Assembly: GCA_965649765.1 (NCBI GenBank)
Contig: OZ287751.1
Coordinates: forward strand, 88,660,001-88,724,000
Direction: 5' to 3'
DNA length: 64,000 nucleotides
Origin: Bispira polyomma
Lineage: Eukaryota
The position numbers were made by a program, and so were the translations under genes. Shown here one piece after another: positions 1 to 64,000 of this stretch. Within the stretch, counting starts at the first letter, position 1. Each line of letters starts with the position of its first letter. Under the pieces are notes generated by a model. That model was not told where the DNA came from. It did no database searches and saw only the letters and a program-made list of their open reading frames with translations.

Positions 1-1480
1 TCTGTTTGTTGTTGCATTCCACAGTGTTTCCGACACAGCCCCCCCCCCCCCCCATGTAAATAGTTCACTATTATTTGACTTGCCCTGCGTTCACACTGGC
101 ACATTTATTCTTTTTCTCAAGTTTAACTTGTTTGATGCAGCTTAATTACACAACTAGAGTCTTAGGTTTGAATGGAATTAGCCTATACCTCAGGGTTAAA
201 GTTTTAAAATACTGTCACTGATAACTAAACATGTTCTTCTGATGTATTAGAAGAAATCAACTTAAAAAATCCTTTTTAAAGTTATGTATAAAACATTTCT
301 TATCAATCCACTAACAAAATTCATTTCCCCCCATAAATGTTCATTTTATTTTAAATAGGAAAACCAATATCACTCCACGCTAATTTACACGATTTTACTG
401 TATTCAATGCTTAATACCTGCCTGGACACTGAACCCGGATTTAGTCCTATCCGGTTCAATCCCAAATCCGGGTCAATTTGGATTAGTGTGAACGGGGCCT
501 TTGTCCTTCAGTTACGTAACTTGATACACACTGGCAGTCTTGTCATTCTGGCCCACCCAAATTACTTCCCGTAATTATACGGATAGAAATGCTTGTTTTC
601 CTACAGAAATGCATAACAACATAAGGAAATTTTATCATTGAGCGTGTATTGGGGAAATAACACTACAAATTTCCTTGGCGTGAGAATTGTTTATTATGAT
701 AAAATAATGTAAAAAATTTTTCAGAAAGTGGTAGACCAAGAAGAAATAGGAGCCACATGTGTTTTAGCAAGATATTTGATAAAATATAACTGTTTACATA
801 CAAGCTGATGTTCCTGTAAGTAGAAGTCACTGCTAACGCCAATTTGCATGGCCCTTCAGTCGCAGAAATTACCACCTGTACAGTATTGGTTGGTAACAAA
901 CTTGTTTACCAACTAGCAACCAATCACATATTTTAGCTGGAATGATTTACCGCCTTTTCTGTAAATATGCCACAAATAAATTAGATGGTAAAGTGACAGT
1001 ATGTAATCATTGGCTTCTGAACCCACCCCTATTTTGAAGGGAAAACCTGTTATATGGGTTATTGTGAGGTTATGTAACTTTTCTATTGTGGGTCAATTGA
1101 CCCCTATTTTGATATATTATGTATGGCAATGTTTTAAAAATGTTAAACATTTTAAAAAAACATTGTATAAATAATGCAAATACATACATAGATGTGAAAA
1201 TAAATATCCCAAACTAGCATCAGACTTCATTACCTCCAAAAGGTCAACAACTAACACTTGCAACTATCAGCTGACCATACAGGTCAGATAAATGGCATAT
1301 GACCTTTAAAGGTCTAAATCAATAAGCCTTCATTTGAATACTTTTGACATTACAGGTCACACTGGTACATTTCATAGATGACTGTTACTTATATCAGACT
1401 TAATGAACTGTACATGTACATATACTCATTTTATATACCAGGTACCAGTGCAGGTACATAGTTATATAATACCTTCGTTA

Positions 1481-2112
1481 AGCCCCAGTCCTACCAGCCT
1501 TTACGCACGCAGCCGTTATAAAAATCTATTTGCATAGGGTTTGGGTATTTGCAGGAGCTGACATAATATTCATAAACATACATAACCTGACGTAAGCAAT
1601 GACACGCAAGAAATTCTTACTTTCAAACCGTTTGAAATTTGGACAAGCAAGAGATGTAAAAACATGACATACTGAAACATGAACTTTTGCGTGTGGTTTG
1701 ACGTAACCAAACGAGTGTTAAAGTAATACACGTAATACAGCATAACATTATATACAAATTGACGTAGCATTACCTATATCAATGTAAAAAATGTAACTTT
1801 ACAACAGATTACATAGAAAAACGTAAATACAACATAATAAATTTCTGGGTTTAACGTAATATTATGGCCTTTGACGTCTCCATGTGCAGTGTCTCATAGG
1901 TATTTGCGTGTCTTTGCATAAGCCTACGTACACATTTACGTGAATCATTGCATCAGCTGCGTGTCTTTATAGGTATTGATGTACAAATAAGTCGATCTCT
2001 GCGTAACTTAATGCCTTTGACGTAAATAAATCGACTTCCATGTTGCAACAAATATTTGCACAAGCCCTGCATGGTTAAAATAGACTAACGTCAACCCGGT
2101 GGGACTGGGGCA
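1481..2112. mobile_element. PIF/Harbinger-type MITE (family A)
   Basis: TIR gccccagtcctacc (1482) / ggtgggactggggc (2098-2111), 13/14 match; TTA on both sides (1478-80, 2113-15) as 3-bp TWA TSD; homologous inverted copy at 40484-40875. Confidence 0.8.
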
Positions 2113-2773
2113 TTAGTGGGCGGACACATAAAAATTGTCAGTTAAATATATATAGTTATTAAACATTGAAATAGTATTAAATATGAATAATTGGACAGTA
2201 AACAAATTAATTAATATCTTGGGACATAAGGTCACTCTCTTATTTACCTAGTACATAATGTGTTCTCATATATTTTTAATTTCACATAATCTCAAAATTC
2301 CTTAAAATTTAACTCATCTTAAACTTAAGCTAATGTGACCTTTATGTCTTATGCTGTGGTCACCCTAACTCCTACAGATCCCCAACTCCCCAAGTCAGTA
2401 AAAGATATTACCTGCTCATAATAATTTTTTATTAGTTTTTATACATCCTACTATAATTAAAACTAAAGAAACCTACAAAAGAAGGTGCTCGCCCATACCG
2501 CTTATACATGATTACATTAAAACACAACACAGGGTCGAGCACCAAACACTCGCTGTCAGTAGATCAGCTAAACAACAATACACATTTTAGGCAGGCTCCA
2601 TTAACCCAAACCTAGCCCTTTAAACATCATAAAACCCAATACACGATAAGCTAGTGTTAAACCTAATTAACACTAGGTGAATTAACTCCCGTTAATCTTT
2701 AGATTACTGATAAACTTAAACTCAACAGATTATCACTTAATGCTGAGATTTATGTTACAATTTAAAACACTAA

Positions 2774-3437
2774 TGCCGCGGTCACACTGGTCTTACATTT
2801 CGATTACGCACAAAAAACGGCTAAAGTAAGCTAAAACGTAGTGAGTGTAAATAAAACACTAGTAAACGTAAGTAAACATAAGTAAAACATGGTTCCTTAG
2901 GTTTAGTTATTCCCCGTTTTTTAAAAAACATCATAATTTTTAGACTGCTCGACATTTTTTACATTTTTAGCTGTTTGCTAAAAGAATTCCGGAAACGGGT
3001 GGTGCGTTTGTGGCAAACGTATGACACATATTCAATGCCTATTTGATATAAAGGACGGGAGTAAAACAAACTATAAATACAAATAATAATAAGGACGAGA
3101 AGAACGATAACAAAACAAAGTTTACAAACTTTAAAACTAGGAGAACGAGACTGAAACGGGTTTAAAAGCGGCCAACGTATTTCTAAAAATGTGGCTAATG
3201 TGCCTAACGACACTAACAGATTATTAAAACGTGGCTAACGAGTTAAACATATTTGAAACGGCTATTAAAGTGTATTCAATGTGTGTACAAACATGTACAG
3301 ATATGTACTAAATGTGTACAAAACGGCCCACACATAGATTTTTTCTACGATTCCCGATTTTTCCACAGTTTTTCACTTCGTTTTCTTCTGTTTACGAAAA
3401 AAAACGTAGCGCGAACGTACTCAGTGTGACCACGGCA
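2774..3437. mobile_element. PIF/Harbinger-type MITE (family B)
   Basis: 16-bp TIR tgccgcggtcacactg / cagtgtgaccacggca (15/16); TAA TSD at 2771-73 and 3438-40; internal aaacg(t/g) subrepeats. Confidence 0.85.
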
Positions 3438-4926
3438 TAAGACCAAGAGTAATTACCCACTTTACCTAATCGCTGGTATGCATGAGAGCATAATAGCTCT
3501 ATTTGGCAAGTATATAGCAAGTGCACTCCACCTAAGCGAGCACATTTACAGGCTATTAGATAGTTTCTACACAAATTACCAGTTACCTTAGACATTATTA
3601 TTACCACTAAGAGCAGCACTAATGATATAAGCATGAGAGCATAATGACCCTACTTGGCTATTGTATAACAAGTACACTATACCAAGCCATTATGACCTAG
3701 TGACCTAAAAAATTTTTTGTAATTGTTTAACCTAACACGAGTATACCTGACTTATATATATACAACCCCTTTAATACGAAAAATGATAACTGAATACCAT
3801 ATTTGGGGTTAAAAGTAAGCCCACTGATAGATGGCCAAACCCCCTTTTCATTTTACCATCTATAATGTTGGGAGGATGGGAGGCAAGTCTTTCTATGATA
3901 TGGTAATGTGCAACTGAAGTTTAAATGAAGAATAGCCGCTACTGCGACATACAAATAGAGGACAGAAACTGGCCGACCACAAGATTGGAGATGGCTAAAG
4001 TACAAGCAGTATTTCGAGAGAGCTAACTAAGGGGGGAAAGACATGAACCCCGAGATGCCTTGTGCTTCTTGCCATTAGAAAACCTACCTTTTTTTCAGAT
4101 TGGGCTACCCCCTCCTTAGTCACCCTTTCCTTGGTGGGTGCTTTATGGTAACAACCTTTTTCTTCCCCCTGGATCTTCCCTTTTTGGATATCAGTGCTTT
4201 AATTGGAGGATGTTCTTATCAATTTGCCACTCTATAAATGTTTTTTTAATTATTATTAACACTGTACAGTAGCTATATCCAAGAAATCTAAAGCTCAACT
4301 TAGACCCAAGCCCTAAATGTTAGTGGCCGTACACATATTTAAACTCAACTCAGATTGAATCTTAAATCTAAGGTCCACAAAGCTATGGTGAGAGTGACAA
4401 GTAAAGGTAAAAGCTAGCATTAGCAAATATGTGAATTTAACGCTGAAATGAGTTTTTTGGTAAACTGAATGATTTACAAATATAGGTTCTCTCTATTATA
4501 CAGAATGACTTTCACACAGTCTTCATGTAAGTTTAAGTTTGAACTTAATGTTTTATTTTTTTTTAAGATAATACGGCGACAGGTCTCCATATCTTTAAAC
4601 AGAGTGAAGCTCTCATTTCACATTTGCTGTCAGCATTAAAAGCTCTAGTATAATCAAATAATTAGTAGAAAACTTTTGTGTCAACATACTTCTATCTCGC
4701 CTTAGTTTGAGTTTAAGTTTTATGGAGAGAATATAGGCTCAGGCGTTTAGTGTCATTAAAGTTTAAAGTCTCTTTTCACCTTTTCTCCTTCTTTTCCCAT
4801 CCTGATATTCTCTAAAAACACAAGACACAAGGCTGTTTTTAAGAAATTCGCATATCTTCACAAATATTACCCTAATGGATATATACAAATTAAAATTTTC
4901 ACTGGGTATTAATTTTCACCTTCCAA

Positions 4927-5203
4927 AGGGGTGAATACACCTGTCTGATTTTGCTTCAGAATCCGCCAACCGACGTCCGTTTCTGTCATCCGAGAAAAAA
5001 TCTAAGAAAACAGAGAAATAGGATACACCTAACCCACATCACCTCCGAATCAGGAGCCGATTGCTCCTTGTTTCAAAAGAGGAATACTACAAAATTCGGC
5101 CAGTTTTTCGGATGTAGTGTATCTGCAAATTCAGACATCGGATGACGGAAACAGACGTCGTATGACGGATTCAAACGGAAATCGGCCAGGTATATTTTCC
5201 CCT
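4927..5203. mobile_element. Fold-back MITE with ~65-bp imperfect TIRs
   Basis: Left arm aggggtgaatacacctg...cgacgtccgtttctgtcatccga matches the reverse complement of the right arm tcggatgacggaaacagacgtcg...caggtatattttcccct. Confidence 0.7.
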
Positions 5204-6252
5204 TCAGACTGATAAGCTAAAGGTTCCTCTTACACAATAATTATTGTGGCAATTAAGTGCTTCAGTAAATCTACTGAACACATTCTATCAGTCAAAGGCA
5301 AAACTTTAAAAAAAAACAATTAACTGAGGATCTTAAAATTCTAATTTAAGATAAAAGGAATTCTTTAATATAATATTGTGTTTCAAAATTATTATCAATA
5401 ACCAACCAACAAAAAAAGGGCACAAATATGAGCTGCATACTGTCTTGACTCCCTATGCCGAGTAGAATTCCAATGTAGTTCAGCTAACTAGAATATTGTA
5501 CATCTTTAAAATTTAGTGTAAAAAATCATTGTATTTCTATCATTTAGGCATTCCGCCACATAAAGTAAGTAGTATCACACCCGTCTGGCTCAAATTTACT
5601 GGGATATACCATAGTTAATCACGATTTTCAATATTAAAAGCAATATAATAGCCTTTTAGCTCTGGTTAAGTAGACTATACATGTATTTCAGGGATTTTTT
5701 AGAAGTTCAACTAAGACCACCTTGCTCTGAGAAGCTAGCCTATATTGTAGTGTATTCCTGCCTTGTGGGATTCAAAACACTAATTGATCTTTTCTTGCCT
5801 ACACAGTCAACTAGCATGTGTAACTCCCATTCGCCTAATTGAACAAAACTTGAATCTCCTAACTTGAGGATAAAACTGTTTATCAACGTCCCTAATGTTC
5901 TTGAGGCTCCAAGTGGATATATGACTCAAATGACAGAGAATCATCATTTTAAGTGGTCAACCGAGCCACTATGTTTCTGCCTTTACCTGAAAGCCTGGGA
6001 TAAAACTCAGGTCCTCCATGTTGTTGGTTTTTCGCTAGGTCACAGTAGCAGATGTTTAAATTTTAACTACATGTAGCAACACAGTAGTAATACACTCATT
6101 TGGATATTTTCAAACTATTCATTTGGATATTGTCAAACTATGCGTCATCCACAGTTATATAAACTACTATAAGCTGAATGCACTAATCAAAGTACATCAT
6201 TTAAGTCTGATTTACTAGACTAAATCTTGACCTTACTTTAGTGACTGGTAAA

Positions 6253-7846
6253 TCAATAACTGACCCATTTCCATGTGTTCATCCTGTTGCCTTTCCATTG
6301 TTTCAGGACATTATAGAGTGGGTCACCTGGGGCTTCAGGAAACTGTGCTCTCACTTGTCGCAAGGCATGCAGTGAAAAATCTGGTGTGAGAACTCCTGGA
6401 AATAATAACACAGTAATTTTCATTATTAAGACTGATAATGAAATTATTAACATACAACACGCTAAAATACATGGACTATTGCTTGTGTAACATTTCCAAA
6501 AGATGATAATCGAAAAGGAAACATTTTGAAAAAAAACCTGTAAAACATTTACATTCCAATGTTAAAAGCACACTTTTTTTGGCAACAGCTAGAACTGAGA
6601 TTAAGTACAAGCTTACTATACTTTCCCTTTTGTTTCCGTCAGAATGACTTGATGAGAAAGTTTGTCTGGAAGCAAATCTGGGAAATTCAAATTTAGGTTC
6701 TCATATATTCTTAGAACTCTTACCATCATCAACAAGACATTGCAGAAATGCTTTTGCAGCATCCAGGGCCTCTGGACTAGGCAGTTTGTCCACAAACTTG
6801 CCGATAAAGGCAAAGCCTATTCCATCATTCCAGCCTTTGGCAGTGGCTGCTTTATACTGATGGCCGCGACCTTCATAGATATGGCCATCATTACACACCA
6901 GGTAGTTGTAAGAGATGTCAGCGAATCCTATATATATATACATGATTATTCGTACATTTAGAAGTACACATATACACATTTACAAGCACTTGTAAATTTT
7001 AAAAGTTTAAGTAGTATTGGTATATTCTATGGTATCATCTAAGTCATTCATTCAAAATGTATTATCATTTTTTTCTAGAAGCTTGATACAATCTGTCATT
7101 ATACCATATTTGTCACAATACAGACGATAAAGCATCTTAATTACAGATTTTCTAAATGTACTATTATATATTTAGTATTTATCTATCTCGCATCTATAGC
7201 AGTAGGATTAAAAAATAAGAATATTACATACAAAAAATTTACTTCCCTTTATTTCTATCTTACAGTATAAGTTTAAAGCCTAGTTATTACTATTATGATA
7301 AGAGCCCCTTGGGATGAGACAAACATGTCAACGTCCCCAAATATCTTTGGAGATAGGACCCAGTGACTGAGAACAGCTATTTTAAGTTGTCATTCGAGCC
7401 ACTACGCAAAGGCGTGTTCACATTTTTCTTAAAGATGTTATACCACCATGAAACTAGTGTCAATTATCATTAGTTGAACTTGTACGGATGAGCTTCTACA
7501 AGCTACAACTTGTACAAATTTTACTCGATCACCAGACCAACCCTCTGAACTAAGAGTCGAACCAGGGACTTTCTGGTCACTAGACCAACTCTTTAACCAT
7601 TAGACCACCATACAATGGATCTGTCACCTCTTTGGAAGCCAACTTGTTGCAAGTTTTTCATGGTAGCAAGGCATTCTTCTGTGGTCTCTATTCTGGCTGT
7701 GTCTGCAGTGTGACTTACTATCACATGCTTAGCAGGGTGTGGTAAGTTCATCTTGATTCCCTAGAGATACAGAAGCACCCCAATGACCTTGTCTGTGGAT
7801 CTGTATGATCCCTGCCTCTGTAATAGATTGTCACAGGATACCGGTC
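6253..7846 (-). CDS. PGRP: Peptidoglycan recognition protein (amidase_2 fold) domain exons, non-catalytic type, possibly pseudogenised
   Basis: GT-AG exons 7846-7628, 6927-6724 and 6395-6253 give LPHPAKHVIVSHTAD..ECLATMKNLQ..GFADISYNYLVCNDGHIYEGRG..GIGFAFIGKF..PSPEALDAAKAFLQC..GVLTPDFSLHALRQV..EAPGDPLYNVLKQW. In-frame TAG at 7763-7761. Confidence 0.85.
7285..7610 (-). mobile_element. tRNA-derived SINE in a PGRP intron
   Basis: Minus strand begins ggtggtctaatggttaa (A box) and includes ggttcgactc (B box); AAT-rich tail. Related core fragment at ~43425-43475. Confidence 0.65.
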
Positions 7847-8676
7847 CTATATTCTCTGAGATACATTATACTGTATCGGTGAATATATTATCATCCATTT
7901 TACTCTTAGAATGCTTATTGATTTTACATTGCAGTTCTTCCAAATTGTGTATTCTCGACACATGACATTGTCAGTCAAATATAAATAGTGTATATGAATT
8001 TGCTACTAGACATGGTGCATGCTTGGAATAAATTCAGTATATTATGCTTTACTGTAATATAAACATAAGCATTCCTGTAGGATCTATGTTTATATGAAAA
8101 TTAAAATATAGTAATTGCAGATATTGTGATAGTTGAGCAAGTTTAGGCTCATATTCATCATGCTAACACACTCGTAAACCACATACAATCTTTTCATATT
8201 TATGGGAATAACATGGACATGACAGCGATAAAGCTTTTAAATTTTTTTAACCCCTTTGACTTCAAGAAAAAAATATCGTCGAGAACTGAAGAAATATATG
8301 GTTACCGATAACTGGAGACACTAAAACACACCACAGACTACTTCCAGCATTTAATAACGGTATCACATTTTATTTGTTAAACAAAGGAGTCTGCTGTACT
8401 AACAATTTGTCTATTGCGCGCAACTAAAGGAAATTGAAAAAAATTATATGGAGTGTCGACACAAGTTCTTGGAGTAACAAAAGCAGTGAACTACTTGCCA
8501 ACATAGTACTTGCCGAGATAGTAGGGGTAACAAGGACTAATAGAGCTTTCAGTCAGAAGCCCAAATATTCATTTAGATTTGATATATCTTTATTGCACAG
8601 AAATATACATGCAGTCATGGAAATTAGTATTGTTTAACTTAAGACCTTGTACATATACATAGAGCCCCAGGTGTAC

Positions 8677-11600
8677 CTGTTAGGAGATTATCTGATTTCA
8701 CTGGTCCTGGTAGGTTATCTATGTACACAGGTTCCACACCACACCACCTTTGTGCAGGTTCATGTTTGCCACTCAATCCCATTGTGTACATCAGAACCGC
8801 TCCAATTAGTAATGCCACCCTACAGAACATATCTACAAATATCACAGGGTCCTTGAAACCTACACACACAAATTATGGTCATAAAATCAGCACTAGTTTT
8901 TTTCCTCTACATAGACAGAAAGCCCCCAAAATTTTTATTGTCATGGCAACAAAATCAGGATTTTGGGGGAAACCCAAAAACAATTTCAAGTGGGTGACAG
9001 CCACCACAAAACCACACATCAAATTTAATGATAACATCTGTAATATTAAATCGAAGTTTAAGGTTTTACGCCCCGTTCCACAGCCAGGGTCATATTGGGA
9101 CAGGCCCACAGCATTTGTCACTTGTGTGAGGCGAACCCACATAGAGGTGACAGCCTGTGATTAGATGTCAAACTTGCTAACCACTTGGCCACTGGGGACC
9201 TCATCTGTAATATAATAATATGCAAGTGTGCTAAAGGGGTCGTGTGTGTTTGTCGTGAAAGAAACAAGAGCACCAATAAAAATGTAAGAATTTGGTTCTT
9301 ATACTCTTGTTGGCTGCAGCTCTAAAAATTATTTTAAAAGGGGGTGCAGGGTATGAACAATTATTTATTAACATATCATTAATACAGAGCCGTTTTTTGC
9401 TCCGCAAGGCGCTGGTCTTGAGCAAGTATATTGCCAACATTCCCACATACATACCAAAGCCAATATGATTTGAGTCTGACATAGACTAAGTTTTATGTCC
9501 CCAGACAATACTTGGATTTAATGATGGCACATGGTGAGGGACAGATCGCTTTATTATACCAAATCATTGTAAATGTGAACTGGCACCTATTATAGAAAAA
9601 CTATCATCTTTCCATTTATTCTGTACTTGTATACTGATTATTACAATAGCTGTACACAATATTATAACTTATGGCCAACCTAAAAATAATCGAATATTTA
9701 AATATCATTATTTGAAAATATTGCCGTATATTTCCCATTGTATAGTATATAGTAAACTGCCTTGTCACATTTACAACGATTTGGTACAGTAAACAACTCG
9801 GTCCCTCGTCATGCTCCATCAGTAAATCAAAGTATTGTAGAGGGACAGAAAACTCGGTCTAAATCTTACATTTTGAAATTCAGTGATTCTCAGTATGACA
9901 TTTTTATTAATTAAAAATATATTATTTTTATTAACTAAAACTGATGTATTCCAAGAGGGATATGTTTTGTCATTAATTTCATGTTTAAAACAAGATTTAA
10001 AAGTAACTCCAGACAGTCAATACCTCTGTCCAAAATCAATTGGTTACATTTTTTTAGTCTGACTTTACAATAACACATTTACTTTGATGAAGCTTGTTAT
10101 TATGCATCGCTTTGCAGCATTGTTGACAGTTTTCATTTATTCTTTTCATATTGCAGAAATAGTGGAATACTTGACTCACTCACCCCTGAATGAGACTATA
10201 TCTCCTTTTATATAGCGACGGATCACCCTCCGTACTAAGTCTATCAACACTGCCACCAGTAAACCCTGGATCACCTTGTATGACCATCCATCTAAAAAGA
10301 AAAAAGGAATACAACTTTTTGATTTAAATAAATAAAATAAAAGGCTGATGAAAGATCTACATGTGGGCCTATAAACTGTATTACAAAACTTATGTGAATG
10401 TTGGTGGGGCTTTTTGCATGCGGCCTCCGATATCCGACGTCCTATTTGCGACAATGAGTTTTTCTCTTCTCAAATTTTTTTATTATTTGTTCACATGTAT
10501 CAGACTGCGAATTGCGATGCACAATTAGTGGTTTCCGAATCCGAAATATTTTTGGTCCAGGAGTGAAAAAAAATCGGGTGAGAATGTAAAATCGCACTGT
10601 TCAAGGTGATAATATAATCATTTTATTTAAGGAGGGGAGGGGTGGTAACGAAAAATCGCACTTCACAAATCAGACGTCTAATATCGGAGGCCACATACAT
10701 GTGTACTTACACTTAGGCGTTGTTTCCATGCTTATATGTCTGATGCTCATTTCATATCATACATATATGTCCATAAAGCAGTAAGGGTTAAGTGTAATGT
10801 GATGTTTGTTTGTCTTATTTGAATGTCTATACATTTTAATGTTAATTGTGAAATCAAAATGGAAAATGTGCAATTTACTTAAATTATCTACTTAAAGTCT
10901 GCGTACCTCTACAAACAATACATATGTTCAATTTCTGACTCTATAGATTTATAATTAAAGCCAATTTTATACATGGCTTCACTAAAGGTCTTAAGTCTAG
11001 TCTTAGATTTAGGCTTGGGATTTTCTCTCAAATCCAAGACCACGTAGGGGTGGCTTTGATACTAAGATTATCTAAATATTTTAACTATTTTACTGTTGTG
11101 AAATTCAGTGTGACATCATCATTAATGGAAAAGAATTATATATATATATATATATATGGCCAAATCTCACAGAGACTAACATAATAAGTATGTGGTGAGA
11201 ACATAGTGACTATTTGAGTTTACCTCACGTGAAACTGATGTGGGTGAAATAATTTAGAATTCTAACATGTACACCTAACAATCAATACCAATGTGTGCAA
11301 AACAAATATCCAAATAAGGGTATCCTTTCAAAAAGTGAGGGGACAATTTCCCGTTGAATGAATTTAATGCAACACATTTTCTTTGCTTTATAATATGATA
11401 TTAGAAACTTCAACTAAATTCATAGGAAATACAAAATGTCCATAACTCACACAGTGGAAATTTTGGACAAAAATTGATTTTAGCTAATCAACTTGGATAG
11501 TAAAATTTAATTCTGAGTTAAAAAAAAAATTAATCTATCAAGTAACATATGTGCAATAGCGATACTTGGTTCCAGGATATTTAATTAAAAACGGCAAATT

Positions 11601-11772
11601 AGTAAAAAAAAAATTCCACTGAGTACAGTATTTACAACAATAAACAAAAGTCTTTACCTGTTTGAAACAGTGTCATTTTCAGTGTATGTATGTAATTGTC
11701 TTCTGCTGGGAAATGTCTCAGCATCACTACACCTGCCAGTATAGACCCTGTTTTCCACAGCAAACCATCCAT
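8677..11772 (-). CDS. Putative upstream hydrophobic exons of the PGRP gene
   Basis: Exons 11772-11658 (ATG; MDGLLWKTGSILAGVVML..), 10291-10184 (108 nt) and 8832-8677 (156 nt). All have GT-AG boundaries and phase-1 junctions that chain in frame into the exon at 7846. Confidence 0.5.
9050..9200 (-). mobile_element. Short tRNA-derived SINE
   Basis: A box tggccaagtgg, B-box-like ggttcgcctc; tail gtcccaatatgacc..ggcgtaaaacc resembles the SINE at 61696. Confidence 0.7.
10415..10699. mobile_element. MITE with ~28-bp TIR
   Basis: tgcatgcggcctccgatatccgacgtc versus reverse complement tgtatgtggcctccgatattagacgtc. Confidence 0.7.
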
Positions 11773-12237
11773 AGTATTCACTTTTTAACACAAACTATCG
11801 CACATATAACATAGAAGTACACTTAAATACCGTCTAAAATATAAGCTTGCTATTATAAGGTAATATCATTGATTTGATCACCACATTTTTACCACAAAGG
11901 CGAGTTGCCACGCTTTTGAGGGAGGGTGGAATTTCCCAGTGTGGTTATATGGTATGTATTTCTAATTATAGCTTGTTTGGCTTCTCAAACAAGTCTTTTT
12001 CCAGAAAATTGGGTGCTTTCATTATTCTCATGTTTACGTGCTAAAACGGTGTATGGGTGTGTGTTTGCATGTGGATTTCCAATTGTAGCCTGTTTGAGGT
12101 TTCAAATAAGTCTCTGACTGGTAAACAGGGTAGTTTCATTATTCTCAATATTGTTTATGTGCCAAAACTGCATATGAATGTTTGTGTGTGTGTATTTCTA
12201 GACTTCAATTAAAATAAAATAAAAATGAAATAAAATA

Positions 12238-15200
12238 AATTACCCCTCTTGCCTATGTCCCTGTCTATGTCTAACAACCCAATTACCTTTCTTGCCTATG
12301 TCCCTGTCTATGTCTTACAACCCAATTACCCCTCTTGCCTATGTCCCTGTCTATGTCTTACAACCCAATTACTCCTCTTGCCTATGTCCCTGTCTATGTC
12401 TTACAACCCAATTACTCCTCTTGCCTATGTCCCTGTCTATGTCTAGCAACCCAATTACCTTTCTTGCCTATGTCCCTGTCTATGTCTTACAACCCATTTA
12501 CCCCTCTTGCCTATGTCCCTGGCTATGTCTTACAACCCAATTACTCCTCTTGCCTATGTCCCTGTCTATGTCTTACAACCCAATTACCCCTCTTGCTTAT
12601 GTCCCTGTCTATGTCTTACAACCCAATTACTCCTCTTGCCTATGTCCCTGTCTATGTCTTACAACCCAATTATCCTTCTTGCCTATGTCCCTGTCTATGT
12701 CTAACAACCTAATTACCCCTCTTGCCTATGTCCCTGTATATGTCTTACAACCCAATTACCCTTCTTGCCTATGTCCCTGTCTATGTCTTACAACCCAATT
12801 ACTCCTCTTGCCTATGTCCCTGTTTATGTCTTACAACCCAATTACCCCTTTTGCCTATGTCCCTGTCTATGTCTTACAACCCAATTACCCCTCTTGCCTA
12901 TGTCTATGTCTATGTCTTACAACCCAATTACCCCTCTTGCCTATGTCTATGTCTTACAACCCATTTACTCCTCTTGCCTATGTCCCTGTCTGTGTCTTAC
13001 AACCTACGTACCCCTTTTGCCTATGTCCCTGTCTATGTCTTACAACCCAATTACCTTTCTTGCCTATTTCCCTGTCTATGTCTTACAACCTAATTACCCC
13101 TGTTGCCTATGTCTATGTCTTACAACCCAATTACCCCTCTTGCCTATGTCCCTGTCTATGTCTTACAACCCAATTATCCTTCTTGCCTATGTCCCTGTCT
13201 ATGTCTTACAACCCAATTACCCCTCTTGACTATGTCCCTGTCTATGTCTTACATCCCATTTACCCCTCTTGCCTATGTCCCTGTCTATGTCTTACAACCC
13301 AATTACCCCTCTTGCCTATGTCCCTGTCTATGTTTAACAACCTAATTACCCCTCTTGCCTATGTCCCTGTCTATGTCTTACAACCCAATTACCCCTCTTG
13401 ACTATGTCCCTGTCTATGTCTTACAACCCATTTACCCCTATTGCCTATGTCACTGTCTATGTCTTACAACCCAATTACCCCTCTTGCCTATGTCTCTGTC
13501 TATGTCTTACAACCCAATTACCCCTCTTGCCTATGTCCCTGCCTATGTCTTACAACCCAATTATCCTTCTTGCCTATGTCCCTGTCTATGTCTAACAACC
13601 TAATTACCCCTCTTGCCTATGTCCCTGTATATGTCTTACAACCCAATTACCCTTCTTGCCTATGTCCCTGTCTATGTCTTACAACCCAATTACTCCTCTT
13701 GCCTATGTCCCTGTTTATGTCTTACAACCCAATTACCCCTTTTGCCTATGTCCCTGTCTATGTCTTACAACCCAATTACCCCTCTTGCCTATGTCTATGT
13801 CTATGTCTTACAACCCAATTACCCCTCTTGCCTATGTCTATGTCTTACAACCCATTTACTCCTCTTGCCTATGTCCCTGTCTGTGTCTTACAACCCACGT
13901 ACCCCTTTTGCCTATGTCCCTGTCTATGTCTTACAACCCAATTACCTTTCTTGCCTATTTCCCTGTCTATGTCTTACAACCTAATTACCCCTGTTGCCTA
14001 TGTCTATGTCTTACAACCCAATTACCTCTCTTGCCTATGTCCCTGTCTATGTCTTACAACCCAATTACCCCTCTTGCCTATGTCCCTGTCTATGTCTTAC
14101 AACCCAATTACCCCTCTTGACTATGTCCCTGTCTATGTCTTACATCCCATTTACCCCTCTTGCCTATGTCCCTGTCTATGTCTTACAACCCAATTACCCC
14201 TCTTGCCTATGTCCCTGTCTATGTTTAACAACCTAATTACCCCTCTTGCCTATGTCCCTGTCTATGTCTTACAACCCAATTACCCCTCTTGACTATGTCC
14301 CTGTCTATGTCTTACAACCCATTTACCCCTATTGCCTATGTCACTGTCTATGTCTTACAACCCAATTACCCCTCTTGCCTATGTCTCTGTCTATGTCTTA
14401 CAACCCAATTACCCCTCTTGCCTATGTCCCTGCCTATGTCTTACAACCCAATTACCCTTTTTGCCTATGTCCCCGTCTATGTCTTACAACCCAATTACCC
14501 CTCTTGCCTATGTCTCTGTCTATGTCTTACAACCCAATTATCCTTCTTGCCTATGTCCCTGCCTATGTCTTACAACCCAATTATCCTTCTGGCCTATGTC
14601 CCTCTCTATGTCTTACAACCCAATTACCCCTCTTGCCTATGTCCCTGTCTGTGTCTTACAACCCAATTACCCCTCTTGCCTATGTCTCTGTCTATGTCTT
14701 ACAACCCAATTATCCTTCTTGCCTATGTCCCTGTCTATGTCTTACAACCCAATTACCCCTCTTGCCTATGTCTCTGTCTATGTCTTACAACCCAATTATC
14801 CTTCTTGCCTATGTCCCTGCCTATGTCTTACAACCCAATTACCCCTCTTGACTATGTCCCTGTCTATGTCTTACATCCCATTTACCCCTCTTGCCTATGT
14901 CCCTGTCTATGTCTTACAACCCAATTACCCCTCTTGCCTATATCCCTGTCTATGTTTAACAACCTAATTGCCCCTTTTGCCTATGTCCCTGTCTATGTCT
15001 TACAACCCAATTACCCCTCTTCACTATGTCCCTGTCTATGTCTTACAACCCATTTACCCCTATTGCCTATGTCACTGTCTATGTCTTACAACCCAATTAC
15101 CCCTCTTGCCTATGTCTCTGTCTATGTCTTACAACCCAATTACCTCTGTTGCCTATGTCCCTGTCTATGTCTAACAGCCCAATTACCCCTGTTGCCTATG

Positions 15201-16672
15201 TCCCTGATTATGTCTTGCAACACAATTACCCCTGTTGCCCGTGTCCCTGTCTATGTCTTACAACCCAATCACCTTTCTTGCCTATGTCCCTGTCTATGTC
15301 TTACAACCCAATTACCCCTCTTGCCTATGTCCCTGTCTATGTCTTACAACCCAATTACTCCTCTTGCCTATGTCCCTGTCTATGTCTTACAACCCAATTA
15401 TCCTTCTTGCCTATGTCCCTGTCTATGTCTAACAACCTAATTACCCCTCTTGCCTATGTCCCTGTCTATGTCTTACAACCCAATTACCCCTCTTGCCTAT
15501 GTCCCTGTCTATGTCTTACAACCCAATTACCCCTCTTGCCTATGTCTCTGTCTATGTCTTACAACCCAATTATCCTTCTTGCCTATGTCCCTGCCTATGT
15601 CTTACAACCCAATTATCCTTCTGGCCTATGTCCCTCTCTATGTCTTACAACCCAATTACCCCTCTTGCCTATGTCCCTGTCTGTGTCTTACAACCCAATT
15701 ACCCCTCTTGCCTATGTCTCTGTCTATGTCTTACAACCCAATTATCCTTCTTGCCTATGTCCCTGTCTATGTCTTACAACCCAATTACCCCTCTTGCCTA
15801 TGTCTCTGTCTATGTCTTACAACCCAATTATCCTTCTTGCCTATGTCCCTGTCTATGTCTTACAACCCAATTACCCCTCTTGCCTATGTCTCTGTCTATG
15901 TCTTACAACCCAATTATCCTTCTTGCCTATGTCCCTGCCTATGTCTTACAACCCAATTATCCTTCTGGCCTATGTCCCTCTCTATGTCTTACAACCCAAT
16001 TACCCCTCTTGCCTATGTCCCTGTCTGTGTCTTACAACCCAATTACCCCTCTTGCCTATGTCTCTGTCTATGTCTTACAACCCAATTATCCTTCTTGCCT
16101 ATGTCCCTGTCTATGTCTTACAACCCAATTACCCCTCTTGCCTATGTCTCTGTCTATGTCTTACAACCCAATTATCCTTCTTGCCTATGTCCCTGCCTAT
16201 GTCTTACAACCCAATTATCCTTCTTGCCTATGTCCCTGTCTATGTCTAACAACCTAATTACCCCTCTTGCCTATGTCCCTGTCTATGTCTAACAGCCCAA
16301 TTACCCCTCTTGCCTATGTTCCTGATTATGTCTTGCAACACAATTACCCCTCTTGCCTATGTCCCTGTCTATGTCTTGCAACCCAATTACCCCTCTTGCC
16401 TATGTCCCTGTCTATGTCTTACAACCCAATTACCCCTCTTGCCTATGTCCCAGTCTATGTCTTACAACCCAATTACCCCTCTCGCCTATGTCCCAGTCTA
16501 TGTCTTACAACCCAATTACCCCTCTTGTCTATGTCCCTGTCTATGTCTTACAACCCAATTTCCCCTGTTGCCTATGTCCCTGTCTATGTCTTACAACCCA
16601 ATTATCCTTCTTGCCTATGTCCCTGTCTATGTCTTACAACCCAATTACCCCTGTCACTTGTGTCCCTGTCTG
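12238..16672. repeat. 43-bp minisatellite, ~103 copies, with higher-order repeats
   Basis: Consensus ttacccctcttgcctatgtccctgtctatgtcttacaacccaa, head-to-tail with no spacers; variant patterns recur at 891-bp and 344-bp offsets. Confidence 0.98.
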
Positions 16673-16744
16673 TAACAAATAGTTTATTTTGGTTTAACAT
16701 ACATTCAAACACATTTGTCATATCACAACAGGTATCATATCCCT

Positions 16745-16940
16745 GGTGGAAGCAACAGCTGTGACCAACAGCTAGGGTAGTTGGTCAAGGTATTCTGTTC
16801 TACAAATCGCTGGTGTTCAGCAAGTTTCCAAACTTGCTATTTATACCAACTTTCCGACATATAGCTGTCGGGAAGTTGATTCAAACCACGACAGTAGAGG
16901 ATCGAGACAAGTTTGTTACCACCACCCCACCAAGGCCCCA
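16745..16940 (-). mobile_element. Degenerate tRNA-derived SINE
   Basis: Minus strand ggggccttggtggggtggtggtaac..ggtttgaatc..tatgtcggaaagttggta..ccttgaccaact resembles the 61696 SINE core. Confidence 0.5.
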
Positions 16941-18399
16941 CATCTACAAAGAAAACAAAGTTAGAAAGATGATTTTTACATGAAAACCAATCCATGCATG
17001 TAAGCTCATTCTGCCTAATATATTGTCCAACTGACTACATTTCGGCTTAGGGGATTTGTCAGTTAATATGTATTTTCTATTGGAACCAAATTAGTTTCTT
17101 GAAAATTTCCGTAGTTAAATTTGAAAATAAGAACCTATCTCATCACAGTGAGTAAAAACAATACAATGGAAGAACCTTTATATCACTAATACAAGATTTC
17201 ATTACTGGAGTTCATATTTATGTCTAATATACAATTGTTTACATAATAACCTAAGAACGTCTGGTAAAGTGGTAATTCCACTGTCAAGTTCGATCAGCAA
17301 AATGGGCCCAATTTCAAAGTCAGAAAGTTTGGGCGAAAAAATCAATAAAATCCTTTTTTTTGGGGCAGGAAAATAAAAATGTGGCCCGATCTTTCCGTTC
17401 TAACTGATTGCGCCCCATTTTGACGGGACACCAACCATGATCAAACTTAAGGTCCATACTAAAACTTTCCCGTCCTACCCGACCCAGGTTAGGATCGAAC
17501 TTACTTGCAGTAGGATCTGACGTTTTGCCCCAAGTTTGAACATATCGGCAATACGATCTGACAGATTCAAGACCCAGAACATCAAGATTAAACGTCTAAA
17601 AATCAAAAGTCGGGACATTTAAAATTGCTTATAATTACCAATACTTGTTTCAAAATATATGCAAGAGGAATTTTTTATACATTTGTTTTATTTAAAGTAA
17701 ATAAAAATAAAATGATGGACTTTAAACAAAATAAACTGACAATTTAGTCTATTATCGTACCAATTAAAGTCTGTTCCAACCAATGTCCACAGGTGTATGT
17801 TTTTCCTGATCGGCCCGTTCACTCCGCTTTTGCCCCTGACCTATACGTTTTAACAGGCCAGTGTTAGGACAGGCCTGGAGTGAGATAAGACCTATCAGAC
17901 AGAACGTAATGACATTCCGTTCTAACTTATTCGGCGAAGCCGACCTTTCCGTTTTTAGACGGGGGATTTTTACAAAATTTTATACATGTTTGATATTCTT
18001 CCCGATCTTCCAGACCGCCCCCGTTTTCGCCTCCTACCTATACAAATTCGCCTTGGACATCAAAATCATGAAGGTGCTGAACCAAATCGGCAATGTGGAA
18101 CCACTATTTGAGACTCAACACACGAGAATCACTGTTACTGATGAACACAAGATAGTCCAGATAATCAGAACGATCTAATTTTAGGGCGGTAACCAAAAAG
18201 AGGAAGATACTTGCCAATCTTGAGATGTTGAAACAGCAACCTCAAGAGGTCAAGAACGACAGGTTAGAAGATTTGTAGGTGCTGCTACAAGCAGGTAGCA
18301 TTTCCCCCCTAAGTACCCGAGAGCAAACTGCTACTAGGACAGATACCTTAGCACAATATACTGGTTATATTCCTGATGCGACCGACAACCAATCTAGGC

Positions 18400-19090
18400 G
18401 TTCAGTCTTGCAAATGCTGATGAACTCATTTGCCACTGCTTTTCTGAGAGACAACCTGGCCATCCAGAAATGAGTGGAAAGACAATTGCAACAGCTTAAA
18501 GACAGCAATGACATAGTTGACTAACAAACAGATAAACAAATTAAATCAGGATTGTTCCAAAGTGGAGAACATCGAGCTCGTCTTAACTGGCTCAACAAGT
18601 TTCGCATGAGAGGTAACAAAATTGATCAGACGTAGATTTTACTCCTAATCAATGCTGCCAAGGGTTTATGGCTTGTTGATTAAGGAACCAGTAAACTGAA
18701 GAACATGCTTTTATACGGCATTCACTTGCTGCAAGATGCAGAAGAAAGCATTTGGTTCATGGCACAATCCTTACAGAAAATGTTACTCTAACAGATGGAA
18801 AAGGGTGATTTGGTTCAGTACAAGGAAGGCAATCATTCTATTAGGACACGTTATACCCAAAGATTCATCTTCCCAAACAAGTTTTATAAATCTATTAAAG
18901 GGTCCACTGAGAGAGAAGGTCTGCTTGCATTTGTCAACGAGGGGAATTGCTCTCATGATAGGATCGCAGTGATGAGGTAATTACCCAAATGCATACATGT
19001 TCGTACTGCCATGGAGCGGTTAAAAGATTCTTCAATCACCCAGAGGTGAAATGTGGGAGAAAAAAAAGAATTATCAAAAAATGAGGACAA
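18400..19090 (+). mobile_element. Highly decayed gag of a third Ngaro/DIRS-like element
   Basis: Fragments VERQLQQL..TDKQIKSG..QMEKGDLVQY..IRTRYTQR..FVNEGNCSHD..NHPEVKC align by eye to the gag proteins at 29310-30014 and 38854-39810; many stops and frameshifts. Confidence 0.7.
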
Positions 19091-19427
19091 AATATGAAGA
19101 AACAACTGTTTGGCTAATAAATGTTGTCGCAGCACAATTTGTATTAAACATATTAATATACAGCGATAAAATGTTTATTATTAAAAAAACACATGCAATT
19201 GGCTATCTAGGACTTTCTGAAATACTGATAATGTTAAAGCACAAAATAAAAACAAGCGGACCAGAAGATTTACATCAATAAATAGTATTGATAATCATAA
19301 CTTTGATTTATGTATTTAATGAACCATGTTTAGATCATGTTTTCAGGTCTACAGGTACGTGCAATGAATGTTTTTGCATTGCATGTTTAAAATGTGACAG
19401 GTTTCAATATATATCCAAAGATCAAGT

Positions 19428-21344
19428 TCAGGCAAATACAGCATGTGTACATTGTGGAATGTAAAGATAAATTGCCTCACTTGTTTCACAGTTGTCAAGA
19501 ACAATGACCAAGACTGTGTCTCTTGAATAATGTTTGAGAAGTATGTCAAACTCTAAATATTCCTGACCCCCAGCAGGGTAGTAGTACAATGGAAAATGAC
19601 CAGAATCCAAATAATACCGGGATCTATTAATTCCGTCTTATCTACCCCTGAATTTGAGCCTGATCTGGTGGTTCCGGCTGACCACCAATGCTGCCTCAGC
19701 TTCCCAGCTGGTGCCTCCATTTACAGCTTTAGGGTATACTTCCTATGGTGTTAAAAAAAAAAACATTTTCTGTTTCGTTTACAACATTGTTGATATGAGC
19801 AATAATAGCCGTAATTATAGTACAAAATCAGTGAGAAGTAGTATTTGTTCCATTACATAATGTACAACTCTCGAAAAACACCAGAACAGATTGATTGCTT
19901 TGTATATACTGTATGAAAAGTGGTAACACATATTTTCTCCTCATTGGGCTGATGATTACAAAAAAGTAATTTGTAACTTGGTACAGTAGCCTGGTAAAGG
20001 CATACATTCTTTTATTTAGTATTTTAAGTGGTTATTTTAGATATCATTATAAAGTTTGTGTTAGCATTACATTTAAATTCAAATACAATACACTGGAAGG
20101 GTACCGGAATCGGCCCAGAGCTAAAGATCGACCGTCTGGTTTGACATTCAGTATTAATATCTGAAAATACCTTTGATAAACCATATATATAATTTGCTGT
20201 TTTATTTGTTCTGAATTTCAATAGGAGACATTTTCTTCAAAACAAAAATTTTTATACAGTATGCAAACAACTTGTATTTGGTTAGCTTTATTGCCTAAAA
20301 TATTCTGTGATTTTATCTATCTTTTTCACGCGAGCTAAAAAAGATCCAAACCAAATGCGCGGGTCTATAGCCGCCATTTTTGAGATGTTCCAAGACATCT
20401 TTAAATCTTCAAGGCAAGAAAAAACAGTTGTAATCACATCTGATACAGTTTAATAATAAACAATAAACCAAAGTGTGTCAGTCAAATTGACTGCAGAGGT
20501 AGAGAGTCTGAAGAAAATGGCTGTCCTTACTTCAGGAGAAACAAAGCTACTGTAGGGATTGGTGTACAGGTCAATCACTAGATCCAGAGACTTTGTGTAT
20601 AGAAACTGAACTGCCAACAAAGAGATCTTCAAAATTGTTATCAATTGTGTGGAACGTTTTGTAGATTGTTACAACTATTTTGCCAGATAGAACGTTGAAT
20701 GTGTTTAACTTGAGGATAAAATCCTGATAACACTGATGAAAACTCGGGTAAAATTATACTAGCTTCCATTTGGCACATTTTTTTTAGTGCAGCACATCTA
20801 CTATCATTAAAACATTGTGCTATCGTTTGTTCATCTCCTACACAAAATAAATAAAATATTGTTTGAAGATGCAATAAAAAATGTCCAGTCATGACACAAA
20901 ACGTAACCTCCATATTTGAATCTTTCTCAGTATTTGTAAACTTGTAACTGTTGGGCTTGAGTAATTTGAAGCTTCTCTAAGAGGAATTCTTGTTTTAACT
21001 CATGCTCAATAAAATCCTTGCTTAAAATTTTTTCCTCAATACTTGAAATAGGGAGGGCTTGGACGGTAGGCTCTCGTTAAGGAATTGAGGCCATGTCTGT
21101 AAAATGATATTTTTACGATCCTGGTAAACACTTGTACGGTTTTCCTCTGTAATGTCCCTTGCCAGTGGGTCATAGTTGACAGGTGGTAGATCTCATCTAC
21201 AGCCTTGTTTTTTTTTCTAAGAGCATTCAATGTCTGTCCCACCCAGGTTTTACACAGCATGTATCGTCAAATCCGCAGTGTGGCTGCACTTGTACATGGA
21301 CATTAAAACTGAGTGCTTTAAATATCATTTTCTACTAAGTACAC
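19428..21344 (-). pseudogene. Decayed protein-coding gene, possibly DEATH-fold containing
   Basis: Acceptors at 21345 and 19743. Protein-like frames broken by stops, e.g. DPLARDITEENRTSVYQDRKNIILQTWPQFLNESLPSKPSLFQVLRKK (21192-21025). Confidence 0.35.
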
Positions 21345-21670
21345 CTGAAAATTGTCAAATTAAATTGATATTTTTGACAAACATATGAAGTAAACATAAA
21401 GTTTATATTGACACAGTTCTTGCTGCAGACAGGGGTCCCAGAAACCATGCAAAAACATGTATCTAGTGTGAAGATTCATGAGGTGGACATTAAAGGCAGG
21501 CTATCAAACAGCGGAATAATTAATTGAAATAAAATAACAATATCAATATTACAAACAGTTCTGCACAAAAATTTGATTACAAATTTCAAAAAATCTATTT
21601 AATACTACTACTAAACAGTAGAACTACCACAGCTATTTAGTCAATCATATTAAATTCTATACAATACAGG

Positions 21671-23530
21671 ATGACTTCTAAAATTCACACACCGGCAAAG
21701 GTAAGCAAATATTTTTATCTAAGATTGTCAAATGTTTGTTGTACTAATTTAATGTGTGTTTTTCTGATTAAAATATTGGCATATTACTAGTTAATATAAT
21801 CTTCACGGATGCACATTTTTTTTCAGATTGTGTTGATATCTCTGCTTCTCCTATTAATATGGCACTGGGTGATGCCTCCTGAGATGCTTTATAATAATGA
21901 TAGTATGCAAAGAGTGGTGCCATCTGGATCAGGTTATTTATTTTTTTATTTCTCTCACTCAAAGTGCATGAATAAGAACAATATTACAATTACAGGTCAT
22001 GTACGATAATCACACAAGTTGTGCTTTAAAGGAAATAATTTAAAAAAAAACTAACTTTAAGTTAGTAATTTATAAAAAGCACAGATATTTGGTATACACA
22101 TATAATGATGACATTTAATCCTATAGATGCATATGAAAAATGTAATGGGCTTATCCATCCATCAATGTCATACTTACATTATCTGAATTCTGACCTTAGT
22201 GACATTTCAACAATTTACAGATAAATAAAAGTTGTATGTTTCCTTCAATTAAAGTTGATATATTTTATTGTGTTTTTTTTCAGCTACTGCAATGCACTTG
22301 GAACAGTTTATGCAAAATGATAATCAACCAGTCAAAGGAAACCAAACATGTGAACCACATAGGCACATCTTCTATCACAAAATACCTAAAACTGGTAGCT
22401 CTACATTTACAAGCATACTTAGTAGAATGATACTGAAACACAACTTGACCACATTTATGATGGATAGGCAATATCCTCACCCAAACCAAGTGCTTGCAAA
22501 ATTATTACATACAAAAAATACAGTGGAATCTAGGTTTGATATGCAGGTTAATCACGGAATATTTGATCTGCAACTTCTGGAAAAGGTTATGCAACATGAC
22601 ACAGTTTATATATCAACAATCAGACATCCTTATAGACATTTTGTGTCTCGTTTCTTCTATCATTATAAAAAGGAATCATTGGATTTCCGTGTAAACGAAT
22701 TTGAGAAAATTCTTCTGACAAGTTATTTCAAAAATGATACAAACATCTTTACATTTCGGGATGCCCATTATAATTATCTGGCCAATTCAATGTTCCAATA
22801 TTTTCAGTTTAATATGAATGAAGCTACAAAGAATGCCACTTACTTTAAAGAGTGCGTAAAACTCATAGAATCTTGGTTTACAGTAATTATCACTGATAGA
22901 TATGACGAGAGCTTGTTGTTGCTAAAGCATAAGCTCTGCTGGAATATAAAAGATATTATTTTCATTCCACATAAAAATGCATCATTTGCTGACAAAAGTA
23001 GAAAGCCCACAGAAGAAGGGATCCTATATGAAAAGCATAAACAAATCTTTAGACTCGATTATGAATTATATGATCACTTTTTGGATATCCACAAACAGGA
23101 AATACAAGCAGCTGGGGAAGAATTTCATGAAGAACTACAAGAATATCAAAGAATAAAATTGGAGGCAAGTTCTTTTTGCTGGAACATTTACTCACAACTA
23201 CAAAACAGTGAAATACAAGGAGATGTCGTCTCTTCTCTATTTTCTCAGAAGTTGGTTTTTGGTAATGGGAAATTTTGGGATACATTTTCCATTAATGGCA
23301 GTGACTGTGTTATAATGGCCATGTGTGAAGTCGATCTTTATAATGCCAGAATAGCACTCAATTATCCAATACTATGTGGTACAAAATCTACGAGAATACG
23401 CATTAATCATCATTTTTGTGCTACTGAATATGTTAACAAGACTGATGTGTTTGCTTATGACAATGTCTATTTTCCTTATTCTAAGATGAGGAAGTTGCTT
23501 CTGTGTGATTTAACTGTAACATATTCTTAA
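21671..23530 (+). CDS. GAL3ST: Galactose-3-O-sulfotransferase family, type II Golgi membrane protein (~460 aa)
   Basis: Exons 21671-21700, 21827-21932 (TM IVLISLLLLLIWHWV) and 22284-23530 join in frame with GT-AG. PAPS-binding motifs HKIPKTGSSTF and IRHPYRHFVSRFFY; family motifs DESLLLLKHKLCW and DYELYDHF. Confidence 0.92.
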
Positions 23531-24203
23531 CCTACTGATGAAGTGTGGCTCTATTGCCCTTAGTCTTAGAAGAGAAAGTTCCTTCTGTGTGGTTTAACTG
23601 TGACATACTCTTAACCTACTGATGAAGTGTAGCTCTATTTCCCTTAGTCTTAGAAGAGAGACATCCTTCTGTCTGGTTTAACTGTGACATATTCTTAACT
23701 ATTGGTGAAGTGTGGCTCTATTACCCTTAGTCTTAGAAGAAAGACTTCCTTCTGTGTGGTTTAACTGTGACATACTCTTAACCTACTGATGAAGTTTGGC
23801 TCTATTTCCCTTAGTCTTAGCAGAGAAAGTTTCTTCTGTATGGTTTAATTGAAACATATTCTTAACCTACTGGTGAAGTGTGGCTCTATTTCCCTTAGTC
23901 TTATAAGAGAAAGTTCCTTCTGTGTGATTTAACTGTAACATATTCTTAACCTACTGGTGAAGTGTGGCTCTATTTCCCTTAGTCTTAGAAGAGAAAGTTC
24001 CTTCTGTGTGATTTAACTGTGAAATACTCTTAACCTACTGATAAAGTGTGGCTCTATTTCCCTTAGTCTTGTAAGAGAAAGTTCCTTCTGTGTGATTTAA
24101 CTGTAACATATTCTTAACCTACTGGTGAAGTGTGGCTCTATTTCCCTTAGTCTTATAAGAGACTTCCTTCTGTCTGATTTAATTGTAACATATTCTTAAC
24201 CTA
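23464..24203. repeat. 84-bp tandem repeat (~9 copies) starting inside the GAL3ST C-terminus
   Basis: ctctatt recurs at 23549, 23633, 23716, 23800, 23884, 23968, 24052 and 24136. The first unit is the last ~22 codons plus the TAA. Confidence 0.95.
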
Positions 24204-25694
24204 TTGCTTAACTATTGCTCTTACTGTAAAAGTGCATATGTAAACAGTTCAATATAAATATTGCTATTAGCAAAGGGAGGTGTAAATCCTGAAATATATT
24301 AAATATTTACAAAGGAATCATTACATCCTTTTGATCACCCAACAACAGGTTCAAGATGTCACACATAGCACAAAAAGTGAAGAGTAGTGCACAGTGGTTT
24401 CCTGCATTGTTGTGTCTGTGTGTGCCATATTTGACCATTCATGCTTGGCCCCGGTCCCTTACTAGGCGACACCAGGGTAGCTATAGAAGAATCCTTTTAT
24501 TATATACAGCAATTTAGATATTTAGTTGTGCAGTGCAACCAGCTAAAAATCATTGCATATAGAACTTTCAAAAACCATTTGGACAGAGCCAAAAAAATTC
24601 AAAATTCAAAGGCAGAGAAAATATTTTTAGTTAAAAAAACTGTAGCTAAATAATGGGTTCACATACAACTGTTGGCTGTAAAACATCAATATAAATGACA
24701 GTAAATTAATATAAATATCATAAAAGAATTTTTATGACAAACAGTTCAAATTTGCAGGAAATTATAATAAAATCTTCCGTTATAGAATGTTTGCTATAAA
24801 TTTTCTTGCGCTACAGTATTAATTTTATATTGGCGGTTTAAAATCTCAGAAACCATTTAATGCGGTTATAAAGACATTCTGTTAAAAATATTGAAATAAC
24901 TGCCAGAGGGTAAATAAAGCTGAAGACTGGTGTTATTTATTTTTAAATGTGCATGTATACAAATCGTTGGATGTATATTTTGTAATACGTAGAATGGGAA
25001 TAAAAAGAATGAATCAATACTGATTCAGAACTATTTACATCAATAGAAAAAGAGCACTTCCCCATCACTTTGTATGATTTTGATTTGCAGCATCTAAGTT
25101 ACTCTCTGCTTAGAAAAATGTTTTGTATTCTTTGTGTTTATAAAACAATAAAACATAGAAAGTTACATAACATTTTCTAAAGTATAGTAGTGTATAGTGT
25201 TTGTATAGATGCTGGATAAATAGCCACATTGTGTCACAACACAAACACTTTCTCTTGAAAGTAAAACTTGTTTTCAAATAGGACATTTCTAGATCGATTG
25301 GAATTTGTGTGACATCACAATACCCAGTCTACGATATGCCTGTTTTAATCATTGTGGAGCTAACTAATTGAGTTTTTTTAAAGTCTTCCACATATAAAAT
25401 TAATGAACGTCTGAATAAAAAAAAAACACTTTATAAGGCTATCGTGTAGGACCTGTTAATGTGTACGTAAGAAGCAGTCCAATTGCTAAGATGTGAAGTT
25501 AAGTGAAGTTAGGGTAGTTGTCTAGTGGTTGCTTACACTATAGGATGAAGTGAAGTTTGGTAAGTCAGTAAAACTCTGATTTAAGGATTTTATTTATTAC
25601 AAGTTAGTAAATAAATGTATATACAAGTACAGATAAAAGGTCACAAAATTATAAAATTTTAAAAATTATTTGAAATTTTGACACCCAAGCCCAA

Positions 25695-26681
25695 CTAACA
25701 GAAATGAGGAATTGTGGAAGCAAAAGTGAGGGGAACTACAGAAGCTGCTTCTGAAGTTTGTTGTAGGTAGGTCCACACAGCTGAGGACCTCCACAAGCCA
25801 AGAGACATGATGTTTTGGAGAGAGACATTATTATTGAATGCGTAAGTGGCACCTGAGTGCCTGAAAGTGTGAAAGCCGTGAGTTTTATAGTCTATGCCTA
25901 TGTGTTCTAATATCTTTTGCAGAGCTGCCCTCACATGAGATTCCACAATTGGGTGAAAAGGTGGAGAAGCAAATGTAAATAAAGGTGCACTAGGTGGAAG
26001 GTGCCTAGAAGCAATCAGCTTCTTGAGAGCTAATACTGGGCAAAGTATGTTGTTTTTAAGCCCAGGGATCTGTATTGTGTGTGTGTTCGTCCTGTTCTGT
26101 AAATTTTTGGCCCATTTCAGGGTAATGTGTGCACCAGGTGGGGCAAATATAAGGTCTTGCCTAAGGAAATGTCTAGTGGAATCAAATGCTGATCTTGAGT
26201 GTGGGGCTATGTTAGAAAGCCTTAAGAAAGCAAAGAAAGCCAACAGAAAGATGGCCCTGAAGAGTATGGGGTCTTGCAGAATGTCGCATGCTTTGGAGAT
26301 ATTGGCCATTTGTTGTATGTCAAAAATACCTCTGTGTTTTGATCTGAAAGCTGAATTGTGTGTCAAGCTTCTCAAAAATAACTGAATGTATTTGTGAGAT
26401 AAAGGTGTGGCATCTAATTGGAATTTCTGTGTCATGTACTTTATGGCTGCGACATAATTATTTACTGCTCTAGGTGAAAGGCCAGCTTGTACCAAGTATT
26501 CTAAAAATACCAAGACTGAATGAACAGTGACTTGCTGAATGCCCACAAAGTGGTTAAACGCTAAAAATGTGTTGAATTGTCCTTTGTAAGCACTAGCAGT
26601 CTTGGGTCTAATGGCTGTGTCAATCCTGTTCCAAGCTGAGGCCATGAACTTGCTGCTGATATTGGTGGCTCCTACAATCAT
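25695..26681 (-). CDS. Tyrosine recombinase of DIRS copy 1 (intact ORF)
   Basis: Catalytic set present: FLRLSN (R), LKWAK (K), HTFR (H-x-x-R), GLWRS (W), VWTY (Y); 328 aa. Confidence 0.93.
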   Translation of the reverse strand: MIVGATNISSKFMASAWNRIDTAIRPKTASAYKGQFNTFLAFNHFVGIQQVTVHSVLVFLEYLVQAGLSPRAVNNYVAAIKYMTQKFQLDATPLSHKYIQLFLRSLTHNSAFRSKHRGIFDIQQMANISKACDILQDPILFRAIFLLAFFAFLRLSNIAPHSRSAFDSTRHFLRQDLIFAPPGAHITLKWAKNLQNRTNTHTIQIPGLKNNILCPVLALKKLIASRHLPPSAPLFTFASPPFHPIVESHVRAALQKILEHIGIDYKTHGFHTFRHSGATYAFNNNVSLQNIMSLGLWRSSAVWTYLQQTSEAASVVPLTFASTIPHFC

Positions 26682-29309
26682 ATGGACAAATTAAGATTAA
26701 AGTACTCTAAAGGAACTTGTTTATAATTGAATTTTGTGTTCAACATATTCAACGTTTCTACAGTAGGTGGATGTGCTGAATAAATTCTGGATAAAGCGTC
26801 CGCTATTATATTCTGTTTGCCAGGGATATGTTCAATGTCAAGTGTTATGTCAAATGAAGCTGCTAGTCGCAATGTATGGTTAACTTACTATGGGCCCAGT
26901 CATATGCCCAAATCCTCATAGCTATTACAATGTTCAGCATCTCGAGATGTGCTATATTTAATTCACGGTTGTAACAATTGTGAATTGGAGTGGCATAAAT
27001 TTGGTCGCCCCAAACGCCTCCAAAGCCCATAAGGCACGCATCGAGGTGAAGCTCGTTCGCATGTGGTATTATGGTAGGTTCAATATATGTAACTCAATTA
27101 TGCATTCGTAGGAATTTTAAGAACCATTCCAAATCACGTTTCATTTCTGAGTTTACCTTAATGCGTTTATCAGTGCTGCTTCTGAAGGCACTGAGGAGTC
27201 TATTTATAAAGGTGCGAGCCGGTTTAACGCATTTATGAATGTACAGTAGACTTCCCAATAGAGATTGAAATTTATTTCTAGAAATAAATGTTTTACTATA
27301 AACCTCAGCACAAATATTCCAAATTTGGGTTATCTTCTCGGTGGTAATAGAAATTGTGCCTTTCCCCACGTCTGTGTCTATTCTCAAACATGTCATGTTT
27401 TGTGTAGGAGGTGTGAGTTTCTCGCTATTCATAAGAAGACCTAATTTGTCCAAAAGTTCTGTTAACATATTGAAACCTCGTTGAGCCTTATGTTTAGGTG
27501 TAATACATACGTAATCATCGATATAACAATATAAGTTAAAACCTGACTTATTCATGAAGTAAGCGACTGCATCTGAGCATCTTTGAAAGGCCCCGCTGCT
27601 GTGCACCCACCCAAATGGGATCGCCGGATCCAGATAGAGGTGCTCATCCCAAACTATGCCCAGTTTGATGGCATCACCCGGATCGACTCTAAGGTTACGA
27701 AACGTGCGCGAAATATCAATTTTAAATAAAGTAGGTTCTGGGGTACAATGAATCGCCTGTGTGATGTCATCAATCGTGGGAAATTTTAGTTTAAATCTGA
27801 CTCCGTCGAACAGAGCTTTGTTGACATTATCGTTCAAGGAATCCCGCTCGGGATAAGAGAGATTCAGTATAACTCGCCTTTTGTCGACATCTTTTGGACG
27901 GGTTAATAAAGGTGAACAGTGTAATTGTGAGGATTGTATGGCTTTGACTGGGCCAAGCATTGCTTCATTTTCTTTTTCTTTGTTAAGATATTGGCAGACT
28001 GCCTTAGTATGTTGCAGGGCAGAAAAATGATTTTTTATTTTGACATTATTCAGACTTTTAGGACTGGTAAGACTTAAAGGGAAACCAAACTTAACATACT
28101 GGATTACCAGCTGATCAGGGTAATCTGAAAATGTGCTCTCCCAAGCACTTGGGTTTAAGCCTGATATAATTGGGATTCTGGCTTCTGATAGTTAGAAAGA
28201 TTTGTGTCACTAACTAGCTTGCCTATTTCGATCATTTTCTGTACAGAATCAATTTTAATGGGTTGCCTATCAGGACCCTGAAATGTGAATTGTGTGGGAG
28301 AAAGGGCAATGAAGCCAATTGTTTTGTCCAGACTATTTATGTCAATACTGTGGTTTTTAGCGTCCTTATATTCACTACTGTCCATATTGTTACAGTTTTC
28401 GAAGAAGACGGTCGGGTGTTTGATTCTAGCTTGTAAGTCGTTCTTACTCACCTTGACCTGTTTGCTGCTTATATTGTTTATTTTAATTTCACTTTTACTA
28501 ACCTTTGCAGCCCTCTCAGCTGCCCACTGTGATTGCTCAATCAACGCGTCAATTATTTTTTCCATGTATGATGTATAATTAAAATTGTAATACAAAGAAC
28601 ACTGCAGATCTCTCTTATGGTAATAGAAATCATTACCTGCCTGTTTCATTAAATTTGGACAATGTTTACCAATGCTAAAATAATCCTTATTCATGGTGTT
28701 ATTTTGCACACATATATCTGTATAATATGTGTCCAAGATCTGCAGGGTACCTGTTGAAGATATAGCTGTAGAAGAATATATCATACAGTTATTAACAACA
28801 CAATGGCAGAGACAGTAGAACCCACTTTGAAACTGTTCATTTCCGCTGCTACTGATGTATGCCACTGGGGCCCTCACTCCACCATAATTTGAAATTTCAT
28901 ATAAATTTGTTACTGAGACCTTCACTGCAATGCTAGGTTTAAAGTGGTTCAGCTGTTTCGGCCAAGATACATTTTCATTAACAGTGGTATGTTTGTCAGT
29001 ATTAATATAGAAATCATTTGCAGTCGAATTGACTGTCGATCTACAATTACCATAGCAACTGTTACTCGTTGCACATATTTTATCAGTATTTCCAACATTA
29101 ACCGTAATACTTGAATTTACAGAATCACTATGTACACATATATCGTTTTCAGAACCTCGCACGTGCACATTGTTGGCAATGTTCATCTTAACAGAATCAT
29201 AATGTTCCCTGCTTGGGTTGTATTTCTTTTTACTGTCTAAATCATTAGTATAACTGCCCTGCTCAACTTTCAACACTAACTTTTCGCTGATTGGCTGACG
29301 GGAATGTCC
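26678..29309 (-). pseudogene. pol (linker + RT + RNase H) of DIRS copy 1
   Basis: KRRVILNLSYP, KIDISRTFR, PFGW, YIDD, HLDACL, HIPGKQNIIADALSR. Frameshift near 28175, TGA at 27094, deletion/frameshift in RNase H near 26870. Confidence 0.9.
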
Positions 29310-30698
29310 CTAACGGTTACTTGTTTGTTCAGAATTTTTATTCAAATTGGACTTAAAACATTTGAATTCTGGATGCACTGCATCTTTCCCCAATGTTTTT
29401 GAGCAGTGCCAACAAATATGCCTATAATTAGCGTGATCAGTTTTGTAAGAGCATTTCCCATTGTTAAACAATTTGCAAATCGTCTTAAACTCATTGGATT
29501 TCCCCTTAGACGCCTCATTGCTGGTATTATTGTTATTTCCCCCTATTAATGCCATTTGTGATGCACTCAACCTATTTAGGGCCCATTGCATTTGATTGTC
29601 CCATGTCAGTCGCCCCTCTTCCACCTCTTGCATGCTATGACCCCAGGCCGAGCGAACTACAGGCCAGGGAAGAGCAGCTGCATCTCTTAGTGTATGGACC
29701 ACTTGCTGGATCATACCTCGCGATAGCGTCGGGTCTGTCACCAAAAGGACGTTATTAAGTTGCCCAGCTGCCCACTGAGCCAAGGATAGGTGGTCAAAAG
29801 TGGGCTTTCTTCTTGTGTTTGCGCCCACCCAGCCCTCGTTCGGCCACCGAAGTTTTGGATCTGCAGTGGTGATGTCCGAGCTATTGTAGCGTCCCGACTT
29901 TTGTTTAGAAGGTGTCTTACCTTGTAAAATATCTTTCTGGATGCCAGCTTCATAGCCCGCTAGCTGACTGGCTATCGCCGCTTGTATGGCTGGAATTGCC
30001 CGAAGTGTGTCCAACTGTGGTGCGACACCGTCCCTGAGAAATTCTTGCTAAACCGGAAGTTGTGTGGCCAAACTAGGATTGGCTGATGAAGTGCTGCTGA
30101 TATGAGTTGCAGGGATCGTCGTGGGTGGATTGGCCCCAGTAACACCTGTAGCCGGTGTCGTAAGTGTGACTCGCTGTGTCTGTGCCGTTTCCACCCTCCT
30201 GATGCGCTTGCTCAGTTCAGCATTTGATATTTCCAACCTCCTAAGGATAGCCAGCATTTCGTTTGAATTATCATGGCTCGTGACTGTATTCGCCAAAGGT
30301 TGTTGCCCCTGAGTAGTCGGTTGCAAGGAAATGGTCCCGGGTAACGTTGGGAAACGTGGAGGTGTGACCCCAGCATAAGTACCATCTTTGTCTACTGTCT
30401 GGTAACCCAGCGTGTGGGGAAGTAACACGTTTGCGTTAATGTTCGAGGACGCACGTGCTGGTGTGGCCTGAGCATAAGCTACTTCGATACTGGCAGAGAC
30501 CGATGAAAAGGGATCTGGAGAGTGGTCAGACGACCTAGAAGCTAGAGCCGTTAATTGTGCTTGCACTTCAGAAGCTATAAAGTCTGATACCTGGTGGCCG
30601 TCGCCCGTTGGGATCCCCTGTGATTTCTTTGTCCTTGCCTTTGTTGTTTTCGCCACGGGTGTCTTCTTGGTCTTGCCCATATTCACCGTGTAACACAC
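29310..30698 (-). pseudogene. gag of DIRS copy 1
   Basis: Two ORFs in the same frame split by TAG at 30050-30048; C-terminal CKLFNNGKC..HICWHC..HPEFKC finger. Confidence 0.85.
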
Positions 30699-31659
30699 TA
30701 AACAAGTTTTTTACTGGATGTATAACAATAAAACAAACTAAATCAAACAAATAAAATTGCTATATACATTCCAGCTCTTGAAGTTTTTGTTGTTTCTAGT
30801 TCAAATGTCGAGTCAATAATGATTTAAAATGGAAGTGAATGGTCATGGGTGATTGAATCTTGAATCTGATTGGAAGTGATCAAATAAACAAGAAAATAGA
30901 GGTTAGGTATGACCTAGGGTTTTAAGGTAGATATAATCTTATGTTGGACTGAATTAACAGACCCCTGAAGTTGTCGTGTTATGCACAGTGTTGATAGTTT
31001 AAATGTTTACAAAGCTTTAAATGCACCAAAAATTTGTCACATATTTTTGATACACACATAATTTCATTATATACTTGTCTGCTGAGATATTGCACACACA
31101 TAGAGGTTTCTTAGTTAATACTTCAAAAACAGCTTATTTAAATAAAATGAATTGCAAATTTATTTAAATTACAAGCTGCCTCTTTTAGAGATGTATTATT
31201 ATTTTAATTGTTGACAGATTGTCGATTTAAATTGGTGATCTCGCAGAAAATTAATATAAAATTGAAATATAACAAATGTTTTATCAATCCCAGATTTCAA
31301 ATGTTTATTCTATGACATTTTTTAAATTTTTATTTATTTTTTTTTGAAAACAGCAAAATGGATTCCTGTTATGACGAAGAAACCTCTTGTGTTTAGAGTC
31401 TTGCATTTTACTTATTCACCCTGGGCTACTCTTTATGTGTTCACAGAACATCATTTTACGTCTTGTTCACAGTTTTCAAGTTTTGGCAAGATATTTATTA
31501 TCTTCTTGGAAACTGGTGACATGAGGATACAAAGCTTTGATGTGACATAATGCTATTGACTAAGTAAGGTGCACAGCCACAATGCACCCCATGATAAAAT
31601 AGTAAGAGACAGTCCATTCAAAACTATCTATGCAGGGTTATTTTTCGCATGGGTACTCG

Positions 31660-32090
31660 CACTAATGTCGCTCTATCCCTCATAAAACTACACTTGCTTC
31701 CCATTCACTACAGAATTTTGTTCAGAATGCATGTCACCACATTTAAGGCTGTAGTCAATCAACAGCCCTCCAACCTTGCTTCCCTACTCTCTTTCAGTAA
31801 CCTAGAAAGAGGCAACCGACCTACTGGTTCTTCTATTAAACTCACCCGGATAGCTAGACCCAGAGCTTTCTCTATCGCAGCTCCCATGTTCTTGAAAAAT
31901 CTCCCTGTTGACCTTAGATCATTTGAAACACTTATCGAAAAAAAACAATTAAAAAAACTTAAAACCTATCTTTTTAGCCTTGCTCTCCCACCCTAGTTCC
32001 CTCCTGTACACCCCCACATTTTTCCTTACGACCTTGCTGTGTCCATGGACTAAACAATTGGCTAACTGATTCTGTTGTTGCACTTTAGAA
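31660..32090 (+). mobile_element. 3' fragment of an L2/CR1-clade LINE
   Basis: LHLLPIHYRILFR..RAFSIAAPMF..NLPVDLR..LKTYLFSLALPP* matches the C-terminus of the LINE at 47804-50654. Confidence 0.8.
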
Positions 32091-33294
32091 GATGCTTGGC
32101 ATGACATTGTTAATTCAGTCCAGTCTGCATGATTATTGTCATTGGCCTTTGAGCTAATTAACCAGTATAGATATTCAACAGTGCTTTCATTCTTAGTATT
32201 AAACCTGATTGGGCATACATGTCATTTTGCCATTCAATTGTTCTTGTATGATTTCAAATCCATGTACATGGAATGATAATAAGACAATCTGTCATTCAAC
32301 ATGAAAGTACTGTATTCAAACACATGTGCACATCATACGTACAAGTCAAACTAATCAGTAAGTGAGGCAGGGTGATTTATTTGAATAACAAACATTTTGT
32401 TTTTAAGGAGAAATTAACTGTCTTGTTTATTATATGATTTTCATAAGATTTTCATAATCCATTGGTTTAGTATGATAAACCGCAAATATTCATACCTTAG
32501 CAAAGAAAGTACTGAGCAGTTACTACTTCCACCATCCATATCCATCATTTGTTACATGTGTGCAGGACATATATGCGTGGATCCATGAAAACATCATGAA
32601 AAAAGATAGATGTAAGGAATAAAATGATTGACATTGCGTGTGATATGTATGGATGGGCTTTTAAGTGTGTATGGAAAAAGTAGGTTAGCCATGTACAACC
32701 TGTTGACATTATACCTGTCACCTGCTTAGAGTTGTGTCATTTTGATGACAGTATGAATTATTCAATCTGACATGTTTTGATTTTGGTGGCAAGGTGAGCC
32801 CTAGTCAACATGGCTTAATACATGTGTTGGTTGTGTTAAACACCATGATTTGCACTCTATTAAACAAAGTATGTGTGTATTATGGCAGTGTCGAAAGAAA
32901 GCGAGAGACATTTATGTTATTCAACTAACTAAGGTTGACACCTAGTGGTACCCTAACCACCACAAATGCTCATGGATTGCATGTACACTATACCAACTTG
33001 TCCATGTTCATTCAAATCATTGACTGCAACACTTGTCCTTGAGGTTTTTGTGAGTTTTCTTTTCATCTCCATGGCCAATTCATATCTCCTACATACAGAA
33101 TATAACTACTTCTATACAGTAAAATAAACACAGTCCCCAGTTTTGAGATGAAAAGTTACTATCAAGACCCTAGCACCTGCTACACCACTCTTTGCAGTCT
33201 TTGCCTCCCCCCCCCCCCCCCCCCCCTTCGTTTTAGACAGTAGTATACTCTCACATTAGAACAGCATTGAACAAAATGCTGAATCACATAGGCA

Positions 33295-33590
33295 TAGTAT
33301 AGTAACTTTTGTAATACCAATACTGGGCAAATGATCTTATTCTCTAAAGTTGGCAATTGTATAATGTGGGTATCTGTTCTATTCTGTAGATTGTTTGCCC
33401 ATTTAATGATGATATGGACTTCTGGGTGACCAAAGGCCACGTGTTGACGTAAAAAGTGTCTAGACACATCAAATAAGGCCATAGAATGTGGGGCAATGTT
33501 TGCTACCCTTAAGAATACGAAGAAAGCTACTAAGAATATTAATCTGTACAACGTGTGTGTTATCTAAGCCCTTGCATGCCCTAGATATCT
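33295..33590 (-). mobile_element. Isolated DIRS tyrosine-recombinase fragment
   Basis: FFVFLRVANIAPHS..RHFLRQ..IKWANNLQNRTDTHIIQLP..ICPVLVLQKL closely parallels the YR of copy 1. Confidence 0.85.
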
Positions 33591-34329
33591 AAAACAATTG
33601 TTTACAATCTTATCCCTGATCTTTATGACATGCTAAATGGTTGTTTCTTAATTAAATAATTGAAACTGTGTATATGACAGTGCTGTTTCGACAAATATAA
33701 TAACTGTGGCATGACGTGAGAAATATCTCTACTGAATTTGTGACAAGCACGAATATACATTACATTTGATAACAGGGTATTCAGAAGTCCAGAAATATTT
33801 AAAATTACTTGTTTGAAAGCAGGCTTTAAAAATTATCTATCTTTTTCTACTGGCTGGTTGTCATAACTAGAAGGTTAAATCCCCTCAAAGGTAATATGTA
33901 TAACAAACATATATGTCTTCTACAAGCATGCAGACATTTAACCTTGAAGCTCTACATTCAAGCTCATCCACAAAGTGCCAAAGCAGTGGAGTTGCCAGGA
34001 TTTTTCATCTGGTACTCCCAAATTAAACCAATATATTAGGTTCTTTTTTGTCCTACCAAAAATTCAATTCGTGGTGGTGGTGGTGGGGGGGGGGGGGGGG
34101 GGGGGGGGGGGAGGAGGTCATTAACATAATATTGTGGTTTAATTGGGGAGTACCAAATAAAATTTTATTTAACAACAAGAATCTATGTTACTAATAAAAC
34201 AAACAGAAAAAAAATAGAAATTTAAATTAATTTAATTAGATTTTTTCTTTTTTTTTTTCAATTTTTTTTTTCTTTATTTTTTTTTTTTTTCTTTCTTGTC
34301 ATTAAATTGATACGCCTGGGCGTACTGGC

Positions 34330-34742
34330 GTTAATGGTAAGCAAAAGTACACTAAGTAGCAGACTTTAAAAGTGCCACTATATCCCTCATTATTGGTCCT
34401 AGAGGTTTGGCATGTGAAGCCAACCTATAGGAAATCATGGGCTGGGACTCTTCTGATGTGGTCAGGTTTGGCCTTAGGCCCCTCCATCAAGGTCATACAT
34501 GGGTAGCTAAACTAAAAAGTGCTTATAACACGCTTATTATTGGTCCTACAGGTTTGTAATGTGAAACCAACTTCTTGGTAATCATGGGCTGGGAATCTTC
34601 TGAAGTGGTCAGATTTGACCTTGGGCCCCCCCTTCAAGGTCAAACGAGGGTAGCCACAGCTTGGGTGCTTCATAGCTAGGGTGATTTGTGTTTCTCTTGG
34701 ATACAAATATTCATCGCTTCTCCAATGCACTAGGTCTAGTTT
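34330..34742. mobile_element. Helentron/HINE-like element with internal ~147-bp tandem dimer
   Basis: ggtcct..aatcatgggctggga..gtggtcag..caaggtca repeated at 34395 and 34542; ends ..gcactaggtctagt followed by TT. Confidence 0.55.
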
Positions 34743-36290
34743 AAACTGAGAGCAAATGAAACTATATATGCAATGAATAGTTCCCTACAAAAACTATTTT
34801 ACAACTCTATAAGAGGCGAAATTTATATGCAATTCTAAGCACACATGGAATAATAAATCTAAATTTCCATCAAACATCTTTATTTTTTTTTGCTTTTAAC
34901 TTTTCCAATAATACGTAACATAAAAATAATGACGTTAGAGAATATAAACGACGTCTTTTATTATGTCAATGTTTCTAAGAGTGACGTCACAACTGACGTA
35001 ATTTAGCTATTAAAGGTCTTTTATAGTTCTACAGGCGAGCGAGTTATAAAAATTGTAGATTAACTAGAATTGTTTCTTTGGTTGGTGCTATCGAATTACC
35101 TGCACACAACCGCTGAGAAATTTAGCATTATAGCTACGTCTGATAACAGGATTGATGGTCTGCCAGAAAGTGGCGAAGGAGGTATGATGGAGACAGATTT
35201 TAGTGAAAGCCTTATAACTATCTCAGTCCACGATATGACAGACAGTAGATTATTGTGATTGGAGCAAATGATGATATCCCACATTGTGGAAGAGTGAAAA
35301 TGTTACCAAGAAACGAGAATCCATTTATGGACTATTTATTATCGGATGGTTATGGAAGTGTATTGGATGTTGAATTTAGTACAGAAGAAAGATCTTATAT
35401 TGACATGGCTGCCTTGCAGTGACTACTCTGGGAGGGCTGCAGTGTCTAATGGATATACCTGATGCCTACGTTAAGGCAAATGACATTGAAGATGAGGATG
35501 CAGTTAAACTTCTGGGAAGTTATACTAGGGCCAAAGTTGTCCGTCTTGGAGGTATTAATCAGACTGATAGCTCTGAACAAAATGACAACAACAAAAGGGA
35601 AAGTATAGTCACAGAGGCAGTCTTAGTCTCTGAAACTGACACCTTTCAGAGAGCTGACATGGACGATACTGAAAGTAATAAGCGGTGAACCCTACAAGAT
35701 TGAAGACTGGGAAATTGACGAAATTCTGCCTGAAAGTGACAGAAAAAGAGTTGCACCGATTTGATTGTTTGAACATCCATACAAAGGTAATGATAACGTG
35801 AATGGCTTATAAGCCAATAAAACCTTTGCCATAGGTGTCTGCCAAGAGCCCAAATGGGAGATTCCTAAAAATAACATAGACATAGACAAATCCTATGACA
35901 GTGACGATAATGGGAAACCATATTCTATGGAGGGTCTTCGTCAATGCCACAAAGTAGCATAGCCAGTCAGCCGCGAAAATGTTATACATGACGGTACTGT
36001 CTATTTCAAAACTATTTGCTCATCACAGCCACTCAAACACCAGGGCTACATCAACTAGGTTATATCTAACTTTATTATATACAGTATATACAACAGATAG
36101 GTTGCCTAGGATTGACTTTAAGGTCACCTCAGGTACTTAAGGTCACCATAAATTAAGTTTTTGGTTCAGGTCAAACAAGGTGAACCTCAAGGTAACACCA
36201 AGATCGTTGCATTGCGATACAGTAATTTTTGCAATGGACTCTTATCTGAAACACAGAGGGAGTACAAGGAAACATCCAACACATTACGCA

Positions 36291-38845
36291 TTATATCTCT
36301 GTATTAAGTACTAAATGCTGATCTGTAACTGGACACCACTGGACTGCACCTACAAGGCTATTTAATAAAGTATGATCTTGAGTGGAATTTCTCCATCTGG
36401 AAAGCAAGTCTGCAGTAGTGTTATGTTCACCTAGTATATGAATAACTTGTAACTCCACATCATAATGGCTAGCCAGCATAAAAATGTTACGGGAATACAA
36501 AGCTAAAATACTATCTTTAGTTCTCCCATTGGTGAGGACACTAACCACAGCCTGATTATCACATTTTATGAGGACCTTATGACCTTGCCACAAGGTACCC
36601 CATAATTTCAAGGCCACAAATATATTCAACATCTCCAACAGGCAATATTAAGGTGTTGTAAATCAATAGGTATGGTCAGTGTATATACTTTCTGGCCATA
36701 ACCCCCCCCCCCCCCCATGCCTGTCAAGCAAGCGTCTAGTTCTATTATGGCTGTAATGGGGTTATGGTGGAAAAAAGAGACACCATTCAATTTTTTTAGA
36801 AAGATTCTGAACCAATTGAAGTCTTTTTGAAATTCCGTGGTGATTTTAAATGTTTTGCCTTTGTAATTACTTCGAAGAAGATGAAGCATTCTGTTCAAGA
36901 AAAATCTTGAGTATTTGACACATTTTGAGACATATAGGAGAGAACCCAGTAAACACTGGAGTTCCTTTTTTGTACAATACTTTTTTCCAGCCCAATTGTC
37001 ACACATGGCTTGGATGGTAATTAATTTTTCCTCTGGAATAGAGGTAGTAAAGTCAACAGTGTCTATAATAATACCGAGACAAGTAACCCGAGTGGCAGGA
37101 GGTACCAATTTCTTGTCACTCAAGGTCAGACCTAACTCAGCAAGCAAGGCTTGTAAGTGATGGTAGGTTCAGTATATTTTTGACGGAACCGAGCAGCAAA
37201 GGAGATCGTCTATATAATTTATGATATGGTGACCTTCACCTTGCATAATATATCTCACCCCGTCCGAGAGTCGCTGAAATATTGCCGAGCCGTGCTTGTA
37301 GCCAAAGGGGAGCAAACCATCCACGTAATAGCCATCCCAATAAAGCCCCAGCAAATTTAGTTCTTTTGGATCCACAGGCACGTGTCTAAAAGCACGACTA
37401 ATATCAGTTTTGAAAATTAGTGAATTTCTACCCATAGCAAGGACTTGAGACGTTATAGTGTCTATAGATGGATATGTTAACAAGAATTCCTTATCTAGAT
37501 AAGCAATTGGACACACAGCAGCATTCACTGAATGCCCTTCTGGCCAGCTAAGGTCTATGATCACATGACGGTTAGTTGAGCTCGACTTATCTCGGGTCAT
37601 AAAGAGGGAAGTATGTAATTTTAAAATTGGTGGCACCTCAAAGGGACCATACATGGCCCCCAGCCTACATTCTTCCTCCAAGTAGTGACTAACATGATCT
37701 GGATATCGAGTTGCAGAGGAATGATTATCAAGGTCAGACTTAAACTCGTTTCCATTAGCACAGTCAAGAGGAAAGCCAAATTTGATCAGTAACGGGAGTT
37801 CCCAGTCCCAGTAGTTTCTCAAGTATTCAGCCCACACTGAGGCATTCAGTTGAGAACTGACAGGAATTTGTAGTCCCCTATAATTAGGACGGCCATCACG
37901 TTGTAAATATTTATGCAGTGTAAACACATTCATAGAATCTTGTTCATTGGATTTGTCTAGAATTGGCTTCCCCCAGGACGAAAGTGGAATAAATCCAAAC
38001 TTCCCACAATTTTGAATGTCCCATAACTTAAAAGTATCACACGCTTTCGTGTCATGAAGTCTTTTCCTTTTATCGGAGGACCTGCGCATATCCAGAGTAT
38101 ATTTGTCATCAGTCAAATTGATTTTATTTTTACCAAGTTTTTTGATGGGAGTTAACACCTTGACATTTGGTTTCATTGTTTTATTGACAGGCGAGCCTGT
38201 GTTACAATGTGAACTCCCCACACAATAGCCATTGTTATTCACACCTTCCCCCTCCCCACAAGCCGTGTTTAACACAGCATATCGATTGTGAAGTGGTAAT
38301 TGGAAGTCATTGTTCTTTGCCACAGTATCAAACCTATTTGACTGAGACAATGGCTTGTTGACAACTTGTTGGTTAACGGTGGGGTCAAGCCCCTTGGACA
38401 CTTTTACTGAGTTGGTTTTGACACCTCGTTCACAATTATGGTGAGTGCCATTGTTGTGTTTATCCCGCCTGTCAGTCCGATTGGAATAATGTGCAGTGTT
38501 ATTTTTACCTATATTTTGACCTTTTTTGTCGAATACAACCCCTTTTACATTTGTAAATGTTTTGTTTTTGTTTTTGACAAGAATTCTGAAAAGTACACTA
38601 TTTCCTCCAATTCCGCCCACAGCTGAATTTTCTCTGGGAATTTTGTCAACCACACAACCCTTCACAAGTACATCTTTATAAGATCTTTTTACATTTTTGT
38701 TAGAACAAGCATACTGTTTAAAACACATGTTAGAACATAGGTTAAAATCTTTGAATTTCGAATTATACACGACTCTGGTAAACACTGATATACCCACTGC
38801 ACTTTTGCAGTAGGCCCTTAGTTTTTTGGCCCCTTTTTCGGACAT
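36291..38845 (-). pseudogene. pol (linker + RT + RNase H) of DIRS copy 2
   Basis: RT and RNase H motifs; in-frame TGA at 37169 and a frameshift near 36640. Confidence 0.9.
38793..38827 (-). promoter_or_regulatory. Predicted -1 programmed ribosomal frameshift signal (gag-pol)
   Basis: A AAA AAC in gag frame, 6-nt spacer, hairpin CCUACUGCA-AAAG-UGCAGUGGG; pol is in the -1 frame. Confidence 0.7.
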
Positions 38846-39835
38846 AACTTGGTTTAATGAGCACCGTCACACGTTTCACAACAGTGTTTAAATAGTTGCC
38901 CAGAGGTTTGGTGATTAGCATTAAATTTGCAGGTGCCCTCCTGATAAAATCTACATACAACGCCTTGAGTTTTACTCTGTGACTTTTGCTTATTGCTAGT
39001 ACTGGTTTTTGAACTACTATTACCACTGGCACTATTTGATATATGACGTTGAGCGTGTGCCCGGCGTGTGCGGTCAACTTTGTCCACATCAGTCCAGTTA
39101 AGTCGGTCTAACTCCATATTTGTCAGTAATATGGCATGTGAAGCTTTGGCCGCCTCCCACGAAAAATCGTGGGCGTCGTCCATCAGGTTGACTAGATATT
39201 CAAGCATTGCTTCCTTAACTTCCGCCGACTTTTGCTCTTGCACGCACCTTACGAATCCCGAGGTAAACTGTACCAAAGTTAAATCGTCATAAGTCGGACA
39301 GACCTTTTTAGTACCGGAAAACACAAAATTTTGTGGCCAATCCACAGATCTTTTAATTGGGGCATCAGTGCCACCTCGTTGGGATTTCAATTTACCTGCC
39401 CTAGTTATTCCATTCAACTGTTGTAGCTGCAGTAACCTTTGATCAACTTGTGACTGCAAATTTTCGTTTGAACGCAAGAATGATAGAGAAGGGACTAGTG
39501 CCTCGACCACTGGTTCCACTACATTACTAGCGCCTACACTAGGAACAACATTTACATTGCCAACAGGTAAAGTACTACATGCCTTACTGGCGCTGGGTGT
39601 GCACAGCGCCGCCTCTGTAACCTTCACACGCTGGTCCATGCTATCCATCTTCTGGTTTAACGACTGCAGTTGTAGTAGAATCTGCTCAGACAAAGAGTCG
39701 GATACCTGTACAGTAGCAGGACCAGCTGTGGGTACATCATCGGCGACGCTGTCATCAACAACAAAACGACACTTTCTGCCTACAGGCCGTTCGTTTCTAC
39801 CCATACACATACTACATTGGTACTCCTTTTTTTTA
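38818..39835 (-). pseudogene. gag of DIRS copy 2
   Basis: N-terminal CSMC..RPVGRKC knuckle; WPQNFV..YDDLTLVQF..FSWEAAK..; C-terminal CRFYQEGTC..HCCETCDGAH. Probable premature TAA at 38854; the natural stop is probably at 38820-38818. Confidence 0.85.
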
Positions 39836-40259
39836 AAATGAGGTTTTAAAACATAAAAAGTGGGTAGTAACGTCCAGTTGTAAAAACACTCTTAATGTGT
39901 GACAAGTTAAAATTTAATGATGGCGCTGATAGGGCGCCAAAGCCTTTTACAGTTGTCCTCGTGACCCCAGGTGGCCTAATTGGCCCCGAATACCATTCTT
40001 CCCCGACATTTTTGAAGTGTCAGGCCACCAAACACAAGATTTTAAGTAGAGAGTATTTACAACAAAAAAAACAGATGTTTTGAAGACTTTTTGATAGGTC
40101 TTACCATAACCCAACTAGTATTGCTTTTACAGATGTAACGTATTGTCAATGACCCTGCAAACATCTTTTATTCTAATTGAAACTCACAGAGGAAAATAAA
40201 TTTAGTTTTTAGTGTATATATATTTTTATAGAGGTTGCACATTCTTGTTAATTGGCCGT

Positions 40260-40480
40260 TATCCCAAAGAATGTCATGTTTTCACCTGTGTCCATTGGTG
40301 GCTTTCTGTTTTTTGTCACCAGATTGACACAAAAGCTACTGAACCTCTGTACATGAAATTTAGTAGAAGTATAGGGCATACGCCAAGTAAGAGTCCTTAA
40401 AATTCTGGAAAGGATCCAGGTAGATCTAGGAAAAAAATTTAAATTTTAGTACAATGGCGCCTTGGTCCTTGAGTGCCCTT
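40260..40480 (+). mobile_element. Helentron/DINE-like non-autonomous remnant
   Basis: atgttttcacctgtgtc..caaaagctactgaac..atgaaatttagtagaag..ggatcc..gagtgcccttt resembles, from memory, widespread Helentron-associated interspersed elements. Confidence 0.45.
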
Positions 40481-40483
40481 TTA

Positions 40484-40875
40484 TGGGCCGGTCCCACCGG
40501 AATTACGTTAGGATATGTAAGTCACGCAAGGCCTTGTAAAATATTTGATGCAAAACGTCATGCAAAACTAGAAATTAGAGATTTTTTTTTTGAAGGCATC
40601 AACAGACGTTAAAATTCAATACCTGTAAAAGGACGTCATAATGACACACATTTACACACTATGACGCATATATACATTTTAGTACGTCATACTTTTGCAT
40701 CTCTTGCGTGTCCAAATTTCAAACGGTTTAAAATTATGAATTTCTTACATCTCAACTCTCACACCAGGTTATGTATGCTTATGTATATTACGTCAGCTCC
40801 CGCAAATACCATGCAAAACCTACGCCAATTAGTCTTCAAACAACACCTAACGTGACGGCCGGTGGGACCAGGGTA
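40484..40875. mobile_element. PIF/Harbinger MITE family A, shorter inverted copy
   Basis: ggtcccaccgg / ccggtgggacc TIR core; TTA on both sides; ~200 bp homologous to 1540-1700 in reverse orientation. Confidence 0.8.
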
Positions 40876-41699
40876 TTACTTGGAATTGTAGTCTCATATG
40901 TGGTTTTAACGAATTGATTGTTTTGTTTTGTTTACAGTTATGGGGATCGATGGGTGCATATGATGCATTATGGAAAGACCACACACTGTTATCCGGCATA
41001 CAATGGGAAACTTGTACATAAACCTTACTTTTGACTCATTTAAAATACTTAGAGACATTGTTTATTCAGGGACGTTATATTCCGAATGTGCCTTTTTGGC
41101 TTCATTTTGACATGCTAGTTGAACACCCTGATATTTGCAAATCTGCTCCAACATCAAGGACATTTCAAAAAACAACAAGGGTCCACTGTGTCTAACATCA
41201 TATTAATCACAATACACCACAAATAGACTAACCCTGGACTAAAACGTCACCAGTCAATCTACTTTTCATAGTCTTCTTGCCAAATAAATCTGACACTTCC
41301 ATAAAAAATATATTTATAGTAATTCAAACTATCTGAAATCTATTGACATATTTTACATGTGTAGTAGATATCAATTTTAAACCATTTCTATTGCATGAGG
41401 CTGTAGACAATCACAATAGTAAAATGGCATAATAATAGAACTATGATGGAAATTATGTTCGGGGGTAGAAAGTCTTGAATTTGTTTTGAATTTCAATAGT
41501 CACTGATACTTACGAATCTCAATTCATTATGGTGGACATTATGGACATCAATAGCAAAACACATTTCCATTATTAACATAAATAGCAAAATACATTTCCA
41601 TCACTAAAAAAAGCAATAGCAAATCTACACCACTAAAAGCCTGTTTAAATTAGATCAAAATAGGTAATAAGGTCAAAAGTTAATCTTCTAAACTCTAAC

Positions 41700-41925
41700 G
41701 GCCGTATTCACAAAGGTCGTAGTCTTAAGATTTTGGTCTTTGGTTTCTGATTGAAAGTGTTAAGATTTTAGTCTTAGTCCCAGTGACAATAAGAAACGAT
41801 CTTTCCTCAGTCTGAACTTTGCTCTTAACACTGAGGCTAAAAGTAGGCAGTCCTATAAATTTGAGACATAAATGTAAAGCTTAAGACTATGTTAAAAACT
41901 ATATATTTTTGAGAATACAGGCCCT
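41700..41925. mobile_element. MITE with ~15-bp TIR and internal agtcttaag repeats
   Basis: ggccgtattcacaaa / tttgagaatacaggcc; related degenerate copies at ~10975-11110 and ~4270-4745. Confidence 0.5.
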
Positions 41926-42224
41926 GGACTCTAACTAAAAATAGTACAGTCCATATAATGTAGCTTTGTATGTAGTAACATTGATCTTGAAAATGATGTG
42001 GTATTTGAAAGGTAGCCAATATAGCCTTTTAAGAAAAGGAGTCACACTGACTTGAGATCCCACACAGCACACAACTCTGCACAGGTGATTCTGGATTTAT
42101 TGTAGCTTTTGCAGTGGGTACTTCTTTAGTCCAAAAAGCAGAGAATTGCAGTAGCCCAATCGACTGCTTACGTGTGCATTTTCTATGACTAAGGCCGTTA
42201 GATGGGATGGGTGTTTTCTGATTC

Positions 42225-42830
42225 TGCATTAGTGCTGCTTAATCTGGCGGCTGCCTTTGATACAATTGATCACAGCACATTTCTTGACTGTTTGTCATCA
42301 TAGTTTGATACAATTGATCACAGCACACTTTTTGACTGTTTGTCATCATAGTTTGATACAATTGATCACAGCACACTTCTTGACTGTTTGTTATCATAGT
42401 TTTTTATCATAGTTTGGTTTTCAGAGGACTGTCTTAAAATTAATAAATTCATATCTCTCAAATTGATACCAAGAAATTATATTAGGTTCTGCTCTGTCTC
42501 ACTTGCTTAAGTTAAAGTTTGGTGTACCCCAGGGCTCAATTTTGGGTCCAATTCTATTTTCCTTATACACAGCAGCTCTTAGTCGTGTCATTAACAAGTA
42601 CAAATCTCATCAAGTATAATTTTTATACTGATGATACACAACTTTATGTTAATTTATCAGATAGAAATGCAACTTCTGCCTCAACAGCTGCCATGACGAT
42701 ATTCACAAGTGAATGTTTGACAATAAGTGGAAACAACCTGGATAAAACAGAACAAACACAACGTGAGAGCTTGGCCGATAATTTCCTAGTCAATATTCTG
42801 AGAAACATGTTGCACGCTGTGAAATTATGT
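42225..42830 (+). mobile_element. Decayed L2/CR1 RT fragment with a 48-bp triplication
   Basis: ALVLLNLAAAFDTIDH, FGVPQGSILGPILF, FYTDDTQLY; 48-bp unit at 42256, 42304 and 42352. Confidence 0.85.
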
Positions 42831-44300
42831 TGAGTAAATCTTTAAATAGGGGTAGATCAAACCTCATAAAGAATTAAGGTCCTTCCTCTCTAATTGTGCC
42901 ATGGGGTGGTCTTACTACTTGTAGATGAACCCCATAGTCTCCTCCTCCTTCTTCCACACCCCTACCAGAGCATCAACTGAAGCATGTCTAATTCCAGGTC
43001 AACCAGCCAGGCATGATATACCATTTCGACCAATGTCACATTCCTGAAATTGGGATCTATCAAAATCCTAAAATGTATCGGCCAAGTAGTCCCAAAAGTG
43101 TACCTGCCATAGTGTAAATGAGACGGGACCATTACAGAGATATGTATTCTAACATTTTCATTTTCCTTCCTCTTTATACAATGTCATGTAATTTAAGGTC
43201 AAGCATTTTTTGCCGCATCTTAAATGATTTTACTGTGAAATTCCAGCCCGGTTAAGGCAGCTTTAACTTGAACAAATTAGTGAAAACTAGCATATTTGTG
43301 GCCTGGTTTAAAATACAATGATTGATTAACCTTGACCATAATTATTGATTACCTTGACAAAAAATAAATAGGATGGTATATGCTTTCAGCCCTTTGGATT
43401 CATCTTATGAAATATAACAGCATTAAACATGACCACTTAAAATGGTGGTCCCCTGTCACTGGGTCCTATCCCCATTGGCAGGCTAATCCCCTTTGTGGAC
43501 TTTGATAATTGATCATTTCCACGCTGTTGCTGGTTGACTGTTTGGCAGTGAAGAAGAGGCTCAATTAGCCCTTTGAAGACCTAATAGATAGATATATGTG
43601 TTGAGTTTAAGCATGAATACAAATAAACATAATTTTAAGCCTTTGGGTCAGTTCATAAAATTATAGTGAAAGTCGATTTACAACAGTAAGTTTATATTTT
43701 AGAACTCTTTATCCATATATATTAACAATAAACATTGACAACACCAGTGATCTATATTCCCAATACTATACCAGGTATATATGTTAGAACCCTCATCCCA
43801 AATCGATTAAAAATAACCATGTACAACATAAGTGATCCCAGATGCCAATACAATACCCTGTATATGTGATACAATTGAATAAAAACTGATTTAGATACAA
43901 CAAATACAAAACACTATTAGTATACAAATTGATGTAAAGACTGATTTTTTTTATGTTTGGTATTACCCTTTGGACAAAACATTGAGCTATTCGAAAAAAT
44001 AGCAGGGTTTACTCATCTATAGTAAGTGCTCTAAACAAAGTGGTTCTAGTCACATGTAAGAATGCAGTTTTAAAGTTACATTGTATTTGCAATTTGAAAT
44101 AAATAATTGTAAAATAACCCAATTAATTTGAACTTAAATCATATGCCTTCAAACTGTCTCATCGTATATTGAATTTAAAGATAATCTGGTATATTTCTAT
44201 CAGATGTTTTGACGGATTGTGACTTTTCAAAATCTAATTCTTATTGGAGCTCAAAATGAGAAATCCGAGTCTTTCATGTTTGCACATTAGTTGTGCCAAT

Positions 44301-45173
44301 TCACAGTTGGTCTTCAAGACGTTCTAGTAGCTTGGTGTATTGCTGCTCACTGTCAAGGTCACTCCCTCTAACAGGAAGCACGCCCTCGTTCCTCATCACA
44401 AGTTGTTTCCTCTTCAAATACGACACCATGCAACAACATAACAACATGAATATCAGTTGAGCTGCTACGTGCCAACAGTAATAAGCCACGAAGAACATGA
44501 TATTCTCATGATTCCCACCATGATTAGGTTTCAGCTTCATCACCCAGGGATCATCTAATGGGAGGTACAGTATACAGGCCAGCTGTACAAGCCAGGTTCC
44601 CTGAAGTGTTGTAAAGAAAGCTCTGCCTAGAGTGATAAAGATATTCTTCTGGTATGCCACTTCCAGCAGAGTTATGACAACACAGGCATAAATAGTGTAG
44701 AGCAGTAAAGTGTGTAGTATCATTTCTTCTTCTGTGTTTGTATTCAGATGAAAACGGAATAGAATCCCCTCCACAGCGTAAGCCCAAACAAGTGTTGTAT
44801 AGGTGACAGTGTCCGTGTGCATCAGGAGCTTTAGTTTGGGCAGTACAATAGAAGACAATCCAGAGAATAGGAAGAAGAAGTACATTGTAGCATGCTGTAT
44901 CTCATTTTCATCTACAGGCCTGTGTTTGAAGGCAGGATTCACCAGTATACCAACGAATTCGACAGAACAGCCAACAATTAGAAACCAAGCGTCCAACTTG
45001 ATATGTTTCTCACAAATGATCACCGAACAGTATGGACCACTGTGGAGGTACCGCTTGGTCCTGTTAATATCACCCTTTGCTTTGTAGAACTTCCAAATTG
45101 TTTGCACCGTCCACCAAACTCCAAGAAACAAGAGAGCTAGCCCAGGTTGTACATGAGCAAAGAAAACAAACAT
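44301..45173 (-). CDS. TMEM45: TMEM45 (DUF716) family multi-pass membrane protein, ~290 aa, single coding exon
   Basis: AHVQPGLALLFLGVWW, QHATMYFFFLFSG, VEGILFRFH, HTLLLY, RAFFTTLQGTWLVQ, HENIMF..YYCWH; ATG at 45173. Confidence 0.92.
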   Translation of the reverse strand: MFVFFAHVQPGLALLFLGVWWTVQTIWKFYKAKGDINRTKRYLHSGPYCSVIICEKHIKLDAWFLIVGCSVEFVGILVNPAFKHRPVDENEIQHATMYFFFLFSGLSSIVLPKLKLLMHTDTVTYTTLVWAYAVEGILFRFHLNTNTEEEMILHTLLLYTIYACVVITLLEVAYQKNIFITLGRAFFTTLQGTWLVQLACILYLPLDDPWVMKLKPNHGGNHENIMFFVAYYCWHVAAQLIFMLLCCCMVSYLKRKQLVMRNEGVLPVRGSDLDSEQQYTKLLERLEDQL

Positions 45174-47464
45174 CTTGAAAAAGCTCCACAAATAAGTATG
45201 TCAAATAAAGTTAACCAGAAATCTCTCTAAAACGTCCTCTGCCTGTGTGTGTGCAAATAACAGATCTGTTCTTCCAATTATTAAATACATATTATTATCA
45301 TGGCTCAATCATCATTTGTAGTCATGCTTGCTCAGACAGAACCGAATATATTAATATCACCAGTGGTGAGCCAGTGAATTTCTCCACCCAGTAGCAAATA
45401 TGCACATACCTTTGCTTTGTTTATTTATTCATACAAATCGTGCTCAAGGACAAAAACTGATACAACACAATTATATTAAGAAGAAAACAGAACAAAGATC
45501 AACATAAAACATTTTCACACAGTACACAAATATCTATTCAAATGATTTCCATTTGCATTAAAATTATTACAATTGTTATCTCTAATAAACATTAAATCTT
45601 TTGTGTTTTCCACTACTGATAAATCATCTTCTTTTTACATATTTTGGTAAAATTAACCAAACACTCTTTTCCAATATACTTGGTGACAAAGATACTGTAG
45701 CTCTAGTACACTTAAAATGTTATATCCATGTTTTACTATGCCAATCATAGCCCCACCAATCGTTATGATTATAAGATCTGGGTAATTATTGGGGAGGTCG
45801 GGGGGGGTTTCAACACCTTATCGTTTCCAATCGTGAAAATTTCTGTGAGCAGGGGTAAATATGTGGGGCACGGTCAATCAATAGGGGCCAATCAGGGCCA
45901 ATCGTAACCCACTTACGACTTATCTTTACCTTCTATCGATATATCTTTTCAATCTTCCCCTAAATCGTTTGAAATTTTATCCCGATTTATCTTTCCATCA
46001 CAAAGATAGGTCGGGGCGATTACAAGTCATCTTTTCACCCCCTGCTACTAAAAGCAAAAGCTACTAAATGTGCAGCAAACGAGGCCTACTCCCACTCTAT
46101 GAAGGCGAGCCGCAGAACCTCAACTACCACAGCTACCAGTTAATATGACTTATCCTGAAGCGAGTTCGCGAACGCAGGTTCATTACAACTTCCCTAATGC
46201 CATCACAAGACATGATATCGTTTCAACCACTGATGTCTTACGTCATTCTGTCTTACTACAAAATGAAATCAGTGCCAGACTACAGCCGTATGAGACCCTG
46301 GCTGCAAGTGAACTACTACAGGGTATACGACTTGATTATATGGGACAAATTAGACTTCACCATCTATCTTAGTCCCAAGCTTTGATGCCAAATAACACCT
46401 TGGCCAGTTCACTGTTAAATCGCCAAACTCACAAGGCTCGAAGTCGCGTGTCCGGTGCAGACACTTTCAGAAAAGCTTGTGTAACCAGGAAGGGGACCAC
46501 AAGAATGCAATTACCATTTTTAAGCACATATGCCCAAACTGCTTTAGGATGACCAGGAAAGACAATACTCACTTAGAAGCAAAGTGTTACAAACTTCATG
46601 GTGAACCAACGACTACACGATAGACAGGACAATAGGACAGGAGATCGCCCACAGTTAATACTGGTGTAGTCAATAATGTAGAAATGTAACAAAACTGTAA
46701 ACGAGTGTAAAAAGGACATAAATAATAGGACAAATGAGTTATAGACAATAATAAGATTTTGACAAGTATGGATGGTAAGAGTCATCAAATGAGAACTACG
46801 GTTAAATATGGTGGTAATAGACAAACAGTTAAAATATTAGAAGATAAAATTAAGAATGATATTTATAAAAGGTTCAAGCAGGATCATAATATTGCATGTG
46901 AACATTTTAATGTTAAAGACAGTGACGAGAACATTATGTGTATAGACAATGACAGTAAAATAACAAAAATATATAATAAGAATGTACAGAAGTTGGTGTA
47001 TGGTGAAAATAAGTGTTGCATAGATAAAAAAGAAAAATAACATTTATAGTGTTAACGTACAAATGTGTAACAAAAATGTACAAATCAGATACTCGGATTT
47101 GTATATCAGTGAAAGGGAAAGTTGTGTATATAATATGTATGTGTATTGTGGGATAGACAACAATAACCTCAGATTTACAGGAATTTATACTGAGACAACA
47201 AAAGAATGTACCCATGTTTAATGGTACTCAGTATAATATCAATGATGTATGTCCAGTGACATATTATACGTCACTGAAAATTCACATAATTGAAAAAAAA
47301 ATAATCAAAAATCAGTAGCAATAGAACAAGAAGAAAACAAATAAGCAAGAAGAACAAACCAAAAGACAGTACACATACAAGAACAAAAGTTGAGAATGCA
47401 TAGTATTATGTTGACATGATTGACAATATGATGATTTCACAATGTACTCATGAGACAAAAGTAA

Positions 47465-47700
47465 CAGACAAACAGACACGTGAGGACACGATGAACAATC
47501 ATAACATAACAAATGCAAAACAATACAAACAGACACGTGAGGACATGATGAACAATCATAACAAATACAAACAAACAGACACGTGAGGACACGATGAACA
47601 ATCATAACAAATACAAACACAGACAAGTGAGGACACGATGAACAATCATAACAAATACAAACAAACAGACACGTGAGAACACGATGAACAATCAAAACAT
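47465..47700. repeat. ~45-58-bp imperfect tandem repeat x5
   Basis: Core caaacagacacgtgaggacacgatgaacaatcataac separated by short A/C-rich linkers. Confidence 0.9.
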
Positions 47701-47803
47701 AACAACTACGAAACAACACAAACACACGCTAAACACACCATTACAAACAGAAACAAAAACAATTCAAAATTTTCAAATGAATACACAGACAAGTTAATAG
47801 ACA

Positions 47804-50654
47804 ATAGATATTTTCGCCATCACAGAAACACACATTAGGAGTTCTGATACTCCATCATTCCTCTCTGAACTTACCCCAGCTGACTTTCAGCTATTCCATA
47901 CCCCTCGTGTAGGTAAACAGGGTGAGGGGGGGTGGGATTTTTTATTAAGAAAAACTATGAATGTCGATTAGTTGCTACACCAAGTTTTAAATCTCACTAC
48001 ATTTTTCGAAGAATTCATGTCCTTTGTTGGGTTTACTTGCTCGGTGCCCTCTCCTACTGTATTCTGTGGGGATTTCAATATTCACATAGACACCGCATCT
48101 GGAAATAGTAATCGGTTTTCCACAGTTTTGGAATCTTGTAATCTTACCCAACACATAAATTTCCCTACCCATATTCATGGGCATACACTAGACTGCTTGC
48201 TAACTCCGACTGATTTCAATGGTATCAGAAACATAAAAAACATTGGTTGCATCAGTGATCATTTTTCGATATCCTGTGAAATTGATGCTCCCTCCCCACC
48301 ATCTTTTGATGTCACACAAATCACTTTTCGGCAATTTCAAAAAATCAATATGTCTGACCTTAGACGAGAGTTGGCAGATACGGCCTTCGTCAAGTCTCCT
48401 GCTGATAATGCCACTGACCTATACACACAGTACTGCACTGACCTGCAGTCTCTTATAGAACGCCATGCGCCATGTAAATCAAAGACATTGAAGAAGCCAG
48501 CACCTGAGTGGATCACCAGTAATTATCGTGAAATGAAGATGCTGCGCAGACAAGCCGAACGAACATGGCGCCGAAACAAAAATACTACAAATAGATATAG
48601 ACTACGCCAATGGATCACCCAGTGCAACAACACTATAAATGACTCAAAACATGCCTACTATGCTAAGATGATATCACAAAGCGAGGGTGACCCGAAGAAA
48701 CTTTGGCAAAAACTAAATAGCACCCTCCACAGTAAAAAACAGACTATACTACCAGAAAATTCCAATAGCAAATCACTGGCAAACATTTTTAGTACTTTTT
48801 TCACTGATAAAATTACCAGAATCCGTGACGGTTTTACATTAGCTGCCCCAAATGCCCCTTTACCAACATCTCCACCAACCGTCTTCAACTGTTTCTCCAC
48901 AGTAACTGTTGATGAAGTCAGGAAAATTATACTGGCATCACCCGTAAAATCTTGCTTGCTAGATCCGTGGCCCACATTCCTTGTCAAAGAATGTATTGAC
49001 ATTTTATTGCCCTCAATCACAAAACTTATCAACCTCTCGTTGATAAATGGCGTCTTTCCAGATGACTTTAAAAAGGCTATTGTCACTCCTCTAATAAAAA
49101 AACCTTCTCTTCCAAAGGCGGACTTGAAAAATTACCGTCCTGTCTCAGGCCTTTGCTATATCTCTAAGTTGGTAGAACGCGCGGTTGCCTTACAGATCAA
49201 ACAACATGTTGACATCAGCAATCTGTCCAATAAGTATCAGTCAGCATACAAAAGTGGTCATTCTACTGAGACTGCACTTCTCTCCATCAAAAATTATGTT
49301 CATACATCTTTATCCAAAGGTATGTCTACTGCCTTAGTACTGCTGGATCTGTCAGCAGCCTTTGATACTATTGATCACAGAGTTCTTCTTGAGTGCCTAT
49401 CGTCTTGGTTCGGTATCAGCGGTATGGCACTTAAGTGGTTCACGGCATATTTATCTGATAGATTCTAATCAGTCAAAATTGGCAATATCTTATCCGACCC
49501 AACATGGTTAAAATTTGGTGTTCCCCAAGGTTCCGTCCTGGGTCCCATTTTGTTTTCCATGTACACCACTCCACTCAGCAAGATTATTGCTGCATACAAA
49601 AACATAAACTTTCACTTCTATGCTGATGATACCCAACTGTACATCCACCTTACACCTGACTCTGCCCAGGTAGCTTTCACTTCCTTTCTGAACTGCTTTG
49701 TTGATGTACAACACTGGATGGCAGCAAATAAACTTAAGCTGAACCCTGAGAAGACTGAGTTTATTTTGTTTGGCTCCAAGTCACAACGGGAAAAATTGTC
49801 CAGCTGTTTTCCACTTGACATTCTTGGCAGCAGGCTATTTCCAGCTGACAAAGTACGAAACCTGGGTGTGGTGTTCGAGTCTGAATTCTCCTTCTTTAAC
49901 CATGTCGCATCAGTGTGTAGATCATGTTTTGTTGGCCTCCGTGATTTCAGGCGGATTCGACGCTATCTTTCCAAATCCACTGCAATCACTGTTGCCAATG
50001 CTTTGGTCAACAGTAGGCTTGATTACTGCAACTCTCTGTTCCGTTCCTTATCTCGTAGTGATCTCAGACGCCTTCAGAATATCCAACACTCATTGGCACG
50101 TATTGTGACCAAAACTTCTAAATTTTCCCACATTACTCCTGTACTCAAGTCACTGCACTGGCTCCCAATAAAATATCGTATTGCTTTCAAAACAGCAACA
50201 ATAATATATAAATTTCTAAATTCTGGATTACCCACTTATTTTAGCCCCCATCTATCCAAATATACATGCTCAGTCAGGACAAGGCGCAGTAACCCTGATA
50301 AATTATACCTTAACATTCCCACTTTCGACCCTCGCATCCACAAATCCAAAGTTCAGTTCAATCACTGTCTAGCTCATGATGGCCCCCTCATTTGGAACAG
50401 CCTACCTGATCATGTTCGCCTGGCTCAAACTTTCTCCTCTTTCAGGAGTAAGCTGAAGGCCTATCTTTTTGAACAGGCTTTTCCACCTTAGCCGTCGCAA
50501 CCATTTACGGCAGTCTCCCTGGTTACGACTTCCATCCGCCCACTATTTTTTTGATTTTCGATTAACGTTTTGGGTTTGTTGCGCCTTAGAATTTGTTGTA
50601 CAAAGATTAAGCGCTATAAAAGTACGACTAGATTAGATTAGATTAGATTAGATT
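47804..50654 (+). mobile_element. L2/CR1-clade LINE, 5'-truncated ORF2 (APE endonuclease + RT) with (TAGAT)n tail
   Basis: IDIFAITETH, GDFNIH, GHTLD, SDHF (EN); YRPVS, LDLSAAFDTIDH, GVPQGSVLGP, YADDTQLY (RT); LHWLP. Frameshift(s) near 47930-48000, in-frame TAA at 49466; tail 50629-50654. Confidence 0.95.
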
Positions 50655-51064
50655 CATCAGTTCTAATTACACTGCTGCAATCTGACATAGACATATACCA
50701 GACAAAATCAGTAGTGACAACAATAAGAAAGACGAGTATGAAACAATGATAAAGAAAATATGATTTCATAACAAAGGGAAAAATTAATTATTCATTTTAG
50801 GACCAGACAGACAAACAATTGATATCACTGATTTTGAAACATTAATATCAATATATGACGTACTAAAACAGACTGGGAGTTTAAATTATAAGATGGCAAG
50901 AATACCAATAAAATAAGGACCAAAAATAGAGAATTAGAGGAGGTACTTAAGAGACTATATGAAGATGAATTATTAATACAATATTGAGAATATGGATTTC
51001 TCATTTCTTTATATGATAGACAAAAACTGGACAATAAACATACTGACAATCATTTCTAAGCAAA

Positions 51065-51297
51065 CCACTCTAGTACCTGTGTAGGTTATATTGGGACGGG
51101 TAGTTGGAAATGCTGGAGGAAATACCGCGTACAGTTGATCAAGGTTCTGCACTGAAACCAGCAATCCACAGTAAGAAACTAACACCTTTTCCACATAAGC
51201 ATTGACAGGATTCGAACCCACGCCCGCCAATCCCAGAGGTGAGAGACCAGTGATTGTGAAGCGCAATGCTTGCTAGCCACTAGGCCAGTGCGGCCCC
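51065..51297 (-). mobile_element. tRNA-derived SINE (same family as 61696)
   Basis: tggcctagtgg A box, ggttcgaatcc B box; core ggtttcagtgcagaaccttgatcaactgta identical to the 61696 copy. Confidence 0.9.
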
Positions 51298-51494
51298 AAG
51301 TACTTTACTAAGGAGAGAGACATAATTATAAGAGGCACAATTATAGGTCGAATTTAAAAAATATTCAGGAAGACTTCTATTGTTCTCCTCTACTGACAAG
51401 ACCCACAATTGACAAAATAGTCCAGGAAATTCAAAGTTGAGGAAAAAGTGCTATGTTAGCGAACGTCAACATTGCGCATGTGCTTCGCAACCTA

Positions 51495-51855
51495 TGAGTG
51501 GATCCGGTAGATCGCTTAACACTCGGATATAAATGGTAAGACAATCATTTTATTGATGTAGTGTGGACGATTTGACTCAGTCTTTATCCACGTTTCTGAC
51601 GAAATTAACGTACATCATGCATCAGAATAGTTATAAAGTATTAAACTATAAAGAAGATTTCAATATGGTTGAAGAATAAACTAAGGCGACCTTAGCTTAT
51701 TAGTTTCTGATAGAATTAATGCAGCAACCAATTCTTCCAATTAATGAATCAAAATTAGTTACACTTAGCAAAAAGGTGACATGCTTGGGCATAGTAATTG
51801 ATATTGACCAAAAAACCCTTAGCATTGATACTGAGAAATTATAAAGTATACACAA
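51495..51855 (+). mobile_element. Decayed DIRS RT fragment
   Basis: VDPVDRLTLGYKW.. and PINESKLVTLSKKVTCLGIVIDIDQKTLSIDTEKL parallel the RT of copies 1 and 2. Confidence 0.7.
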
Positions 51856-54800
51856 GTAAATGTACATCTATACCAATTTTAAATATAATTATTCCCATGC
51901 AAAATTCTGCTTGTTAAGTCTTTGAAGGTACATGTGAACATGAAGTTGTTGCGACGAATTATATCAAGTGTGGTATGGATGAATGCGACTGTTAGATTGT
52001 TAGATGGTAAACAAGCTAAATTACTGTAAAGTGTGTAGGATTTGTCAGTGAATAGCTATGCATTCTGTTGTGACCATGACATTACGGAAAATGCCTATCC
52101 ATCAATTTAATGGGTCCTATCTGGTACCATCTGGACTCCTTGTGATTCTATATTTGGAGTAGTTTTACAGAGGTGAGTTTGTTTTGAAATACCAATAATA
52201 ATGATTGAAAGATAAGTGATAGAGTTCCTCGGAAGTTCCTCGCCAAATTTAAATATATAGAGTAACCCTGGGCAGTTACATAAAGCAGTAAAGAATGTAT
52301 ACCTAAAGACTACTGTGAGAAAGAAGAGGAGCAATTTACGTTGTACAACAGTTATTCTAGTTGTTATCCACTCGTTTTGAAATGTTGTTTTGTTTCTCCT
52401 AAAATTCAGTTGATATTCTTGTGTCTATTGATTGCTTGCCTACTCTTGTTCACAGTGAAACTTTTTCACTAAACACTTTTCTTATTAACTATATTTTCAA
52501 CATATTCATAATAAACATATTCTCAATCACTTCTCTTCCATCATTTTCCCAATAACAACATGTATATTCATAAAAATCCCTTTATATATTACTCACCATT
52601 TTTCACTAATTTTTTTCTCGGTAGCTTCTTTTCCAAAAAACATTTTCTCTGTCACTCAGCTTGTGGCTGCCACTGTTTGTATGCTTTAAAATTTTAATTT
52701 TTTAATTGCCCATTTTACATATTACAATTAATACATTCAGTTAAGTTAACAAAGTATTAGAAAACGGATAATACCATTCTCCACCTTGATCTATATGTGT
52801 GAGTTGCTTTTGGTGTATTTATCAGAGTGTCTTTAGATTTAGAAACTGATAACTCAAATTATTCTGATACATGTAGATGCACTGAAACACCGGTTCGTTT
52901 CATTTACCTCCATGAAGACTTCAATGACCAAGGTTTAAAAATCACAGAGAAAGATGGTCATCTGGATCCATATTGTGACACTCAGACTTAACTCAATGTT
53001 ATGTGGAAGTCACTGTATATGAAAATGATCTATATTTGTGACTATTCATTTAAATGCAGCTTTCAATGCTGCATTCAGAAATTCAGTCAGATTTCATATA
53101 TGTTCCCTCTAGCCAGTGATAGGGATGCCTTACAACTGTGCCATAGTCTGACTTAAGTTTGACATTGTTGGAACATATGGCAACTGGTAAACAAATATTC
53201 CATGCTCCATGTAAACAGCCTTCAACTACTTTGAATCTGTCATATTTTTTAAAAAAAGCATAAGCTTTAAACAACACTGGTGACTTTTTTATTTTCATTT
53301 TAAAGAAAACTGACAAGATGCCACATCTTGTGAGTATGAGACCACCATTTAAAAATATAAAGGCCAGCATAGTATATGACAGTTGAAACGTGGTGAGATG
53401 GCACAAACTAAATTAAATAAGAAGCTTGTGTAATATCATTTTGATGCAGTTAACTGGATCTATTTCTAATAGATAAAAAAATGTCAGTTATTACTATATA
53501 TCATATTGCATCTAATTATTTACCCTTTTCATATGTCATTACTTGAGTTTACTAACGTTTGAAATCTGACTCAAAAAAGTGATGTTTGCTGCAGTGAAGT
53601 TAGAGTTATCTTTCACTATAGGATCTGCGGAATATGTTTCTAATAAAATATATCCAAGATCATCTTTAACGAGTAATTTTTATTTTCCTGTAGAAACTTT
53701 AGTGAACACCACTGCATCTAAACGTTTTTCATTAAATTCGTGACAATTTTAAAAATGCACCACTACTAATAATTATAGCTAAAAAGGATGATGTAAGCTA
53801 AGTGTTTGACACAATGCCTTCAGCTGACCTTGAAGATAGTGACAAGAAGATGGAGGTATATATATATATTTTCTACATATCTATATATAACACCAGTTTA
53901 AGACTACCATTAATTAAGTTTTAATACAAGTTAATTTAAGTGTACTTTAAATTACTTCAGAGGTGAGGTTACCTTAGGATACCCGAGCGGGCCACCTTAA
54001 CTTGAGTTTACGTTAAGCACATATATATAGAGTTTCACATAATGACAATATGTCATGATGATTATAACCGTCAAGTTCTAAAAGGTTAAACAGATTTCCT
54101 TAGTTCTAACATGTTCATTATAACCTTTACTGAAATCTTGTAATAGGTCAACAAATAAGTAAATCAAATAAACTAGAAATATCTCTAAAACGACAACTGC
54201 TTGTGTCTGTAAATATGAGATCTGTTCTTCCAATTATCAAATACATATTACCATGACTCACATTGTGCACAGATCCAACTCAGGTAGATATAAGACAGGT
54301 ATTAAAGATATAAAGGTAATGTAAAACAGTTGCTACATAAAACAAAACATATATGAGTCCATTATGGCATCTGTATGCCAATCCAACCAACTGCGACAGC
54401 CTAGGCACCGAGGAGACCCAGAATGATGCAAGTGCCAGAACGCCTAATGACGTGTGTTTGTATACTTGAGATGAAATGCAAGAGTGGCAGCAAAGGTGTG
54501 GAACTTTGACAGTTATTTTTCTAAATCTACACTCAGTAACGTTGTGAAATTTGGTCACTGACCAAATCAGAGATAATGTGTATTCACTGAAATTCCTGGT
54601 TGTAGATTCACTGTAACATGTAAACATTAAAAAATCTTAAACTAGTTTAATATATAATTTAGTAATATTAATTGCCATGCATAAATATCTATATGAAATG
54701 AGATCAATTTGCGGGGTAAGCGGGTTAGCAGCCGTATTTCCGAGAAAAAAAAATCAAGCTCAGACTCAACTCTGAGTTTTGCTCAGTTGCTATGGTGACA

Positions 54801-57800
54801 CACTCAGATCAAATCTCAACTCAGTTAGTATTCTCCAATATTTTGATTTGAGTTTTTTGGTCAAGCTCAAAGTTGAGCAAGGTTGTACCTTGACTCAATC
54901 AACTATAATAAAAATTTCACTCAAATGAAAACCAAAGTGATCGTGTGACCACCGGTCCAATATAACAGTAAGTTTGATTGGCCTGTTGCTATTTTGGACC
55001 TGAGCCAACAGGTCTAGATGTGCATCTGAGCTGAGAAAAAGAGGTTATAACAAAGATTTTCTTTATTACGTCCATCAAGAAGAATATTATTATTGTCTGT
55101 TGGTTTGTTTGTCAGGAGGATTTACACATAATAAAAACAGAAACGATTTGCATGGCATTCAGTGGAGAAAGGGGTATTTGGCCGAGAAAGAATCTTAGTA
55201 CGGATAGAAGGGCAATCCAACGAGTTTTGTTTCCCAGTTTCGTGAGGCATCCCCTTGGCAGAGGTATGCACTCTGCTGAGTGTAGTTCCAGCTGCACGAT
55301 ACTTTCAGACGAGGACAGATGTCATCCTTACACTGCAGAATGTTTTGGTTTTTTTAATGAAAACCTTAATATGCACCACAATCCACTTTTTTCACATACC
55401 TTAGCTCGGTTAGAGTAATGAGGAAAGGTGTTCAACAAATGACAGGTTTAAACATGATATGCCTAGTTAAATGATATGTAAAATTACTGCTGACACTAAA
55501 AGCAGCCAGACACAAAAATTAATTAAAGTAAAACAACAGGGATCATGTCAAGATTTTGCCATCAAATAGCCTCTAATGACAAATCTCACAATGTGATTTC
55601 AAGAGTAGAATTTTAAGCACCAGTGTGAATTACTGTAGCTCATGTATATAATAAGCATACACAAAATTTATATATATATATTAAATTGAAACTTTTGGTG
55701 TGGTCATCAATGATAATTTTCATTTATATATAAGACTGATACTATTTTTAATAAATAGACGATTCAGTAAACAGGCAAATAACTTTAAGGACAAATTTTT
55801 GAAAACTTAAAAGGTGTGATTTCAAAACTGAAAATGATTTATATAGTGATATGCATTATAGTAGCAACATCTAAATTAGTATACTGCAGTAAATCCATTT
55901 TTCAAGGACATATAATCAACTGTATAACGACAATCACTCTGGATGAGCACTATTCCAACCATATTGCAGCAAATAAAATTTTGTTCTACAATTTTTCTGT
56001 GAGACATAAACCCTGTTTTTCAGTCAGCTCTGATTTATATCAACGAGACTATTTGCATTTCCATGGTCAACTTTGTGGAAGATTGCTAATAACGAGTAAA
56101 AAGGTTATGAACAACTATTTTCCAATATTACACTGGAAATTTCCTTTTGGCTCACATAGTGTAAAGGTAAAGGTACGACGATTCTCAAGTCCTGTATTTG
56201 ACTATACTTGCTCCTATTTTAAGATGGTGATATCAACTTGGACTGATACACATTGGAAGAAAAAGTCATTTTGTGGGAAAATTCCTGCTTGGCAAATGTA
56301 GTTGAGCAGTGAAAGCAAAGTTCAATTCTTTAAGCATCCAAATCTACTTGTGAGACTTAATATAGACCTGATGTGGTATCTTGCCAAAGCTGATCTCCCA
56401 GTTTTATGGATTGAAAAGGTCTTCACTGGTGGACCAGTTAAGTTTATCGACAAGTTCTGGAGGTCGTTGCATCAAAATATTTTTACCCAGCTTCACTTCA
56501 TTGCTCCAGATAATAAGATACTACAGGTAAGCAATTGATTACATACTTTGAGTTTAAAAAGTATTTTTTTTTAAAAAAAAACCATAGCTTTAATGTAGCA
56601 TTTAATCATGAGTTAGTGTATCACATCAGAAGGTGGTTGTCTTAGTTTGAAGACATATGTTAGAGGATTTTAGTTAGAGTTTAGACATCTTGCCCTAGGA
56701 AGTTATCGCCCAATGACCAATATGGTGATACCCCATGTTGAATCTAGTAACATCAGACCACAAGTAAAAACTCTGTTAGCATTAAGCCATATGACCACTA
56801 AGTCTATGCCAAATCCTTTATTGATTGGAAAGTATTTAGCAAAACTAATAAATCAACTAAATTACTTTGTAAAGGCTCCCAATTTTACATTAATAAGGTT
56901 TATTTTCAATATTACACTATAACATTTTGTCGTGACTGGTACTTTTAAATGTTTAAATAAAATGTTCATTACTAAGGTGTCTCATATTATTCAAATAGTT
57001 ATGCTGCTAATTATGATACTGCAGGTCAAGTAAACCGTAGCTCTACATACAATGTATGGTCTCGGTGAAGCAAAACGTTGGACAAGGATAGTTTATGTGT
57101 CTTGATAGTTTTATGATTAGTTTCTTCACAAATGAGCTGCTAATATTAGATTGCATATTTTTATATAACATGTCATGTTAATAGTTATCTTTGATGCTTA
57201 AAATTATCATTAAATGGTCAAAAAGTAAAAGTTTATAGTCAAATCAAATCGCATATTCATCTTTCTATGTTGTTCCTGTCATTTCCCGTGCATACATATG
57301 ACAACAATACTTACTTAACACTGTATAAATTCTAAACGTGTTCATATGGATCATGTGACCTGACTATTTTGTTTCATTTTTTCAGGTTGGCTGCACATCA
57401 TCAGTACACGACATTCCTCTGTATCTGTTTCTTTATGATGGACCTGGTACATTATCTCCTGTACTAAAACAAATTCTTGGTTCCCAATTCCCTGTAAATC
57501 TTGATTTGTGTTCAGTACAAACTTTGTCCACACAAATCACAGCTGTTATTGAAATATTTTCTGCTACACATTCCAGGGTAAAACTGTATTCAGGGTTTAA
57601 CTTCACATATGTATTTAAGGATGTAGTGTGCAAACATAGGTTTCCTCACGGAACCTCCGAAATGATGTGCATTACCATAAAAGAATCAGCCATCCAGCCG
57701 CCATTATTACACTACTTTTATGAACCAGGTCAGCATCATTTGTTGCAATATTAGCTTATCCATTAACCAAGTAATATTTAATTACTAGTTTGGAATACTA

Positions 57801-59973
57801 TCTGTCACTTAAACTGCAACCTGTGGTCCTATAATTGTGCAGATATCAATTTGTTGTTGTTTTTCTTATCTGGTTATATTAGTTAGATTTCTCTTCACAA
57901 GTAAATGAATATTTATGCATAGCATTTTTGGAAGATAAATATACTGATACAAAGTTATTTTGTAAATGGCAGTGACTGTGTTGCAAATAAAAATCTTTAA
58001 AATATATAAAAAAAAAATTACTGTTAAGTTGCCAATCGCTTATTGGAATTACTAGATATAGCTTAATAAATAATTTAAACAGGCATCATATAAAAAACAC
58101 ATATATTTGACTAGATATTCATAATCTCGTTCTTTAATACAAAATATTTCATGTGTTTTTTAATACAGCAAAGAAAAAAGTGATAGAATTATAACAAAGC
58201 TATGACAGCCAAAAGAACAAAAGGTTCACCCTGAAACTCTTTGGGAAGAAACCCAATGTTGAAACAGTGGAAATATCAATGCTATTATTTACTGGGCCAA
58301 ATAAACCAAATTATAATCCAGGCCAATTGTGTAACTATGGAAGGATATCCATCTACTTTTATGAAAGTAACGAAGGATCTGAACTGCTGCAGCTTGCCAA
58401 GATTTATGAAACACCAACAACAGATAAAGAAATCAGTTTTTCTGTTCCTTTGAACTTACTTCCAAGAGGAAAATTATTCATAAATGTAATGTTTTTCGCT
58501 GCATACAGCTCCGGCCGAATACATCTTCATTTCAAGTATCAAAGCTGTCTCACACTTTATGTTTCTACAATTGAAAAGTTGTCACTACTTCCAAGTTATT
58601 ACCTGGAAAGGTTTTTACTTGACAAATATACCTACAGAGTAAAAATGATTTGTCTGTCTATCACAAGGATATTACACAGCTGGATGAAATATGAGAAGCA
58701 TACTCTAAAACAAAGCATATCCAGGTGGAAAACATCATTTGAAAGAGAGACGGGAGAGTCTTCTAACATCAGATTATCATATCTGTTGTATGATGAACAC
58801 CTAAGAATTGACTGTGGTGTTTCTCCAATAATAGTACACTCTAAAAACGGAGTTCAGGGAGACAATGAAACACACTTACTCATTCAGCCTCATTCTATGT
58901 CAAAAATTCCCAAAAGGCCACGCTGACTAGTGGAGGGAGGTGTTTCCCTGACGTCGGAGTAATGTTCACGCTGACACTGGAGTATTTTTACTTACAAAAC
59001 CATGTGAATAAAACCATTCAGGATATTCAGAATGAAACTCTCATTGGAATGTTGGTTTATCCCAACATTTTGTATTCTGTGTATACTTCAGCTCGAAGAT
59101 CAGAGACCATGGGAAGACTTTTATTAAGGTTTCCTTATGTACAAATCGATACATCTTATTATACATTTTTGAATGAAGATTATACATACACCTTCTTGGT
59201 TTACACAAACGAGGGTAACATTTTTACCATTGCTTCCCAAAAAAACACATGCCATTGCATTTACAAAATTATCTTTACTGAGGAGCATCCAACTATCAGG
59301 ACAAAAGTTATAACCACCTTTCATCATAAGGCTGACTCACCATTTGACATGTCTGGGTGGAAATATATGAATCATTATCCAGGAGGCGTTCTGGACTTTA
59401 CGGTTATCCTGGGGAAAGCACAATTAACACGAATGAACAACAAGATGACAACAGAAACTTTCAAAGACAGGATTCATGAAGATGAGGTTGAGTTGCCTTG
59501 TCTCTACATTGGATTTACATATGGTCCTTTCACTAACAACATCCAATACATACCTGTAAAAATCAACAAACAGGTCAGTCAGGCACCTATTTAATTTCAA
59601 CTATGAATTATATTTAGTACACAGTGTCTGCGAAATATGAGAAGTGCCAACAAAGTGAATTACAAAACAAAAAAACTTAGGCAAGCTACAAACTTGTTTG
59701 TCAGCTAGTAAACTTATATATCCATCCCCTGTTGGCTGTGAAATAAAATATATCTCCACCAACACCGTTCTTAATACATTTCACTTTATGTTTTGTTTTA
59801 TTATATTAGCTTTGTGTAAAATCTGAAAGTATGTACCTCTTATTATTTAAACTCTATCAGATTCTAATGGCTTTAACGAAATTTGATATATATTTTAATA
59901 TATTTTAATATTACATAATATCTCAACAGTACATCCAAAAGTAAATATAGCCCTCCAGCAATCTACATCTTGG

Positions 59974-60036
59974 TCTTCAGACATATGATAGCTTCTTCAG
60001 ACATATGATAGCTTCTTCAGACATATGATAGCTTCT
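59974..60036. repeat. 20-bp tandem repeat x3
   Basis: tcttcagacatatgatagct, three perfect copies. Confidence 0.95.
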
Positions 60037-60571
60037 AAATTTTTCTTTTCAATCTTTCAATATTAATTCCAATAATTTCATAAAAAATGTCCTGTAATAA
60101 CATGTTTTATACACAAATATCACCTCATTTTGGATGTTTCACATCTTTCTATATACTGGTATTAATTGGGTGACCATCTTATTTAGTCTAAAGTCGGTTG
60201 ATGGATACTGGATGTCTAGGTGAGATATAAAAAGGAGTGATAGCAGTGGAATAGTTTGAACCTCCTGGCGTATATCTTAATATCTTTGCAGTATACAATT
60301 TGTTACCATAGGCCACTTAGAATGGGTAATTGTAACAGTTACAATGGACATTATGCTTCAGTAACAATAAGTAAAAAACAGAGCTCCTGTAGTTTATATT
60401 GCTAGTCATTGACCCTACACTTGCGACCACACTTCATTTAGATGACAGCCCTCTGTCGTAACAGTGGGAAGTTAAATGGTGCTTCACTCAATTTAACTCT
60501 GACCACATGCTCAAACCTTGTAGCACAATTCTTTCAGGAATTATTGTTGTGCTTATTTCCAACATGTTGGC

Positions 60572-60573
<2 letters not shown>

Positions 60574-60610
<37 letters not shown>
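60574..60610. repeat. (TA)n microsatellite
   Basis: ~18 TA units; a shorter run lies at 11138-11157. Confidence 0.95.
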
Positions 60611-60612
<2 letters not shown>

Positions 60613-61695
60613 CATTGAGTGAAGTCATAAAGACAAACAAATCAACAAAATCTATCCACAGAAACACAATATATTGCCCCAAAATTCAGTAATTGTGATT
60701 TAAGCTTAACCCAGTCAAATGAAACAATTTGCATCCTCGTCATGCTGTAAATAGACAGGCTGGCTCATGGATTCAGAAAACCTTCTTAATCTTAGATTAT
60801 ATATAATAACAATATAATATTAAATCATGCCTTTACAAACAATTCTGGCTGTCAATATATCAATATAACAAAAGATGTTGACAGTAACACAAAGCCCAAA
60901 CCAATTCTCAAAAATAAGACTCAATGTAAGTAAGGCGTGTAAATATTCCATTAAAATGTTTTTAATACATGTTATCAGGAGAATCTACATTGGTTAATAG
61001 TTGTCTTGAATTTAATAGGCTTTTAAAATATTGTCAAATAAATAACAGTTTCCATGCTCTAATACTGACTTATAATGTTCTACTTAGGAATGTTTATTTA
61101 TTATTTCAGATTCAGTACTTTAACGGCCATTTTATATATAGCACTTGGTTGCATTCAGGGGTCTATGGAGACATGTCTGTTCAATTCTACCATGCTAAGT
61201 AAGTAGTGTTGTGAAGTATTATGCATATTTTTCCACATTTATACACAATATGAACCAATAAGGTCATATAAAAATGGCATCAACATGTACAAACTGCCGA
61301 CAAAACACACCAGCAAAATTACAATTGAACCAATTGACACAAAAGCAATAATATTTTAAGGGGCAAGTCTTTGTTTTGGTTTATTCTTGTAGAATAAGTC
61401 TCATTTGGTGTTCAGTTCTAGTTACCATGGGTTTAGGCTCCTAGGGGCCTATAAGTAAGCCTTTGGAAGCCGAATGCTGTGAATCTGATTTGACCTATTT
61501 ATCAATTCTATTTATCTATTTACCTATTTATCAGTTTTAGGGAATTTTTTATTTTGATTTGCTTTAAATGCTAAATAAGTGACTGTGGAACACCAGCAAG
61601 TAGTATTTCAGTAAAAAAAATACACCAGTAAGTATCACACCATAATGACGACAACATGTTAGCAGTACGACAACAGGTTAGCAGTACCTAGTGAG

Positions 61696-61951
61696 GGGGC
61701 TGTGGTGGCCTAGTGGTTAGCAAGCATTGCGCTTCACAATCACTGGTCTCTCACCTCTGGGCGGCGTGAGTTCGACTCCCCTTGATGCCTATGTGGGAAA
61801 GGTGGTAGTTCCTTACTGTGAGCCGCTGGTTTCAGTGCAGAACCTTGATCAACTGTATGCAGTGTTTCCACCAGTGTTTCCAACTACCCGTCCCAATATA
61901 ACCTAAACAGGTATTAGAGTGGACGTTAAATATCCCAATTCAAAAAAAAAA
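61696..61951 (+). mobile_element. Full-length tRNA-derived SINE with poly(A) tail and 13-bp TSD
   Basis: A box tggcctagtgg, B box gttcgactcc, poly-A; TSD agtacctagtgag at 61683-95 and 61952-64. Confidence 0.95.
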
Positions 61952-62355
61952 AGTACCTAGTGAGTATCACAGCAAAACGCAGTATACATGTTATCAATAC
62001 ACCAGCAAGTATCACACTATAATGTAGTACAAATGTTAGCAGTACACAAGTAAATATCACAGCAAAACAGTAAGGAATTGCGCTAAATAGAGACAGATTA
62101 TTTGGTCTACCCGATGAGTATCACATCTGAATGTGAAGTAGTACTGTAGCAATTAGAATGTAGTGAGTAGCTGAAGGATGGTGCTGACATAAGAGTTTAA
62201 AACAGGAAATTTTTCAAAGTTATATGGGCTATAGGGATAAATCACACAACAGTTCAAGTTTATCTTGTCCTTGGTGATAAGCTTGGCGCCTTTACCCTGC
62301 GGTATTTCTCTGAAGCAGCCAAAAAATATATCTCTATATATCTTGAGTTGTATAG

Positions 62356-64000
62356 TGGCTGTCTCACTATCACAATCTTAGCTCCCGACCATCCCGATTG
62401 GACAATCGGAAGAACAATCCGGACACTCAGGGAGTTGTCCCGACTTATCGTGGTCAATCAGGACACTCGCTGTCCCTCGTGCAAAATAACTAAGATGTTA
62501 GAAAACCTCTGCGATTTGATGATCTTCTGCCGACAGATTGGGGTCGATTGGGGTGAATTGTAAGCTGCTAACAAGTTATCTTAACCTTATAACGACCTAT
62601 CTTTCCAATCGGCATCTAAATCGGGAGAAAAATTTGCCATTTTGAAAACGTTAATTGTCCAATCCGTCCCGATTGGTCAGGAGCATTACGAGTTATGGTC
62701 TATTTCTCCCGAGTTATCCTGTAAAATGACAAGGATAGGTCTTAAGAAATACCCCGATCATAAAGATAACTCGGGAATGTCAAAAGGATAAGTCATTACC
62801 AAGTTCCCCATTGTAAAGATATCTCGGGAGAAGCGGCCGATAAATTGCAACAAAGCCCCAACTGTAAAGACAAATCGGGAAGATTAACGATATGTCAGGC
62901 GAAACAAAAGATAACTCGGGAGTGATAGCAATCACTCAGGAACAAATAAGGGGTGGGAGCAAAGAGTAAAAAAGGAAGACAGCACACTCGTTTTTAATCA
63001 GATTCATCCCAGCTGCAATTTTTGAGATAGAGAAATATAACAGGCTTTTATTTTTTATTTTAAAGAATAAGTGAGACTAGTTATACAAATATTGCAATTA
63101 TGCCAAAGAAAAGGAGGATACAGCCAAAACAGGAGGAGAAGAAGTTTGAAGGGAGGGATACAGATGATGAGGAGATTATTCCAGAAACACGACAGTCAGT
63201 TGAGGCCCCAGAATTTTGAACCGGCCTACTCTGAATATGGCGGAAATGCAGGACACCCACAAGACCCAGGATAATCAGAATACCCAGCATAATAGGGATA
63301 TCCCGGACAGTGAGGTGGCGGTCTTGAGTCGGAAACAGAAGAAGGGGAAGATGAAGACTGTGTTGCTCACCGATGGGCAGAAAGAGGCTGTGGTGGACTT
63401 CCTGAAGGAACATGAGTGGCTCTACAATAAGCGTGATCCACTGTATAAAGACATTCAGAGGAAGACCATGCTGTGGGAGTCGTACTGCTCAGCTAAGGGA
63501 TTGGATTACTTAGAAGTCGTGAAGTGGTTCACATCCCATTTTTGGCAAGCTGAGTCTGCCCAAGTCTGGGCAAGCTGCCCCAGAATTGACCGAGCGACAA
63601 CAGTGGGTGAAGACCATGTTCATCCAACTTGGCCTCACCAAAGCCTCTATTAACAACAACCGCAACAACCAAGACCACAGCCTCCTCCACAGCAACAGCC
63701 ACAGCCCGTGCCACATGTGATTACAACCCAAACAACACAAGCATTACCATCCATGCCTAGCACCAGTGGTATTTAGCAGAGCCATCAAGTGATATCTGGA
63801 GGCAGCTCTACTAGTGGAGCGTACTATAACTCACCATCAGTAGGTCCACTGTCAGTAGGTCCATTGTCAGTGGACAATAAGGACATCCTGAATACCTTGG
63901 GAGCTTCCTCATTTGCCAGAGAATTCGATTTAAACACACCAGACACCAGCTACCAGGACATTAAGACTCCTGCAGGATTTGGGGATACTGCTGACATACA
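62356..64000 (+). mobile_element. Harbinger-like DNA transposon (left end, subterminal repeats, MADF/Myb-like ORF); runs off the window
   Basis: tggctgtctcact-like end, dense cccga/tcggg subterminal repeats at 62385-62925, and ORF 63216-63653 with VVDFLKEHEWLYNKRDPLYKDIQRKTMLW..KWF (MADF-like). Confidence 0.6.

Follow-up and report, generated by a model that had tools for sequence, protein, structure and literature searches.

In canonical -1 programmed ribosomal frameshifting (PRF), a slippery heptamer X XXY YYZ in the phase of the upstream gene is followed by an RNA structure, expected 5-9 nt downstream. A_AAA_AAC sites occur at the gag-pro junctions of MMTV and HTLV and at the astrovirus ORF1a/1b junction, and in gammaretroviruses a stop codon divides gag from a pol that is in the same frame. 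The accessible part of a review on frameshifting places A_AAA_AAC among the shiftiest heptamers on mammalian ribosomes, counts -1 gag-pol arrangements in 28 of 51 animal LTR retrotransposons from a 2003 survey, and mentions neither DIRS elements nor tyrosine recombinases (PMC5009743). UGA_CUAG is known as a readthrough-prone signal (PMC9841425, accessible text). For retrotransposons carrying a tyrosine recombinase (YR), the accessible literature rarely addresses how the AUG-poor pol and recombinase frames are expressed; Poulter and Butler 2015 propose frameshifting at the pol-YR junction, as quoted in the accessible part of PMC13003380.

We analysed 64,000 nucleotides of Bispira polyomma DNA (the window; contig OZ287751.1, positions 88,660,001 to 88,724,000), in which an earlier note had described a -1 frameshift signal at the gag-pol junction of one retroelement, numbered copy 2. 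On the minus strand this junction reads CCA AAA AAC TAA GGG CCT ACT GCA AAA GTG CAG TGG G. Exactly where the note had placed it, the heptamer A AAA AAC (38821..38827) stands in gag phase and hence in the X XXY YYZ register of a canonical signal, and it encodes K-N ahead of the family gag stop UAA (38818..38820), giving the C-terminus KKGPKN*. The stop follows immediately 3' of the heptamer and falls within a 5-6 nt spacer, beyond which a stimulatory hairpin is predicted (38792..38815, minus strand). Its core matches the earlier description, with 9 bp (38814-38793; arms 38814-38806/38801-38793), a single U-G pair, an AAAG loop (38805-38802) and a spacer of 6 nt. Pairing of G38815 with U38792 lengthens the stem to 10 bp, so that the spacer counts as 5 or 6 nt, which fits the position expected of a -1 PRF structure. 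The hairpin energy of -16.1 kcal/mol was equalled by 0/200 shuffles of a 31-mer and 5/200 of a 60-mer, and the fold was not significant in the shuffle test of a 100-mer context (z -1.38). Both strands of the window together contain 896 canonical heptamers, 42 of them AAAAAAC; a hairpin of -12 kcal/mol or lower at 4-9 nt 3' accompanies two of the 896 (copy 2 site, + 39910), and the one at the copy 2 junction is the stronger. The pol reading (AKKLRAYCKSAVG, with the peptide ..AKKLRAYCK..) is indeed in the -1 frame, which stays open for 552 codons past the heptamer, into the reverse transcriptase (RT) domain. The junction had no match in Rfam, and a search of viral contigs for the heptamer-hairpin pattern found nothing.

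The ORF that ends at this signal (38818..39891, minus strand) is gag-like, with an N-terminal Cys motif, a core of helices and, at the C-terminus, one CCCH-like and one CCHC-like zinc knuckle. We call this putative protein Gag from its position and knuckles and not from a fold match: with a structure model of pLDDT 69.5 and pTM 0.37, fold searches gave generic helical matches only. A premature UAA in the last zinc knuckle (38854..38856, minus strand) is private to copy 2 or nearly so, being missing from about 96% of the contig depth of the same organism; because of it, ribosomes on copy 2 itself would terminate 27 nt short of the heptamer. The pol ORF in the -1 frame (36291..38866, minus strand) encodes a long variable linker, RT and RNase H, with no methyltransferase; its RT and RNase H are interrupted, by a stop codon (37171-37169) and, near 36700-36640, by a frameshift. 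With the premature gag stop and these later breaks, copy 2 preserves the signal as a fossil: the junction architecture stands as proposed, and gag of this copy is not intact. The sole YR trace of copy 2 is a distant fragment (33300..33551, minus strand), possibly foreign to its family given 63% identity to the YR of copy 1. A 40-bp inverted repeat that encloses a run of G (34003-34162) lies between pol and this fragment.

Contigs of the same organism, from three runs of one study, were aligned to 38300-39500 at 80% likeness. Summed contig depth was highest in the bin that holds the heptamer and hairpin (38792-38832), at 6281 against 1426 and 3613 in the flanking bins (X1), and the pol linker beside it was weakly covered. 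Loose contig ends in X3 fell on the outer edges of heptamer and stem, with 12 contigs at 38828 and 10 at 38794. The heptamer was unchanged among the 40 of 465 differences listed, so that rarer changes would go unseen, and none of the indels listed, 12 of 15, fell in its A run. At the U-G pair of the hairpin, 25-28 contigs per run, making up 96% of depth, had C in place of U, giving a Watson-Crick pair. Another 13-14 contigs carried a changed loop base, and the stem was retained in a group of variants whose loop read GUGA. The earlier note had tied its proposal to conservation in the family. Checked on these contigs, on protein homologues and on distant DNA relatives, this was borne out: the heptamer is kept in phase, the hairpin is kept in the close clade, and stem variants in these contigs retain pairing, with the U-G pair turned into a Watson-Crick pair in most.

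Protein homologues extend this pattern. From 76 Gag homologues we took the 36 intact close ones with both zinc knuckles, and K-N stood at or near the end in 33/36, as the C-terminus itself in 25, as K-N-x in six and as K-N-E-S plus a short tail in two; three ended three residues early. A further 147 Gag representatives included 52 with both knuckles, which ended in K-N or K-N-x in 22 cases, had K-N within 16 residues in 13 and had none in 17. Proteins crossing the junction showed a different motif in each frame, KK[LR]xx[HY]CxxAV (-1), QKTxxPLQxCSG (+1) and KNESGTAKMQC (0); jointly, KK[LR] in the -1 readings and QKT in the +1 readings force A AAA AAC. In 12 peptide readings, the genetic code forced 51 pairs of the stem in the window register and ruled out 5; when the register was slid, forced pairs numbered 6-25 and impossible ones 22-59. 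The pairing count is inflated because the readings were partly picked by a window-like motif. The outer C-G pair of the window stem is exchanged for a code-forced G-C pair in P0052, P0279 and P0173. Four close pol readings (P0160, P0167, P0180 and P0194) have KKR and lack the HC..AV stem motif. No longer fused Gag-Pol proteins were found in the protein search, which is weak evidence. Judged from sequence, the copy 2 feature is conserved and very likely a functional signal in its family.

We then looked at distant relatives. An RT alignment gave 55 loci (53 + 1 + 1) at 27-45% identity, and a Gag alignment against viral and metagenome contigs gave none. As all loci found by RT are distant, the close clade is represented without long DNA. 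The junction counts leave out near-duplicates (L015, L016, L038), damaged loci (L022, L039-L042, L045, L047, L049, L050), 11 loci with pol open to the contig start and nine with no recognisable gag end (L005, L010, L035, L046, L048, L051-L054); L022 and L041 had been in an earlier count and were dropped as circular. Ten junctions were of the -1 type (window, L009, L014, L019, L023, L026, L027, L031, L037, L043), and 15 were in frame, with pol behind a single stop. In-phase A AAA AAC was present in 10/10 independently phased -1 junctions (the window and nine metagenome loci, also tallied as 9/9 phased junctions plus L031), 0-33 nt before the gag stop and, in L009, L027 and L031, 21-33 nt upstream of it. 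The same heptamer was in phase at 0/15 in-frame junctions and 0/4340 gag-body codon positions; the junction rows are mutually related, so that Fisher p-values for such comparisons overstate independence. The in-frame stop was UGA in 14/15 junctions, with the context UGA-CU in 11, UGA-CUA in nine and UGA-CUAG in six, and pol stops were UGA in only 2/33. Among intact junctions none was +1, the +1 cases being damaged copies. The damaged copy L039 carries AACAAAC.

Downstream structures of the distant -1 families are not homologous to the window hairpin and are often unremarkable. At 70 nt, 3' structure reached p<0.05 in three of seven -1 rows (W2, L023, L041), and it was weak in L014 (z +1.5) and L026 (-1.9 kcal/mol). 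Separately, in one distant clade of the -1 type a stem is predicted some 8 nt past the heptamer (L027 after 591, L031 after 5240, L041 after 594), with arms that differ yet remain complementary (L027 GGAGUCC/GGGCUCC, L031 GGGACUC/GAGUUCC, L041 GAGGAGUC/GACUCCUC). A by-eye reading of L019 (1468-1500) finds a possible H-type pseudoknot past the heptamer (GACUA/UAGUC, CUCC/GGAG). Readthrough-type stops shared no structure among the 14 examined, p<0.05 being reached in damaged L022 alone. The RT tree, a quick IQ-TREE run in which W1 forms a long branch and 10 protein rows are labelled from peptides only, has three separate -1 groups, and its well-supported branches require at least three mode switches. 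As read from the junctions, recoding in these elements has two modes, the sister families, including copy 1, using a putative in-frame gag-stop-pol arrangement. One complete readthrough-type element with long direct repeats (L055) sits in a bacterial MAG contig and is probably binning contamination.

The three elements numbered as copies are separate families, and copies 1 and 2 share 38% identity in RT and 21% in Gag. In copy 1 (30710-25695, minus strand), gag and pol share one frame with a single UAG between them; the pol linker and the conserved pre-RT motif GFIxL have the same frame as this junction (gag UAG GGA, 29307..29312, minus strand). It is the sole UAG among the 15 in-frame junctions, and the window thus holds a frameshift-type (copy 2) and an in-frame-type (copy 1) junction 10 kb apart. 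The AAAAAAT in copy 3 (19076-82) had been offered as supporting evidence. This AAAAAAU is out of phase with the copy's own knuckle (HPEVKCGRKKRIIKK*), with no hairpin at the site (z -0.18) and no downstream pol match, and so lends no support. What is left of copy 3 itself (18200-19100, plus strand) is a decayed piece of gag that closes with IIKK-UGA-GGA in the phase of its knuckle and is followed by no pol, and more decayed gag-knuckle and RT fragments of the same element group lie at 46420-46620 and 50958-51920 (both plus strand). Elsewhere the window contains a satellite array with a 43-bp unit, about 104 copies and strong strand skew (12238-16671), an unbroken ORF resembling galactose-3-O-sulfotransferase (22259-23530, plus strand) whose end overlaps an 84-bp tandem array (23466-24203), and a LINE-type endonuclease-RT element interrupted by a stop (47972-50491, plus strand).

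What can be read directly for the copy 2 signal is its sequence, the frames, the conservation and the either-or pattern against in-frame stops. We consider it highly probable that the heptamer and predicted hairpin form a programmed -1 frameshift signal of a Ngaro-like YR retrotransposon, seen here in a dead copy. Pol could instead come from spliced RNA, with AAC-UAA/UGA as a branch-point look-alike (CURAY) and the hairpin regulating splicing. Conserved YR splice signals do exist in these elements, and in one distant -1 clade (L014, L019, L026, L043) a YAG preceded by a pyrimidine-rich stretch lies 16-21 nt past the gag stop; those YAGs, however, read as phase 2, whereas YR acceptors are phase 1 (25/30), and L023 of the same clade has no such YAG. 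An acceptor-like site is absent at the window junction, which splicing therefore fits poorly, and in 12/16 in-frame junction rows. Splicing moreover requires neither an open -1 frame across the heptamer nor a complete A6C, and we regard it as very unlikely to account for pol, a minor rival in that distant clade. Initiation of pol at its own AUG, by leaky scanning, reinitiation or a subgenomic RNA, would make the overlap incidental, and is about as improbable. A pol-frame AUG does lie 18 nt upstream of the window heptamer, and P0078, P0090 and P0102 begin at a similar Met, but no other DNA row of the -1 type has an upstream AUG, and few of the 120 listed pol proteins start upstream of the junction, their predicted starts being spread over hundreds of residues. 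There is no conserved pol AUG: the first one is scattered from +9 to +1206 nt past the junction, which argues against independent initiation, and falls inside the conserved pre-RT or RT region at several loci (in L021 inside the RT domain). An own-AUG start would also leave the heptamer-or-UGA-C pattern unexplained.

The signal could also reflect no recoding at all, K-N being retained for what the Gag protein does and the hairpin serving packaging or replication. Retroelement RNA hairpins serve other roles too, and protein ends alone do not tell codons apart. At the -1 junctions, however, the codons are always AAA AAC with a preceding A, and the site lies 21-33 nt ahead of the stop in L009, L027 and L031 and is absent from the in-frame families; we give this explanation hardly any credence. 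Polymerase slippage during transcription or reverse transcription, in which the ribosome takes no part, is brought to mind by the run of six A. Against it stand the shortness of the run, its invariable final C and its invariable ribosomal phase; the stem keeps a fixed spacing in the close clade, and the indels listed (12 of 15) include none in the run, so we rate slippage of this kind as exceedingly improbable. Production of Gag-Pol through ribosomal frameshifting in a YR retrotransposon, as the note had proposed, would best explain the conserved heptamer and hairpin.

The recombinase is likely reached by another route, for which splicing fits well. We predict a phase-1 splice donor CAG|GUAAAU in gag (39390..39398, minus strand; the intron would start at 39395) and an acceptor just past the pol stop, with a pyrimidine tract and a CAG ending at 36246 (36246..36270, minus strand); the corresponding donor and acceptor positions in copy 1 are 29920 and 26672 (minus strand). 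A phase-1 donor G|GUAA lies at a conserved G-K motif of gag in 16/27 junction rows, several of the others being truncated or damaged, and the best acceptor before YR is phase 1 in 25/30 rows. The frame of YR relative to pol varies between 0, +1 and -1. These signals suggest that splicing yields a half-Gag-YR fusion, in place of the frameshift proposed at pol-YR in the literature.

In intact family members, most ribosomes would terminate at the UAA past K-N and release Gag. A minority would pause at the hairpin with AAA in the P site and AAC in the A site, slip back one base as both tRNAs shift in tandem on A AAA AAC, and go on to translate a linker of about 290 residues and then RT and RNase H, producing Gag-Pol. 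Here we infer the slippage, its rate, the function of the hairpin and the packaging of Gag-Pol. Since pol has no protease domain, Gag-Pol would presumably not be cut by an element enzyme. Sister families likely reach Gag-Pol by readthrough of a UGA-C(UAG)-type stop, and the recombinase likely derives from a separate phase-1 splice out of mid-gag. On balance, we lean towards a widespread Ngaro-like clade with three routes out of a single transcription unit (Gag termination, Gag-Pol recoding and a half-Gag-recombinase fusion by a conserved phase-1 splice) and at least three flips of the recoding step between frameshifting on an invariant A AAA AAC and readthrough at UGA-CUAG.

The features of copy 2 point to a Ngaro-like element within the DIRS order. 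Its label as a DIRS copy is right for the order and not for a DIRS1-like element, which the missing methyltransferase argues against. Gene order, the lack of a methyltransferase and the split direct repeats of L043 together indicate a Ngaro-like element as described in the accessible part of PMC9210276. In copy 1 and its RT-tree neighbours L003, L004, L006 and L007, gag, RT/RNase H and YR follow one another with little or no overlap. No methyltransferase follows RNase H in the copy 2 pol or in any of the 120 pol proteins listed. Split direct repeats (A1..B1 A2 B2) are no longer found in the window; the full pattern is present in L043, and direct repeats are present in L004 and L006. Inverted terminal repeats were found neither in the decayed copy 2 nor, at >=40 nt, in 9/10 relatives scanned, and the inverted repeat pair of L055 is not element-terminal. 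An LTR retrotransposon or retrovirus was considered and rejected: pol comprises RT and RNase H only, there is no LTR pair, and YR follows in relatives.

The frameshift mechanism is textbook; its setting in a YR element and its alternation with readthrough appear undescribed. For YR retrotransposons, the literature searched, mostly non-subscription, describes neither a slippery site nor a readthrough motif at gag-pol; frameshifting there may already be suggested by Goodwin and Poulter 2004 and by Poulter and Butler 2015. The loci offer exact, testable signals for the expression of pol and recombinase in YR retrotransposons. They would widen the range of -1 frameshifting and of UGA-C readthrough to include a retroelement order with neither protease nor integrase, and provide a natural series in which to study how one recoding mode replaces another. 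For annotation, in-frame stops and -1 shifts at the gag-pol junction should not be counted as decay.

Among described systems, the copy 2 family resembles Ngaro-like elements in the gag-RT/RNase H-YR order, the absence of a methyltransferase and the split repeats of a relative, and the accessible parts of the reports on such elements do not describe a gag-pol recoding signal (PMC9210276, PMC8547959, PMC3783388). In contrast to the pol-YR frameshift quoted in the accessible text of PMC13003380, these relatives have variable frames and splice acceptors at that position. Likeness to the UGA_CUAG motif belongs to the in-frame stops of the sister families and not to the copy 2 junction. As in animal LTR retrotransposons, the Gag-Pol ratio is likely set by a tandem-slippage heptamer, but the copy 2 family has no LTRs, protease or DDE integrase. 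With the -1 PRF signals of retroviruses and astroviruses it shares the heptamer, the 5-6 nt spacer, a short stable hairpin and the passage from a structural ORF to a polymerase ORF in the -1 frame; it differs from them as a protease-less and integrase-less YR retrotransposon whose gag stop lies within the spacer.
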